From Desulfobacterales bacterium (GTDB taxonomy: Bacteria > Desulfobacterota > Desulfobacteria > Desulfobacterales > UBA11574), in contig JASFLX010000002.1 of the NCBI GenBank assembly GCA_050117895.1, positions 1 through 40,548 of the forward strand: a stretch of 40,548 bases of DNA. Direction: 5' to 3'. The notes under the pieces were generated by a model. It saw only the letters and a list, made by a program, of their open reading frames with translations. It ran no database searches and had not been told where the DNA came from. Position 1 is the first letter of the stretch. Each line of letters starts with the position of its first letter. The translations under genes were made by a program, and so were the position numbers. Of this stretch, positions 1 to 40,548 are shown one piece after another.

Positions 1-35
1 TAAATTAAATTAACGATTCCCCCCCCCCTTAATTT

Positions 36-872
36 TTAAGCGTACAAATTCTCAATCCATCTCATAGCTTCATTTTCACTAACCTTACCCAAATACATCT
101 GAATTGTCGAAAGATTAGCATGCCGGAGAATTATTTTGCTGATAATTTCAATGGGAACGCCGGAACGAGATGCATATGTGGCCGCATGGCGCCTTAAATC
201 ATGTGGTCGAAGCCGGACACCAACCATTTCACCGGCCTTTTTTACCATAGATCTGGCAGCCTCATAGGATATGGGAAATATCCTCTGATTGAACTCAATC
301 TGCTTTAAATTAATATAGTCCCTTAGCCGATCGGCAATTTTCTGAATTATGAATATAATTTCTTGTTCACGGCCACTTTTGGGATCTTTGATGAGCAATT
401 TCTGCCCTGATATATCATCGGGTGTCAGTTTAAGCACTTCACCAATGCGCATACCGCCCCGTGCCATTAGTTCCAAAATCAGTCGGTTCCGAAGCTTGGT
501 AGTTCGAAAAATAATTTCATCAATGGTCTCTTTTTCAAAACTGTCCCATTGAACCGGCGTATTGGCTTTGTAAAGTTTTTTCAGTAGTTGATTTGCACAG
601 GGGTTTTGTATTCGTTCATCAATATTGTTTATAATGAAATTGAAAAATGCAGCCAGATGAGAATATCGAGTTCGTCTGGTTTGTTGTTTTGTACCGTCTG
701 TAATTTTATCAAGAAAGGTGAGAATATCCTCTGAGGAAATTTCTTCCAGATCTTTGTCGCCAAATATCAAACCAAATTTTGTGAGAATCGCTTCATATGA
801 TCTTATGGTGTTAGGTTTAGAGTGGTTCCGGTGATAGTCTAAACAGATTTTTATGGCTTTTGATACTTTCAT
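36..872 (-). CDS. Tyrosine recombinase / phage-type integrase (XerD-like, 278 aa)
   Basis: Strong SD (AAAGGAGGT, reverse complement of 878-886) before the ATG. C-terminal catalytic motifs of tyrosine recombinases are present: ARGGMRIGE (Arg), HDLRRHAAT (His-x-x-Arg) and LRHANLSTIQMYLG (His and the Tyr nucleophile). The N-terminus looks like a SAM-like core-binding region. Confidence 0.9.
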   Translation of the reverse strand: MKVSKAIKICLDYHRNHSKPNTIRSYEAILTKFGLIFGDKDLEEISSEDILTFLDKITDGTKQQTRRTRYSHLAAFFNFIINNIDERIQNPCANQLLKKLYKANTPVQWDSFEKETIDEIIFRTTKLRNRLILELMARGGMRIGEVLKLTPDDISGQKLLIKDPKSGREQEIIFIIQKIADRLRDYINLKQIEFNQRIFPISYEAARSMVKKAGEMVGVRLRPHDLRRHAATYASRSGVPIEIISKIILRHANLSTIQMYLGKVSENEAMRWIENLYA

Positions 873-1309
873 AACCTACCTCCTTTGTTGAAATGTTTCT
901 TAAAAAATGCCCCAGAGGTAAGGCTATGATATCTTTTAGATATATTCTATATTTTACGGAAATTATGCTGTTGAGATACCGGTTGGCAAAAGGAAAATAT
1001 TCTTAAAGACAGAACCATGTGCTCCATTGCAGTAAAACGTAACAAAGGTTGGAGTCAACGATCTGTAACTGTAATTTTATTAATTCTGCCTCGGAGGTCT
1101 GTCGCCAAATCAGAAAAAGTTACTGAACTGTCTCGCTTAACTCTGTGTCCTTTTTTGGGGTAGGAACTCCTCAATTTATTAGCATCCCATTGTGGTTTAA
1201 TTTATTTTATTTAATAAAAGATAGTTATATGCTATGAAACTTAATATGAGTCCCAAGAACCAGAAATCTCAACTTAAATTAAGCCAATAAAAGAAAATAA
1301 GCAATAAAT

Positions 1310-2797
1310 ATGCTTAAAAAAATCTCTCCACTCAATAGGCTCATTATACTTCTACTGAGCGCATTGGTATTAACCGGCTTTAGAACGACTACTCATAAAG
1401 AAATGCGCACATTCTCTTCTATAAAGCAATTTTCACTTAAATCTATTACTCAAATGACGATAGAGACCATGCAGTTAATGGGCTACCAATTGAAAGACTG
1501 GAACGATAGCACGGGCTATGTGTATGGTTCCAGATCATTAGTAACAAAACGTAGGCGGTTTGCAGTCAACGTTATCACGGGTTACCAGGGGCAAAAATTT
1601 ATCCAGGCACAATGCTTTACGGATTCTGATCTTTTTGGAGTGGGAAACCGTAAAGAAGTTCAAGAATTTTTTCGGCTTTTTAATAAAATTGCAAATCGCT
1701 TGTCAAGAGAGGTGAGTAAAGAAAAATCTCTTGCAGTTAAACCATCAATTCCGCAAGCCGATAGTTCAACCTATAAACCAGCAGTGAAATCCGGCAAATC
1801 AGTTATAAATGGACAGTTATTTGTAGAAGCAGAACCGAAGGGCTTCCAGGTCAGGATTCTGAACATCAAGCCCAAATTCTCCCAAGGCATACGTCTTAAA
1901 CCCGGGAGATATCTTTTGGAAGTTTCGGCGTTCGGATACAATACATGGAAGGACTGGGTTGAACTCGCGGCCGGCGAGAAAAAGACTGTCAAGATCAGTC
2001 TTTCAGGTGAACATCCGATGTCGGCAAAGGATCTTCCGAAAATATGGCTTTTTTCCGTGGGTATCTCGGATTTCACGGATGAAAGTCTGGAATTGAGATA
2101 TGCCGCCGCCGATGCAAAGAACTTCTACAAGTTTTTCCGTTCTGCATCCGGAGCCATGCTTCCAAAAACACAAGCTGTATTGTTGATCGATGAGGCCGCT
2201 TCTAGGGCAAATGTTATACGATTACTGGTACGCTTTGTCAAACAGGCAAACGAAAATGACCTTATCGTTATTTTTTTCGCAACACACGGATTGCCTGACC
2301 CGGATACCGGGGAAATCAACTTCATCATGTATGACACCGCCATGGATAATCTCGTGGGCTCCGGTCTCTCACATAGCGACCTAGACCGGATTATTCAGCG
2401 TTCAAGAGCCAGTAAGGTGCTGTTCATCGTAGATGCCTGTCATTCAGGCGGATTGGGTGTCAACTCTTTATTGGCACGCAGAGGAATTAGAATTAGCGAG
2501 GTGAACCGCCTGATTTCAAAGCTCGCAGAAGCGACAAACGGAACTGCGGTGCTTTCCGCTTCAAGTTCCAATGAAATGAGCATGGAAGGAGAACGCTGGG
2601 GGGGAGGGGTTTTTACGTATTACATGATCGGCGGGTTGAGAGGACGGGCAGATGCAAACCAGGATCAGATTGTCACCTTGAGGGAGCTTTTTGATTATGT
2701 ATACAAGAAGGTTCCGGCGGCCACAGACGGGCAGCAGCACCCTGAGTTGAAAGGTCAGTTCAGCAATGATCTGCCTCTCGTTGAGGTAAATCCATGA
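1310..2797 (+). CDS. Caspase-family (peptidase C14) protein with N-terminal signal/anchor and central PEGA-like beta-sandwich
   Basis: N-terminal KK plus hydrophobic stretch LIILLLSALVLTG. PEGA-like segment GFQVRILNIKPKFSQGIRLKPGRYLLEVSAFGYNTWKDWVELAAGEKKTVKISL. Caspase p20 motifs: VGISDF...AAADAKNF, IVIFFATHG (His codon 2285-2287) and LFIVDACHSGG (Cys codon 2438-2440). Confidence 0.85.
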   Translation: MLKKISPLNRLIILLLSALVLTGFRTTTHKEMRTFSSIKQFSLKSITQMTIETMQLMGYQLKDWNDSTGYVYGSRSLVTKRRRFAVNVITGYQGQKFIQAQCFTDSDLFGVGNRKEVQEFFRLFNKIANRLSREVSKEKSLAVKPSIPQADSSTYKPAVKSGKSVINGQLFVEAEPKGFQVRILNIKPKFSQGIRLKPGRYLLEVSAFGYNTWKDWVELAAGEKKTVKISLSGEHPMSAKDLPKIWLFSVGISDFTDESLELRYAAADAKNFYKFFRSASGAMLPKTQAVLLIDEAASRANVIRLLVRFVKQANENDLIVIFFATHGLPDPDTGEINFIMYDTAMDNLVGSGLSHSDLDRIIQRSRASKVLFIVDACHSGGLGVNSLLARRGIRISEVNRLISKLAEATNGTAVLSASSSNEMSMEGERWGGGVFTYYMIGGLRGRADANQDQIVTLRELFDYVYKKVPAATDGQQHPELKGQFSNDLPLVEVNP

Positions 2798-3088
2798 CAC
2801 GTGTCCTGTCCTAAAAAGAAGGTACATTTCTTAAGTATCGTTGAGCACCAGCAATTTTTCTTGCACTTTTTTTAAAAGGTATTTCTGGAATAGGTCACGA
2901 GCGGATCTCATTTATTATCGAGTAGAAGGATCAAACCGAAATCATAAAAAGTTCAGATCGCTTGCCAGTCTAGCAAGCATTCAAAACAGCGATTGATATA
3001 CAGATATCCTATTTTTCTGGGGCCAGATCAATTAAATTCTATTTTTGACAATTGTCAAATCATCTCCGTCCACCGACATTTTAGAGTT

Positions 3089-3697
3089 TTAAAACTTTTT
3101 TAGTCTTTTGTAATCGATTGCCGAAGCATAATCGACCAAATCAGTTTCTTTGACCTCTTGCCCTTTTATAGTTACGAGGTACTGCTTCGCTACAACAATA
3201 TTTATTTCTCCATCTTTGCTTGATGGACGATACTTAATAACAGCCTTTTGTCTTTTTATTTTGGTTAACTTTCCTCCATCAGCTGACGCAAAAGCTGGGT
3301 TTGAGAACAGCATAAGCATAGATTGAAGGGCTGGAGAATCAGTGATTATTTCTATCGTAACAGAGCTCTGGTCTTTACGATACCTCCTCTGAGCTGAAAT
3401 TCCTCCACCGAAGTATCCTGCACCGGCAGCCTTAGATTTTATATCCTCTGCTGACCATCCGGTTAATGGTTCGGGTAAGAAAGCTTCCAAGTTGCCACCT
3501 CGTTTTTGGCGAATAAGTTGGGAAGCATAGTCGAGGCTATTAGCAGCTTCAACGAAATCACCTTCTTTATAATATTCAATTGCTTCTTCAATAGAATCAG
3601 TAATCTCATCAGCCCAAACTGTTCCAGAGATGAAAATTGACACGATTATAAATAAAGCTATTAACCCCCTTAAAGCAGTTTTATCCATTTTAAGCAT
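3089..3697 (-). CDS. Secreted protein of unknown function (202 aa)
   Basis: Strong SD (AAGGAGGA) 4 nt upstream of the ATG. Signal-peptide-like N-terminus LIALFIIVSIFISGTVWA/DE. I recognise no catalytic motif. Confidence 0.7.
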   Translation of the reverse strand: MLKMDKTALRGLIALFIIVSIFISGTVWADEITDSIEEAIEYYKEGDFVEAANSLDYASQLIRQKRGGNLEAFLPEPLTGWSAEDIKSKAAGAGYFGGGISAQRRYRKDQSSVTIEIITDSPALQSMLMLFSNPAFASADGGKLTKIKRQKAVIKYRPSSKDGEINIVVAKQYLVTIKGQEVKETDLVDYASAIDYKRLKKF

Positions 3698-4137
3698 CTC
3701 ATCCTCCTTATTAAGTAGTAAGTTTAACTGAAAAAGTATTAGGACCTATTCAAGATATCTTGCCATCACCTCAGGTTCAAACACCTCAATTTAAAGTGCA
3801 TATATCTTATTTCTTACGGAAATGCAATAAAAGCAAACCCCAGAAAAAGGATCTGCCCTCATTAAAAAAACGATATAACACAACTTTTTATAGAAATGAT
3901 ACGTGTGTTTTAATAGCAGATACATGTACTTGACACTTTTAAAAAATGTTCCTTGAAACTTATATTCTTAAGTAATTATGTTCAATAAACTGGAATTTTA
4001 AAAGTATTTGAACACATAATCATAACCAAAACCCCATGCGCAAAAACTGCTTTACAGACTTTTTGTTATAATATAATTATAAATAATAAGTTGATAAAAT
4101 TGTATAAATTACAGCTACTATTTCGGGGTATGAGATC

Positions 4138-4938
4138 ATGACAATCAACAGATTATTCAAGGTTTTTGCAGTTTTGTCACTGGCGATAACATCCGCTTTG
4201 CTCTTAACTCCATCCGGCTATGCTGCAGAAGGTTATTCACTACTAAAAGGGTTCTGGCAGTGCCAGGAGGATGGCGAGCGGACAACCCTTGAATTTCACT
4301 CAAAAAATCAATTGATCTATAACGGTCAACCCGCCAACTACCAATTGCTGCCCAATGCCTTCCGAGTTATAGAGGATTCCGGCCCCGCCAACTACTACTA
4401 CCAATACCTTGAGGGCACCCTCATCATCTTCTCTCCAGATGGTTCGGTGACATACTGTCAAAAGACCAAGAAACCCTCAGTTCAAGCTCAACAGCCAGCC
4501 AAACCTCAAACGACAGTGCAGGGCTGGCCACCGCCTTATCAGAGACCGCCTGGGAGAAGTACTTGGGAGGATTCCTCTCCGGAAAAACTGCTCTACAAGT
4601 TTGCAGGCCGTTGGGATTCTGCCACCAGCAATACTCTGCACAATATTTACTTGAAGCCTGACGGCAGTTTCGAGGACTCCTATGAGGCGGGATATAGTGG
4701 CCAATTTGTTGATCAAGGCGGTTTTCAGACAGGCAACTGGGGTGCTACCGGCAATGAGCAGACCGGCGGGCGTTGGACTATACAGGGCACGCTGCGCCAG
4801 GGTACCATAACCCTAATCCATGGGAACGGCAAACGTACAAACTATCGTTATCAGGTTCACTGCCGCGGCAGCGAATGCTACGGCAGCGAGTATTTTTTCA
4901 ATGGTAAACTCTATTCAGTGAAGTACATCTACCGATAA
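4138..4938 (+). CDS. Secreted Gly/Gln/Tyr/Trp-rich protein of unknown function (266 aa)
   Basis: Signal peptide FAVLSLAITSALLLTPSGYA/AE. Central Pro/Gln-rich linker (QAQQPAKPQTTVQGWPPPYQRPPG) separates two halves. The ORF is long and has no competing ORF. Confidence 0.7.
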   Translation: MTINRLFKVFAVLSLAITSALLLTPSGYAAEGYSLLKGFWQCQEDGERTTLEFHSKNQLIYNGQPANYQLLPNAFRVIEDSGPANYYYQYLEGTLIIFSPDGSVTYCQKTKKPSVQAQQPAKPQTTVQGWPPPYQRPPGRSTWEDSSPEKLLYKFAGRWDSATSNTLHNIYLKPDGSFEDSYEAGYSGQFVDQGGFQTGNWGATGNEQTGGRWTIQGTLRQGTITLIHGNGKRTNYRYQVHCRGSECYGSEYFFNGKLYSVKYIYR

Positions 4939-5095
4939 CTATGCTTCGGATGCAGGTATTTTGCCAATATTGCCGTCAATATCAAACTTTTTAAGATACA
5001 GATATCATGTATTTCCGGTGTCAGGTCAAGTCCGTCCTGTCACAATTATTCCTTATTTTCGGTTTCAATCCAAAGTTCTCATTGAGGCTGTTTAC

Positions 5096-5696
5096 CTAAT
5101 TTTCTTCGGACATTGGAATATAATCAAGCCGCTTTACCAAGTATGATTCGCCACTCTCGATAAGATCCATCATAATATTACCAGTTTTTTCCTTCAGAGC
5201 TTTATTTAAAAGATATTGGGTGAAAAATTTTCCCTTAATTCGAACGTTACCCTTACCGGGTTGTTGAGAATATTCAAGCAATTCAATCCTGTAGTTAAGT
5301 GACTCGACTTTTTCCATATTTCTGGGATATTCTGGTAATAGCTCATGAAAAGGCCTGTTGTTTTCAATAGCATCAGGAGTAAAAAAAATTGGCAAACTTG
5401 TCAAGATCCTTACTTTCATATGATTTGCAATAAAGAAATAAAAAGGATTTAAGGCGTTCTGTTTGAGCTACATTATGTTTTTCTTTGCTAACGGTTTTTA
5501 TTTTTTTATCATTATTTATCTCGATTTGCTTTTTTGGTGCCATTTTTATTTCGTCTTTCTGTCTGATTGATCCCCCGAATTCTACTCTATTTATCTTGGC
5601 ACCGTCTTCATAATTGGATTTGGGGTCGGGCCGAGCTAAGTATTTGAAAATTTGATAAAAGAGCTCTAAAAACGACCGTTTTTTGCTCTTAAACAT
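5096..5696 (-). pseudogene. Single gene split by a +1 frameshift in a T8 (plus-strand A8) homopolymer; intact product would be about 199 aa, unknown function
   Basis: ORFs 5373-5696 and 5096-5419 overlap. The minus strand reads ...AAG TTT GCC AAT TTT TTT TAC TCC TGA. Removing one T gives ...K F A N F F T P D A I E N..., which is exactly the downstream ORF frame. Confidence 0.6.
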
Positions 5697-6086
5697 ACTA
5701 TTTGGGGTAGAAAATAATAGATCTAAGGATTTTTTTTGAAATACTATTTAGTTCCCATCCAGAAATTGCCCTTTTCCGCAATTTGTGCGCCTGCTCTGCC
5801 TGTCGAAGCCGCGCGTAGATCCCGCTATCGGGGCTCCGTAGGTAGGAAATTATCATACTGGGATGAAATTTTTACTCTAACAATCGGCAATTTTTTCTTG
5901 ATATTTACACACAACATAGCGACATTGTTTTTGTTCTTACGCGCACTCGGCTGTCAGTATGAGGGCTCAGCGTGGAGAGCGAATAGCATCAGAAAATGGA
6001 TATTCACTAATAGATGAAAAAAGCTTATAATTTGAACGGCTCGGTAGTTCAGAAATCATCTTCAAAAAGAGAAGGAAGGAGAATCC

Positions 6087-6419
6087 ATGGCAAAAAAATA
6101 CACTCTGGAAGACGGAATGGACTTGTTAAAAGAGCAACTACCCAACGTGGCGAAAGCCTTCGGATTCCTGCGTGACGAAGCGACAAAAGACGGTGTATTG
6201 AGTGCTAGAACCAAGAGACTGATGATGGTAGCGGTTTCAGTGGCGCTGCGCTGCGAACCTTGCATCCGAACACATGTAAAGACGGTTGTTGAAATGGGGG
6301 TGTCCCGTACAGAAATCCTGGAAGCAACGGGAATCTCTATTCTGATGGCGGGAGGTCCTGCCATTGCGTATACTTCAACGGTTGTTTTGGAAGTCCTTGA
6401 TGAAATGAATGCTGTCTGA
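6087..6419 (+). CDS. Carboxymuconolactone decarboxylase / AhpD-like family protein (110 aa)
   Basis: Strong SD (AAGGAGAA). CxxC motif in the typical context ALRCEPCIRTH. Size is typical of small AhpD-like/CMD proteins. Confidence 0.85.
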   Translation: MAKKYTLEDGMDLLKEQLPNVAKAFGFLRDEATKDGVLSARTKRLMMVAVSVALRCEPCIRTHVKTVVEMGVSRTEILEATGISILMAGGPAIAYTSTVVLEVLDEMNAV

Positions 6420-6561
6420 ATAGTGTCAAAGCTTGATGTTCCCGTTAATTTTTATCCTCAACATCAACAAATTCTTGAGTGGTTGACGAGATAGAATGGA
6501 ATTGGTAATTTAGGAGCAGGGTTTACCATATAGGGTTTTACAATGTTTAGACGGAGGTAAA

Positions 6562-7020
6562 ATGAAAAAGGCTGTATTCTTAAATAACGGTTCGAAGAGG
6601 ATGGCAAGGGATTATATTCCAGCCACGATGTCTGCCGGTCCGGCCTTAAAGCATTATTTCATAGGGTTATCGATATGTCTTTTCGTTGTTATGGGATGCG
6701 CTGCCGGCGGCCAACATGTTCAAACATCTCCATATGACACAATGGTAAAATCTGTTCTTGTGGAGTCCGTATCTGAGTTGAATCCTCGTGTTGCCAGCAT
6801 TCAGCTATCGAGGCCCTCCATGTTTTTTGGGATTCTAAAAACCACGCCAATTAAATTCAACGGAAGGAAAGTTGGATCACTGGGGTCCGGGGGCTCCATG
6901 ATAAAATTCGTTACCCCCGGACATTTAAGGCTTCATTCTAATTATACTGTGCGACCCTTGGACTTAGAGGTCAAGGGCGTACATACTGATCAGAAAGACA
7001 CTCGTTATGGCGCCATCTGA
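6562..7020 (+). CDS. Lipoprotein with small beta-sandwich-like (PEGA/DUF2846-like) C-terminal region
   Basis: SD GGAGG lies 5 nt upstream. Hydrophobic stretch plus lipobox LSICLFVVMG-C. The segment PIKFNGRKVGSLGSGGSMIKFVTPGHLRL resembles the x-DG-x-x-G ... PG-x-H pattern of PEGA/DUF2846 sandwiches. The 3' end overlaps the next gene by 14 nt. Confidence 0.7.
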   Translation: MKKAVFLNNGSKRMARDYIPATMSAGPALKHYFIGLSICLFVVMGCAAGGQHVQTSPYDTMVKSVLVESVSELNPRVASIQLSRPSMFFGILKTTPIKFNGRKVGSLGSGGSMIKFVTPGHLRLHSNYTVRPLDLEVKGVHTDQKDTRYGAI

Positions 7021-7852
7021 ACCTTCTGCCAAAATCAGCCAAGGTACCATTCGTCCAATGCGCCCACATACACCCATGGCGAGCCAAGCTTCTCATAAGA
7101 CCAAGACAGAAACAGTGGGACTTGAATCTCCTCCTGACACGGGATTCGGGAGATATTATGCTCTTGTTATCGGAAACGACAATTACCGGCATTTGCCGAA
7201 ACTTCGAACTGCCCAAAACGATGCAAAGGTTGTTGCTCAGATACTTGGTCAGAATTACGGGTATCGTGTCCATTTGCTTTTAGATGCGGGACGGGCAGAT
7301 ATATTGATTGCCCTGGGTAAGCTCAGAGAAACTCTGACAGAGGCGGATAATCTCCTGATTTATTATGCAGGTCACGGATGGTTGGACCAAGAAGGAAACG
7401 AAGGCTACTGGCTTCCGATCGATGCCGTTCAGGACAACGAAGTGCAATGGGTTTCAAATGCGTCTATTACAACTGTTCTAAAAGCCATGCCAGCCAAACA
7501 TGTATTGATAGTGGCCGATAGTTGCTATTCCGGGAAGCTCGCAAGAGGAATTCATATTAAACGAAAAACCAGCAATTATTTTGCCCGAATGGCATCCAAA
7601 AGGGCCCGTTCCGTTATCGCTTCTGGAGGTTTGGAGCCCGTCATTGACAGTGGCGGCAAAGGAGGCCATTCAGTTTTTGCCACTGCTTTCATTGAAGCCC
7701 TTAAAGCAAACAAAAAGATAATAGACGGTACCGAGCTGTTTACCCAGATTCGTCGTCCGGTCATTTTAAATTCCGATCAGACTCCGGAATATGCGGATAT
7801 CCGAAAAGCCGGTCATGAGGGAGGAGATTTTTTGTTCGTTCGTTGGAAATAA
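7007..7852 (+). CDS. Caspase-family (peptidase C14) protein, no signal peptide, low-complexity N-terminal leader
   Basis: Motifs YALVIGNDNYRHLPKLRTAQNDAKVV, LLIYYAGHG (His codon 7373-7375) and VLIVADSCYSG (Cys codon 7523-7525). The start overlaps the stop of the upstream lipoprotein (ATGGCGCCATCTGA). Confidence 0.85.
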   Translation: MAPSEPSAKISQGTIRPMRPHTPMASQASHKTKTETVGLESPPDTGFGRYYALVIGNDNYRHLPKLRTAQNDAKVVAQILGQNYGYRVHLLLDAGRADILIALGKLRETLTEADNLLIYYAGHGWLDQEGNEGYWLPIDAVQDNEVQWVSNASITTVLKAMPAKHVLIVADSCYSGKLARGIHIKRKTSNYFARMASKRARSVIASGGLEPVIDSGGKGGHSVFATAFIEALKANKKIIDGTELFTQIRRPVILNSDQTPEYADIRKAGHEGGDFLFVRWK

Positions 7853-7975
7853 ATATTGAAATAGCGGACCGAAATAAATTTTTTAAGGTAAAATATTTCT
7901 TGGTAGCAATAACGTCCTGCGCCAAAATTCTATTTTTGAGATGGCTTCTAGTAGCGTTAGAAAAATGCGATCAAA

Positions 7976-8443
7976 ATGACACCGGCAATTAATCTAGCGA
8001 AAAGGAAGAAAATTACTCATAAAGTACATAAATACAATCACGACCCATCCAACGAATCTTATGGTATTGAGGCTGCTGAAAAGATGGGTGTGCCTGAAGC
8101 GAGAGTATTCAAAACTTTAGTTGTAAGTCTCGACAATAAAAAACTTGTTGTTGGTGTAATTCCTGTCTCATCTATGTTAAGTATGAAGCATATGGCAACG
8201 GCAACGGGTGCGAAAAAAGCCGCTATGGCTGACAAGTCGGATGTGGAACGCTCAACAGGTTATGTTTTGGGCGGTGTGAGTCCGCTGGGCCAAAAGAAGA
8301 GCCTGAAAACAGTCATCGATGCTTCGGCAAATGATTTTTCTACGATTTTTGTTAGTGCGGGCCGCAGGGGGCTGCAAATAGAATTGAGCCCTACTGATTT
8401 AAGCAACTTAACTAGTGGGGTCTTTTCTAAAATATGTCAGTAG
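7976..8443 (+). CDS. ybaK: Cys-tRNA(Pro)/Cys-tRNA(Cys) deacylase YbaK-type trans-editing protein
   Basis: 155 aa. N-terminal TPAINLAKRKKITHKVHKYNHDP...YGIEAAEKMGVPEARVFKTLVV and C-terminal GYVLGGVSPLG...IFVSAGRRGLQIEL match the YbaK/EbsC pattern as I recall it. Confidence 0.8.
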   Translation: MTPAINLAKRKKITHKVHKYNHDPSNESYGIEAAEKMGVPEARVFKTLVVSLDNKKLVVGVIPVSSMLSMKHMATATGAKKAAMADKSDVERSTGYVLGGVSPLGQKKSLKTVIDASANDFSTIFVSAGRRGLQIELSPTDLSNLTSGVFSKICQ

Positions 8444-8510
8444 CCCAACTTCTTACAAAGCGCGAAACCCGACGGCTTGACCGCCGGTTCGCTCAGCGTT
8501 ATGGGTGTAA

Positions 8511-9101
8511 ATGTTTAGCTACAAACTTGACATTTTGAACCGTGGCCGTATCCATAAGTACTGTGTCATTAAAAACGCAAAGTCCATGAGTTACGCTGAC
8601 GCATTGGACTTGTGGCAATACAATGAATCTTTTCGATCATTTTTCATTTCACTTTTGGCTGACGCTCCTTTTCCCGCTTATCGCTGGGAGACCCCGCCGG
8701 TCATCATCAAAACCATGAAGCGGGAGTTCGAATTCGTTCTCCTTGACAGTCCATCACTTGTCCGACCCCCGGATACCAATGCATTCGCAAGTTATTTTAT
8801 CACCGCCGAATCAGATACCGGAATCGTTGTCTTCGAGAATCTTGGCAAAGACGCCATGCTTGTGGCTCCTTGTCCGCAGGGGGATGATTCTGCATACGCC
8901 CATATCGCGGCATTCGTAAGAAACGGGCCGGAATCTCAGAATCATGCGTTGTGGCAGATCATCAGCCAAACCATGCAACAAAGAATCACGAATCAGCCCA
9001 TTTGGTTGAACACCGAAGGTTCCGGCGTCTCATGGCTACATGTCAGGCTGGATCGTCGGCCCAAATATTATGGATTCAGTCCGTACAAAGAGTTCGCATA
9101 G
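8511..9101 (+). CDS. Conserved hypothetical protein (196 aa), family not identified
   Basis: Clean ORF with conserved-looking blocks (YRWETPPV, FEFVLLDSP, LVAPCP, WLHVRLDRRPKYY). I can assign no function from the sequence. Confidence 0.6.
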   Translation: MFSYKLDILNRGRIHKYCVIKNAKSMSYADALDLWQYNESFRSFFISLLADAPFPAYRWETPPVIIKTMKREFEFVLLDSPSLVRPPDTNAFASYFITAESDTGIVVFENLGKDAMLVAPCPQGDDSAYAHIAAFVRNGPESQNHALWQIISQTMQQRITNQPIWLNTEGSGVSWLHVRLDRRPKYYGFSPYKEFA

Positions 9102-9256
9102 CCGGCGGCTGCGGGATATGGGGGACCATGTGATAGTTGGGGATTAAACTTTTTGACAATTACGCGATTCTTATTCTAATAAAATCAATATGAGCAGATC
9201 ATGGCGAATTGCGTATGAAGCTGCACTATCCACTTCGTGATCCCGCACAATGATAA

Positions 9257-12200
9257 ATGAAAAATCGTACAAGAGGAAGATGCGCCATGAAATTCAAGAA
9301 CTATATTTATTCAATCGTGATTGTGCTGGTGGCATGGTTTCCCTGCCACGGAGCCGAAGCACCGAAACTCGTGGTCGGGACCGGTAATCCCGGTGGCGTG
9401 AGATCTGTGGCCTACTCACCGGATGGGCGTTTTGCCGTGTCAGGGAGCACCGCCTCGCCGGTGCTGAAATTGTGGGAAATCAGCACTGGCCGGGAAATTC
9501 GCACCTTTAAATCACAATCTTCCGGTCCTGGCGGAATTTATTCCGTGGCTTTTTCGCCGGATGGTCGCTCTATACTCAGCGGGGGCGACTTCCTGGAAAT
9601 GTGGGACATAACAACCGGCAGCAGAATCCGCACCTTTTGCAAAAACAACTGCGAGATGTACAGAATTATGTCCGTGGCCTTTTCCGGGGATGGACAATAT
9701 GTTCTTTCCGGAGCATGGTTTAATACCCTCTATTTATGGAATGCAGAAACTGGCGAGTTCATTCGCGCATTTTCCCACGCTGATCCCGAGAGTTCAAAAG
9801 CTCATTCCGTAAACATCAATTCCGTTGCCTTGTCTTCAGACGGACGATTTGCTGTTTCCGGCGGCGATGATGCCACGATAAAACTGTGGGATGTGGAAAC
9901 AGGAAAACAGCTGCGAACATTGACCGGTCATTCAAAAAGAGTCACCACAGTGGCTTTGTCTCCGGATGACCGATTTCTCCTCTCCGGCGGTAAAAAGAAG
10001 ATTAAGTTATGGGAAGTTGCCACAGGAAAATTAATCCGGACCTTTGGCGGTCTTTTTGCTTCTCAAAATTATGTGGTCACGCTGCAATTTTCTCCTGACG
10101 GCCAATGGGCTCTGTCCACCAACAATAACGGCGAAATGATCTATTGGGATGTTTCCGCCGGTAAAGCGTTGCATGTTTTTAATAAAGGGGAGGAAAAGAA
10201 GAAAGTTGCGGCGTGTGCTATTTTTTCCCCTGACGGAAGATTTGCCCTGCAAGGCCACAAGGGGGTCATGAAACTTTGGGACCTTACCCATTATCGACTG
10301 GTAAAGGAGATGAAAGGACATGCCGACCCCATCCGCGCCTTGACCTTTGCGCCGAAAGACAACATGGTCCTTACCGCGACCAACTACACATTCAAATATT
10401 GGAACTTTCAGACCGGCAGGGAAATCCGATCCTTTCAAGGAGAGGGTTCCGGCCCTGTTTTTATTACCCCGGATGGCAAAAGCCTGTTTTCAGCCACCAG
10501 ACGCCAGACTGCTGTATTACGGGACGGAGCAACCGGCAGGATTCTAAAAGAATTCGATAAAATCTCAGCATATAAGCCGGGTGTCGCCCTTTCTCCGAAT
10601 GGCAGATACGGCCTGTGGTTTCGGGATCGGGAAGCTTTTCTGTGGGACCTTCGGTCAGGAAAAAAGATACATACGCTAAAAGGCCATGATGATCTGGTAA
10701 CCCGGGTGGTCTTTTCGCCGGACAGCGGTTTTGCACTGACCGGCGGCGAGACCGGTACGCTCAACTTATGGGAGGTATCCAGCGGTCGTCATCTCCGCAC
10801 CTTTCTCACCAAAGACCAGGGACCGACCGGCACGGTATTGGCACTGGCCTTTTCACCTGAAGGACGGTATGTTCTATCCGGGACCCTGGATGCAAAAGTC
10901 AGGCTCTGGGAGGTCAACACCGGCAAACTGGTTCGGGTAATGGAAGGAAAAACAGAGTGGTTGGGTGATATTGCCTATTCGCCGGACGGAACCCGGGCCC
11001 TTGCCGGGGGGTCTGGCATGACTATCAAAATGTGGGATTGTGAAACGGGCGGTATTCTTGCCACATTCACGGGCCACTCCAGCGGCGTGTATACCCTGAT
11101 CTTTTCTGCTGACGGCCGCTACGCTCTTTCCGGTGGTAGGGACGGTGTGATAAAACTCTACGATATCAAGAGGAAAAAAGAGCTTGCCAGTAGGGTGCAT
11201 ATTGATGAAAAGGATTGGGTTGTTTATACCCCGGACGGCCGTTTTGACGGCTCACCAGAGGGAATTCGCCATGTCCATTTCGTTCAGGGTCTTGAGACAT
11301 ATCCCCTTGAGGCTTTTTATGAAAAATTCTACACGCCCAATCTCTGGGTCCGCATCTTCGATGAAACGCCATTCCCGGCAACTGAGGTTCACATTGCCCG
11401 GGAAATAACCGCACCACCACGAGTAGAAATTATTTCGCCAAGGTCAGGGACGGTTATGGACTCGGAAAGAGCATCTCTCGAGGTTGCCATAGAAGATCAG
11501 GGAGGTGGAATCGATGAAATCCGCCTCTACCAGAACGGCAAACTGGTGTCGGACTTAACCCGCGGTATACGGATCAAGGAAACGACTGGGCACCAAACCA
11601 CCCATCGCTTCGATATTCTTCTTATTTCCGGTAAGAACGAATTCAAAGTCGTTGCCCTTAACACAAACAGGACCGAATCCAAACCGGCGGTTGTCACTGT
11701 GGCTTTCAAGCGGCGTTCTACTTCTTCCGCTGCCAGTTTATATATCCTTGCCATTGGTATTAACAAATATAAAAACGCTGTCTACGATCTCAACTTCGGG
11801 CGGCCCGACGCGGAGGCATTTACCAGAGCCCTTGAAAACCAGGGTCGCGCTATTTTTGCACAGATCGTCAAGCGGGAAGTCTATGATGAGAAGGCCATAA
11901 AACCGGTCATTGAACAGGAAATAAAACATATCATTGATACGGCCGGGCCGGAAGACGTCTTGGCTTTCTTTTATGCCGGCCATGGTGTGATGAGTTTGGA
12001 CAATGAGGAGAAAGGCTCGGATTTTTATTTGGTTACACACGATGTGACCCAGCTATACGGGAAAAGGGAATTGCTTGAGAGCAAAGGCATCTCGGCGCGT
12101 CAACTCAAGGAATGGCTGAAAAAGATCCCGGCCCAGAAACAGGTGATCATTTTAGACGCCTGTCAAGCCGGAGGAGCGGTGGAAACCTTCGCCTTAAGGG

Positions 12201-12529
12201 GTGCGGCCGAACAGAAGGCCATTGCACAACTGGCAAGGAGTACGGGTACCGTTGTCCTTGCATCCAGCGGATCGGAACAGTATGCCTCCGAGTTGCCGGA
12301 ACTGGGGCACGGCCTCTTTACCTACGCGTTTCTGCAAGCCATTGCGGGTCATGCAGACGGCGGTAAACCGCCGGATGGCAAAATCACGATCAAGGAAATC
12401 GAGGCCTATATCAATGACCGGGTTCCCGAACTGACTCAACGGTTTCGCGGCTCGGCCCAGTATCCCAACAGCTACACCATAGGACATGATTTTCCCTTGG
12501 CAATGAACTTAAAGGATGCTGGTAACTAG
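9257..12529 (+). CDS. Exported WD40-repeat (14 blades) - Ig-like spacer - caspase (peptidase C14) multidomain protein
   Basis: The likely true start is the second Met at 9287, with AGGAAG SD 7 nt upstream. Signal peptide IVIVLVAWFPCHGA/EA. Fourteen repeats end in [LIM]x[LMY]W[DEN]-x-x-[ST]G-x-x-[ILV]-[RH]-[TA]-[FL]. An Ig-like segment spans about residues 720-830. Caspase motifs: YILAIGINKY, LAFFYAGHG (His codon 11981-11983) and VIILDACQAGG (Cys codon 12161-12163). Confidence 0.9.
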   Translation: MKNRTRGRCAMKFKNYIYSIVIVLVAWFPCHGAEAPKLVVGTGNPGGVRSVAYSPDGRFAVSGSTASPVLKLWEISTGREIRTFKSQSSGPGGIYSVAFSPDGRSILSGGDFLEMWDITTGSRIRTFCKNNCEMYRIMSVAFSGDGQYVLSGAWFNTLYLWNAETGEFIRAFSHADPESSKAHSVNINSVALSSDGRFAVSGGDDATIKLWDVETGKQLRTLTGHSKRVTTVALSPDDRFLLSGGKKKIKLWEVATGKLIRTFGGLFASQNYVVTLQFSPDGQWALSTNNNGEMIYWDVSAGKALHVFNKGEEKKKVAACAIFSPDGRFALQGHKGVMKLWDLTHYRLVKEMKGHADPIRALTFAPKDNMVLTATNYTFKYWNFQTGREIRSFQGEGSGPVFITPDGKSLFSATRRQTAVLRDGATGRILKEFDKISAYKPGVALSPNGRYGLWFRDREAFLWDLRSGKKIHTLKGHDDLVTRVVFSPDSGFALTGGETGTLNLWEVSSGRHLRTFLTKDQGPTGTVLALAFSPEGRYVLSGTLDAKVRLWEVNTGKLVRVMEGKTEWLGDIAYSPDGTRALAGGSGMTIKMWDCETGGILATFTGHSSGVYTLIFSADGRYALSGGRDGVIKLYDIKRKKELASRVHIDEKDWVVYTPDGRFDGSPEGIRHVHFVQGLETYPLEAFYEKFYTPNLWVRIFDETPFPATEVHIAREITAPPRVEIISPRSGTVMDSERASLEVAIEDQGGGIDEIRLYQNGKLVSDLTRGIRIKETTGHQTTHRFDILLISGKNEFKVVALNTNRTESKPAVVTVAFKRRSTSSAASLYILAIGINKYKNAVYDLNFGRPDAEAFTRALENQGRAIFAQIVKREVYDEKAIKPVIEQEIKHIIDTAGPEDVLAFFYAGHGVMSLDNEEKGSDFYLVTHDVTQLYGKRELLESKGISARQLKEWLKKIPAQKQVIILDACQAGGAVETFALRGAAEQKAIAQLARSTGTVVLASSGSEQYASELPELGHGLFTYAFLQAIAGHADGGKPPDGKITIKEIEAYINDRVPELTQRFRGSAQYPNSYTIGHDFPLAMNLKDAGN

Positions 12530-12617
12530 CCGTTTAGTCATTTTAGAGAACTCCATTGCGCTTAAAAACCTTTAATTTTCGAAAGGCGAAAACTTAGGTA
12601 CGACAAATTTAAAATTT

Positions 12618-12896
12618 CTACTTTCCTCCTTGAAATATTAAAATCCATAAACCCAGCAAGATGAATAAAGCTCCGGCCCCTCCTTTTATATAGTTTGCCG
12701 GAATTAGCCTACTTACCGCAGATCCAAAGACAACTGCCAGCAAAGAGGTCAATATAAGTGCAAACGCAGAACCTAAAAATACAGCCAGCTTTGATTTGTT
12801 TTCAGCAGCAAAAGCAAAAGTCGCCAGTTGAGTTTTATCGCCTAATTCGGCGAGAAATATCATTCCAAAAGTTGTTAGCATCACCTTGAAATCCAT
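12618..12896 (-). CDS. UPF0016 / GDT1 (TMEM165)-family membrane protein, half-size single-repeat form (about 92 aa)
   Basis: Signature E-x-G-D-K-T motif (FLAELGDKTQLATF) and three hydrophobic segments. I prefer the ATG at 12896 (GGAGGA SD 7 nt upstream) over the TTG at 12920 in the ORF track. Confidence 0.8.
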   Translation of the reverse strand: MDFKVMLTTFGMIFLAELGDKTQLATFAFAAENKSKLAVFLGSAFALILTSLLAVVFGSAVSRLIPANYIKGGAGALFILLGLWILIFQGGK

Positions 12897-13051
12897 ATTT
12901 GATCCTCCGTTTGCAAGCAATTTTATGCAAAATCATTTTTTGTGAAATCAAAAAAGTTATTTAATGAAGTCGCTGTTTTTTAAAATCAAGAAAATGTGTT
13001 AGTTTTGAAATCACAACAGGTTGAAATAAATCCGTATGGTTAATAATTATC

Positions 13052-14983
13052 TCAAATTGCCCGTCCAATATCTTCCCCCTCACTGATCGCGTGCATCAAA
13101 ATACGGGGAGATTTGGCATCACCGATCACGTGAACCGGGATATGGCTATGCTTGAAAAGCTCCGAGGCTTTTCGAATAGGGGTCATTTTCTCCGCGATAA
13201 CCACACTGTCGAATCCTTGGAGTCTGATTTTTTCTCCTCCGGATGTAAAGACCGACCCATCCGGCAAAAATTGCTTGATGGATACATTCTTGTACAGTTT
13301 TACCTTATCCTGTTTCAGCCGCTCTCTAAGGTAGAAACGGTCATTGCTCGACATTTCTTCTGCAAAATGTTTTTTCCGGTTAAGGACCACCACCTCTTTT
13401 TCTTTTTCAGCCAGAAAGTCGGCGAGTACCAGGCCGGCCTGATTACCTCCGATCACGATTACCCGGTTTCCCGTAGCAGTGCTTCCCTCCAGGACATCGG
13501 TAACCGAGCAAAGGGACATTTTTGTCTGAAAAAGTCCCTTGATAATGGGCATTTCCGGAAGACTTCCAGTGGCAAGAATGATGTGGTCCGGGTTGACGGA
13601 TTGGATAAACGATGGGGTCAATGCAACGTTCAGCCGCAAATCCACCCGCAGGCGATCCAGTTCGTTTTTAAAGTACTCCACGATTTCCATGATTTCCGAT
13701 CGACCGGGCGGAATGGCCGCAAGCCTTGCAAGACCGCCCACATGGCCCCTTTCCTCGCAGACCATCACCTCATGGCCTCGGATGGCCGCCATTCTCGCGG
13801 CGGCGAGACCGGCCGGCCCTGCGCCGATAACCAGGATTTTTTTTGACTCAGCGGCCCTGTCCGTTTCTTTGAGCAGATATTCTCTGCCCACATCCGGGTT
13901 GACCACACACGATCCGGGCTCCAATGCCAGTACATTGTGAATACATCCCAAACAGCAGGCGATACAGGGCCTGATCCGGGTAAGGTCTCCGGATTCGGCC
14001 TTGCGGGCGTAATCCGGGTCCGCCAGAAAGGATCGGCCAAATGCCACCATATCCGCTTTTTTCTCGCCGATGATGCGATCGGCCATCTCCGGGCTTTTAA
14101 TGCGTCCAACGGCCACAACCGGAACAGAGACTTGTTTTTTTACAGCGTGCGCCAAATGAATGAAACATCCCTGTTGTGTATACATGGAAGGGATGGTCAG
14201 CTCTGATGAACCGTACACACCCGCGGAAACGTGCAAATAATTCGCGCCTTCCTGTTCCAGGATGACCGCCAGTTGCAAGGCTTCTTCCAGAGTCCAGCCG
14301 TCTTGGACATAATCGCTGCCGTTAATTCGAATACCGACCGGAAAATCGCTGCCCACCTTTTTCTTGATATTCCGAAAAAGCTCGAGAAGAAAGCGGATAC
14401 GGTTTTCAAAAGATCCGCCGTAGTCGTCATTTCGTTGATTGGAATTTTTGGCCAGAAACTGGTTGATGAGATAGCCGTGTGCACCGTGGATTTCCACAAA
14501 ATCAAACCCGGCGGCCTGACATCGTTTGGCCGAATCCCCGAATGCCTCGGCCAGTTCGTGAATTTCGTCAACGGTGAGCTCTTTAGGAACTCCTTTGACG
14601 ACGGCCGCTGCCGGCAGGGGCGACGGCGCGACCTTGTTGTCGTGATAGGACTGCCGGCCGCCGTGCATCAGTTGCATTCCGAATTTAGTGCCAAAAGGAC
14701 GTATGGCTTCCGTCATTTTTTCCAGAGCCCCGATGCAGTCACCATTCCATAGGGTCGGCAGGTGGGGAAGCTCCAGTCCTGTGGGATGCACCGCACCACC
14801 GCCCACCAGCATGGACCCGACCCCGCCTTTGGCCCTTGCAACAAAATATTCGATCAACTGTTCCGTGACATGTCCCTTTGCATCGACACCGAAATTGATG
14901 CTCATTGCCGACATGAGCATTCGGTTTTTTGCGGTCATGGTTCCGATCCGAACCGGTGAAAACAAATGGCTCAATGGAGTCAT
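13052..14983 (-). CDS. Old-Yellow-Enzyme-family NADH:flavin oxidoreductase fused to FAD/NAD(P)-binding domain (2,4-dienoyl-CoA reductase / enoate reductase-like)
   Basis: 643 aa. The N-terminal OYE TIM-barrel shows NRMLMSAM, HGGRQ and EIHGAHGYLINQFL. Cys cluster RPCIACCLGCIHN fits the 4Fe-4S site of FadH-type enzymes. Rossmann motif ILVIGAGPAGLAAA. Confidence 0.9.
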   Translation of the reverse strand: MTPLSHLFSPVRIGTMTAKNRMLMSAMSINFGVDAKGHVTEQLIEYFVARAKGGVGSMLVGGGAVHPTGLELPHLPTLWNGDCIGALEKMTEAIRPFGTKFGMQLMHGGRQSYHDNKVAPSPLPAAAVVKGVPKELTVDEIHELAEAFGDSAKRCQAAGFDFVEIHGAHGYLINQFLAKNSNQRNDDYGGSFENRIRFLLELFRNIKKKVGSDFPVGIRINGSDYVQDGWTLEEALQLAVILEQEGANYLHVSAGVYGSSELTIPSMYTQQGCFIHLAHAVKKQVSVPVVAVGRIKSPEMADRIIGEKKADMVAFGRSFLADPDYARKAESGDLTRIRPCIACCLGCIHNVLALEPGSCVVNPDVGREYLLKETDRAAESKKILVIGAGPAGLAAARMAAIRGHEVMVCEERGHVGGLARLAAIPPGRSEIMEIVEYFKNELDRLRVDLRLNVALTPSFIQSVNPDHIILATGSLPEMPIIKGLFQTKMSLCSVTDVLEGSTATGNRVIVIGGNQAGLVLADFLAEKEKEVVVLNRKKHFAEEMSSNDRFYLRERLKQDKVKLYKNVSIKQFLPDGSVFTSGGEKIRLQGFDSVVIAEKMTPIRKASELFKHSHIPVHVIGDAKSPRILMHAISEGEDIGRAI

Positions 14984-15268
14984 TTTCAGGTTTCCTTTTT
15001 GGTTTCATATATTTTTTAAAATGCACGCGATTTTCGCTCTTGGATCTATAGAGAAATACCGAAGGAGTGTCAATTCAAGGATTGGAATAAAACAATAATT
15101 ATTAATTAAAACGATTGATCCTTAACAAGGATGTTGCTAATTATTCAATATAGCCAGGCCGTTACGCATAGAATTTAAAGGTGCCTTATATCACATTTGT
15201 ATATTGTGCAAATGAACGCCAAGAAAATTTTCATGAAATATTCGGGCTTGTTATCTGGAGCGCGTTGA

Positions 15269-16012
15269 GTGAGAAAGCAATATAAACAGTTGAAATGGAC
15301 ATGCTTATTTATTTTCTGTATGGTTTTGCCGAGCTTATGTAATGCTGATGTCGTATCAAGAGAGTTTGTTGTGCTCTTACATGGACTTGCACGTTCGAAA
15401 AGCACCATGGCAAAGCTCGGACGCAGTCTTTCGGAATCAGGATATGGCGTATTGAATTTAGGTTATCCTTCAAGAGTGCTGACCATTGAAGAAATTTCTG
15501 AAAGATACGTTCCCAAAGCCATTAAGATCTGTCGGCAAAATAATGCAAAAAAAATTCATTTCGTAACGCATTCCATGGGGGGCATAATCGTACGGTATTA
15601 TCTCAAGCATCATTATATGCCTGAGCTTGGCAGGGTTGTCATGCTAAGTCCGCCGAATAAGGGCAGTGAAGTCGTTGACAAATTAAAAAATAATTTCTTT
15701 TTTAAATGGTTGAACGGCCCTGCAGGTCAACAACTGGGTACAGATAGTAACAGTCTACCCAAACAAATTGGAAAGGTAAACTTTGATTTGGGCGTTATTA
15801 CAGGAGACAGATCCATAAACTTTTTGCTATCTTTAATCATTCCGGGTCCGGATGATGGAAAGGTTTCCATTGAAAGTGCAAAAATCGAGGGCATGAAAGA
15901 TTTTATTATCATCCATTCATCACATCCGTTTATCATAAAGAATAAAAACGCAATAATGCAGACAATAGCCTTTATAAAAAACGGCAAATTCATAAAAAAG
16001 TCAAATAACTAA
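15269..16012 (+). CDS. Secreted alpha/beta-hydrolase (esterase/lipase-like)
   Basis: GTG start with SD-like CTGGAG. Signal peptide CLFIFCMVLPSLCNA/DV. HG oxyanion motif VVLLHGL and nucleophile elbow HFVTHSMGG (GxSxG). Confidence 0.75.
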   Translation: MRKQYKQLKWTCLFIFCMVLPSLCNADVVSREFVVLLHGLARSKSTMAKLGRSLSESGYGVLNLGYPSRVLTIEEISERYVPKAIKICRQNNAKKIHFVTHSMGGIIVRYYLKHHYMPELGRVVMLSPPNKGSEVVDKLKNNFFFKWLNGPAGQQLGTDSNSLPKQIGKVNFDLGVITGDRSINFLLSLIIPGPDDGKVSIESAKIEGMKDFIIIHSSHPFIIKNKNAIMQTIAFIKNGKFIKKSNN

Positions 16013-16202
16013 AAAGTACATTCACTCTGACCATCAGTGTGGCGCGGTTTTGGCTGCACTCTTAGTCTTTGTTTCTTGCTTTAGCCTTTTCGGTCGGCTT
16101 CGCCTTCCTGGTGGCAGGTTATGTGCAGTGGTCCGGTTCCTGAAGAAATGGAAATCGTCATTTATGATCATTCTGATCCCGTTATGCGTGGGAGAGTACG
16201 AG

Positions 16203-16385
16203 ATGAAACTTAAGCACAAAAAACTTCTTCTTATCAATATTATGGGTTCGTTTGTTCTGATTTGCTTGCTCATATTCGGCGCTTTGGATATTCCCATAAG
16301 GGGTCAGATTATTTTATGGAACATTGGCATTTTGGTTTTTTTAATTGGTATCGCTGAATTGGCCACTAACTCGAATATTTCATGA
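16203..16385 (+). CDS. Possible small two-TM membrane protein (60 aa)
   Basis: Internal Met of ORF 16050-16385 is preceded by GGGAGAG SD. Two hydrophobic helices follow (MGSFVLICLLIFGAL, WNIGILVFLIGIAEL). I know of no homology. Confidence 0.35.
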   Translation: MKLKHKKLLLINIMGSFVLICLLIFGALDIPIRGQIILWNIGILVFLIGIAELATNSNIS

Positions 16386-16544
16386 AAATTTTCGAGAGAC
16401 CTTTTTGAAGGGCTTGCTCTGGCCGGGTCCATTGGAATATGGGTTTACAACGGATTAGACTTATTTTATACAGATCCTTTGTCAAAAAAAGCCCGTACAG
16501 ACCTTAATCTTGCATGAAAAATAATAGATAAAAAGGGTTGGATA

Positions 16545-18290
16545 ATGACACTAAGTGATTTAATTATCAAATATTTGGAGCAATTTGGTGTGGAATATGT
16601 TTTTAGTGTACCGGGCGGTCCTCTTGGCCCTCTGTATGATGCGCTGACACGCAGCGAAACAAGGGGCGGTCCTCGTTCCATACTCGCTCGTCATGAAGCG
16701 GGCGGGGCTTTTATGGCAGACGGATATGCCCGTGAAACCGGAAAAATTGGTGTGTGCTGTGCAACCACCGGTCCAGGTGCAACCAATCTGATTACCGGCG
16801 TGGCATCAGCGTATACGGATCATATTCCTATGCTGGTGATCACTGCACAAACCCGGTTGCCTGATTTCAGCATGGGCGCTTTTCAGGAATCCTCCGCTGA
16901 TGGTACGGATATACCGGGCATGTTTGAACACTGTACCCGCTATAACTCGATGGTTACCCATGCCGACCAATTGGAGAAGAAACTGGCTGCTGCGTTGACT
17001 ACAGCCTTAAGCCCCCCAAAAGGCCCCGCACATTTAAGTGTGCCGGTTGATCTTTTGCGTTCTGACAAAAGTGGTCCAATCGCTTTTCCGAATTTGCACG
17101 GATTGTTGACCCAACCCGCCTCAGAGGTGGATGTTGCGGTACTGGAAACGCTCTGTCGAGAATTACAACATGTTTTAAACCAAAACCGCCAAGTGGTATT
17201 ATTTATCGGCCATGATTGCGCGGGCGCTGCGCAAGAGATCATTCAATTTGCAGAACTTATCGGCGCAACTATTGTCACCACACAGCGTGGAAAATCTTGG
17301 ATCAATCCCTATCATCCTCTGGCGCGCGGGGTTTTTGGCTTTTCCGGACATAAAACGGCCCGTAAGGCACTGACGGATAAATCCGTGGATCTGATACTGG
17401 CTGTGGGCACCAATCTAAACGAATGGTCAACCAGCGGGTGGGATCCCGTCTTAATGAATGACAAGCTGGTGCATATCCATAATGAAAGGACTTATTTTGG
17501 TCGTTCTCCCATGGCACATCTGCACGTTTATGGAACCATCCGCAAGATATTTAAGGAATTGGTCAAACACTTCGAGACCCTGAAGCGGGAGGGCAAACTA
17601 TCTCTGATCGGTAAGGTTAAAGAAAAAGTTATAACCCCGAAATCAACCTCGGATCATCTGGATAAATCTCCATATGTGCCCCATCACATTGAAGTCCAAG
17701 CACCGGACAGTTGTCGTCGAGAGAACACCTCGGCACCCATAAAGCCACAACGACTGATTTGTGAAATCATACAGCGTTTTCCGCCTGAAACTCGTTTTCT
17801 CATGGATAATAGTAACAGTGTGCCTTGGTCGATCCACTATTTTTTTCATCGACGTCCGGAAAACTATCATTTGTCATTAGGGTTTGCCTCAATGGGTTGG
17901 GCGATCGGCGCGTCCGTCGGAATGGCCTTAGGCAAACCCAATACCCCCGTGGTCTGTTTTACGGGTGACGGCTGCTTTTTGATGAGCGGGCAGGAAATCA
18001 CCATAGCGGTGGAAGAACAGTTGCCGGTTATTTTTGTGGTATTGAATGACCATGCGTATGGATTGATCCGGCACGGACATCGCTTGGCAGGTACGGAACC
18101 TGTTGAGTTCTCGATTCCGCCGGTTGATTTTTGTATGATGGCCAAGGCTACCGGGGCAAATGCTTACAAAATTCGAGATCCCAAAGATTTTGAACACATT
18201 GACTTTCAAGCGTTGTGCGGACGTAATGGCCCAACGTTATTAGATGTTTATATTGATCCGGAGGAAGCGCCGCCGATCGGTATGTTTTAA
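16545..18290 (+). CDS. Thiamine-pyrophosphate-dependent enzyme (acetolactate-synthase large-subunit-like family)
   Basis: 581 aa. N-terminal Pyr domain (YVFSVPGG, HEAGGAFMADGYAR, TTGPGATNL). C-terminal TPP-binding motif GDGCFLMSGQE...VVLNDHAYG. Confidence 0.9.
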   Translation: MTLSDLIIKYLEQFGVEYVFSVPGGPLGPLYDALTRSETRGGPRSILARHEAGGAFMADGYARETGKIGVCCATTGPGATNLITGVASAYTDHIPMLVITAQTRLPDFSMGAFQESSADGTDIPGMFEHCTRYNSMVTHADQLEKKLAAALTTALSPPKGPAHLSVPVDLLRSDKSGPIAFPNLHGLLTQPASEVDVAVLETLCRELQHVLNQNRQVVLFIGHDCAGAAQEIIQFAELIGATIVTTQRGKSWINPYHPLARGVFGFSGHKTARKALTDKSVDLILAVGTNLNEWSTSGWDPVLMNDKLVHIHNERTYFGRSPMAHLHVYGTIRKIFKELVKHFETLKREGKLSLIGKVKEKVITPKSTSDHLDKSPYVPHHIEVQAPDSCRRENTSAPIKPQRLICEIIQRFPPETRFLMDNSNSVPWSIHYFFHRRPENYHLSLGFASMGWAIGASVGMALGKPNTPVVCFTGDGCFLMSGQEITIAVEEQLPVIFVVLNDHAYGLIRHGHRLAGTEPVEFSIPPVDFCMMAKATGANAYKIRDPKDFEHIDFQALCGRNGPTLLDVYIDPEEAPPIGMF

Positions 18291-18473
18291 GAAATGAAAT
18301 ATTGAAATTTACAACTTATAATGCTAAAGGGAACCCCATTCAAATTATAGTGGCAGACCGATGATGGCTTTTCAAGATCCATCGAAATCCGTCTGCCAAT
18401 TCCAAATCAGGAGGTTTTTTGGCAAAAAAATCATAAGTATCCAAACCGTTCTTATTAAAAAGGAGCCGTATAA

Positions 18474-19538
18474 ATGAATTCGGAAAAGAAGAACCTATTG
18501 ATCTTTGGCCTTATTATTTTGATGTTCATCTTTTTTATTGGTAAACGCACGGCTCTTTCTCAACCCGCCCCCCGCGTTTTTATCCTTCACAGTTATGAGC
18601 AAAATCATGTTTGCGGACAGCCACAGCACGACGGCATGGTTGCAATGCTCAAAAAATCAGGTTTTATTGAAAACCGAAATTTTGAGCTTCAAGTATATTA
18701 TATGGATACCAAACGGAAAAACAATACCCCTGAACTCATTCATAAACAGGCAGATATCGCATTACAAAAAATCAAACGGTTTAAACCTGATGTCCTTGCA
18801 ACTCTGGATGACAATGCTTTCAGATGGGTTGCCTTAAAACTTGTGGATTCTGATATTTCCATTGTTTTTTCAGGTTTAAACGGTCAGCCTGAAATGTATA
18901 ACCGGCAGAAATCATTTATGCTTTCCAGAGAAAATCCCGGCCACAATATTACCGGCGTATATGAAAAACTTCATATTATTGATGCGGTACGGGTTCATTC
19001 CAGATTGTTTCCCGATTTTCAAAAATTAAAAATTATCACCGATCAATCTCCCACAGGCAAGGCCGTAAACACACAGATTAAGTTGGAACTCGAAAATGCC
19101 GATATATCCATTGATTGGGAAATGAAAATCGTAAAAGACTGGGATGAATACCAGGCTGAAATTATTTCAGCCAACAATGACCCGCAAATTGGCGCGATTT
19201 ATCCGGTTGCTTTACTTTTGAAAGACCAAAAAGGGAATGTTTATACGGCTCCGGAGATTTTCAAATGGACTACTCAAGTCTCTAAGAAACCGGAAATTGC
19301 CGTGAACTATGTATTTACCAAGATGGGACTGTTTGGTGGCGCCGCTGTGGATTTTTATTCAATGGGACAGCAGGCCGGCCAAATGGTCGTAAAAGTTTTA
19401 AAAGGAAAGGATCCAGGCGTCCTCCCCATTGAAGAAGCATTTCGATATGCACTGGCGTTTAATTTAAAAAGAGCGCGTCAGCTGAATATCGATATTCCCA
19501 ATGAAATTCTGTTGGCCGCTGATGAAGTGATTCAATAA
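18474..19538 (+). CDS. Periplasmic ABC-substrate-binding-like protein (PF04392-type), probable sensor partner of the adjacent kinase
   Basis: N-terminal TM/signal LLIFGLIILMFIFFIG. Periplasmic-binding-protein-like pattern VFILHSYEQNH...DVLATLDDNAF...IVFSGLNG. Its stop lies 18 nt before the kinase start. Confidence 0.7.
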   Translation: MNSEKKNLLIFGLIILMFIFFIGKRTALSQPAPRVFILHSYEQNHVCGQPQHDGMVAMLKKSGFIENRNFELQVYYMDTKRKNNTPELIHKQADIALQKIKRFKPDVLATLDDNAFRWVALKLVDSDISIVFSGLNGQPEMYNRQKSFMLSRENPGHNITGVYEKLHIIDAVRVHSRLFPDFQKLKIITDQSPTGKAVNTQIKLELENADISIDWEMKIVKDWDEYQAEIISANNDPQIGAIYPVALLLKDQKGNVYTAPEIFKWTTQVSKKPEIAVNYVFTKMGLFGGAAVDFYSMGQQAGQMVVKVLKGKDPGVLPIEEAFRYALAFNLKRARQLNIDIPNEILLAADEVIQ

Positions 19539-19556
19539 CCGTTGTGAGGTGGCGAT

Positions 19557-22133
19557 TTGAATAAAAAGTTTTCAAGATTTCTAACGCTAACATTATTGGG
19601 TTTTATCGGTTTGTCTCTCACTCTAGTGGTGGGAAGTCTATACGGCCTCCTGAGTACGACCATGGTGAAAGAGTTTTCCAATGAACTGAAAGTCGTACAA
19701 TCAGAGGTATGTATGGCGCTTCAAGAACGCTTTAATTTATTGGAAACCCGGGTCAAGGAAGCGAGTTTAAACAATGCCATTCGAGTAAACCTCATGTTGG
19801 GGGTAAGGAGTCAGCTTTCCGAGCTTCTGAAAACACACCGTCCGTTTATTAGAGGTGCTTACTTTTTCATTCAGGAGAAAGGGGATTCCCAATTCATTCC
19901 TGAAATCCCGGACAGTTACAAGGCCTCGATACCGTCTTTAACCCAAATTAGCCGGATGAGTGATTTCCAAAACATCAAATTCCAAAATTACGGCGACGGC
20001 ATATGTACTTCATTAATCTCCTGCCCCATTTTAAGAAAAGATGAACGTCTTGGAACCATTTATGCGATCTACGATTTGTCTTTAGACACTCAATTCTGGA
20101 AGCGATTTAAAAACAACATGAATGAACGGTTGCTGATTCAGAGCAAGGGAGACCTTGTAGATCTGCATACATCCCAGTCCGTGCGTCCCCCATCCAAAAT
20201 TCGAAGTCTTTTTATCAATGGATTTGAATCCCCTAAGGTTGATCTGTTTCAAAATTGCAGCTTTGTGGGATTAAAAGAATTTCCGGACCTCTTTTACGCG
20301 ATTTCTTCCAAGTCGCTTCATAATAAGAAACACGCTTTATTCATTAAACTCACTGGCCTTTGCACGATTATTTTCCTTTTAACACTCATCGTGTCTTTTC
20401 AGCTGATCAAAAAAATAACCGAACCCCTGGAATCCATGGCGGAACAGGCGCTGAAAATTTCCCAAAAACCGTCGAGCTTCTTCTTGCATGAAAAAGAAAT
20501 TAGATATGTTGAGTTCCAAAAGCTGGCCCAAGGATTCAATCAAGTATTGAGAAGCCTTCTCGAGGCTCAGGAGGAACTTAAAAGACAGACCCAAAAAAAA
20601 CTGGATGCCAGCGAAGAGTTATATCGTCGCACATTGGAAGCCGCACCCGACTCCATCACCATATCCAGACTTAAAGACGGTTGTTTTCAGCAAGTCAACC
20701 AGGCTTTTTCTAAAATGACCGGTTATTCGTTAGGGGAAGCTTTGGGTAAAACTTCTTTTGATTTAAATCTATACAATAATCCGTTAGATCGTGAGCATTT
20801 GATTAAAGAGATCCATGAAAAAGGCGAAGTAAACGGTTTGGAGATTCAGTTCCGGAAAAAGGATGGAACCGTTTTGGATACACTTCTTTCGGTCAGAACC
20901 ATTCAATTCGGTGAAGAAGAATGCATGATTGCCGTCGCCTCTGATATCACCGAGCTAAAACGAGCACAAGAAGAAAAAAAGAAGTTGGAAACCCAACTTC
21001 AACACGCCCAAAAGATGGAAGCTATCGGCACCCTTGCCGGTGGCGTAGCACACGATTTTAACAATCTTCTTGGAATCATTACCGGAAATGTGGAATTGGC
21101 CTTGGATACGGTTCTGGAATCGAATCCGGCCAGATTCAATCTTGACGAAATTCGAACAGCAAGCTGGCGGGCAAGGGATGTCGTCAGACAGTTACTCAGT
21201 TTTGCTCGCAAAACCGCCTTTGAACGAAAACCAATCAAAATTATTCCGATCATTAGAGAATCTATTCAACTTTTGCGGGCAACGATTCCAACCAACATTG
21301 AGATTCGACAGCATATAACAAATGCAAATGATACGGTGCTTGCCGATCAAACACAGATTCAGCAGGTGTTGATAAACTTAATTACCAACGCGTATCATGC
21401 TTTGGTAGAAACCGGAGGCATTATTGAAATCGGAATACAAGAAATCGTTTTGAAGGCAAATTCATTTTCATCTACGTTTGACTTGATTCCCGGTAAATAT
21501 TTAAAAATAGCGGTGAGCGACACCGGTCAGGGCATCGCTCCTAACGTTATAGATCGGATTTTTGATCCGTATTTTACTACAAAAGGAGTCGGAAAAGGCA
21601 GCGGCATGGGGTTGTCGGTGGTGCACGGTATTATCAAAAGTCACAATGGTGCGATTTCCGTTAAAAGCAAAATCGGGGAGGGCACCACTTTTATTATATT
21701 ATTGCCCGTCATTGAAAAAGAAGCTGTGGAACACGCTGAGCCTGTTAAAATGTTCCCTACCGGGAGTGAAAATATATTGTTTGTTGATGATGAAGAAGCC
21801 ATGACTCATGTGGGGAGAAATCGACTGGAAGGATTGGGGTATCATGTTGAAACCCGGACGAATCCTGTTGAAGCCCTGGAATTATTTCATAGGAATCATG
21901 ATCAATTTGATTTGGTAATTACCGACATGACCATGCCCCAGATGACCGGAGACCGACTGGTTAAGGAGATTTTGAAGATTCGGCCGGATATGCCGACCAT
22001 TTTATGCACGGGTTTCAGTGAAAATATCGATGAAGAAAAGGCAAAAGAAATCGGAGTCTGCCAATATATTGAAAAACCCTTTAACCGGTCTGTTTTGGCC
22101 AGCACAGTTCGGAAAGCACTTGATGAAAGCTGA
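19557..22133 (+). CDS. Hybrid sensor histidine kinase (2 TM periplasmic sensor - HAMP - PAS - HisKA - HATPase - receiver)
   Basis: TTG start with GAGGTGG SD. H-box GGVAHDFNNLLGII, N-box LINLITNAYHA, G-boxes DTGQGI and GSGMGLS. Receiver motifs ILFVDDEE, LVITDMTMPQMTG and ILCTGF. Confidence 0.9.
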   Translation: MNKKFSRFLTLTLLGFIGLSLTLVVGSLYGLLSTTMVKEFSNELKVVQSEVCMALQERFNLLETRVKEASLNNAIRVNLMLGVRSQLSELLKTHRPFIRGAYFFIQEKGDSQFIPEIPDSYKASIPSLTQISRMSDFQNIKFQNYGDGICTSLISCPILRKDERLGTIYAIYDLSLDTQFWKRFKNNMNERLLIQSKGDLVDLHTSQSVRPPSKIRSLFINGFESPKVDLFQNCSFVGLKEFPDLFYAISSKSLHNKKHALFIKLTGLCTIIFLLTLIVSFQLIKKITEPLESMAEQALKISQKPSSFFLHEKEIRYVEFQKLAQGFNQVLRSLLEAQEELKRQTQKKLDASEELYRRTLEAAPDSITISRLKDGCFQQVNQAFSKMTGYSLGEALGKTSFDLNLYNNPLDREHLIKEIHEKGEVNGLEIQFRKKDGTVLDTLLSVRTIQFGEEECMIAVASDITELKRAQEEKKKLETQLQHAQKMEAIGTLAGGVAHDFNNLLGIITGNVELALDTVLESNPARFNLDEIRTASWRARDVVRQLLSFARKTAFERKPIKIIPIIRESIQLLRATIPTNIEIRQHITNANDTVLADQTQIQQVLINLITNAYHALVETGGIIEIGIQEIVLKANSFSSTFDLIPGKYLKIAVSDTGQGIAPNVIDRIFDPYFTTKGVGKGSGMGLSVVHGIIKSHNGAISVKSKIGEGTTFIILLPVIEKEAVEHAEPVKMFPTGSENILFVDDEEAMTHVGRNRLEGLGYHVETRTNPVEALELFHRNHDQFDLVITDMTMPQMTGDRLVKEILKIRPDMPTILCTGFSENIDEEKAKEIGVCQYIEKPFNRSVLASTVRKALDES

Positions 22134-22205
22134 CAGTCCGACCCTTATATTTTTTTCTCGATCCGGAAAATATCAGCAGTTCTCTTGGCAAAACATTAGA
22201 AGCAA

Positions 22206-22335
22206 TTTCAAAACCTCCCCTCAGGCCCAATTTCTGTGTTGGGCCGAGGGATTCAATCCTCGAAATATTACATATATTCCTGCGTTTGAATCCCTCGGCC
22301 CGCCTTGACCTTGAATCTGATTGAAGGTTTTGAAA
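22206..22335. repeat. Nested-hairpin intergenic element, copy A (related to 27869-28012)
   Basis: 11-bp outer inverted repeat TTTCAAAACCT (22206-22216) / AGGTTTTGAAA (22325-22335). Hairpin GGCCCAA (22224-22230) / TTGGGCC (22239-22245). 16-bp perfect inverted repeat 22241-22256 / 22286-22301. Core TTCAATCCTCGA...CCTGCGnTTGAA is shared with copy B. Confidence 0.55.
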
Positions 22336-22427
22336 CCACTTCTACTCAATTTATCCGCTTCAAGTTCCTCCGTGGGCATAGGGTTAAAAATCATATATCT
22401 GGTTTTATATACTAAAAAGAGTAAGAT

Positions 22428-22892
22428 ATGGTTCCATTTCATTTGCTTTTGGTCGATGATGAACAATCGTTCGTTGAAATCATGAGCCAACGCTTACGTA
22501 GAAGGGGCTTCATTGTATCGTATGCATGTAGTGGGCAAGAGGCACTCCATCGACTTGAAGGGGACGACAGCATTGAGGTGGTTGTTCTTGATGTTAAAAT
22601 GCCGGGGATGGACGGTATTGAAACCATTCGGATGATCAAAAAAAAACGCCCCCTTGTGAAAATCATCATGCTCACCGGTCACGCTACGGTTAATTCCGCC
22701 ATTGAGGCCATGAAATTGGGCGCCTCGGATTATCTAATGAAGCCATGTGACCTGGAGGAACTTGTTCTCAAAGTTAAAGCAGCAGCTAACAAAAAAAGAA
22801 GTCATGAAACCAAAATCCTCGAAGCACGCATGAAACCCTACATCTCCAAACGAGACAAGGACAAAATTATATCCAAGATATTGGATTCTTAA
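22428..22892 (+). CDS. Single-domain response regulator (CheY-like receiver with short C-terminal tail)
   Basis: LLLVDDE, phospho-acceptor context VVVLDVKMPGMDG, LTGH and the conserved Lys in DYLMKP. Confidence 0.9.
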   Translation: MVPFHLLLVDDEQSFVEIMSQRLRRRGFIVSYACSGQEALHRLEGDDSIEVVVLDVKMPGMDGIETIRMIKKKRPLVKIIMLTGHATVNSAIEAMKLGASDYLMKPCDLEELVLKVKAAANKKRSHETKILEARMKPYISKRDKDKIISKILDS

Positions 22893-22937
22893 AAAAGGTT
22901 CAGGGAGATATCTTTTTGATTTGAGAGGGATATTACA

Positions 22938-23441
22938 GTGAAGAATAATATTACTATCCGTTGCATGGAATGCGGGACTGTCTGCAGCAAAGAGGAATCT
23001 TTTATTATCGACAACAAGAATGTTTGCAGTAGATGTCTATTCGGGGATATTTCACCGGTGAAGATCTACCCTATTGGTTTTGTTGTAAACAAACAGGACA
23101 GAGACAGCAGTGACTTTGGTTTACGTGGAAAAAGTCAAACTTCGCGAATCGAACTGTTTCCTTCGCAAAAGCCATTTATGTACAAACTGGAAGATGAACG
23201 AAATCTTACGATTGTTTATTGTTTGCATAAAGCGCGTCCGGTCAGAAGCAGATTCAAGCGGGGATTGGACGGTAAAGAAGTGGGTGTATTTGCTTCGCGT
23301 ACGCCGGACAGACTCTCAAGGATTGGTATTCAGGACGTTCGGCTGGTTAAGGTTGAAGGGACCACATTGGTTGTCAAAGGATTGGATGCCATTAACGGTA
23401 CCCCCGTGCTGGACATTAAATTGAAAAGGAAAATACTGTAA
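22938..23441 (+). CDS. TsaA/TrmO-like (UPF0066, YaeB family) SAM-dependent methyltransferase with N-terminal CxxC...CxxC zinc ribbon
   Basis: GTG start with GAGAGGGA SD. Zn-ribbon CMECGTVC...CSRC. TsaA-like blocks IYPIGFVVN, VGVFASRTPDRLSRIGIQDVRLVKVEG and LDAINGTPVLDIK. Confidence 0.7.
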   Translation: MKNNITIRCMECGTVCSKEESFIIDNKNVCSRCLFGDISPVKIYPIGFVVNKQDRDSSDFGLRGKSQTSRIELFPSQKPFMYKLEDERNLTIVYCLHKARPVRSRFKRGLDGKEVGVFASRTPDRLSRIGIQDVRLVKVEGTTLVVKGLDAINGTPVLDIKLKRKIL

Positions 23442-23644
23442 GTATCGAAAGGTTATAAAATTGGTAAAGTGGGAATAAGAAAATCGTCCGATTCGATTTT
23501 TGAATCTAACTTGCTTTTTTATATAAAAGCATTTATTAGATTACGTTGTACAGTTATCCAACTGAATTCTCTAAGTTTATGCTGAGGAACGAAGTGCTCA
23601 CAATTAAAATGTCTTAAACACAAGGATTCTATGATTAGAAGCCT

Positions 23645-24406
23645 ATGATTACGGTTTGTGTTGAGCGTTCCGGTAAAATAGAAAATATTATGTCCGTTCA
23701 TCTAAAAAGCATCACACTAAGGCCCGAGAAATACCCTACCCGGGATCACTATCCCTTTACCCTGCCCATCTTTCATCAAACCAAACATCTATCCTTGGAT
23801 ACGCCTGTGACGTTCTTTTTGGGCGAGAATGGCACCGGCAAATCTACCCTTTTGGAGGCGCTGGCGCACGCCTGTGATATCCATATCTGGCGGGTTTCCG
23901 AGGGCCCCCGTTACCAAGTCAACCGTTTCGAAGGGCAACTGTATAATTATGTTTCTTTGGAATGGTCCAATGGTCGCGTTTCCGGTTCTTTCTTCGGTTC
24001 GGAGATGTTCAAGGATTTCGCCAATATTCTGGATGAGTGGGCGGTGACGGATCCTGGCCAACTGAAATACTTTGGCGGCAAGTCCTTGGTGACTCAGTCT
24101 CACGGTCAATCTCTGATGTCCTATTTTCGCAACCGGTACCGGATAGAGGGCATCTACTTGCTCGATGAACCCGAGACCGCGCTTTCGCCACGCAGTCAGC
24201 TTGAGTTGCTGGAGATTCTGGGCAAAAATAGCCGGGCCGGTCACGCCCAGTTCATTATCGCGACGCACTCACCGATACTGCTCGCCTGCGCCGGAGCCAG
24301 GATATACAGTTTTGACCACGTGCCTGTCTGTCCGGTGACATATGAAGAAACCGAGCATTACCGGATTTACAAGAATTTTCTAATGGATCGAAAAAAATAT
24401 CTGTAA
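23645..24406 (+). CDS. AAA/ABC-type ATPase of unknown function (COG3910-like)
   Basis: Walker A GENGTGKSTLLEAL, Q-loop/signature-like SHGQS, Walker B IYLLDEPETALSP and H-loop IIATHSP. The true start may be Met16 at 23690. Confidence 0.8.
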   Translation: MITVCVERSGKIENIMSVHLKSITLRPEKYPTRDHYPFTLPIFHQTKHLSLDTPVTFFLGENGTGKSTLLEALAHACDIHIWRVSEGPRYQVNRFEGQLYNYVSLEWSNGRVSGSFFGSEMFKDFANILDEWAVTDPGQLKYFGGKSLVTQSHGQSLMSYFRNRYRIEGIYLLDEPETALSPRSQLELLEILGKNSRAGHAQFIIATHSPILLACAGARIYSFDHVPVCPVTYEETEHYRIYKNFLMDRKKYL

Positions 24407-24462
24407 CTGGTAAAACACCGCTTCTAACGTATTCCAAAAAAATCAAAAAACAAAGGAAACCC

Positions 24463-25326
24463 ATGAAAAATCTAATGTTGGGAATTATTCTTAATCTTTG
24501 CCTTAGCCTGTCAGTTGCCGCCGACACTTCTTTATGGAAAGTTCAAGGGCATACATCCGTTACATACATCGGAGGCACCTGTCATGTATTGCGGAAGACG
24601 GATTACCCTTTGCCGGAGGAATTTGTAAGAGCATACGAGGATTCTGATATTATTGTTTTCGAGACGGAAATTGGTGAGTTGAACCGTCAGGAAACACAAG
24701 AAATGATAATCAAAAAAGGCTGTTACAATGACAATTTGAGTCTTGACAAAGTGTTATCGCCCCAGACCTACGATCTTTTAAAACGATATTGTGAAACTTC
24801 GGGAATTCCGGTCTTTTCATTGAACAAGTTTAAGCCGTCCATGGTTGTTTTAACGCTGTTGGGATTAGAGTTGCAGAAGCTGGGCATTGATCAAACGGGT
24901 GTTGACAATTATTTTTACCATAAGGCAACAACGGCGGAGAAAAAGATTGAAGGGTTAGAGAGTGTTAAAGAACAAATCGAATTTGTTCTGTCCATGGGTG
25001 AAGGTAGCGAGGACGATTTCATTGACCATGCAATTAAAGAGTTAAAGAAAACAAGGCAAATACTCAATGATCTCATCGCTGCCTGGAAACAAGGCGATGA
25101 GGATAAATTATATAAGCTATGTCTGGCACCCATGAAAAAGGAGTATCCGAAGCTTTATGAAACCCTAATCGCCGACCGAAACCGTGAATGGTTATTAAAA
25201 ATTGAACACTATCTTCAAACTTCCCAAAATGAATTGATCTTGGTGGGCGTGGGGCATCTGGTTGGCGAAGACGGAATTATCGAACATTTGATAAAATCTG
25301 GCTATAAAGTCAATAAGTTCAATTAG
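24463..25326 (+). CDS. TraB/GumN (Tiki-like) family protein, secreted
   Basis: Signal peptide LGIILNLCLSLSVAA/D. Family motifs IGGTCHVL near the N-terminus and LILVGVGHLVGEDGI near the C-terminus. Confidence 0.8.
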   Translation: MKNLMLGIILNLCLSLSVAADTSLWKVQGHTSVTYIGGTCHVLRKTDYPLPEEFVRAYEDSDIIVFETEIGELNRQETQEMIIKKGCYNDNLSLDKVLSPQTYDLLKRYCETSGIPVFSLNKFKPSMVVLTLLGLELQKLGIDQTGVDNYFYHKATTAEKKIEGLESVKEQIEFVLSMGEGSEDDFIDHAIKELKKTRQILNDLIAAWKQGDEDKLYKLCLAPMKKEYPKLYETLIADRNREWLLKIEHYLQTSQNELILVGVGHLVGEDGIIEHLIKSGYKVNKFN

Positions 25327-25611
25327 TCAGTATCCATCCAAAACTCATACGCTATCTGATCAACTCTGATTGAGAGCGTATCAATCCGGTCTCTTTATCT
25401 TTCGTTGCAGGAAAAATCATCTGATGTTATATTCAAAACTGAATCGAACGATTTTTTATTCGATTTGCACCGATTTTTTTGTGCATTAGGGATCCGTGAA
25501 AATCCTCGACATATCCATTCCCGTGTCTTTTAAAGGCATTTTTGGCGAACCCTTATGCATCAAGATCTCAGCACATATCTTGTCAAAAAATTGCTTTACT
25601 TGGGTTAACAT

Positions 25612-27063
25612 ATGCCAATCAAAATAAATACAAAACGTTTTTCTAAAAGAACCAAGATTGTTGCCACACTGGGTCCGGCCAGCGATAGTCAGGACACGCT
25701 GCACAAGATGATTCTTGCCGGATTAGATGTGGTCCGTATTAACTTTTCTCACGGCTCCCACGAATATCTCGATCCTCTGATCAAACGGATCCGGAAATTA
25801 AACGAGGAAATGGAAGTCCCTATTCCCATTATCGGTGATTTGCGAGGCCCTCGCATTCGCGTGGGAGAAATTGAAGGTCATACCGTTGACCTCAAAACAG
25901 ATCAAAAAATATGTTTGACTCCACAAAAAATAGCAGGAAACCATGAATTTGTTTCAGTGAGTTATCCGGACATGGCCAGGGATGTGCAGAGGGGCAGCCG
26001 GATTCTGCTTGATGACGGAAACATTGAACTTGAAGTGGAAAAAATTGAAATCAATGGCGACGTATGGTGCCGCGTAAGCCAAGGCGGCAAGCTATCCAGT
26101 CACCGGGGCATAAATCTTCCGGGACTAGGGGTCAGCCTACCGTCAATCACCCGTAAGGATTTTGTTGATATTGATTTTGCCATTACTCAACAAATTGATT
26201 TTCTGGCGCTGTCTTTTGTGCAATGTGCCGGTGATGTGCGCCGGTTAAAAGACCATTTGGCCCAAAAAGGAGCGGATATTCCGGTCATCGCCAAAATTGA
26301 ACGGCAGAATGCTTTAGATGATATTGAAAAAATTGTTGGGGAGGCCGATGGAGTTATGGTGGCCCGGGGTGATCTGGCTCTGGAAATGAGTTTACAAGAC
26401 GTGCCCATTGCCCAAAAACGCATCATTGATATTTGCCGCCATGCCGCCATTCCGGTTATTACGGCCACTCAAATGCTGGAGTCCATGATTGATATGCGCA
26501 AACCCACTCGTGCTGAGGCCTCAGATGTAACCAACGCTATTTTAGACGGCACGGACGCCCTGATGCTGTCCGCTGAAACGTCCATCGGCCGGTATCCGGT
26601 TGAAACCGTGTCGACCATGTCGACACTGGCGGTTTCCACGGAAACGGCATGGTTTGAGGGCAAGCTGTCCGGGGCTTTGCCGTTTACTCCGTCCCGGGAG
26701 ATCGAGCCGACGGTTGCGTATGCCGGCAATTTAGTGGCCAATACGTTATCAGCCAAAGCGATTGTTGCCTACACCGCCTCCGGTATGACCGCCCGCCGGC
26801 TGGTCTGCCACCGGCCTCACCGGCCCGTGCTGGCCTTGGCTGCATCGCCCAAAATCCAGCGACGACTGGCCTTAACCTGGGGTGTGGAAAGCGCGCGAGT
26901 CAAAATTATCAAAGAAACGGACGACATTGTTCATGTTGCGCTCAGTGAGGTACAACGTTGCGGCCTCGCAGGTAAGGGAGACACCATTGTAATTATTGCC
27001 GGCACCCCCCCTCATGGTCAAAGCGGTCGCACCAATACCCTTAAGGTTGAACGAATTCCGTAA
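25612..27063 (+). CDS. pyk: Pyruvate kinase
   Basis: 483 aa. TKIVATLGPAS, VVRINFSHG, IAKIERQ, GVMVARGDLALE and ATQMLESM motifs in canonical order. Confidence 0.95.
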   Translation: MPIKINTKRFSKRTKIVATLGPASDSQDTLHKMILAGLDVVRINFSHGSHEYLDPLIKRIRKLNEEMEVPIPIIGDLRGPRIRVGEIEGHTVDLKTDQKICLTPQKIAGNHEFVSVSYPDMARDVQRGSRILLDDGNIELEVEKIEINGDVWCRVSQGGKLSSHRGINLPGLGVSLPSITRKDFVDIDFAITQQIDFLALSFVQCAGDVRRLKDHLAQKGADIPVIAKIERQNALDDIEKIVGEADGVMVARGDLALEMSLQDVPIAQKRIIDICRHAAIPVITATQMLESMIDMRKPTRAEASDVTNAILDGTDALMLSAETSIGRYPVETVSTMSTLAVSTETAWFEGKLSGALPFTPSREIEPTVAYAGNLVANTLSAKAIVAYTASGMTARRLVCHRPHRPVLALAASPKIQRRLALTWGVESARVKIIKETDDIVHVALSEVQRCGLAGKGDTIVIIAGTPPHGQSGRTNTLKVERIP

Positions 27064-27140
27064 CTATCGGGTGGGTCAATGCCGGTAATAATGAAATCTT
27101 TCGGAAATTATACAACTTATCGAAAATAAAAGAGTGATAT

Positions 27141-27866
27141 ATGAAAGTCGCAATTATTTCCGATATTCATGGTAATTTGGATGCGTTTGGACAAGTTTTG
27201 ATCGATATTGAAGCTTGGGGTATTGATGCCGTTGTTTGTCTGGGGGACAATGTGGGCTATGGACCCGAGCCGGAACAGGTGATTCGACAGGTTCGAGAAC
27301 GCAATATTCCGTGTGTTATGGGAAATCATGAGCGGGCGGTGTTAGATGGTGAATATTTGAACTGGTTTAATCCAACCGCCCGGAGATCTTTGCAACAAAC
27401 AATGACTCTATTGTCCGAGGAATCCTTTGATTATATTCGCGGCATGAAATCATCTTTAGTGATGTACGAAAGTCGATTTGTTCACGGGTTTCCACCGGAT
27501 TCCATGAATATCTATTTATTTCAGGTTTCCAAAGACACTCTCGAACAGACTTTTAGAGAAATGAAAGAAAGAATTTGCTTTGTGGGGCATACCCATGAGC
27601 TGAAACTTATCGGATTTGACGGTAAAATATCCCAATATATTTCCCTTGGAAAAAGGACTGTAACTTTCCATAAAGACAGAAAATATATCGTCAATGTGGG
27701 CAGCGTCGGACAACCCAGAGACAGAAATAACAATGCAAAATACGTAATTTGGAATACATCGGAGGATTCCCTTGAAGTAAGATTTGTTCCTTATGATATT
27801 GCAGCGGTGGTCAGTAAAATCATGGCCGCGGGACTTCCCAAAGTTCACGCGGATCGGTTATGGTAA
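27141..27866 (+). CDS. Metallophosphoesterase (calcineurin-like, YfcE/MJ0936-type)
   Basis: Canonical motif series ISDIHGN, CLGDNVGYGP, GNHE, VGHTH and NVGSVGQPRD. Confidence 0.85.
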   Translation: MKVAIISDIHGNLDAFGQVLIDIEAWGIDAVVCLGDNVGYGPEPEQVIRQVRERNIPCVMGNHERAVLDGEYLNWFNPTARRSLQQTMTLLSEESFDYIRGMKSSLVMYESRFVHGFPPDSMNIYLFQVSKDTLEQTFREMKERICFVGHTHELKLIGFDGKISQYISLGKRTVTFHKDRKYIVNVGSVGQPRDRNNNAKYVIWNTSEDSLEVRFVPYDIAAVVSKIMAAGLPKVHADRLW

Positions 27867-27868
27867 CG

Positions 27869-28012
27869 AGTGTCCATCCATAAACGGCATCTTTCGGCCT
27901 CCGGCAGCGTTCTCGCTCGTTTTCAATCCTCGACATAGCGCGCTATGCCTGCGGTTGAAAACTCGCTCGGGCCTTACCGGAAACCAAAATCTACCATTTA
28001 TGGATGGACACT
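27869..28012. repeat. Nested-hairpin intergenic element, copy B (related to 22206-22335)
   Basis: 16-bp perfect terminal inverted repeat AGTGTCCATCCATAAA (27869-27884) / TTTATGGATGGACACT (27997-28012). Inner stem GTTTTCAA (27919-27926) / TTGAAAAC (27955-27962). Apical 12-bp palindrome ATAGCGCGCTAT (27935-27946). Core TTCAATCCTCGA (27922-27933) and CCTGCGgTTGAA (27948-27959) are shared with copy A. Confidence 0.6.
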
Positions 28013-28032
28013 AAATAAAATCCAAATATAAA

Positions 28033-29394
28033 ATGAAAACCATCGGTAAATACAAAATACGGGGACTGCTGGGCAGAGGCGGTATGGGCAAGGTCTATAA
28101 AGTGGAACTGCCGGTTATCCGTAAAATTGCCGCCTTAAAACTGCTTTCCCCCAATCCCCATCTGGTTCAACTGATGGGTGATAAGGCTATCCGGAATCTT
28201 TTTATTTCCGAAGCCGTTACCATGTCAAATCTGAGACATTCCCATATCGTAAAAATCTGGAATTTCGATGAAACAGAGGACGGAAAACTTTTTTATGTCA
28301 TGGATTATTATTTTAATAATCTCGGAATCATGATCGGCGAATCTTATATAACCGAAGCATCCTCCCGAGTGATTAAGTTAGATAAAGCCATTAAATACAC
28401 CCGACAAATTCTTTTGGGGCTGGCCTGTCTTCACCATTTCGGCATCGTACACCGGGATATTAAACCCTATAATATATTGGTAACGGATTTGGATACCATA
28501 AAAATTTGCGATTTTGGATTGTCCAAGCTCAGAGGAGAGGATTTTAAAGGACCCGAAAATCTCAAGGTGGGGTCTCCCTGGTATGCCGCGCCCGAACAAG
28601 AAGCCAACCCCGATAAAGCGGATCGTCGTTCGGATATTTATTCCGTGGGAATTATGCTTTATCGAATGCTCACGGGTGAGCTTCCCACGAAAAATTATGA
28701 AAAACCGAGTCAAATCAATGCTGATATAGACCCCACATGGGATGCTTTTATTGCCAAAGCCATTGCCGCAGAGCATCAAAACAGATTTGGTGATGCCAAC
28801 GAAATGTTAAAAGAACTCGATATCCTTGAAAAGGCTTGGGAAGAAAAAAAAGAAAAAATCTGCAAAATCGCCCCGGAATCGACGGTTGCAGAAAATTTCC
28901 CCTGTCATTCGGTGACGCTCAGGAGCCATGCCATCAAAGTCAATCCACAACATGGCAGAACCGTATTTTCCACAAACCAACTATGGCAACCCTCTGGTTA
29001 TATTAACAATGATTTTCAAATTCTTTCCAACGGCATGGTTATGGATAACGCCACACGTCTTATTTGGCAGCAATCCGGATCGGAATATCCCCTGACATGG
29101 CCACAAGCTCATGAGTATATCGAGGAATTGAACCAGAAACATGTTGGAGGATATCATCACTGGCGGCTTCCCACAACTGAGGAACTGATGTCTTTGCTTA
29201 CCCCAACCCCTCACGGCGAAGATTTTTGCATGGAACCGGTGTTTGACCCCAAACAAAAATGGTTATGGAGTTGTGACAGACGATCGTATATGGCGGCGTG
29301 GTATATCAGCGCAGATATGGGGTTCGTCTCGTGGCAGGATTTCAGCGCCTATTATTATGTGAGAGGTGTATGTAATGATAATTTGGAATCATGA
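28033..29394 (+). CDS. Ser/Thr protein kinase with C-terminal DUF1566 (Lcl C-terminal-like) domain
   Basis: Hanks motifs: G-loop GRGGMGKVY, AALKLL (Lys), HRDIKPYNIL, DFG and WYAAPE. The C-terminal region carries HWRLPTTEELMSL, typical of DUF1566. No TM segment separates the domains. Confidence 0.85.
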   Translation: MKTIGKYKIRGLLGRGGMGKVYKVELPVIRKIAALKLLSPNPHLVQLMGDKAIRNLFISEAVTMSNLRHSHIVKIWNFDETEDGKLFYVMDYYFNNLGIMIGESYITEASSRVIKLDKAIKYTRQILLGLACLHHFGIVHRDIKPYNILVTDLDTIKICDFGLSKLRGEDFKGPENLKVGSPWYAAPEQEANPDKADRRSDIYSVGIMLYRMLTGELPTKNYEKPSQINADIDPTWDAFIAKAIAAEHQNRFGDANEMLKELDILEKAWEEKKEKICKIAPESTVAENFPCHSVTLRSHAIKVNPQHGRTVFSTNQLWQPSGYINNDFQILSNGMVMDNATRLIWQQSGSEYPLTWPQAHEYIEELNQKHVGGYHHWRLPTTEELMSLLTPTPHGEDFCMEPVFDPKQKWLWSCDRRSYMAAWYISADMGFVSWQDFSAYYYVRGVCNDNLES

Positions 29395-29559
29395 TTAAAA
29401 CCGCTTCGAAAAGGAAAGGCCTGGACACGTAATGGTGGTCCTTGAAAATTACTCATTGACATATTTCAACGGTTCTGCACAAATAAGCTTTTTTGTAATG
29501 GATAAGCCGGGTGCTTTGCAAAGGTCTCTAAATCTGATGATAAAATTTGGGGGAAACAC

Positions 29560-30648
29560 ATGAAGGAAGACAGAATTTATAATTTTAACGCCGGGCCTGC
29601 CGCTCTTCCCATTGACGTACTTGAAGAAATCAAAGAGTCATTTTTAAACTTCGGTGGTTCCGGCATGTCCATAACCGAAGTAAGCCACCGCTCCAGGTGG
29701 TTTGACGATGTCATAAACGATGCGGTTGATAGAACCCGGCGTCTGTTGAACCTGGATGATACGTTCCACGTGCTATTTATCCAGGGCGGTGCAAGTTTGC
29801 AATTTTGCATGATACCGATGAACTTTCTCGGAAAAGACGAATCCGCAGACTATGTTAATACCGGTACTTGGTCCACAAAAGCCATAAAGGAAGCCGAAAT
29901 ACAGGGTAAAACCATCAAGGTTGTGGCATCTTCGGAAGATCAAAATTTTTCATATATTCCGAAAAATATTACGTTCAGCAGCAATGCGGTTTTCATTCAC
30001 ATTACATCCAATAACACAATAAAAGGGACCCAGTGGGCATCCTTTCCCGATACAAACGGTGTGCCGCTTATTGCCGATATGTCATCGGATATAATGAGCA
30101 GACCGTTTCATGTGGATAAGTTCGGTCTTATTTATGCCGGGGCTCAAAAAAATATCGGTCCTGCCGGGGTGTGCATGGTGATCATTAAGGAGGATATGCT
30201 CAATAAGGTGCCGGACAAGCTACCATCAATGCTCAAATACACAACCTATTCATCCAAAAACTCAATGTTTAATACCCCGCCGTGTTTTTCGGTTTATGTG
30301 ATTCAACTGGTAATGAAATGGCTTGAGGAGACCATTGGCGGACTTGAAAAAATGGCGGAAATCAATCAAAAAAAGGCTCGTATTCTTTACGAAGCCATAG
30401 ATTCGGGCGATTTTTATAACGGCACGGCCCGGCCTGACAGCCGTTCATTGATGAATGTAACTTTCCGCCTCCCGGACGAAGCGCTTGAAAAACGATTTAT
30501 AGAGCAAGCCCTGGAAAACGGTTTGGGCGGCCTTAAAGGGCATCGGTCTGTGGGAGGATGCCGGGCTTCGATTTACAACGCCACAAGTATAGCGGCAGTC
30601 GAAACCCTTGTCGATTTTATGAAAACCTTCGAGCAGAAAAACGGATAA
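29560..30648 (+). CDS. serC: Phosphoserine aminotransferase
   Basis: 362 aa. N-terminal YNFNAGPAALP, SHRS and the PLP-lysine context YAGAQKNIGPAG. C-terminal GHRSVGGCRASIYNA. Confidence 0.95.
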   Translation: MKEDRIYNFNAGPAALPIDVLEEIKESFLNFGGSGMSITEVSHRSRWFDDVINDAVDRTRRLLNLDDTFHVLFIQGGASLQFCMIPMNFLGKDESADYVNTGTWSTKAIKEAEIQGKTIKVVASSEDQNFSYIPKNITFSSNAVFIHITSNNTIKGTQWASFPDTNGVPLIADMSSDIMSRPFHVDKFGLIYAGAQKNIGPAGVCMVIIKEDMLNKVPDKLPSMLKYTTYSSKNSMFNTPPCFSVYVIQLVMKWLEETIGGLEKMAEINQKKARILYEAIDSGDFYNGTARPDSRSLMNVTFRLPDEALEKRFIEQALENGLGGLKGHRSVGGCRASIYNATSIAAVETLVDFMKTFEQKNG

Positions 30649-30949
30649 TCTTATATTTAAAAATAATCTCACGATCAGTTACTCTTCAAAGACGGTATAT
30701 CGCGTCCGAAATTCCAGGCGAATTCATTTGGGACCATTTGATCCAGGATTCTTATATTCCCTCATTCCACTATTTTTTATCCCATGAAACTTTTTTATAT
30801 TTTCCTGGGGCCATGCCCAGGTTAATAATATACTTACTTTCAATAGATTTTATAAAATACGAAACGTTATATTAATAATCTTTCTTCGAAGCTTGGTTTC
30901 GGGGTGGCAATGAAAGAAAATACATTAACTTTTTGCAAAGGACGGCATC

Positions 30950-31270
30950 ATGGCAAAAGAAAATGACGTTGTACTTATATACCTTGAAGATCAACCCATA
31001 TCATTTGCCAGAATAGAAGATATTTCTCCTGATGTAAAAAAAGATTGGTATCATGTGAAAATATTGATGTTACAGTTACCCCTTCAGGTCGCAACCTGGA
31101 TCTTGCGGGATATTTATATTAACGGTCAGGAGTTTACCATGGGAGGCAAGAGAATGCGTCTGGAGCCGGTGGTTTGTCCCAAATCGCCTGATCCCGCAGA
31201 TAAGCCCGAAAAACCCGAAAAACCGGATAACGGAAAGGTGATATCATTATTAGATCTGAAGAAAAAATAA
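30950..31270 (+). CDS. Small hypothetical protein (106 aa) with Pro/Lys/Glu-rich tail
   Basis: SD AAAGGAC lies 8 nt upstream. The ORF ends 16 nt before the DUF1848 gene. I recognise no domain. Confidence 0.55.
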   Translation: MAKENDVVLIYLEDQPISFARIEDISPDVKKDWYHVKILMLQLPLQVATWILRDIYINGQEFTMGGKRMRLEPVVCPKSPDPADKPEKPEKPDNGKVISLLDLKKK

Positions 31271-31285
31271 AGATTAAATGTTTTA

Positions 31286-32179
31286 ATGAAACCATCGACT
31301 CAAATTGTTATTTCCGCCTCCAGGCGGACTGATATTCCGGCATTTTACATGGATTGGTTCATCAGTCAGATACAAAAAGGTTTTTTTGAGATTATCAATC
31401 CATATAACCGGCAAAAATCCAGAATAACGGCAACTCCGGGCAACGTTCACACCCTTGTATTCTGGTCAAAAAATTTTGGTCCCTTCATCAAGGGCGGATT
31501 CGGCCAAAAGCTTTTTTCCATGGGATACAATCTTTTTTTTAATTTTACCATAAACTCGAATTCATCCTTGCTTGAACCCCGTGTGCCGCCGCTAAACCAA
31601 CGACTTGACCAACTCAAGGAACTCTGTCGGGAGTTTGACCCAGGAGCAATGAACTGGAGATTCGATCCCATCTGTTTTTTTAAATTTCATGAAAAAGAAG
31701 TTCAGGATAATTTAAATGATTTTTCACGGATTGCCGCAAGGGCTTGCCGATGCGGTGTTACAAGATGTATCACAAGCTTCATGGACCATTACCCAAAAAT
31801 TCAAAAACGGATCGCAACCCTGCCCGGAATTTCGTTTGTGGACCCGCCATTGAAAACAAAAAAAGCAGTTCTTCTGAAAATGGAAAAAGAACTTTCTGGA
31901 AAAAATATTGATCTTTATACCTGTTGTGAAAAAGATATTCACAACACTCTGCCCGCAGATTCAAACATAAAAAAAAGTTCATGTATTCCCAACGATCTTT
32001 TAGTAAAAATTTTCGGGGGCCATCTGAGCTTTAAAAAAGATACCGGCCAGAGGATAAAGCAGGGATGCGGATGCATGGTATCGGTTGACGTGGGATCTTA
32101 TCACTTGCACCCATGCTATCACAATTGCCTGTTTTGCTATGCGAATCCGACTTCCAAAAGAAAGTTGTCGAAAAAATGA
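31286..32179 (+). CDS. DUF1848-family protein with C-terminal radical-SAM-like CX3CX2C cluster
   Basis: N-terminal ISASRRTDIPAFYMDWF and C-terminal GCGC...HPCYHNCLFCYAN (C-x3-C-x2-C) fit my recollection of Pfam DUF1848. The stop overlaps the dusB start (ATGA at 32176-32179). Confidence 0.7.
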   Translation: MKPSTQIVISASRRTDIPAFYMDWFISQIQKGFFEIINPYNRQKSRITATPGNVHTLVFWSKNFGPFIKGGFGQKLFSMGYNLFFNFTINSNSSLLEPRVPPLNQRLDQLKELCREFDPGAMNWRFDPICFFKFHEKEVQDNLNDFSRIAARACRCGVTRCITSFMDHYPKIQKRIATLPGISFVDPPLKTKKAVLLKMEKELSGKNIDLYTCCEKDIHNTLPADSNIKKSSCIPNDLLVKIFGGHLSFKKDTGQRIKQGCGCMVSVDVGSYHLHPCYHNCLFCYANPTSKRKLSKK

Positions 32180-33165
32180 AAATCGGTTCAGTTCTGCTTG
32201 ATAATATTACCGTATTAGCGCCACTTGCAGGTATCACGAATCTGCCCTTCCGGCTGCTTGCCAAAGAAGCGGGTTGTGCGCTGGTCTGCTCGGAAATGAT
32301 CAGTTCCAACGGCCTGGTTTATCACTCGGTCAAAACACATGAATTGCTCGAGAGCCGCCCCGCGGAGAAACCGTTGTCGGTTCAGATATTCGGTTCGGAT
32401 TTTTCGATTATGGCTGAAGCTGCAGCCATAGTTGAATCTTCAGGGGCTGATATACTAGATGTCAACCTTGGCTGTGCGGTAAAAAAAGTACTAAAAACCG
32501 GTTCAGGTGCGGCCCTTATGAAAGAGCCCAAAAAAGTCGAAAAAATTCTTCGGGCGATCCGTAGAACGGTAAAAATTCCGTTGACCATAAAAATAAGAGC
32601 CGGATGGGACAGTTCCGGTGACCAGGCCTTAAAAATAACTGAAATAGCTCAAGCATGCGGTGTGGACGCTATTGCCGTGCACCCACGCACTGCGACTCAG
32701 GGGTTCCGGGGCAAGGCCGACTGGTCCCTGATTGCCGCTATTAAAAATATTGCTTCAATTCCTGTAATCGGAAACGGGGATATCATAAGACCTGAAGATG
32801 TGTTGAAGATGCAAAATCAAACAGGGTGTGATGCTGTCATGATCGGCAGAGCGGCCATCGGCAACCCTTGGATTTTTTCTCAGGCACTTGAGCTCGTCCG
32901 GGAAAATAAAGCCTCATTGCCGGATCCATCCCAGCGTTTTGAAGTGATGGCTCAATATCTCAGATCTTCTGTAATATACTTTGGAGAGCCGCGGGCGATG
33001 CGTATGATGCGCAGCCGACTCGGGTGGTTTGTCAAGGGATTACGTTACAGCAGCAGATTCCGTGAATCGATCAAACAGGTTTCGACCGAAAAAGAGGCCC
33101 TATCCCGGATCGAACAATATAAAAAATTATTATCTGCCGAACTCGGAGAAACCGGACAATTTTGA
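32176..33165 (+). CDS. dusB: tRNA-dihydrouridine synthase (DusB-like)
   Basis: I chose the start at Met22 of ORF 32113-33165 (MKIGSVLLDN), the usual Dus N-terminus. Motifs LAPLAGITNLPFRLL, DVNLGC, IKIRAGWD, VHPRT and IGNGDI are present. Confidence 0.88.
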   Translation: MKIGSVLLDNITVLAPLAGITNLPFRLLAKEAGCALVCSEMISSNGLVYHSVKTHELLESRPAEKPLSVQIFGSDFSIMAEAAAIVESSGADILDVNLGCAVKKVLKTGSGAALMKEPKKVEKILRAIRRTVKIPLTIKIRAGWDSSGDQALKITEIAQACGVDAIAVHPRTATQGFRGKADWSLIAAIKNIASIPVIGNGDIIRPEDVLKMQNQTGCDAVMIGRAAIGNPWIFSQALELVRENKASLPDPSQRFEVMAQYLRSSVIYFGEPRAMRMMRSRLGWFVKGLRYSSRFRESIKQVSTEKEALSRIEQYKKLLSAELGETGQF

Positions 33166-33343
33166 TGAGTTGGTAAAGACCGAAAAACAACTTTTTCGAG
33201 ATCGTGAATTTCTATTGACAAAATTGGGTGATTAAATCAGTGTTATTAGAGGATTCTTTAAAACATGTTCCCATTGATCGGGCTCTGAAACGGAATGTTA
33301 TTTTGCAAAGGTCTCGTTAAAAGAAATAGGATAGGGAGTACCC

Positions 33344-34186
33344 ATGAAAAAACATCCGGCGTTTACTTTGGCACTTATATTTCTACTGCTCATTTCTTCT
33401 GTTGGATATGGTATGGAATATCCGAGTCAGGAGGTTGTTGAGCAGAGGATAGAAGGGATCATCAACTGGAGCAGAGGAGTCATTCAAGCAAAAGGGATCG
33501 GTGTTCTTCATAATAAGCGTTCTGACCATGTCAAAGCCCGTTCAACCGCTTTGAAAAATGCAAGGCTGGATGCCTGCCGAAAAATCCTTGAAGTTGTGAA
33601 AGGGATTAGAATTGACGGCACCACCGTTGTCGGAGATTATGAGTGCAAAAATGATATAATTATGTCTAAAATAGAAAGTATGGTTAAAGATGCCGAGGTT
33701 GTAAAAAAAGAATATTTTTCGGACGGCACCATAAAAGTTACAATGGAAATGAACCTGAGAGGTGGATTTGCCCAGCTGGTTCTTCCAGGGGAAATCCAGC
33801 CGTTGGAATCGATCAGAACCATGGCGCCCGTTAAGAATTCGCCCTCTATTTTTACCGGACTGGTTGTTGATACCAGGGGCCTGGGAACAATGCCGGTCAT
33901 GGCCCCAAAAATACTCGATGAAAATGCACGTGAGGTTTATGGATCCGCTTTTGTCAGCCGTGAATATGCCGTACAGCAAGGAATGTGTGGTTATTCAAAG
34001 GGCCTTGCAAAATCTCAAAATAATCTGAGGGTTGGCGACAATCCTTTGACGGTAAAAGGGTTGAGGACAGAGGGGGTCCAACATTCCGACGTTATCATCA
34101 GTAATGTAGATGCCAGCAGGCTTCGAAGTGCTTCTGAGAATCTTTCCTTTATGAAAAAATGCCGAGTCATCATTGTGGTAGAGTAA
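33344..34186 (+). CDS. Secreted protein of unknown function (weak LPP20-like N-terminal region)
   Basis: Signal peptide LALIFLLLISSVGYG/ME. The segment VIQAKGIGV...ARSTALKNARLDACRKILEVVKG resembles LPP20-type lipoprotein domains. A clear terminator follows. Confidence 0.65.
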   Translation: MKKHPAFTLALIFLLLISSVGYGMEYPSQEVVEQRIEGIINWSRGVIQAKGIGVLHNKRSDHVKARSTALKNARLDACRKILEVVKGIRIDGTTVVGDYECKNDIIMSKIESMVKDAEVVKKEYFSDGTIKVTMEMNLRGGFAQLVLPGEIQPLESIRTMAPVKNSPSIFTGLVVDTRGLGTMPVMAPKILDENAREVYGSAFVSREYAVQQGMCGYSKGLAKSQNNLRVGDNPLTVKGLRTEGVQHSDVIISNVDASRLRSASENLSFMKKCRVIIVVE

Positions 34187-34214
34187 AAAGCCGACCTAAA
34201 AGAGATCGGCTTTT
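34186..34214. terminator. Bidirectional rho-independent terminator between convergent genes
   Basis: AAAAGCCGA (34186-34194) and TCGGCTTTT (34206-34214) form a 9-bp stem with an 11-nt loop. An A-tract lies on one side and a T-tract (TTTTATTTATT) on the other. It sits between the stop of 33344-34186 (+) and the stop of ahcY (-). Confidence 0.75.
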
Positions 34215-34252
34215 ATTTATTCTTCGATTGACAACCTTCCATCGACAATCCA

Positions 34253-35512
<1,260 letters not shown>

Positions 35513-35626
35513 TTATCAATCTCCTTCAGAATTCGTTAAACAGTTTTTAAATGGTTGAGGGGTTAGTTTATGTTGCTCATTTCCGTCTTTCTTATTCATC
35601 AATCATCAATCGTCAATCTCCAATCC

Positions 35627-36796
35627 CTAAAGTCCCGCCTTTTCTCTAATAACATCCACCATATTGGTTTTTTCCCACGTGAATTCAGGTTCATTCCGGC
35701 CAAAGTGCCCATAAGCTGAAGTTTTACGATAGATTGGCCGCAGCAGGTCCAGATATTCAATGATTGCTGCGGGTCTTAAATCAAAAATTTCATTGATAAT
35801 TTCTTTTACCCGATATTTGGGAATTACACCGGTTCCCATAAGATCTACCATCACGGAAACAGGTTTTGCTACACCGATGGCATAGGCGATTTGTATTTCA
35901 CATTTTTTTGCAAGGCCGGCGGCAACAACATTTTTTGCGATATGTCTGGCCATATATGAAGCGCTACGATCGACCTTGGAAGGATCTTTCCCTGAAAAAC
36001 ATCCGCCGCCGTGACTCCCCTGGCCTCCATAAGTATCAACAATGATTTTTCGCCCCGTAACCCCGCAGTCTCCCATGGGGCCGCCAATCACGAACTTGCC
36101 TGTGGCATTTATAAAGTATCGGGTGTCACCGTCCGTTAGCTCCTTGGGGATCACCTTTTTTATGACCTCTTCTACGATCGCTTCTCTCAACTCATCGTAA
36201 GTAATATGCGGTTTGTGCTGTGCGGCAATAACAACGGTATCAATCCGTACCGGGTTGCCGTTTTCATATTCGATGGTCACTTGAGTTTTGCCGTCAGGCC
36301 TTAAGAAATCAAGGGATCCGTTTTTTCGAACCGTGGCAAGACGCTGGCATAATTTATGGGCATACATAATCGGCATGGGCATTAATTCAGGCGTCTCATC
36401 AGTGGCAAACCCAAACATAAGTCCCTGGTCTCCGGCGCCCTGGTCTTTGAAAAGTCCTTGACCGACGTTCACCCCCTGAGCGATATCCGGAGATTGTTGG
36501 TCAATACTTGTAATGACAGAGCAGGTCTGCCAGTCAAACCCCATCTGGGATGAATGGTATCCGATTTCACGAATTGTATTTCTAATAATCTCAGGCATAT
36601 CCACATAACAACTGGTTGTAATTTCACCGGCAATAAAAGCAAGGCCAGTGGTTACAAGCGTCTCACAGGCCACCCTGCAGGCTTTATCCTTTTCCATAAT
36701 TGCGTCCAGAATGGAATCCGATATCGCATCCGCAACCTTGTCCGGATGACCTTCGGTCACCGATTCGGATGTAAAAAAGAATTGTTCATTACCCAT
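35627..36796 (-). CDS. metK: S-adenosylmethionine synthase
   Basis: 389 aa. [32 protein letters not shown] and [19 protein letters not shown]. Confidence 0.95.
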
Positions 36797-36926
36797 AAAG
36801 CATCTCCTTATTTAAGTTCCAAAAAGTAAATTTTGTACATTTTATTACCAGTAGGCTCATTAATTTATTGAAATATAACAAAACAAATCTATAGGCTGCT
36901 ATATTTTAAATGATAAACTCCATCTT

Positions 36927-37748
36927 CTATGGATTCAGTAACATATTGTCAATCAGCCGGGCTTTCCCGACTTGAACGGCCAAGAGCATTTGTACGGGTC
37001 CATTGATCGTCTCGACATTAACAAGTGTTTCCGTATCGCAGATGGCAATATAATCTATATCGGTTTCAGGATATGATTGTATCAATTCTGTTGCGGTCTC
37101 TATAATGGTCGCTGCATCTTTTATCCCACTCTTAATAAGCTCCTTTGCTTTTTGTAATGATTTGTATAGGGAAAGGGCGCTGATCCGCTGTTCGGGGGTA
37201 AGATAAGTATTGCGGGAACTCATGGCCAGTCCATCCGCTTCCCTAACCGTGGGCGCACCAATTATTTCTATACCGAAATCGAGATCACGAACCATCTGAC
37301 GAACAACAATAAGCTGCTGGTAATCCTTCCGGCCGAAAACGGCAACATGCGGTTTAACCGTATTGAACAACTTGGCAACAACTGTTGCAACACCCCTGAA
37401 GTGTATGGGTCTGGAGGCACCACAGAGGTAATTCGGCAGTTTTTCCAAGGTGACATAGGTCTGAAATTCCCGGCCGTAAATTTCCTTGGCGTCTGGGGTA
37501 AATACTGCGTTTACTCCTTCTTTTTGTAACAGAACCAGATCCCTTTCAAGATTCCTGGGATAAGACGCCAAATCTTCTCCGGGGCCGAACTGCGTGGGGT
37601 TGACAAAAATGCTCACTACCATGTCATCTCCATGTTTGTGGCCTTCTTTAATCAAAGACAGATGACCTTCATGGAGAAATCCCATTGTAGGGATGAACAC
37701 AATAGTTTTAAATTGACGGCGCATTCGATCCGAACGCGCCTGCATCAT
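36927..37748 (-). CDS. panC: Pantoate--beta-alanine ligase
   Basis: 273 aa. HIGH-type motif IPTMGFLHEGHLSL, FVNPTQFG, FGRKDYQQ and MSSRN. Confidence 0.92.
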   Translation of the reverse strand: MMQARSDRMRRQFKTIVFIPTMGFLHEGHLSLIKEGHKHGDDMVVSIFVNPTQFGPGEDLASYPRNLERDLVLLQKEGVNAVFTPDAKEIYGREFQTYVTLEKLPNYLCGASRPIHFRGVATVVAKLFNTVKPHVAVFGRKDYQQLIVVRQMVRDLDFGIEIIGAPTVREADGLAMSSRNTYLTPEQRISALSLYKSLQKAKELIKSGIKDAATIIETATELIQSYPETDIDYIAICDTETLVNVETINGPVQMLLAVQVGKARLIDNMLLNP

Positions 37749-37873
37749 TTTTGTTGTTGTAATAATTTCGATGGAACAAACCTCAAAAGTTTATTAAATA
37801 CATAAAATATAATAACATAATCAATGATTTTAAAATGTCAATTACAAAGGTTGGCTTAAACCGGCAATAAACA

Positions 37874-38626
37874 TTATTTATGCCTGAACACCTGTTTCCA
37901 TTCTTCCCCTCCTTTTTTGAAAATAACTTCATTCTTGCCGATATGCGTTATTAAAACCTTTTCAATAGAGCCTCCTTCCCGAAGCACACGACCGTTTACA
38001 ACTGCCAGACGGCTTTCAGGATCGATGGACCAGGCAATGGCCTGAAGTTGAAGCTTGGACTCATCGGCCTGTTTAACGGGTATGGATAATATTCTTTTTA
38101 GTTGTTGTCCGGATGTTTCAGCTTTAATTTTAGTGTTGTTACTTTTTTGAATTAAAATCTGATCGGCGATCTTCTTTTTATCAGGGCTGGAAGATTTTGG
38201 AACGATATTTTCCGTTTTTTTAACCGATAGCGTTTTCTTTTCCCGCGGCTTTATGTGAGATGCTGATTTCTTTTTTGCCGCTGGTTTGACCACCGACATT
38301 GTTTTGTTGACCCTTTTGGAGGACTTTTTTTTCTGAGACAAATCCCGGTCGGCCGTCTTTTTCGCAATACGGCTTATGGGTTTTGAATGTTTGGTTTCCG
38401 GTTGCGGTATATTTCTCCATGGCTTCCGGCCCAGAAACAGCCCTCCAACGGCAGCCAGAATTATAACGGCAAGAATGGCGACATACTGTTTTTTATAGCG
38501 AAGATTATCCGTTAACCGCCTATGGGAAATTTTTTGTGCATCTGTTTCTTGTTTCCAGAATCGAATTTCGCTTTTTTCCGGCAGCTCGCTTTCAATCTTT
38601 TTTAAGGCCTGTAATATGGAACTCAA
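37874..38626 (-). CDS. GspB/ExeB-like type II secretion accessory protein
   Basis: TTG start. One TM (YVAILAVIILAAVGGLFLG), then a Lys/Ser-rich linker. The C-terminal block LQLQAIAWSIDPESRLAVVNGRVLREGGSIEKVLITHIGKNEVIF is typical of the GspB C-terminal domain. It lies directly downstream of the ExeA-like gene. Confidence 0.65.
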   Translation of the reverse strand: MSSILQALKKIESELPEKSEIRFWKQETDAQKISHRRLTDNLRYKKQYVAILAVIILAAVGGLFLGRKPWRNIPQPETKHSKPISRIAKKTADRDLSQKKKSSKRVNKTMSVVKPAAKKKSASHIKPREKKTLSVKKTENIVPKSSSPDKKKIADQILIQKSNNTKIKAETSGQQLKRILSIPVKQADESKLQLQAIAWSIDPESRLAVVNGRVLREGGSIEKVLITHIGKNEVIFKKGGEEWKQVFRHK

Positions 38627-38660
38627 TTTTAATCCAACCTTCTATTCCGAGTAAAAGATG

Positions 38661-40445
38661 TCATCGTATATTCGAAAACTTTGAAATATGAGGAATCCCT
38701 TTAAATTTTTTTTCATTGTACAGTGCTATTTTTGTTGTGGATCCAACAACACCGTCAACATGTATTCCGTATTTTTTCTGAACATTTTTGACTGCCTGCC
38801 GGGTATTCTCATCGTAAAACGGATTAATTTCAACCGAGTTGAATCCAATATCCCGTAGCAGCAGCTTCAGTGTTATTATGGAAACTTTTGGAGAATCCAG
38901 CGGAATGGTACCTGCCAGAGAGAGGAAATTTTTCCATGGAATGTATGCCACGCCGGACCAATATGATTTTAAATCATTCGGTTCCAGTTCTATTGAGACA
39001 TCCTTTTTCCCTCCTCTGAGAGCAATTTTTTCTTCATCTATTCCATTCAGCGTAAGATATACCGGAGGAAGATCTCCAGGGAGATGGAACTCTAAAATGG
39101 CCGGCAGATTTAATTTTTTTACCGCGTTAAAACTACCTTCAATGCGACGGATTAAAAGACCGTTTTGATCAGAAGCAAGGTGGAAAAAAGCCTGATCATC
39201 ACTGATACCGTTAAGATACCGTCCAATCTCAGATTGAGTACCCCACAAATCCATGGCAACCTTAAGGGCCGCGTTTCTTGAGTAAAACCGGTTCAATTTT
39301 TTAAGTAAAACCACCAGATCAGAGACAGACTCTTTAACGATTTTCGGTTTCTTTAATGCAGGCGCTTTAGCCGGCTCCTTATCAGGAATCTTAACCGGTG
39401 CTTTAACCGACTTTGAATCTGGTAAAGGTTTGGGGGAAGGAGATGTTTTTAAATACTTTGATCGGCTTAAGTGGTTTGATCTGGAAGTATCACCCCCGTT
39501 GCTTTCCAGTGAACTTAATTTCGCATGATCGTTAAAGAGTTCGGAGCGGAAAACCAATACCACGATAATGCCTGTACACAACAGAGCGAAAAATAGACCT
39601 GTTTTTTTCCATTTTTGAAGGCGACGGCGTTTCATGTCACCCCTAACACCCAGCTCGCGGATGGCAGCCATGGCTATCTTTCCGGATATTATCTCTTGAT
39701 TAAGAACGAATGCATTCAGAAGTGCCCGGTCACAGACAATATTGATTAATCGAGGGATCCCTCTTGAGTATTGATAAATAGACCGATAGGCGGCGGCGTC
39801 AAATTGAATTTCGGTCTTTAGGGAAGCGATATTGATACGGTGTTGAATGTATGCTTGAACTTCTTTATAACTCAAGGGAGCAAGCTGACATCTTAAAGTG
39901 ATCCTCTGGTCCAGCTGCCTGAGTTCATGGGAATCGAGTTTTTCTCCCAGTTCGGGTTGACCCACAAGGATAATCTGAATAAGCTTGTCTTTGGCGGTCT
40001 CTAAATTTGACAACAATCTCAACTGTTCCAGAACTTCTTTGGTCAAATTCTGGGCCTCATCGATGATAAGGATAACATTTTTTCCTTCGGATTTTTTCGC
40101 AATGAGAAAAGAATTCAGCCGGTCGATCAGATCTTTGATGTTGTCCGTATCCGATTCAATTCCAAATTCGTCAATGATGGCTCTGAGAAGTTGTATGGCA
40201 TTTAAACTGGGATTAAAGATGTAAGCAGCTTTTGTGTTATGATCCAGATTTTCGAGAAATGCTCGGCAGATTGTGGTCTTACCGGTTCCTACTTCCCCGG
40301 TGATTTCCACAAAACCGTCACCTTGAATCACTGCATAGGTCAGATGTGCAAGGACCTCTTCATGGCTTTTGCTCAAAAAGAGATAGGCAGGGTTCGGAAC
40401 GAGCTTAAACGGCCTTTCCCTGAAACTGAAAAAGTTTTTGTACAT
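38661..40445 (-). CDS. ExeA/GspA-like AAA ATPase with TM segment and C-terminal peptidoglycan-binding domain
   Basis: Walker A GEVGTGKTT and Walker B VILIIDEAQNL. TM GLFFALLCTGIIVVLVF. C-terminal PG_binding_1-like TRQAVKNVQKKYGIHVDGVVGSTTKIAL. Confidence 0.85.
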   Translation of the reverse strand: MYKNFFSFRERPFKLVPNPAYLFLSKSHEEVLAHLTYAVIQGDGFVEITGEVGTGKTTICRAFLENLDHNTKAAYIFNPSLNAIQLLRAIIDEFGIESDTDNIKDLIDRLNSFLIAKKSEGKNVILIIDEAQNLTKEVLEQLRLLSNLETAKDKLIQIILVGQPELGEKLDSHELRQLDQRITLRCQLAPLSYKEVQAYIQHRINIASLKTEIQFDAAAYRSIYQYSRGIPRLINIVCDRALLNAFVLNQEIISGKIAMAAIRELGVRGDMKRRRLQKWKKTGLFFALLCTGIIVVLVFRSELFNDHAKLSSLESNGGDTSRSNHLSRSKYLKTSPSPKPLPDSKSVKAPVKIPDKEPAKAPALKKPKIVKESVSDLVVLLKKLNRFYSRNAALKVAMDLWGTQSEIGRYLNGISDDQAFFHLASDQNGLLIRRIEGSFNAVKKLNLPAILEFHLPGDLPPVYLTLNGIDEEKIALRGGKKDVSIELEPNDLKSYWSGVAYIPWKNFLSLAGTIPLDSPKVSIITLKLLLRDIGFNSVEINPFYDENTRQAVKNVQKKYGIHVDGVVGSTTKIALYNEKKFKGIPHISKFSNIR

Positions 40446-40548
40446 CTGCGCCGGCCTCTTCCTCGGAATTTTTAGCCCAATATAAGCAAAAAAAGAAGTG
40501 AAAAATTAATAAACTTTTAATGTTAAGTTAACATCAGTATAAATTCAG

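Follow-up and report, generated by a model that had tools for sequence, protein, structure and literature searches.

Among the bacterial caspase homologues described so far, those closest to the proteins considered here include the prokaryotic metacaspases or orthocaspases (Asplund-Samuelsson et al. 2012, PMC3501461; review PMC5756287). Their frequency is roughly 0.4-4 per 1000 proteins, WD40 is the domain most commonly fused to them (10.9% of the sequences), and N-terminal TM helices, likely signal peptides, have been noted together with an extracellular localisation. Deltaproteobacteria are rich in metacaspase paralogues, up to three of which are found in one operon of Desulfococcus oleovorans, a member of the Desulfobacterales (PMC3501461). 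In the EACC1-caspase system, a two-gene system of membrane-associated conflict, a 5' gene encodes the single-TM EACC1 protein and the caspase is N-terminal to variable domains (Kaur et al. 2020, PMC7159879). Besides these systems, a structure obtained by structural genomics (PDB 3BIJ) is available for GSU0716 from Geobacter sulfurreducens, a single-domain protein of ~285 aa with no described function.

The locus compared here with these systems is carried by a window of 40,548 nucleotides (the whole stretch of DNA that was analysed) from a Desulfobacterales bacterium. A preliminary description had recognised in it three ORFs with a caspase dyad, called caspases 1, 2 and 3 below (Table 1). This part is confirmed: the three ORFs are present and the codons do encode His (2285 CAC, 7373 CAC and 11981 CAT, respectively) and Cys (2438 TGT, 7523 TGC and 12161 TGT), in the motifs FFATHG/VDACHSGG, YYAGHG/ADSCYSG and FYAGHG/LDACQAGG. 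In a Pfam profile search, all three proteins match Peptidase_C14 (PF00656; E = 1.6e-16, 9.1e-24 and 2.9e-16) with 61.2, 84.9 and 60.3 bits for a gathering cutoff of 21.4. The dyad His and Cys occupy identical alignment columns across the three proteins; within the respective subfamily sets, 60/61, 120/120 and 120/120 members have them. The Asp found at Cys-2, invariant throughout the three subfamily alignments, is presumably the counterpart of MALT1 Asp462, the acidic residue of the S1 pocket. Judging from their sequences, caspases 1, 2 and 3 are genuine genes of the Peptidase_C14 (caspase/metacaspase) type. Their C14 domains, whose pairwise identity is only ~25%, belong to three old, anciently diverged subfamilies, none of which has been studied biochemically. 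Three C14 genes in 11.2 kb are far more than chance would give at the frequencies reported in PMC3501461.

Table 1. Coordinates of the caspase genes, their domains and associated features (nucleotide positions in the window unless given as aa).
Feature	Position	Strand	Details
Xer-like tyrosine recombinase	36-872	-	278 aa, intact; R...HxxR...Y catalytic residues
Strain-variable segment, 2,878 bp	1035-3912		caspase 1 and 202-aa gene; comparison with L020
Caspase 1	1310-2797	+	495 aa
Caspase 1, signal/anchor	N-terminus		hydrophobic segment score 3.0
Caspase 1, BamC-N-like helix-grip domain	aa 29-138		Foldseek, BamC N-domain, 1e-4
Caspase 1, PEGA/CarboxypepD_reg-like beta-sandwich	aa 168-231		Foldseek, carboxypeptidase regulatory domain, 7e-4
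Caspase 1, C14 domain	aa 245-492		His326, Cys377
Gene of 202-aa signal-peptide protein	3089-3697	-	part of strain-variable segment
Caspase 2, 5' fragment	6562-7020	+	lipobox VMGC, truncated beta domain, out-of-frame tail
Junction of 41-bp frameshifting deletion	6977/6978	+	DNA alignment of window with L006 and L007
Caspase 2, 3' (catalytic) fragment	7007-7852	+	281 aa; linker and C14 domain; His123, Cys173
Caspase 3	9257-12529	+	1090 aa; start probably 9287
Caspase 3, signal peptide	N-terminus		hydrophobic signal
Caspase 3, WD40, 14 blades	~9374-11206	+	Pfam WD40 and beta-propeller families
Caspase 3, Big_7 Ig-like domain	~11417-11569	+	E = 1.5e-5
Caspase 3, C14 domain	~11747-12472	+	His909, Cys969

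The expected caspase/hemoglobinase alpha/beta fold was recovered in the two proteins modelled, caspase 1 and P0004, an intact orthologue of caspase 2; both match 3BIJ, MALT1, metacaspases and the enzymes caspase-3 and caspase-8 (E = 1e-12 to 1e-6). The C14 domain of caspase 1 (AlphaFold pLDDT ~85-95) has GSU0716, which comes from the same broad bacterial group, as its best structural match (Foldseek, E = 9e-12), followed by MALT1 (1e-10), and its alignment with AtMC4 spans both catalytic motifs. In the same way, the P0004 model matches MALT1 at 1e-12 as well as metacaspases, and the His motif of caspase 2 aligns to that of MALT1; its sequence match with GSU0716 is weak (E = 8e-4), the identity of GSU0716 to the window proteins being 17-19%. 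MALT1, AtMC4, AtMC9 and Yca1 thus resemble the window proteins by their fold and motifs (YYAGHG, D-x-C), and the Asp at Cys-2 is shared with the Arg-specific MALT1. The Ig-like domain next to the protease in caspase 3 recalls the caspase-Ig3 arrangement of MALT1, although it precedes the protease in the former and follows it in the latter. However, identity is only 13-21%, and MALT1 and the eukaryotic metacaspases are cytoplasmic signalling or cell-death proteases whereas the window proteins are predicted to be exported.

Export was called from hydrophobicity and lipobox patterns only, which point to N-terminal export signals in caspase 1, in the N-terminal fragment of caspase 2 and in caspase 3; with export predicted in this way, it is reasonable to consider a role directed at the envelope. 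Caspase 1 had been described as carrying a PEGA-like sandwich fused behind an N-terminal anchor. The signal/anchor is found and the sandwich is supported by its fold match, but the similarity to PEGA/CarboxypepD_reg lies below the Pfam cutoff. A signal peptide or lipobox is predicted in 59 of 65 members of the caspase 1 family, whose relatives are found in unrelated neighbourhoods. Two of them, P0122 and P0123, are 82% identical to caspase 1 but only from ~aa 150 onward, which suggests N-terminal module swapping. For caspase 3, the predicted architecture (14 WD40 blades and an Ig-like spacer behind a signal peptide) stands: 14 repeat signatures spaced by ~42 aa, a Big_7 match (26 bits for a cutoff of 24.1) and a hydrophobic N-terminus were detected. 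This architecture is common to hundreds of proteins across many phyla. By contrast with the best-known cyanobacterial proteins, which have an N-terminal caspase and a C-terminal WD40 region, caspase 3 has its C14 domain after the WD40 propellers.

Caspase 2 had been associated with a separately encoded, translationally coupled lipoprotein. Comparison with relatives leads to another interpretation: the fragments 6562-7020 and 7007-7852 are the two halves of one ancestral lipoprotein-caspase gene, split because a 41-bp deletion shifts the frame. Thus, the gene is intact and single in at least five close relatives, and in the intact orthologues P0002, P0004, P0005, P0008 and P0010 the first 140 aa are collinear with the upstream fragment. 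In the P0004 model, an 8-strand beta domain covers aa 78-161, and the deletion takes out ~aa 139-153. The lipobox (residues 43-46 of the upstream fragment) fits the pattern [LVI][ASTVI][GAS]C; the L-x-G-C motif is conserved in the family alignment A2, the lipoprotein pattern is found in 60 of 120 members and a signal peptide or lipobox in 77 of 120. In the window, the deletion separates lipoprotein export and the beta domain from the catalytic domain. The caspase 2 family (more than 3,000 matches) associates a hypervariable lipoprotein N-terminus with a C14 domain ~60% identical across members. Its orthologues occupy at least four unrelated contexts, and their neighbours in relatives include an IS110 transposase, a DNA methylase and a NERD protein; caspase 2 is a gene-sized unit occurring in differing contexts among relatives.

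It could be argued that the split caspase 2 still works as two genes, encoding a lipoprotein and a coupled, now cytoplasmic caspase, or that it is rescued by programmed frameshifting. Indeed, the split allele, present in 12 contigs of several samples as well as in L019 and L020, is fixed in the population sampled, the downstream ORF begins at an in-frame ATG with a 14-nt overlap with the upstream stop region, and the catalytic domain is intact. However, all close relatives (85-92% identity) have one ORF here, and the lesion, a deletion between AAGGG microhomologies flanking the junction, has removed most of the last two beta-domain strands. Furthermore, a hydrophobicity scan found no N-terminal hydrophobic segment or export signal in the product of 7007-7852, whereas the family is overwhelmingly lipoprotein, and another member, L051, is also split, which suggests that decay is recurrent in this family. 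Such a function is therefore very improbable. A disrupted caspase 2 also weighs against a second proposal, that of a proteolytic module of cooperating extracytoplasmic caspases (for example a cascade of the initiator/executioner type, or an envelope conflict or cell-fate system) in which lipoprotein and scaffold caspases would act on each other or share a target. The trio was not found conserved, nor its three genes linked together, in any relative examined: in L006, synteny is kept on both sides but YbaK is missing, as are caspase 3 and GDT1, and other envelope-protein genes fill the caspase 3 slot; the window has nothing but the caspase 2 gene in common with L007 and L021-L024. Moreover, a conspecific strain (L020) does without caspase 1, unrelated genes (CMD, YbaK, DUF6940) are interspersed and no non-caspase partner recurs. 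Since the trio is unconserved, its C14 domains so distant, caspase 2 disrupted and unrelated genes interspersed, the coherent three-gene module initially proposed is not supported. Nevertheless, another C14 gene is present at 8 of 66 non-redundant caspase-2-family loci, i.e., about one in every 30 kb of flanking DNA, in most cases as the direct neighbour, although only 4 of the 17 loci with flanks of at least 7 kb have one. A small lipoprotein caspase is also repeatedly paired with a large repeat-Ig-C14 protein in unrelated loci (WD40 in L024/L007, HEAT in L054, L061 and L062). This non-random proximity and these recurring pairs leave room for some functional cooperation. In the window, caspase 2, YbaK, DUF6940 and caspase 3 follow one another in the same direction, 67-185 nt apart, and multi-metacaspase operons are documented in Deltaproteobacteria (PMC3501461). 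However, besides the two genes found between caspases 2 and 3, genes on both strands separate caspase 1, so that the trio is probably not one operon. All things considered, a cooperating module is rather unlikely.

The third proposal, a single integrative island of 1-12.5 kb mobilised by the recombinase at 36-872, is quite improbable. The presence of a tyrosine recombinase was verified (Pfam Phage_integrase, E = 1.6e-18, with a SAM-like N-domain); its best NCBIfam match is XerA-like (121 bits for a cutoff of 220). This intact gene at the left edge of the block argues for an island, as do the caspase 1 segment, the transposase, methylase or NERD neighbours of caspase 2 orthologues and homologous recombinases (41-62% identity), all decayed, that adjoin caspase-2-family genes in three other loci (L064, L078 and L090). 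L020, a conspecific contig (~99% nucleotide identity), joins position 1034 of the window to 3913; the missing segment, which carries caspase 1 and the 202-aa gene, begins ~160 nt upstream of the recombinase gene and has an imperfect direct repeat of ~20 nt, with the core GCAG(A)TA, at its borders. Several assemblies break at ~840-1090. A microhomology-mediated deletion fits the absence of this 2.9-kb segment as well as a recombinase-linked event. However, the recombinase occurs in one genomic context only, neither the window nor L008 has a tRNA gene, the 12.5 kb are not bracketed by att-like repeats and no clear compositional break appears. The left flank in L008 contains more secreted-protein genes and no mobility genes, and the recombinase-caspase loci share no flanking DNA. 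Above all, comparison with L006, L019 and L020 reveals at least three independent small indels rather than the loss of one block; mobility is plausible for the caspase 1 segment only, not for the whole block. Indels seen within the species are the caspase 1 segment, 657 nt at 5614 and 257 nt at ~8429. The divergent recombinase close to a strain-variable segment with short repeats is reminiscent of integron cassettes, but it is short and Xer-like and scores 39 bits with the integron integrase (IntI) model, whose cutoff is 265. No attC-like site or cassette array is present beside it, and a single presence/absence event is seen.

The genes lying between the caspases had been said to encode mostly secreted proteins without recognisable domains, which is overstated. 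Signal peptides are predicted in only two of the six (the 202-aa and 266-aa proteins), CMD, YbaK and DUF6940 have recognisable domains and no export signals, and what lies at 5096-5696 is a remnant with a frameshift. The 202-aa protein has an N-terminal hydrophobic segment and no Pfam, NCBIfam or PADLOC match, and no counterpart of its gene adjoins caspase genes elsewhere. Across 578 kb of DNA next to caspase genes in other organisms, no non-caspase neighbour recurs except DUF6940, in the syntenic L006 locus, and the recombinase.

Membership of the described effector systems was also considered. As initially stated, no gasdermin, CRISPR-Cas/TPR-CHAT or STAND NTPase domain was detected by Pfam in the ORFs scanned over 1-16 kb, and PADLOC gave a generic caspase-domain match with no defence-system partner; the sole AAA_22/nSTAND1-like ATPase is 26 kb away (38661-40445). 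An effector linked to gasdermins, type III CRISPR or STAND NTPases was therefore rejected, as there is no adjacent partner gene within these 16 kb. The EACC1-caspase system (PMC7159879) is similar in associating, near the membrane, a constant caspase with highly variable partner domains, and caspase_w_EACC1 (NF047832) is the only NCBIfam match for all three proteins. However, the scores (99, 77 and 85 bits) are below the cutoff of 140, the caspase is C-terminal in the window proteins and N-terminal in that system, and no EACC1-like ORF is seen upstream in the ORF lists; this assignment was also rejected. The metacaspases of PMC3501461 have in common with the window proteins the His/Cys dyad in a C14 domain of the p20 type, WD40 fusion and export signals; the window differs from them by having one gene split. 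Exported metacaspases, WD40 fusions and operons with up to three metacaspases having been reported in 2012 (PMC3501461), the locus is not of an undescribed kind.

The reading that we favour, and consider probable, is that three independent, anciently diverged exported C14 paralogues have come together in an accessory region, prone to rearrangement, of the chromosome of an uncultured member of the Desulfobacterales. They look like separate acquisitions of a kind already described, not like a new system whose parts are coordinated. They would share a common design in which a Sec signal/anchor or a lipobox at the N-terminus directs export, a variable module serves for binding or anchoring and a conserved C14 domain forms the C-terminus. 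The variable module would consist of the BamC-like domain and PEGA-like sandwich in caspase 1, of a small beta domain and a disordered linker in caspase 2, and of a double seven-bladed WD40 propeller with the Ig-like domain in caspase 3. Each protein would be exported to the periplasm or outer membrane, where the N-terminal module could act as a tether or select a substrate or partner, and the dyad may cleave after Arg or Lys, the specificity of meta-, ortho- and paracaspases, given the Asp at Cys-2 as in the MALT1 S1 pocket. Against one coordinated system speak the position of caspase 1 in a strain-variable segment beside a Xer-like recombinase, the varying contexts of caspase 2 and its split in the window, and the caspase 3 slot, which holds other envelope-protein genes in a close relative.

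A broader and improbable extension is that exported proteases with a variable N-terminus and a constant caspase form a diversifying, horizontally shuffled arsenal of Desulfobacterota. These genes would be gene-sized cassettes moved with a dedicated subfamily of Xer-like recombinases, and their lipoprotein and WD40/HEAT scaffold products, often paired in the periplasm or at the cell surface, would act in an NTPase-independent cascade for kin discrimination or defence against predators or phages. If so, the window would be a snapshot of a cassette hotspot, in which one member has just been gained or lost, another is decaying and the third is intact.

If the reading as independent paralogues is right, the locus adds three further uncharacterised members to a large catalogued class, the exported bacterial caspase homologues. 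Its chief value would then be to correct: what looked like a coupled lipoprotein results from a deletion within one gene, and the cluster is a mosaic, not a system. Three points could be of use to specialists. The caspase 2 family is very large and has an unusually conserved C14 domain beside its hypervariable lipoprotein N-terminus. Exported caspase genes appear as accessory, strain-variable cargo, caspase 1 being present or absent within one species. Furthermore, the recurrence of a Xer-like recombinase subfamily beside exported caspase genes in other genomes, a small new lead suggested by these comparisons, may offer a handle on their function. The function of extracytoplasmic bacterial caspases has been a standing question since at least 2012, and these findings give concrete handles on it.

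The caspase genes of the window belong to family C14, caspases 1 and 2 by profile, catalytic dyad and fold, caspase 3 by its Pfam match and the family alignment. All three open reading frames are present where the preliminary description had placed them, and their Peptidase_C14 scores are all far over the curated Pfam cutoff (see table). The catalytic His and Cys occupy identical alignment columns across the three proteins, the codon coordinates proposed for them being exact, and are conserved in 60/61, 120/120 and 120/120 members of the caspase 1, 2 and 3 subfamilies, respectively. Like these two residues, the Asp at position Cys-2 is invariant or near-invariant within each subfamily. The alignment of Arabidopsis metacaspase 4 with caspase 1 spans both catalytic motifs, and that of the MALT1 paracaspase with caspase 2 spans the His motif. 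Furthermore, AlphaFold confidently models the C14 domains of caspase 1 and P0004, an intact orthologue of caspase 2, and these models match the structures of GSU0716 from Geobacter (3BIJ), MALT1, metacaspases, caspase-3 and caspase-8 (E = 1e-12 to 1e-6), in agreement with the caspase fold expected beforehand. A sequence search of the PDB with the C-terminus of caspase 3 gave no match. The pairwise identity among the three C14 domains is only ~25%, which rules out a recent tandem duplication and makes them old subfamilies.

Coordinates of the caspase genes, the recombinase and its homologues beside caspase-2-family genes
Feature	Coordinates	Strand	Match or remark
Recombinase	36-872	-	Xer-like tyrosine recombinase
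Caspase 1	1310-2797	+	Pfam Peptidase_C14, E = 1.6e-16
202-aa gene	3089-3697	-	secreted protein
Caspase 2, 5' fragment	6562-7020	+
Caspase 2	7007-7852	+	Pfam Peptidase_C14, E = 9.1e-24
Caspase 3	9257-12529	+	C-terminal 440 aa: Peptidase_C14, E = 2.9e-16, plus Big_7 Ig-like domain
Recombinase homologue, locus L064	297-878
Recombinase homologue, locus L078	10919-11008 and 14362-15165
Recombinase homologue, locus L090	6053-6418

The modules attached to the catalytic domains point to the cell envelope. Caspase 1 begins with a predicted hydrophobic signal/anchor, followed by a domain like the BamC N-terminal helix-grip fold (model match, E = 1e-4), a transthyretin/PEGA-like sandwich and the C14 domain. 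The sandwich, already proposed from the sequence, is backed by a fold match (7e-4), although its Pfam score is sub-threshold. Caspase 3 has a typical predicted signal peptide, its start being probably Met11, and 14 WD40 signatures spaced by ~42 aa, enough for two seven-bladed propellers; this count and the Big_7 match confirm the 14 blades and the Ig-like spacer first described. The same architecture (WD40, Big_7 and C-terminal C14) is found in hundreds of proteins from many phyla, including Bacteroidota, Ignavibacteriales, Planctomycetota, Acidobacteriota, Verrucomicrobiota and other groups. WD40 is the commonest accessory domain of prokaryotic metacaspases, whose frequent N-terminal helices are probably signal peptides, with possible surface or "fratricidal" roles (Asplund-Samuelsson et al. 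2012, PMC3501461). The N-terminal beta domain of caspase 2 has no match in Pfam or NCBIfam. A simple hydrophobicity and lipobox test, on which the export calls rest, detected a signal peptide or a lipobox in 59/65 homologues of the caspase 1 family and 77/120 of the caspase 2 family, many of those scored without a signal being truncated gene calls. These frequencies make a location of the caspase families outside the cytoplasm a reasonable inference. As most of the caspase 3 homologues matched are contig-truncated fragments, their N-termini gave no information on signals.

The lipoprotein that the preliminary description considered as separately encoded and translationally coupled to caspase 2 is actually one half of a broken gene. 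The nearest homologues, 85-92% identical to caspase 2 across all of its 281 aa, are 430-443 aa long, and each is a single ORF encoding lipobox, beta domain, linker and C14 domain. Aligned at the DNA level with two relatives, the window lacks 41 bp, the junction falling between 6977 and 6978 with an AAGGG microhomology on either side; this deletion, whose length is not divisible by three, shifts the frame. In the P0004 model, the deleted stretch corresponds to ~aa 139-153 and takes most of the final two strands of the eight-strand N-terminal beta domain. No export signal is encoded in the catalytic fragment itself. The split allele is real: 12 contigs from several samples carry it in identical form, and it is also present in the conspecific contigs L019 and L020. 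In an unrelated metagenome, another caspase-2-family gene (L051, 1789-2985) is broken into two adjacent open frames, so disruption recurs in this family. A second disrupted gene of the block lies at 5096-5696 (-), where two overlapping 107-aa ORFs belong to one ~199-aa gene whose frame is shifted by +1 within a T8 run (minus-strand reading, 5381-5388). L020 is open across this site and the 5' end of the gene is longer there; the repaired ORF has no Pfam or NCBIfam match.

No gasdermin, CRISPR or STAND partner of the caspases was found with Pfam and PADLOC, as previously stated, and PADLOC returned generic caspase-domain similarity only. The EACC1-caspase system (PMC7159879) differs by its domain order, opposite to that of the window caspases, and by its 5' EACC1 gene; the window caspases score under the cutoff of its NCBIfam model. 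DGR-diversified caspase-FGE systems are ruled out, the window having neither reverse transcriptase nor FGE-sulfatase domain. A 594-aa protein (38661-40445, -) combines a weakly nSTAND1-like AAA_22/AAA_16 ATPase with a C-terminal PG_binding_1 domain; it is 26 kb from the caspases and was thus not counted as a partner. The window also encodes a small AAA_21/AriA-PtuA-like ATPase of 253 aa (23645-24406, +) and a Ser/Thr protein kinase fused to an Lcl_C domain (28033-29394, +), both surrounded by housekeeping genes (pyruvate kinase, MetK, AhcY, PanC, Dus).

The trio is not a conserved unit among the relatives compared, and the idea of a new, coordinated caspase module finds no support. A Desulfobacterales MAG (L006), syntenic with the window on both sides at ~89-92% nucleotide identity, carries caspase 2 in intact form, DUF6940 after it and farther on an Oxidored_FMN gene; YbaK is missing, and the slot of caspase 3 and GDT1 is occupied by two unrelated envelope-type genes (497 and 216 aa), one with a lipobox and both without Pfam or NCBIfam match. 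In five other contigs (L007 and L021-L024), 82-88% identical in nucleotides to the window at caspase 2, the similarity starts ~100-135 nt 5' of this gene and stops between its 3' end and ~75 nt beyond; the neighbouring genes encode an IS110 transposase, a DNA methylase, a NERD protein or a different WD40-caspase. In the same way, the nearest relatives of caspase 1 share only its PEGA-like and C14 part, with a different N-terminal lipoprotein module and unrelated neighbourhoods. The genes between the caspases include the unrelated CMD, Cys-tRNA(Pro) deacylase YbaK (over the equivalog cutoff) and DUF6940; the description of most neighbours as secreted and domainless was therefore overstated. The 202-aa and 266-aa proteins and the 458-aa protein of the overlapping contig L008 have no Pfam or NCBIfam match. 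A DUF6940-anchored contig scan for orthologous loci yielded one distant Aliifodinibius locus only, devoid of caspases. Nor do any of the secreted neighbours turn up in 578 kb of DNA adjoining caspase genes in other organisms. A convergent gene for a 365-aa DUF4384 protein (L013, 11638-12735; L016, 3961-5058) lies consistently 3' of caspase-1-like genes from other organisms; in L013, the protein also has a weak FlgO match and a caspase-2-family gene adjoins. This protein, not encoded in the window, may be a conserved partner of the caspase-1-like subfamily.

Caspase genes cluster moderately in general, in agreement with Asplund-Samuelsson et al. 2012 (PMC3501461). A second C14 gene occurs in 8 of 66 non-redundant metagenomic caspase-2-family loci (298 kb of flank), and in only 4 of the 17 loci of at least 7 kb. 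The extra C14 genes (~10, roughly 1 per 30 kb) are mostly directly adjacent. One pair is recurrent, a small lipoprotein caspase beside a large protein made of a repeat scaffold, an Ig-like domain and a C14 domain, the scaffold being HEAT in L054, L061 and L062 and WD40 in L024/L007.

A single integrative island was also envisaged. The segment adjacent to the recombinase is indeed strain-variable, but neither tRNA genes (window and L008) nor bracketing att repeats, only short or irrelevant pairs, were found around the block, and there is no clear compositional break. Rfam at gathering thresholds gave no match in the window and L008, and a sigma-70 and terminator pattern scan provided no usable operon boundaries, terminators being at chance level. 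The recombinase, known from one genomic context only, is short, scores under all NCBIfam cutoffs and clearly differs from integron integrases; an integron is ruled out by this integrase type and by the absence of attC sites. L020, ~99% identical to the window, lacks 1035-3912, i.e., caspase 1 and the 202-aa gene. An imperfect direct repeat of ~20 nt, with GCAG(A)TA as its core, flanks this segment, whose left edge lies ~160 nt 5' of the recombinase start; several assemblies end at this same junction. The predicted circle junction would read ...AATAGCAGATA joined to AAACGTAAC.... Conversely, 657 nt of L020 (1803-2461) are lost from the window at 5614; they encode the 5'/N-terminal part of the 5096-5696 gene and a divergent WD40-repeat ORF fragment of 117 aa, which may be a remnant of another WD40(-caspase) gene. 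In L019, 257 nt (2165-2422) are inserted at window ~8429, between YbaK and DUF6940; they contain a long hairpin of MITE- or REP-like appearance (GGAGGCTTTCAT...ATGAAAGCCTCC). Several small, independent indels thus make this region a hotspot.

In three unrelated metagenomic loci, a caspase-2-family gene directly adjoins a homologue of the recombinase (41-62% identity). Each homologue is decayed, being truncated, reduced to fragments or split by a serine-recombinase element, and the surrounding DNA shows no similarity beyond the recombinase coding sequence and no shared att DNA. Together with the window, these loci suggest that exported caspase genes may travel as recombinase-associated cargo.

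Several repeats lie in the same region. A 39-nt direct repeat (2993-3031 and 4991-5029, 77% identical) exists in two copies only, not dispersed, one in each of the convergent intergenic regions on either side of the 202-aa and 266-aa secreted-protein genes; its core GATACAGATATC occurs just at these two places in the window, versus 0.12 expected by chance. L008 contains an inverted repeat of ~135 nt (~80% identity; 633-736 and 8180-8283, the latter being window 3754-3857), which has no Rfam match. Its arms, each just 5' of secreted-protein genes that face inwards, enclose the recombinase, caspase 1 and the 202-aa gene. The repeat probably represents a promoter or leader that was duplicated, rather than element termini, an inversion or a regulatory role being a possible alternative. 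Just beyond the recombinase stop, a poly-C tract (window ~19-28) has 10 C in the window and 7 C in L008; the window and several contigs end near it.

Apart from the split gene and the overstated secreted neighbours, the initial observation was largely correct. The best reading is that the three caspases were acquired separately, belong to a known, biochemically uncharacterised class of bacterial caspase homologues predicted to be exported, and are set in a mosaic accessory region where caspase 1, beside the recombinase, is strain-variable and caspase 2 is decaying. The only leads towards something new are the recombinase association and the recurrent pairing of a small and a large caspase.
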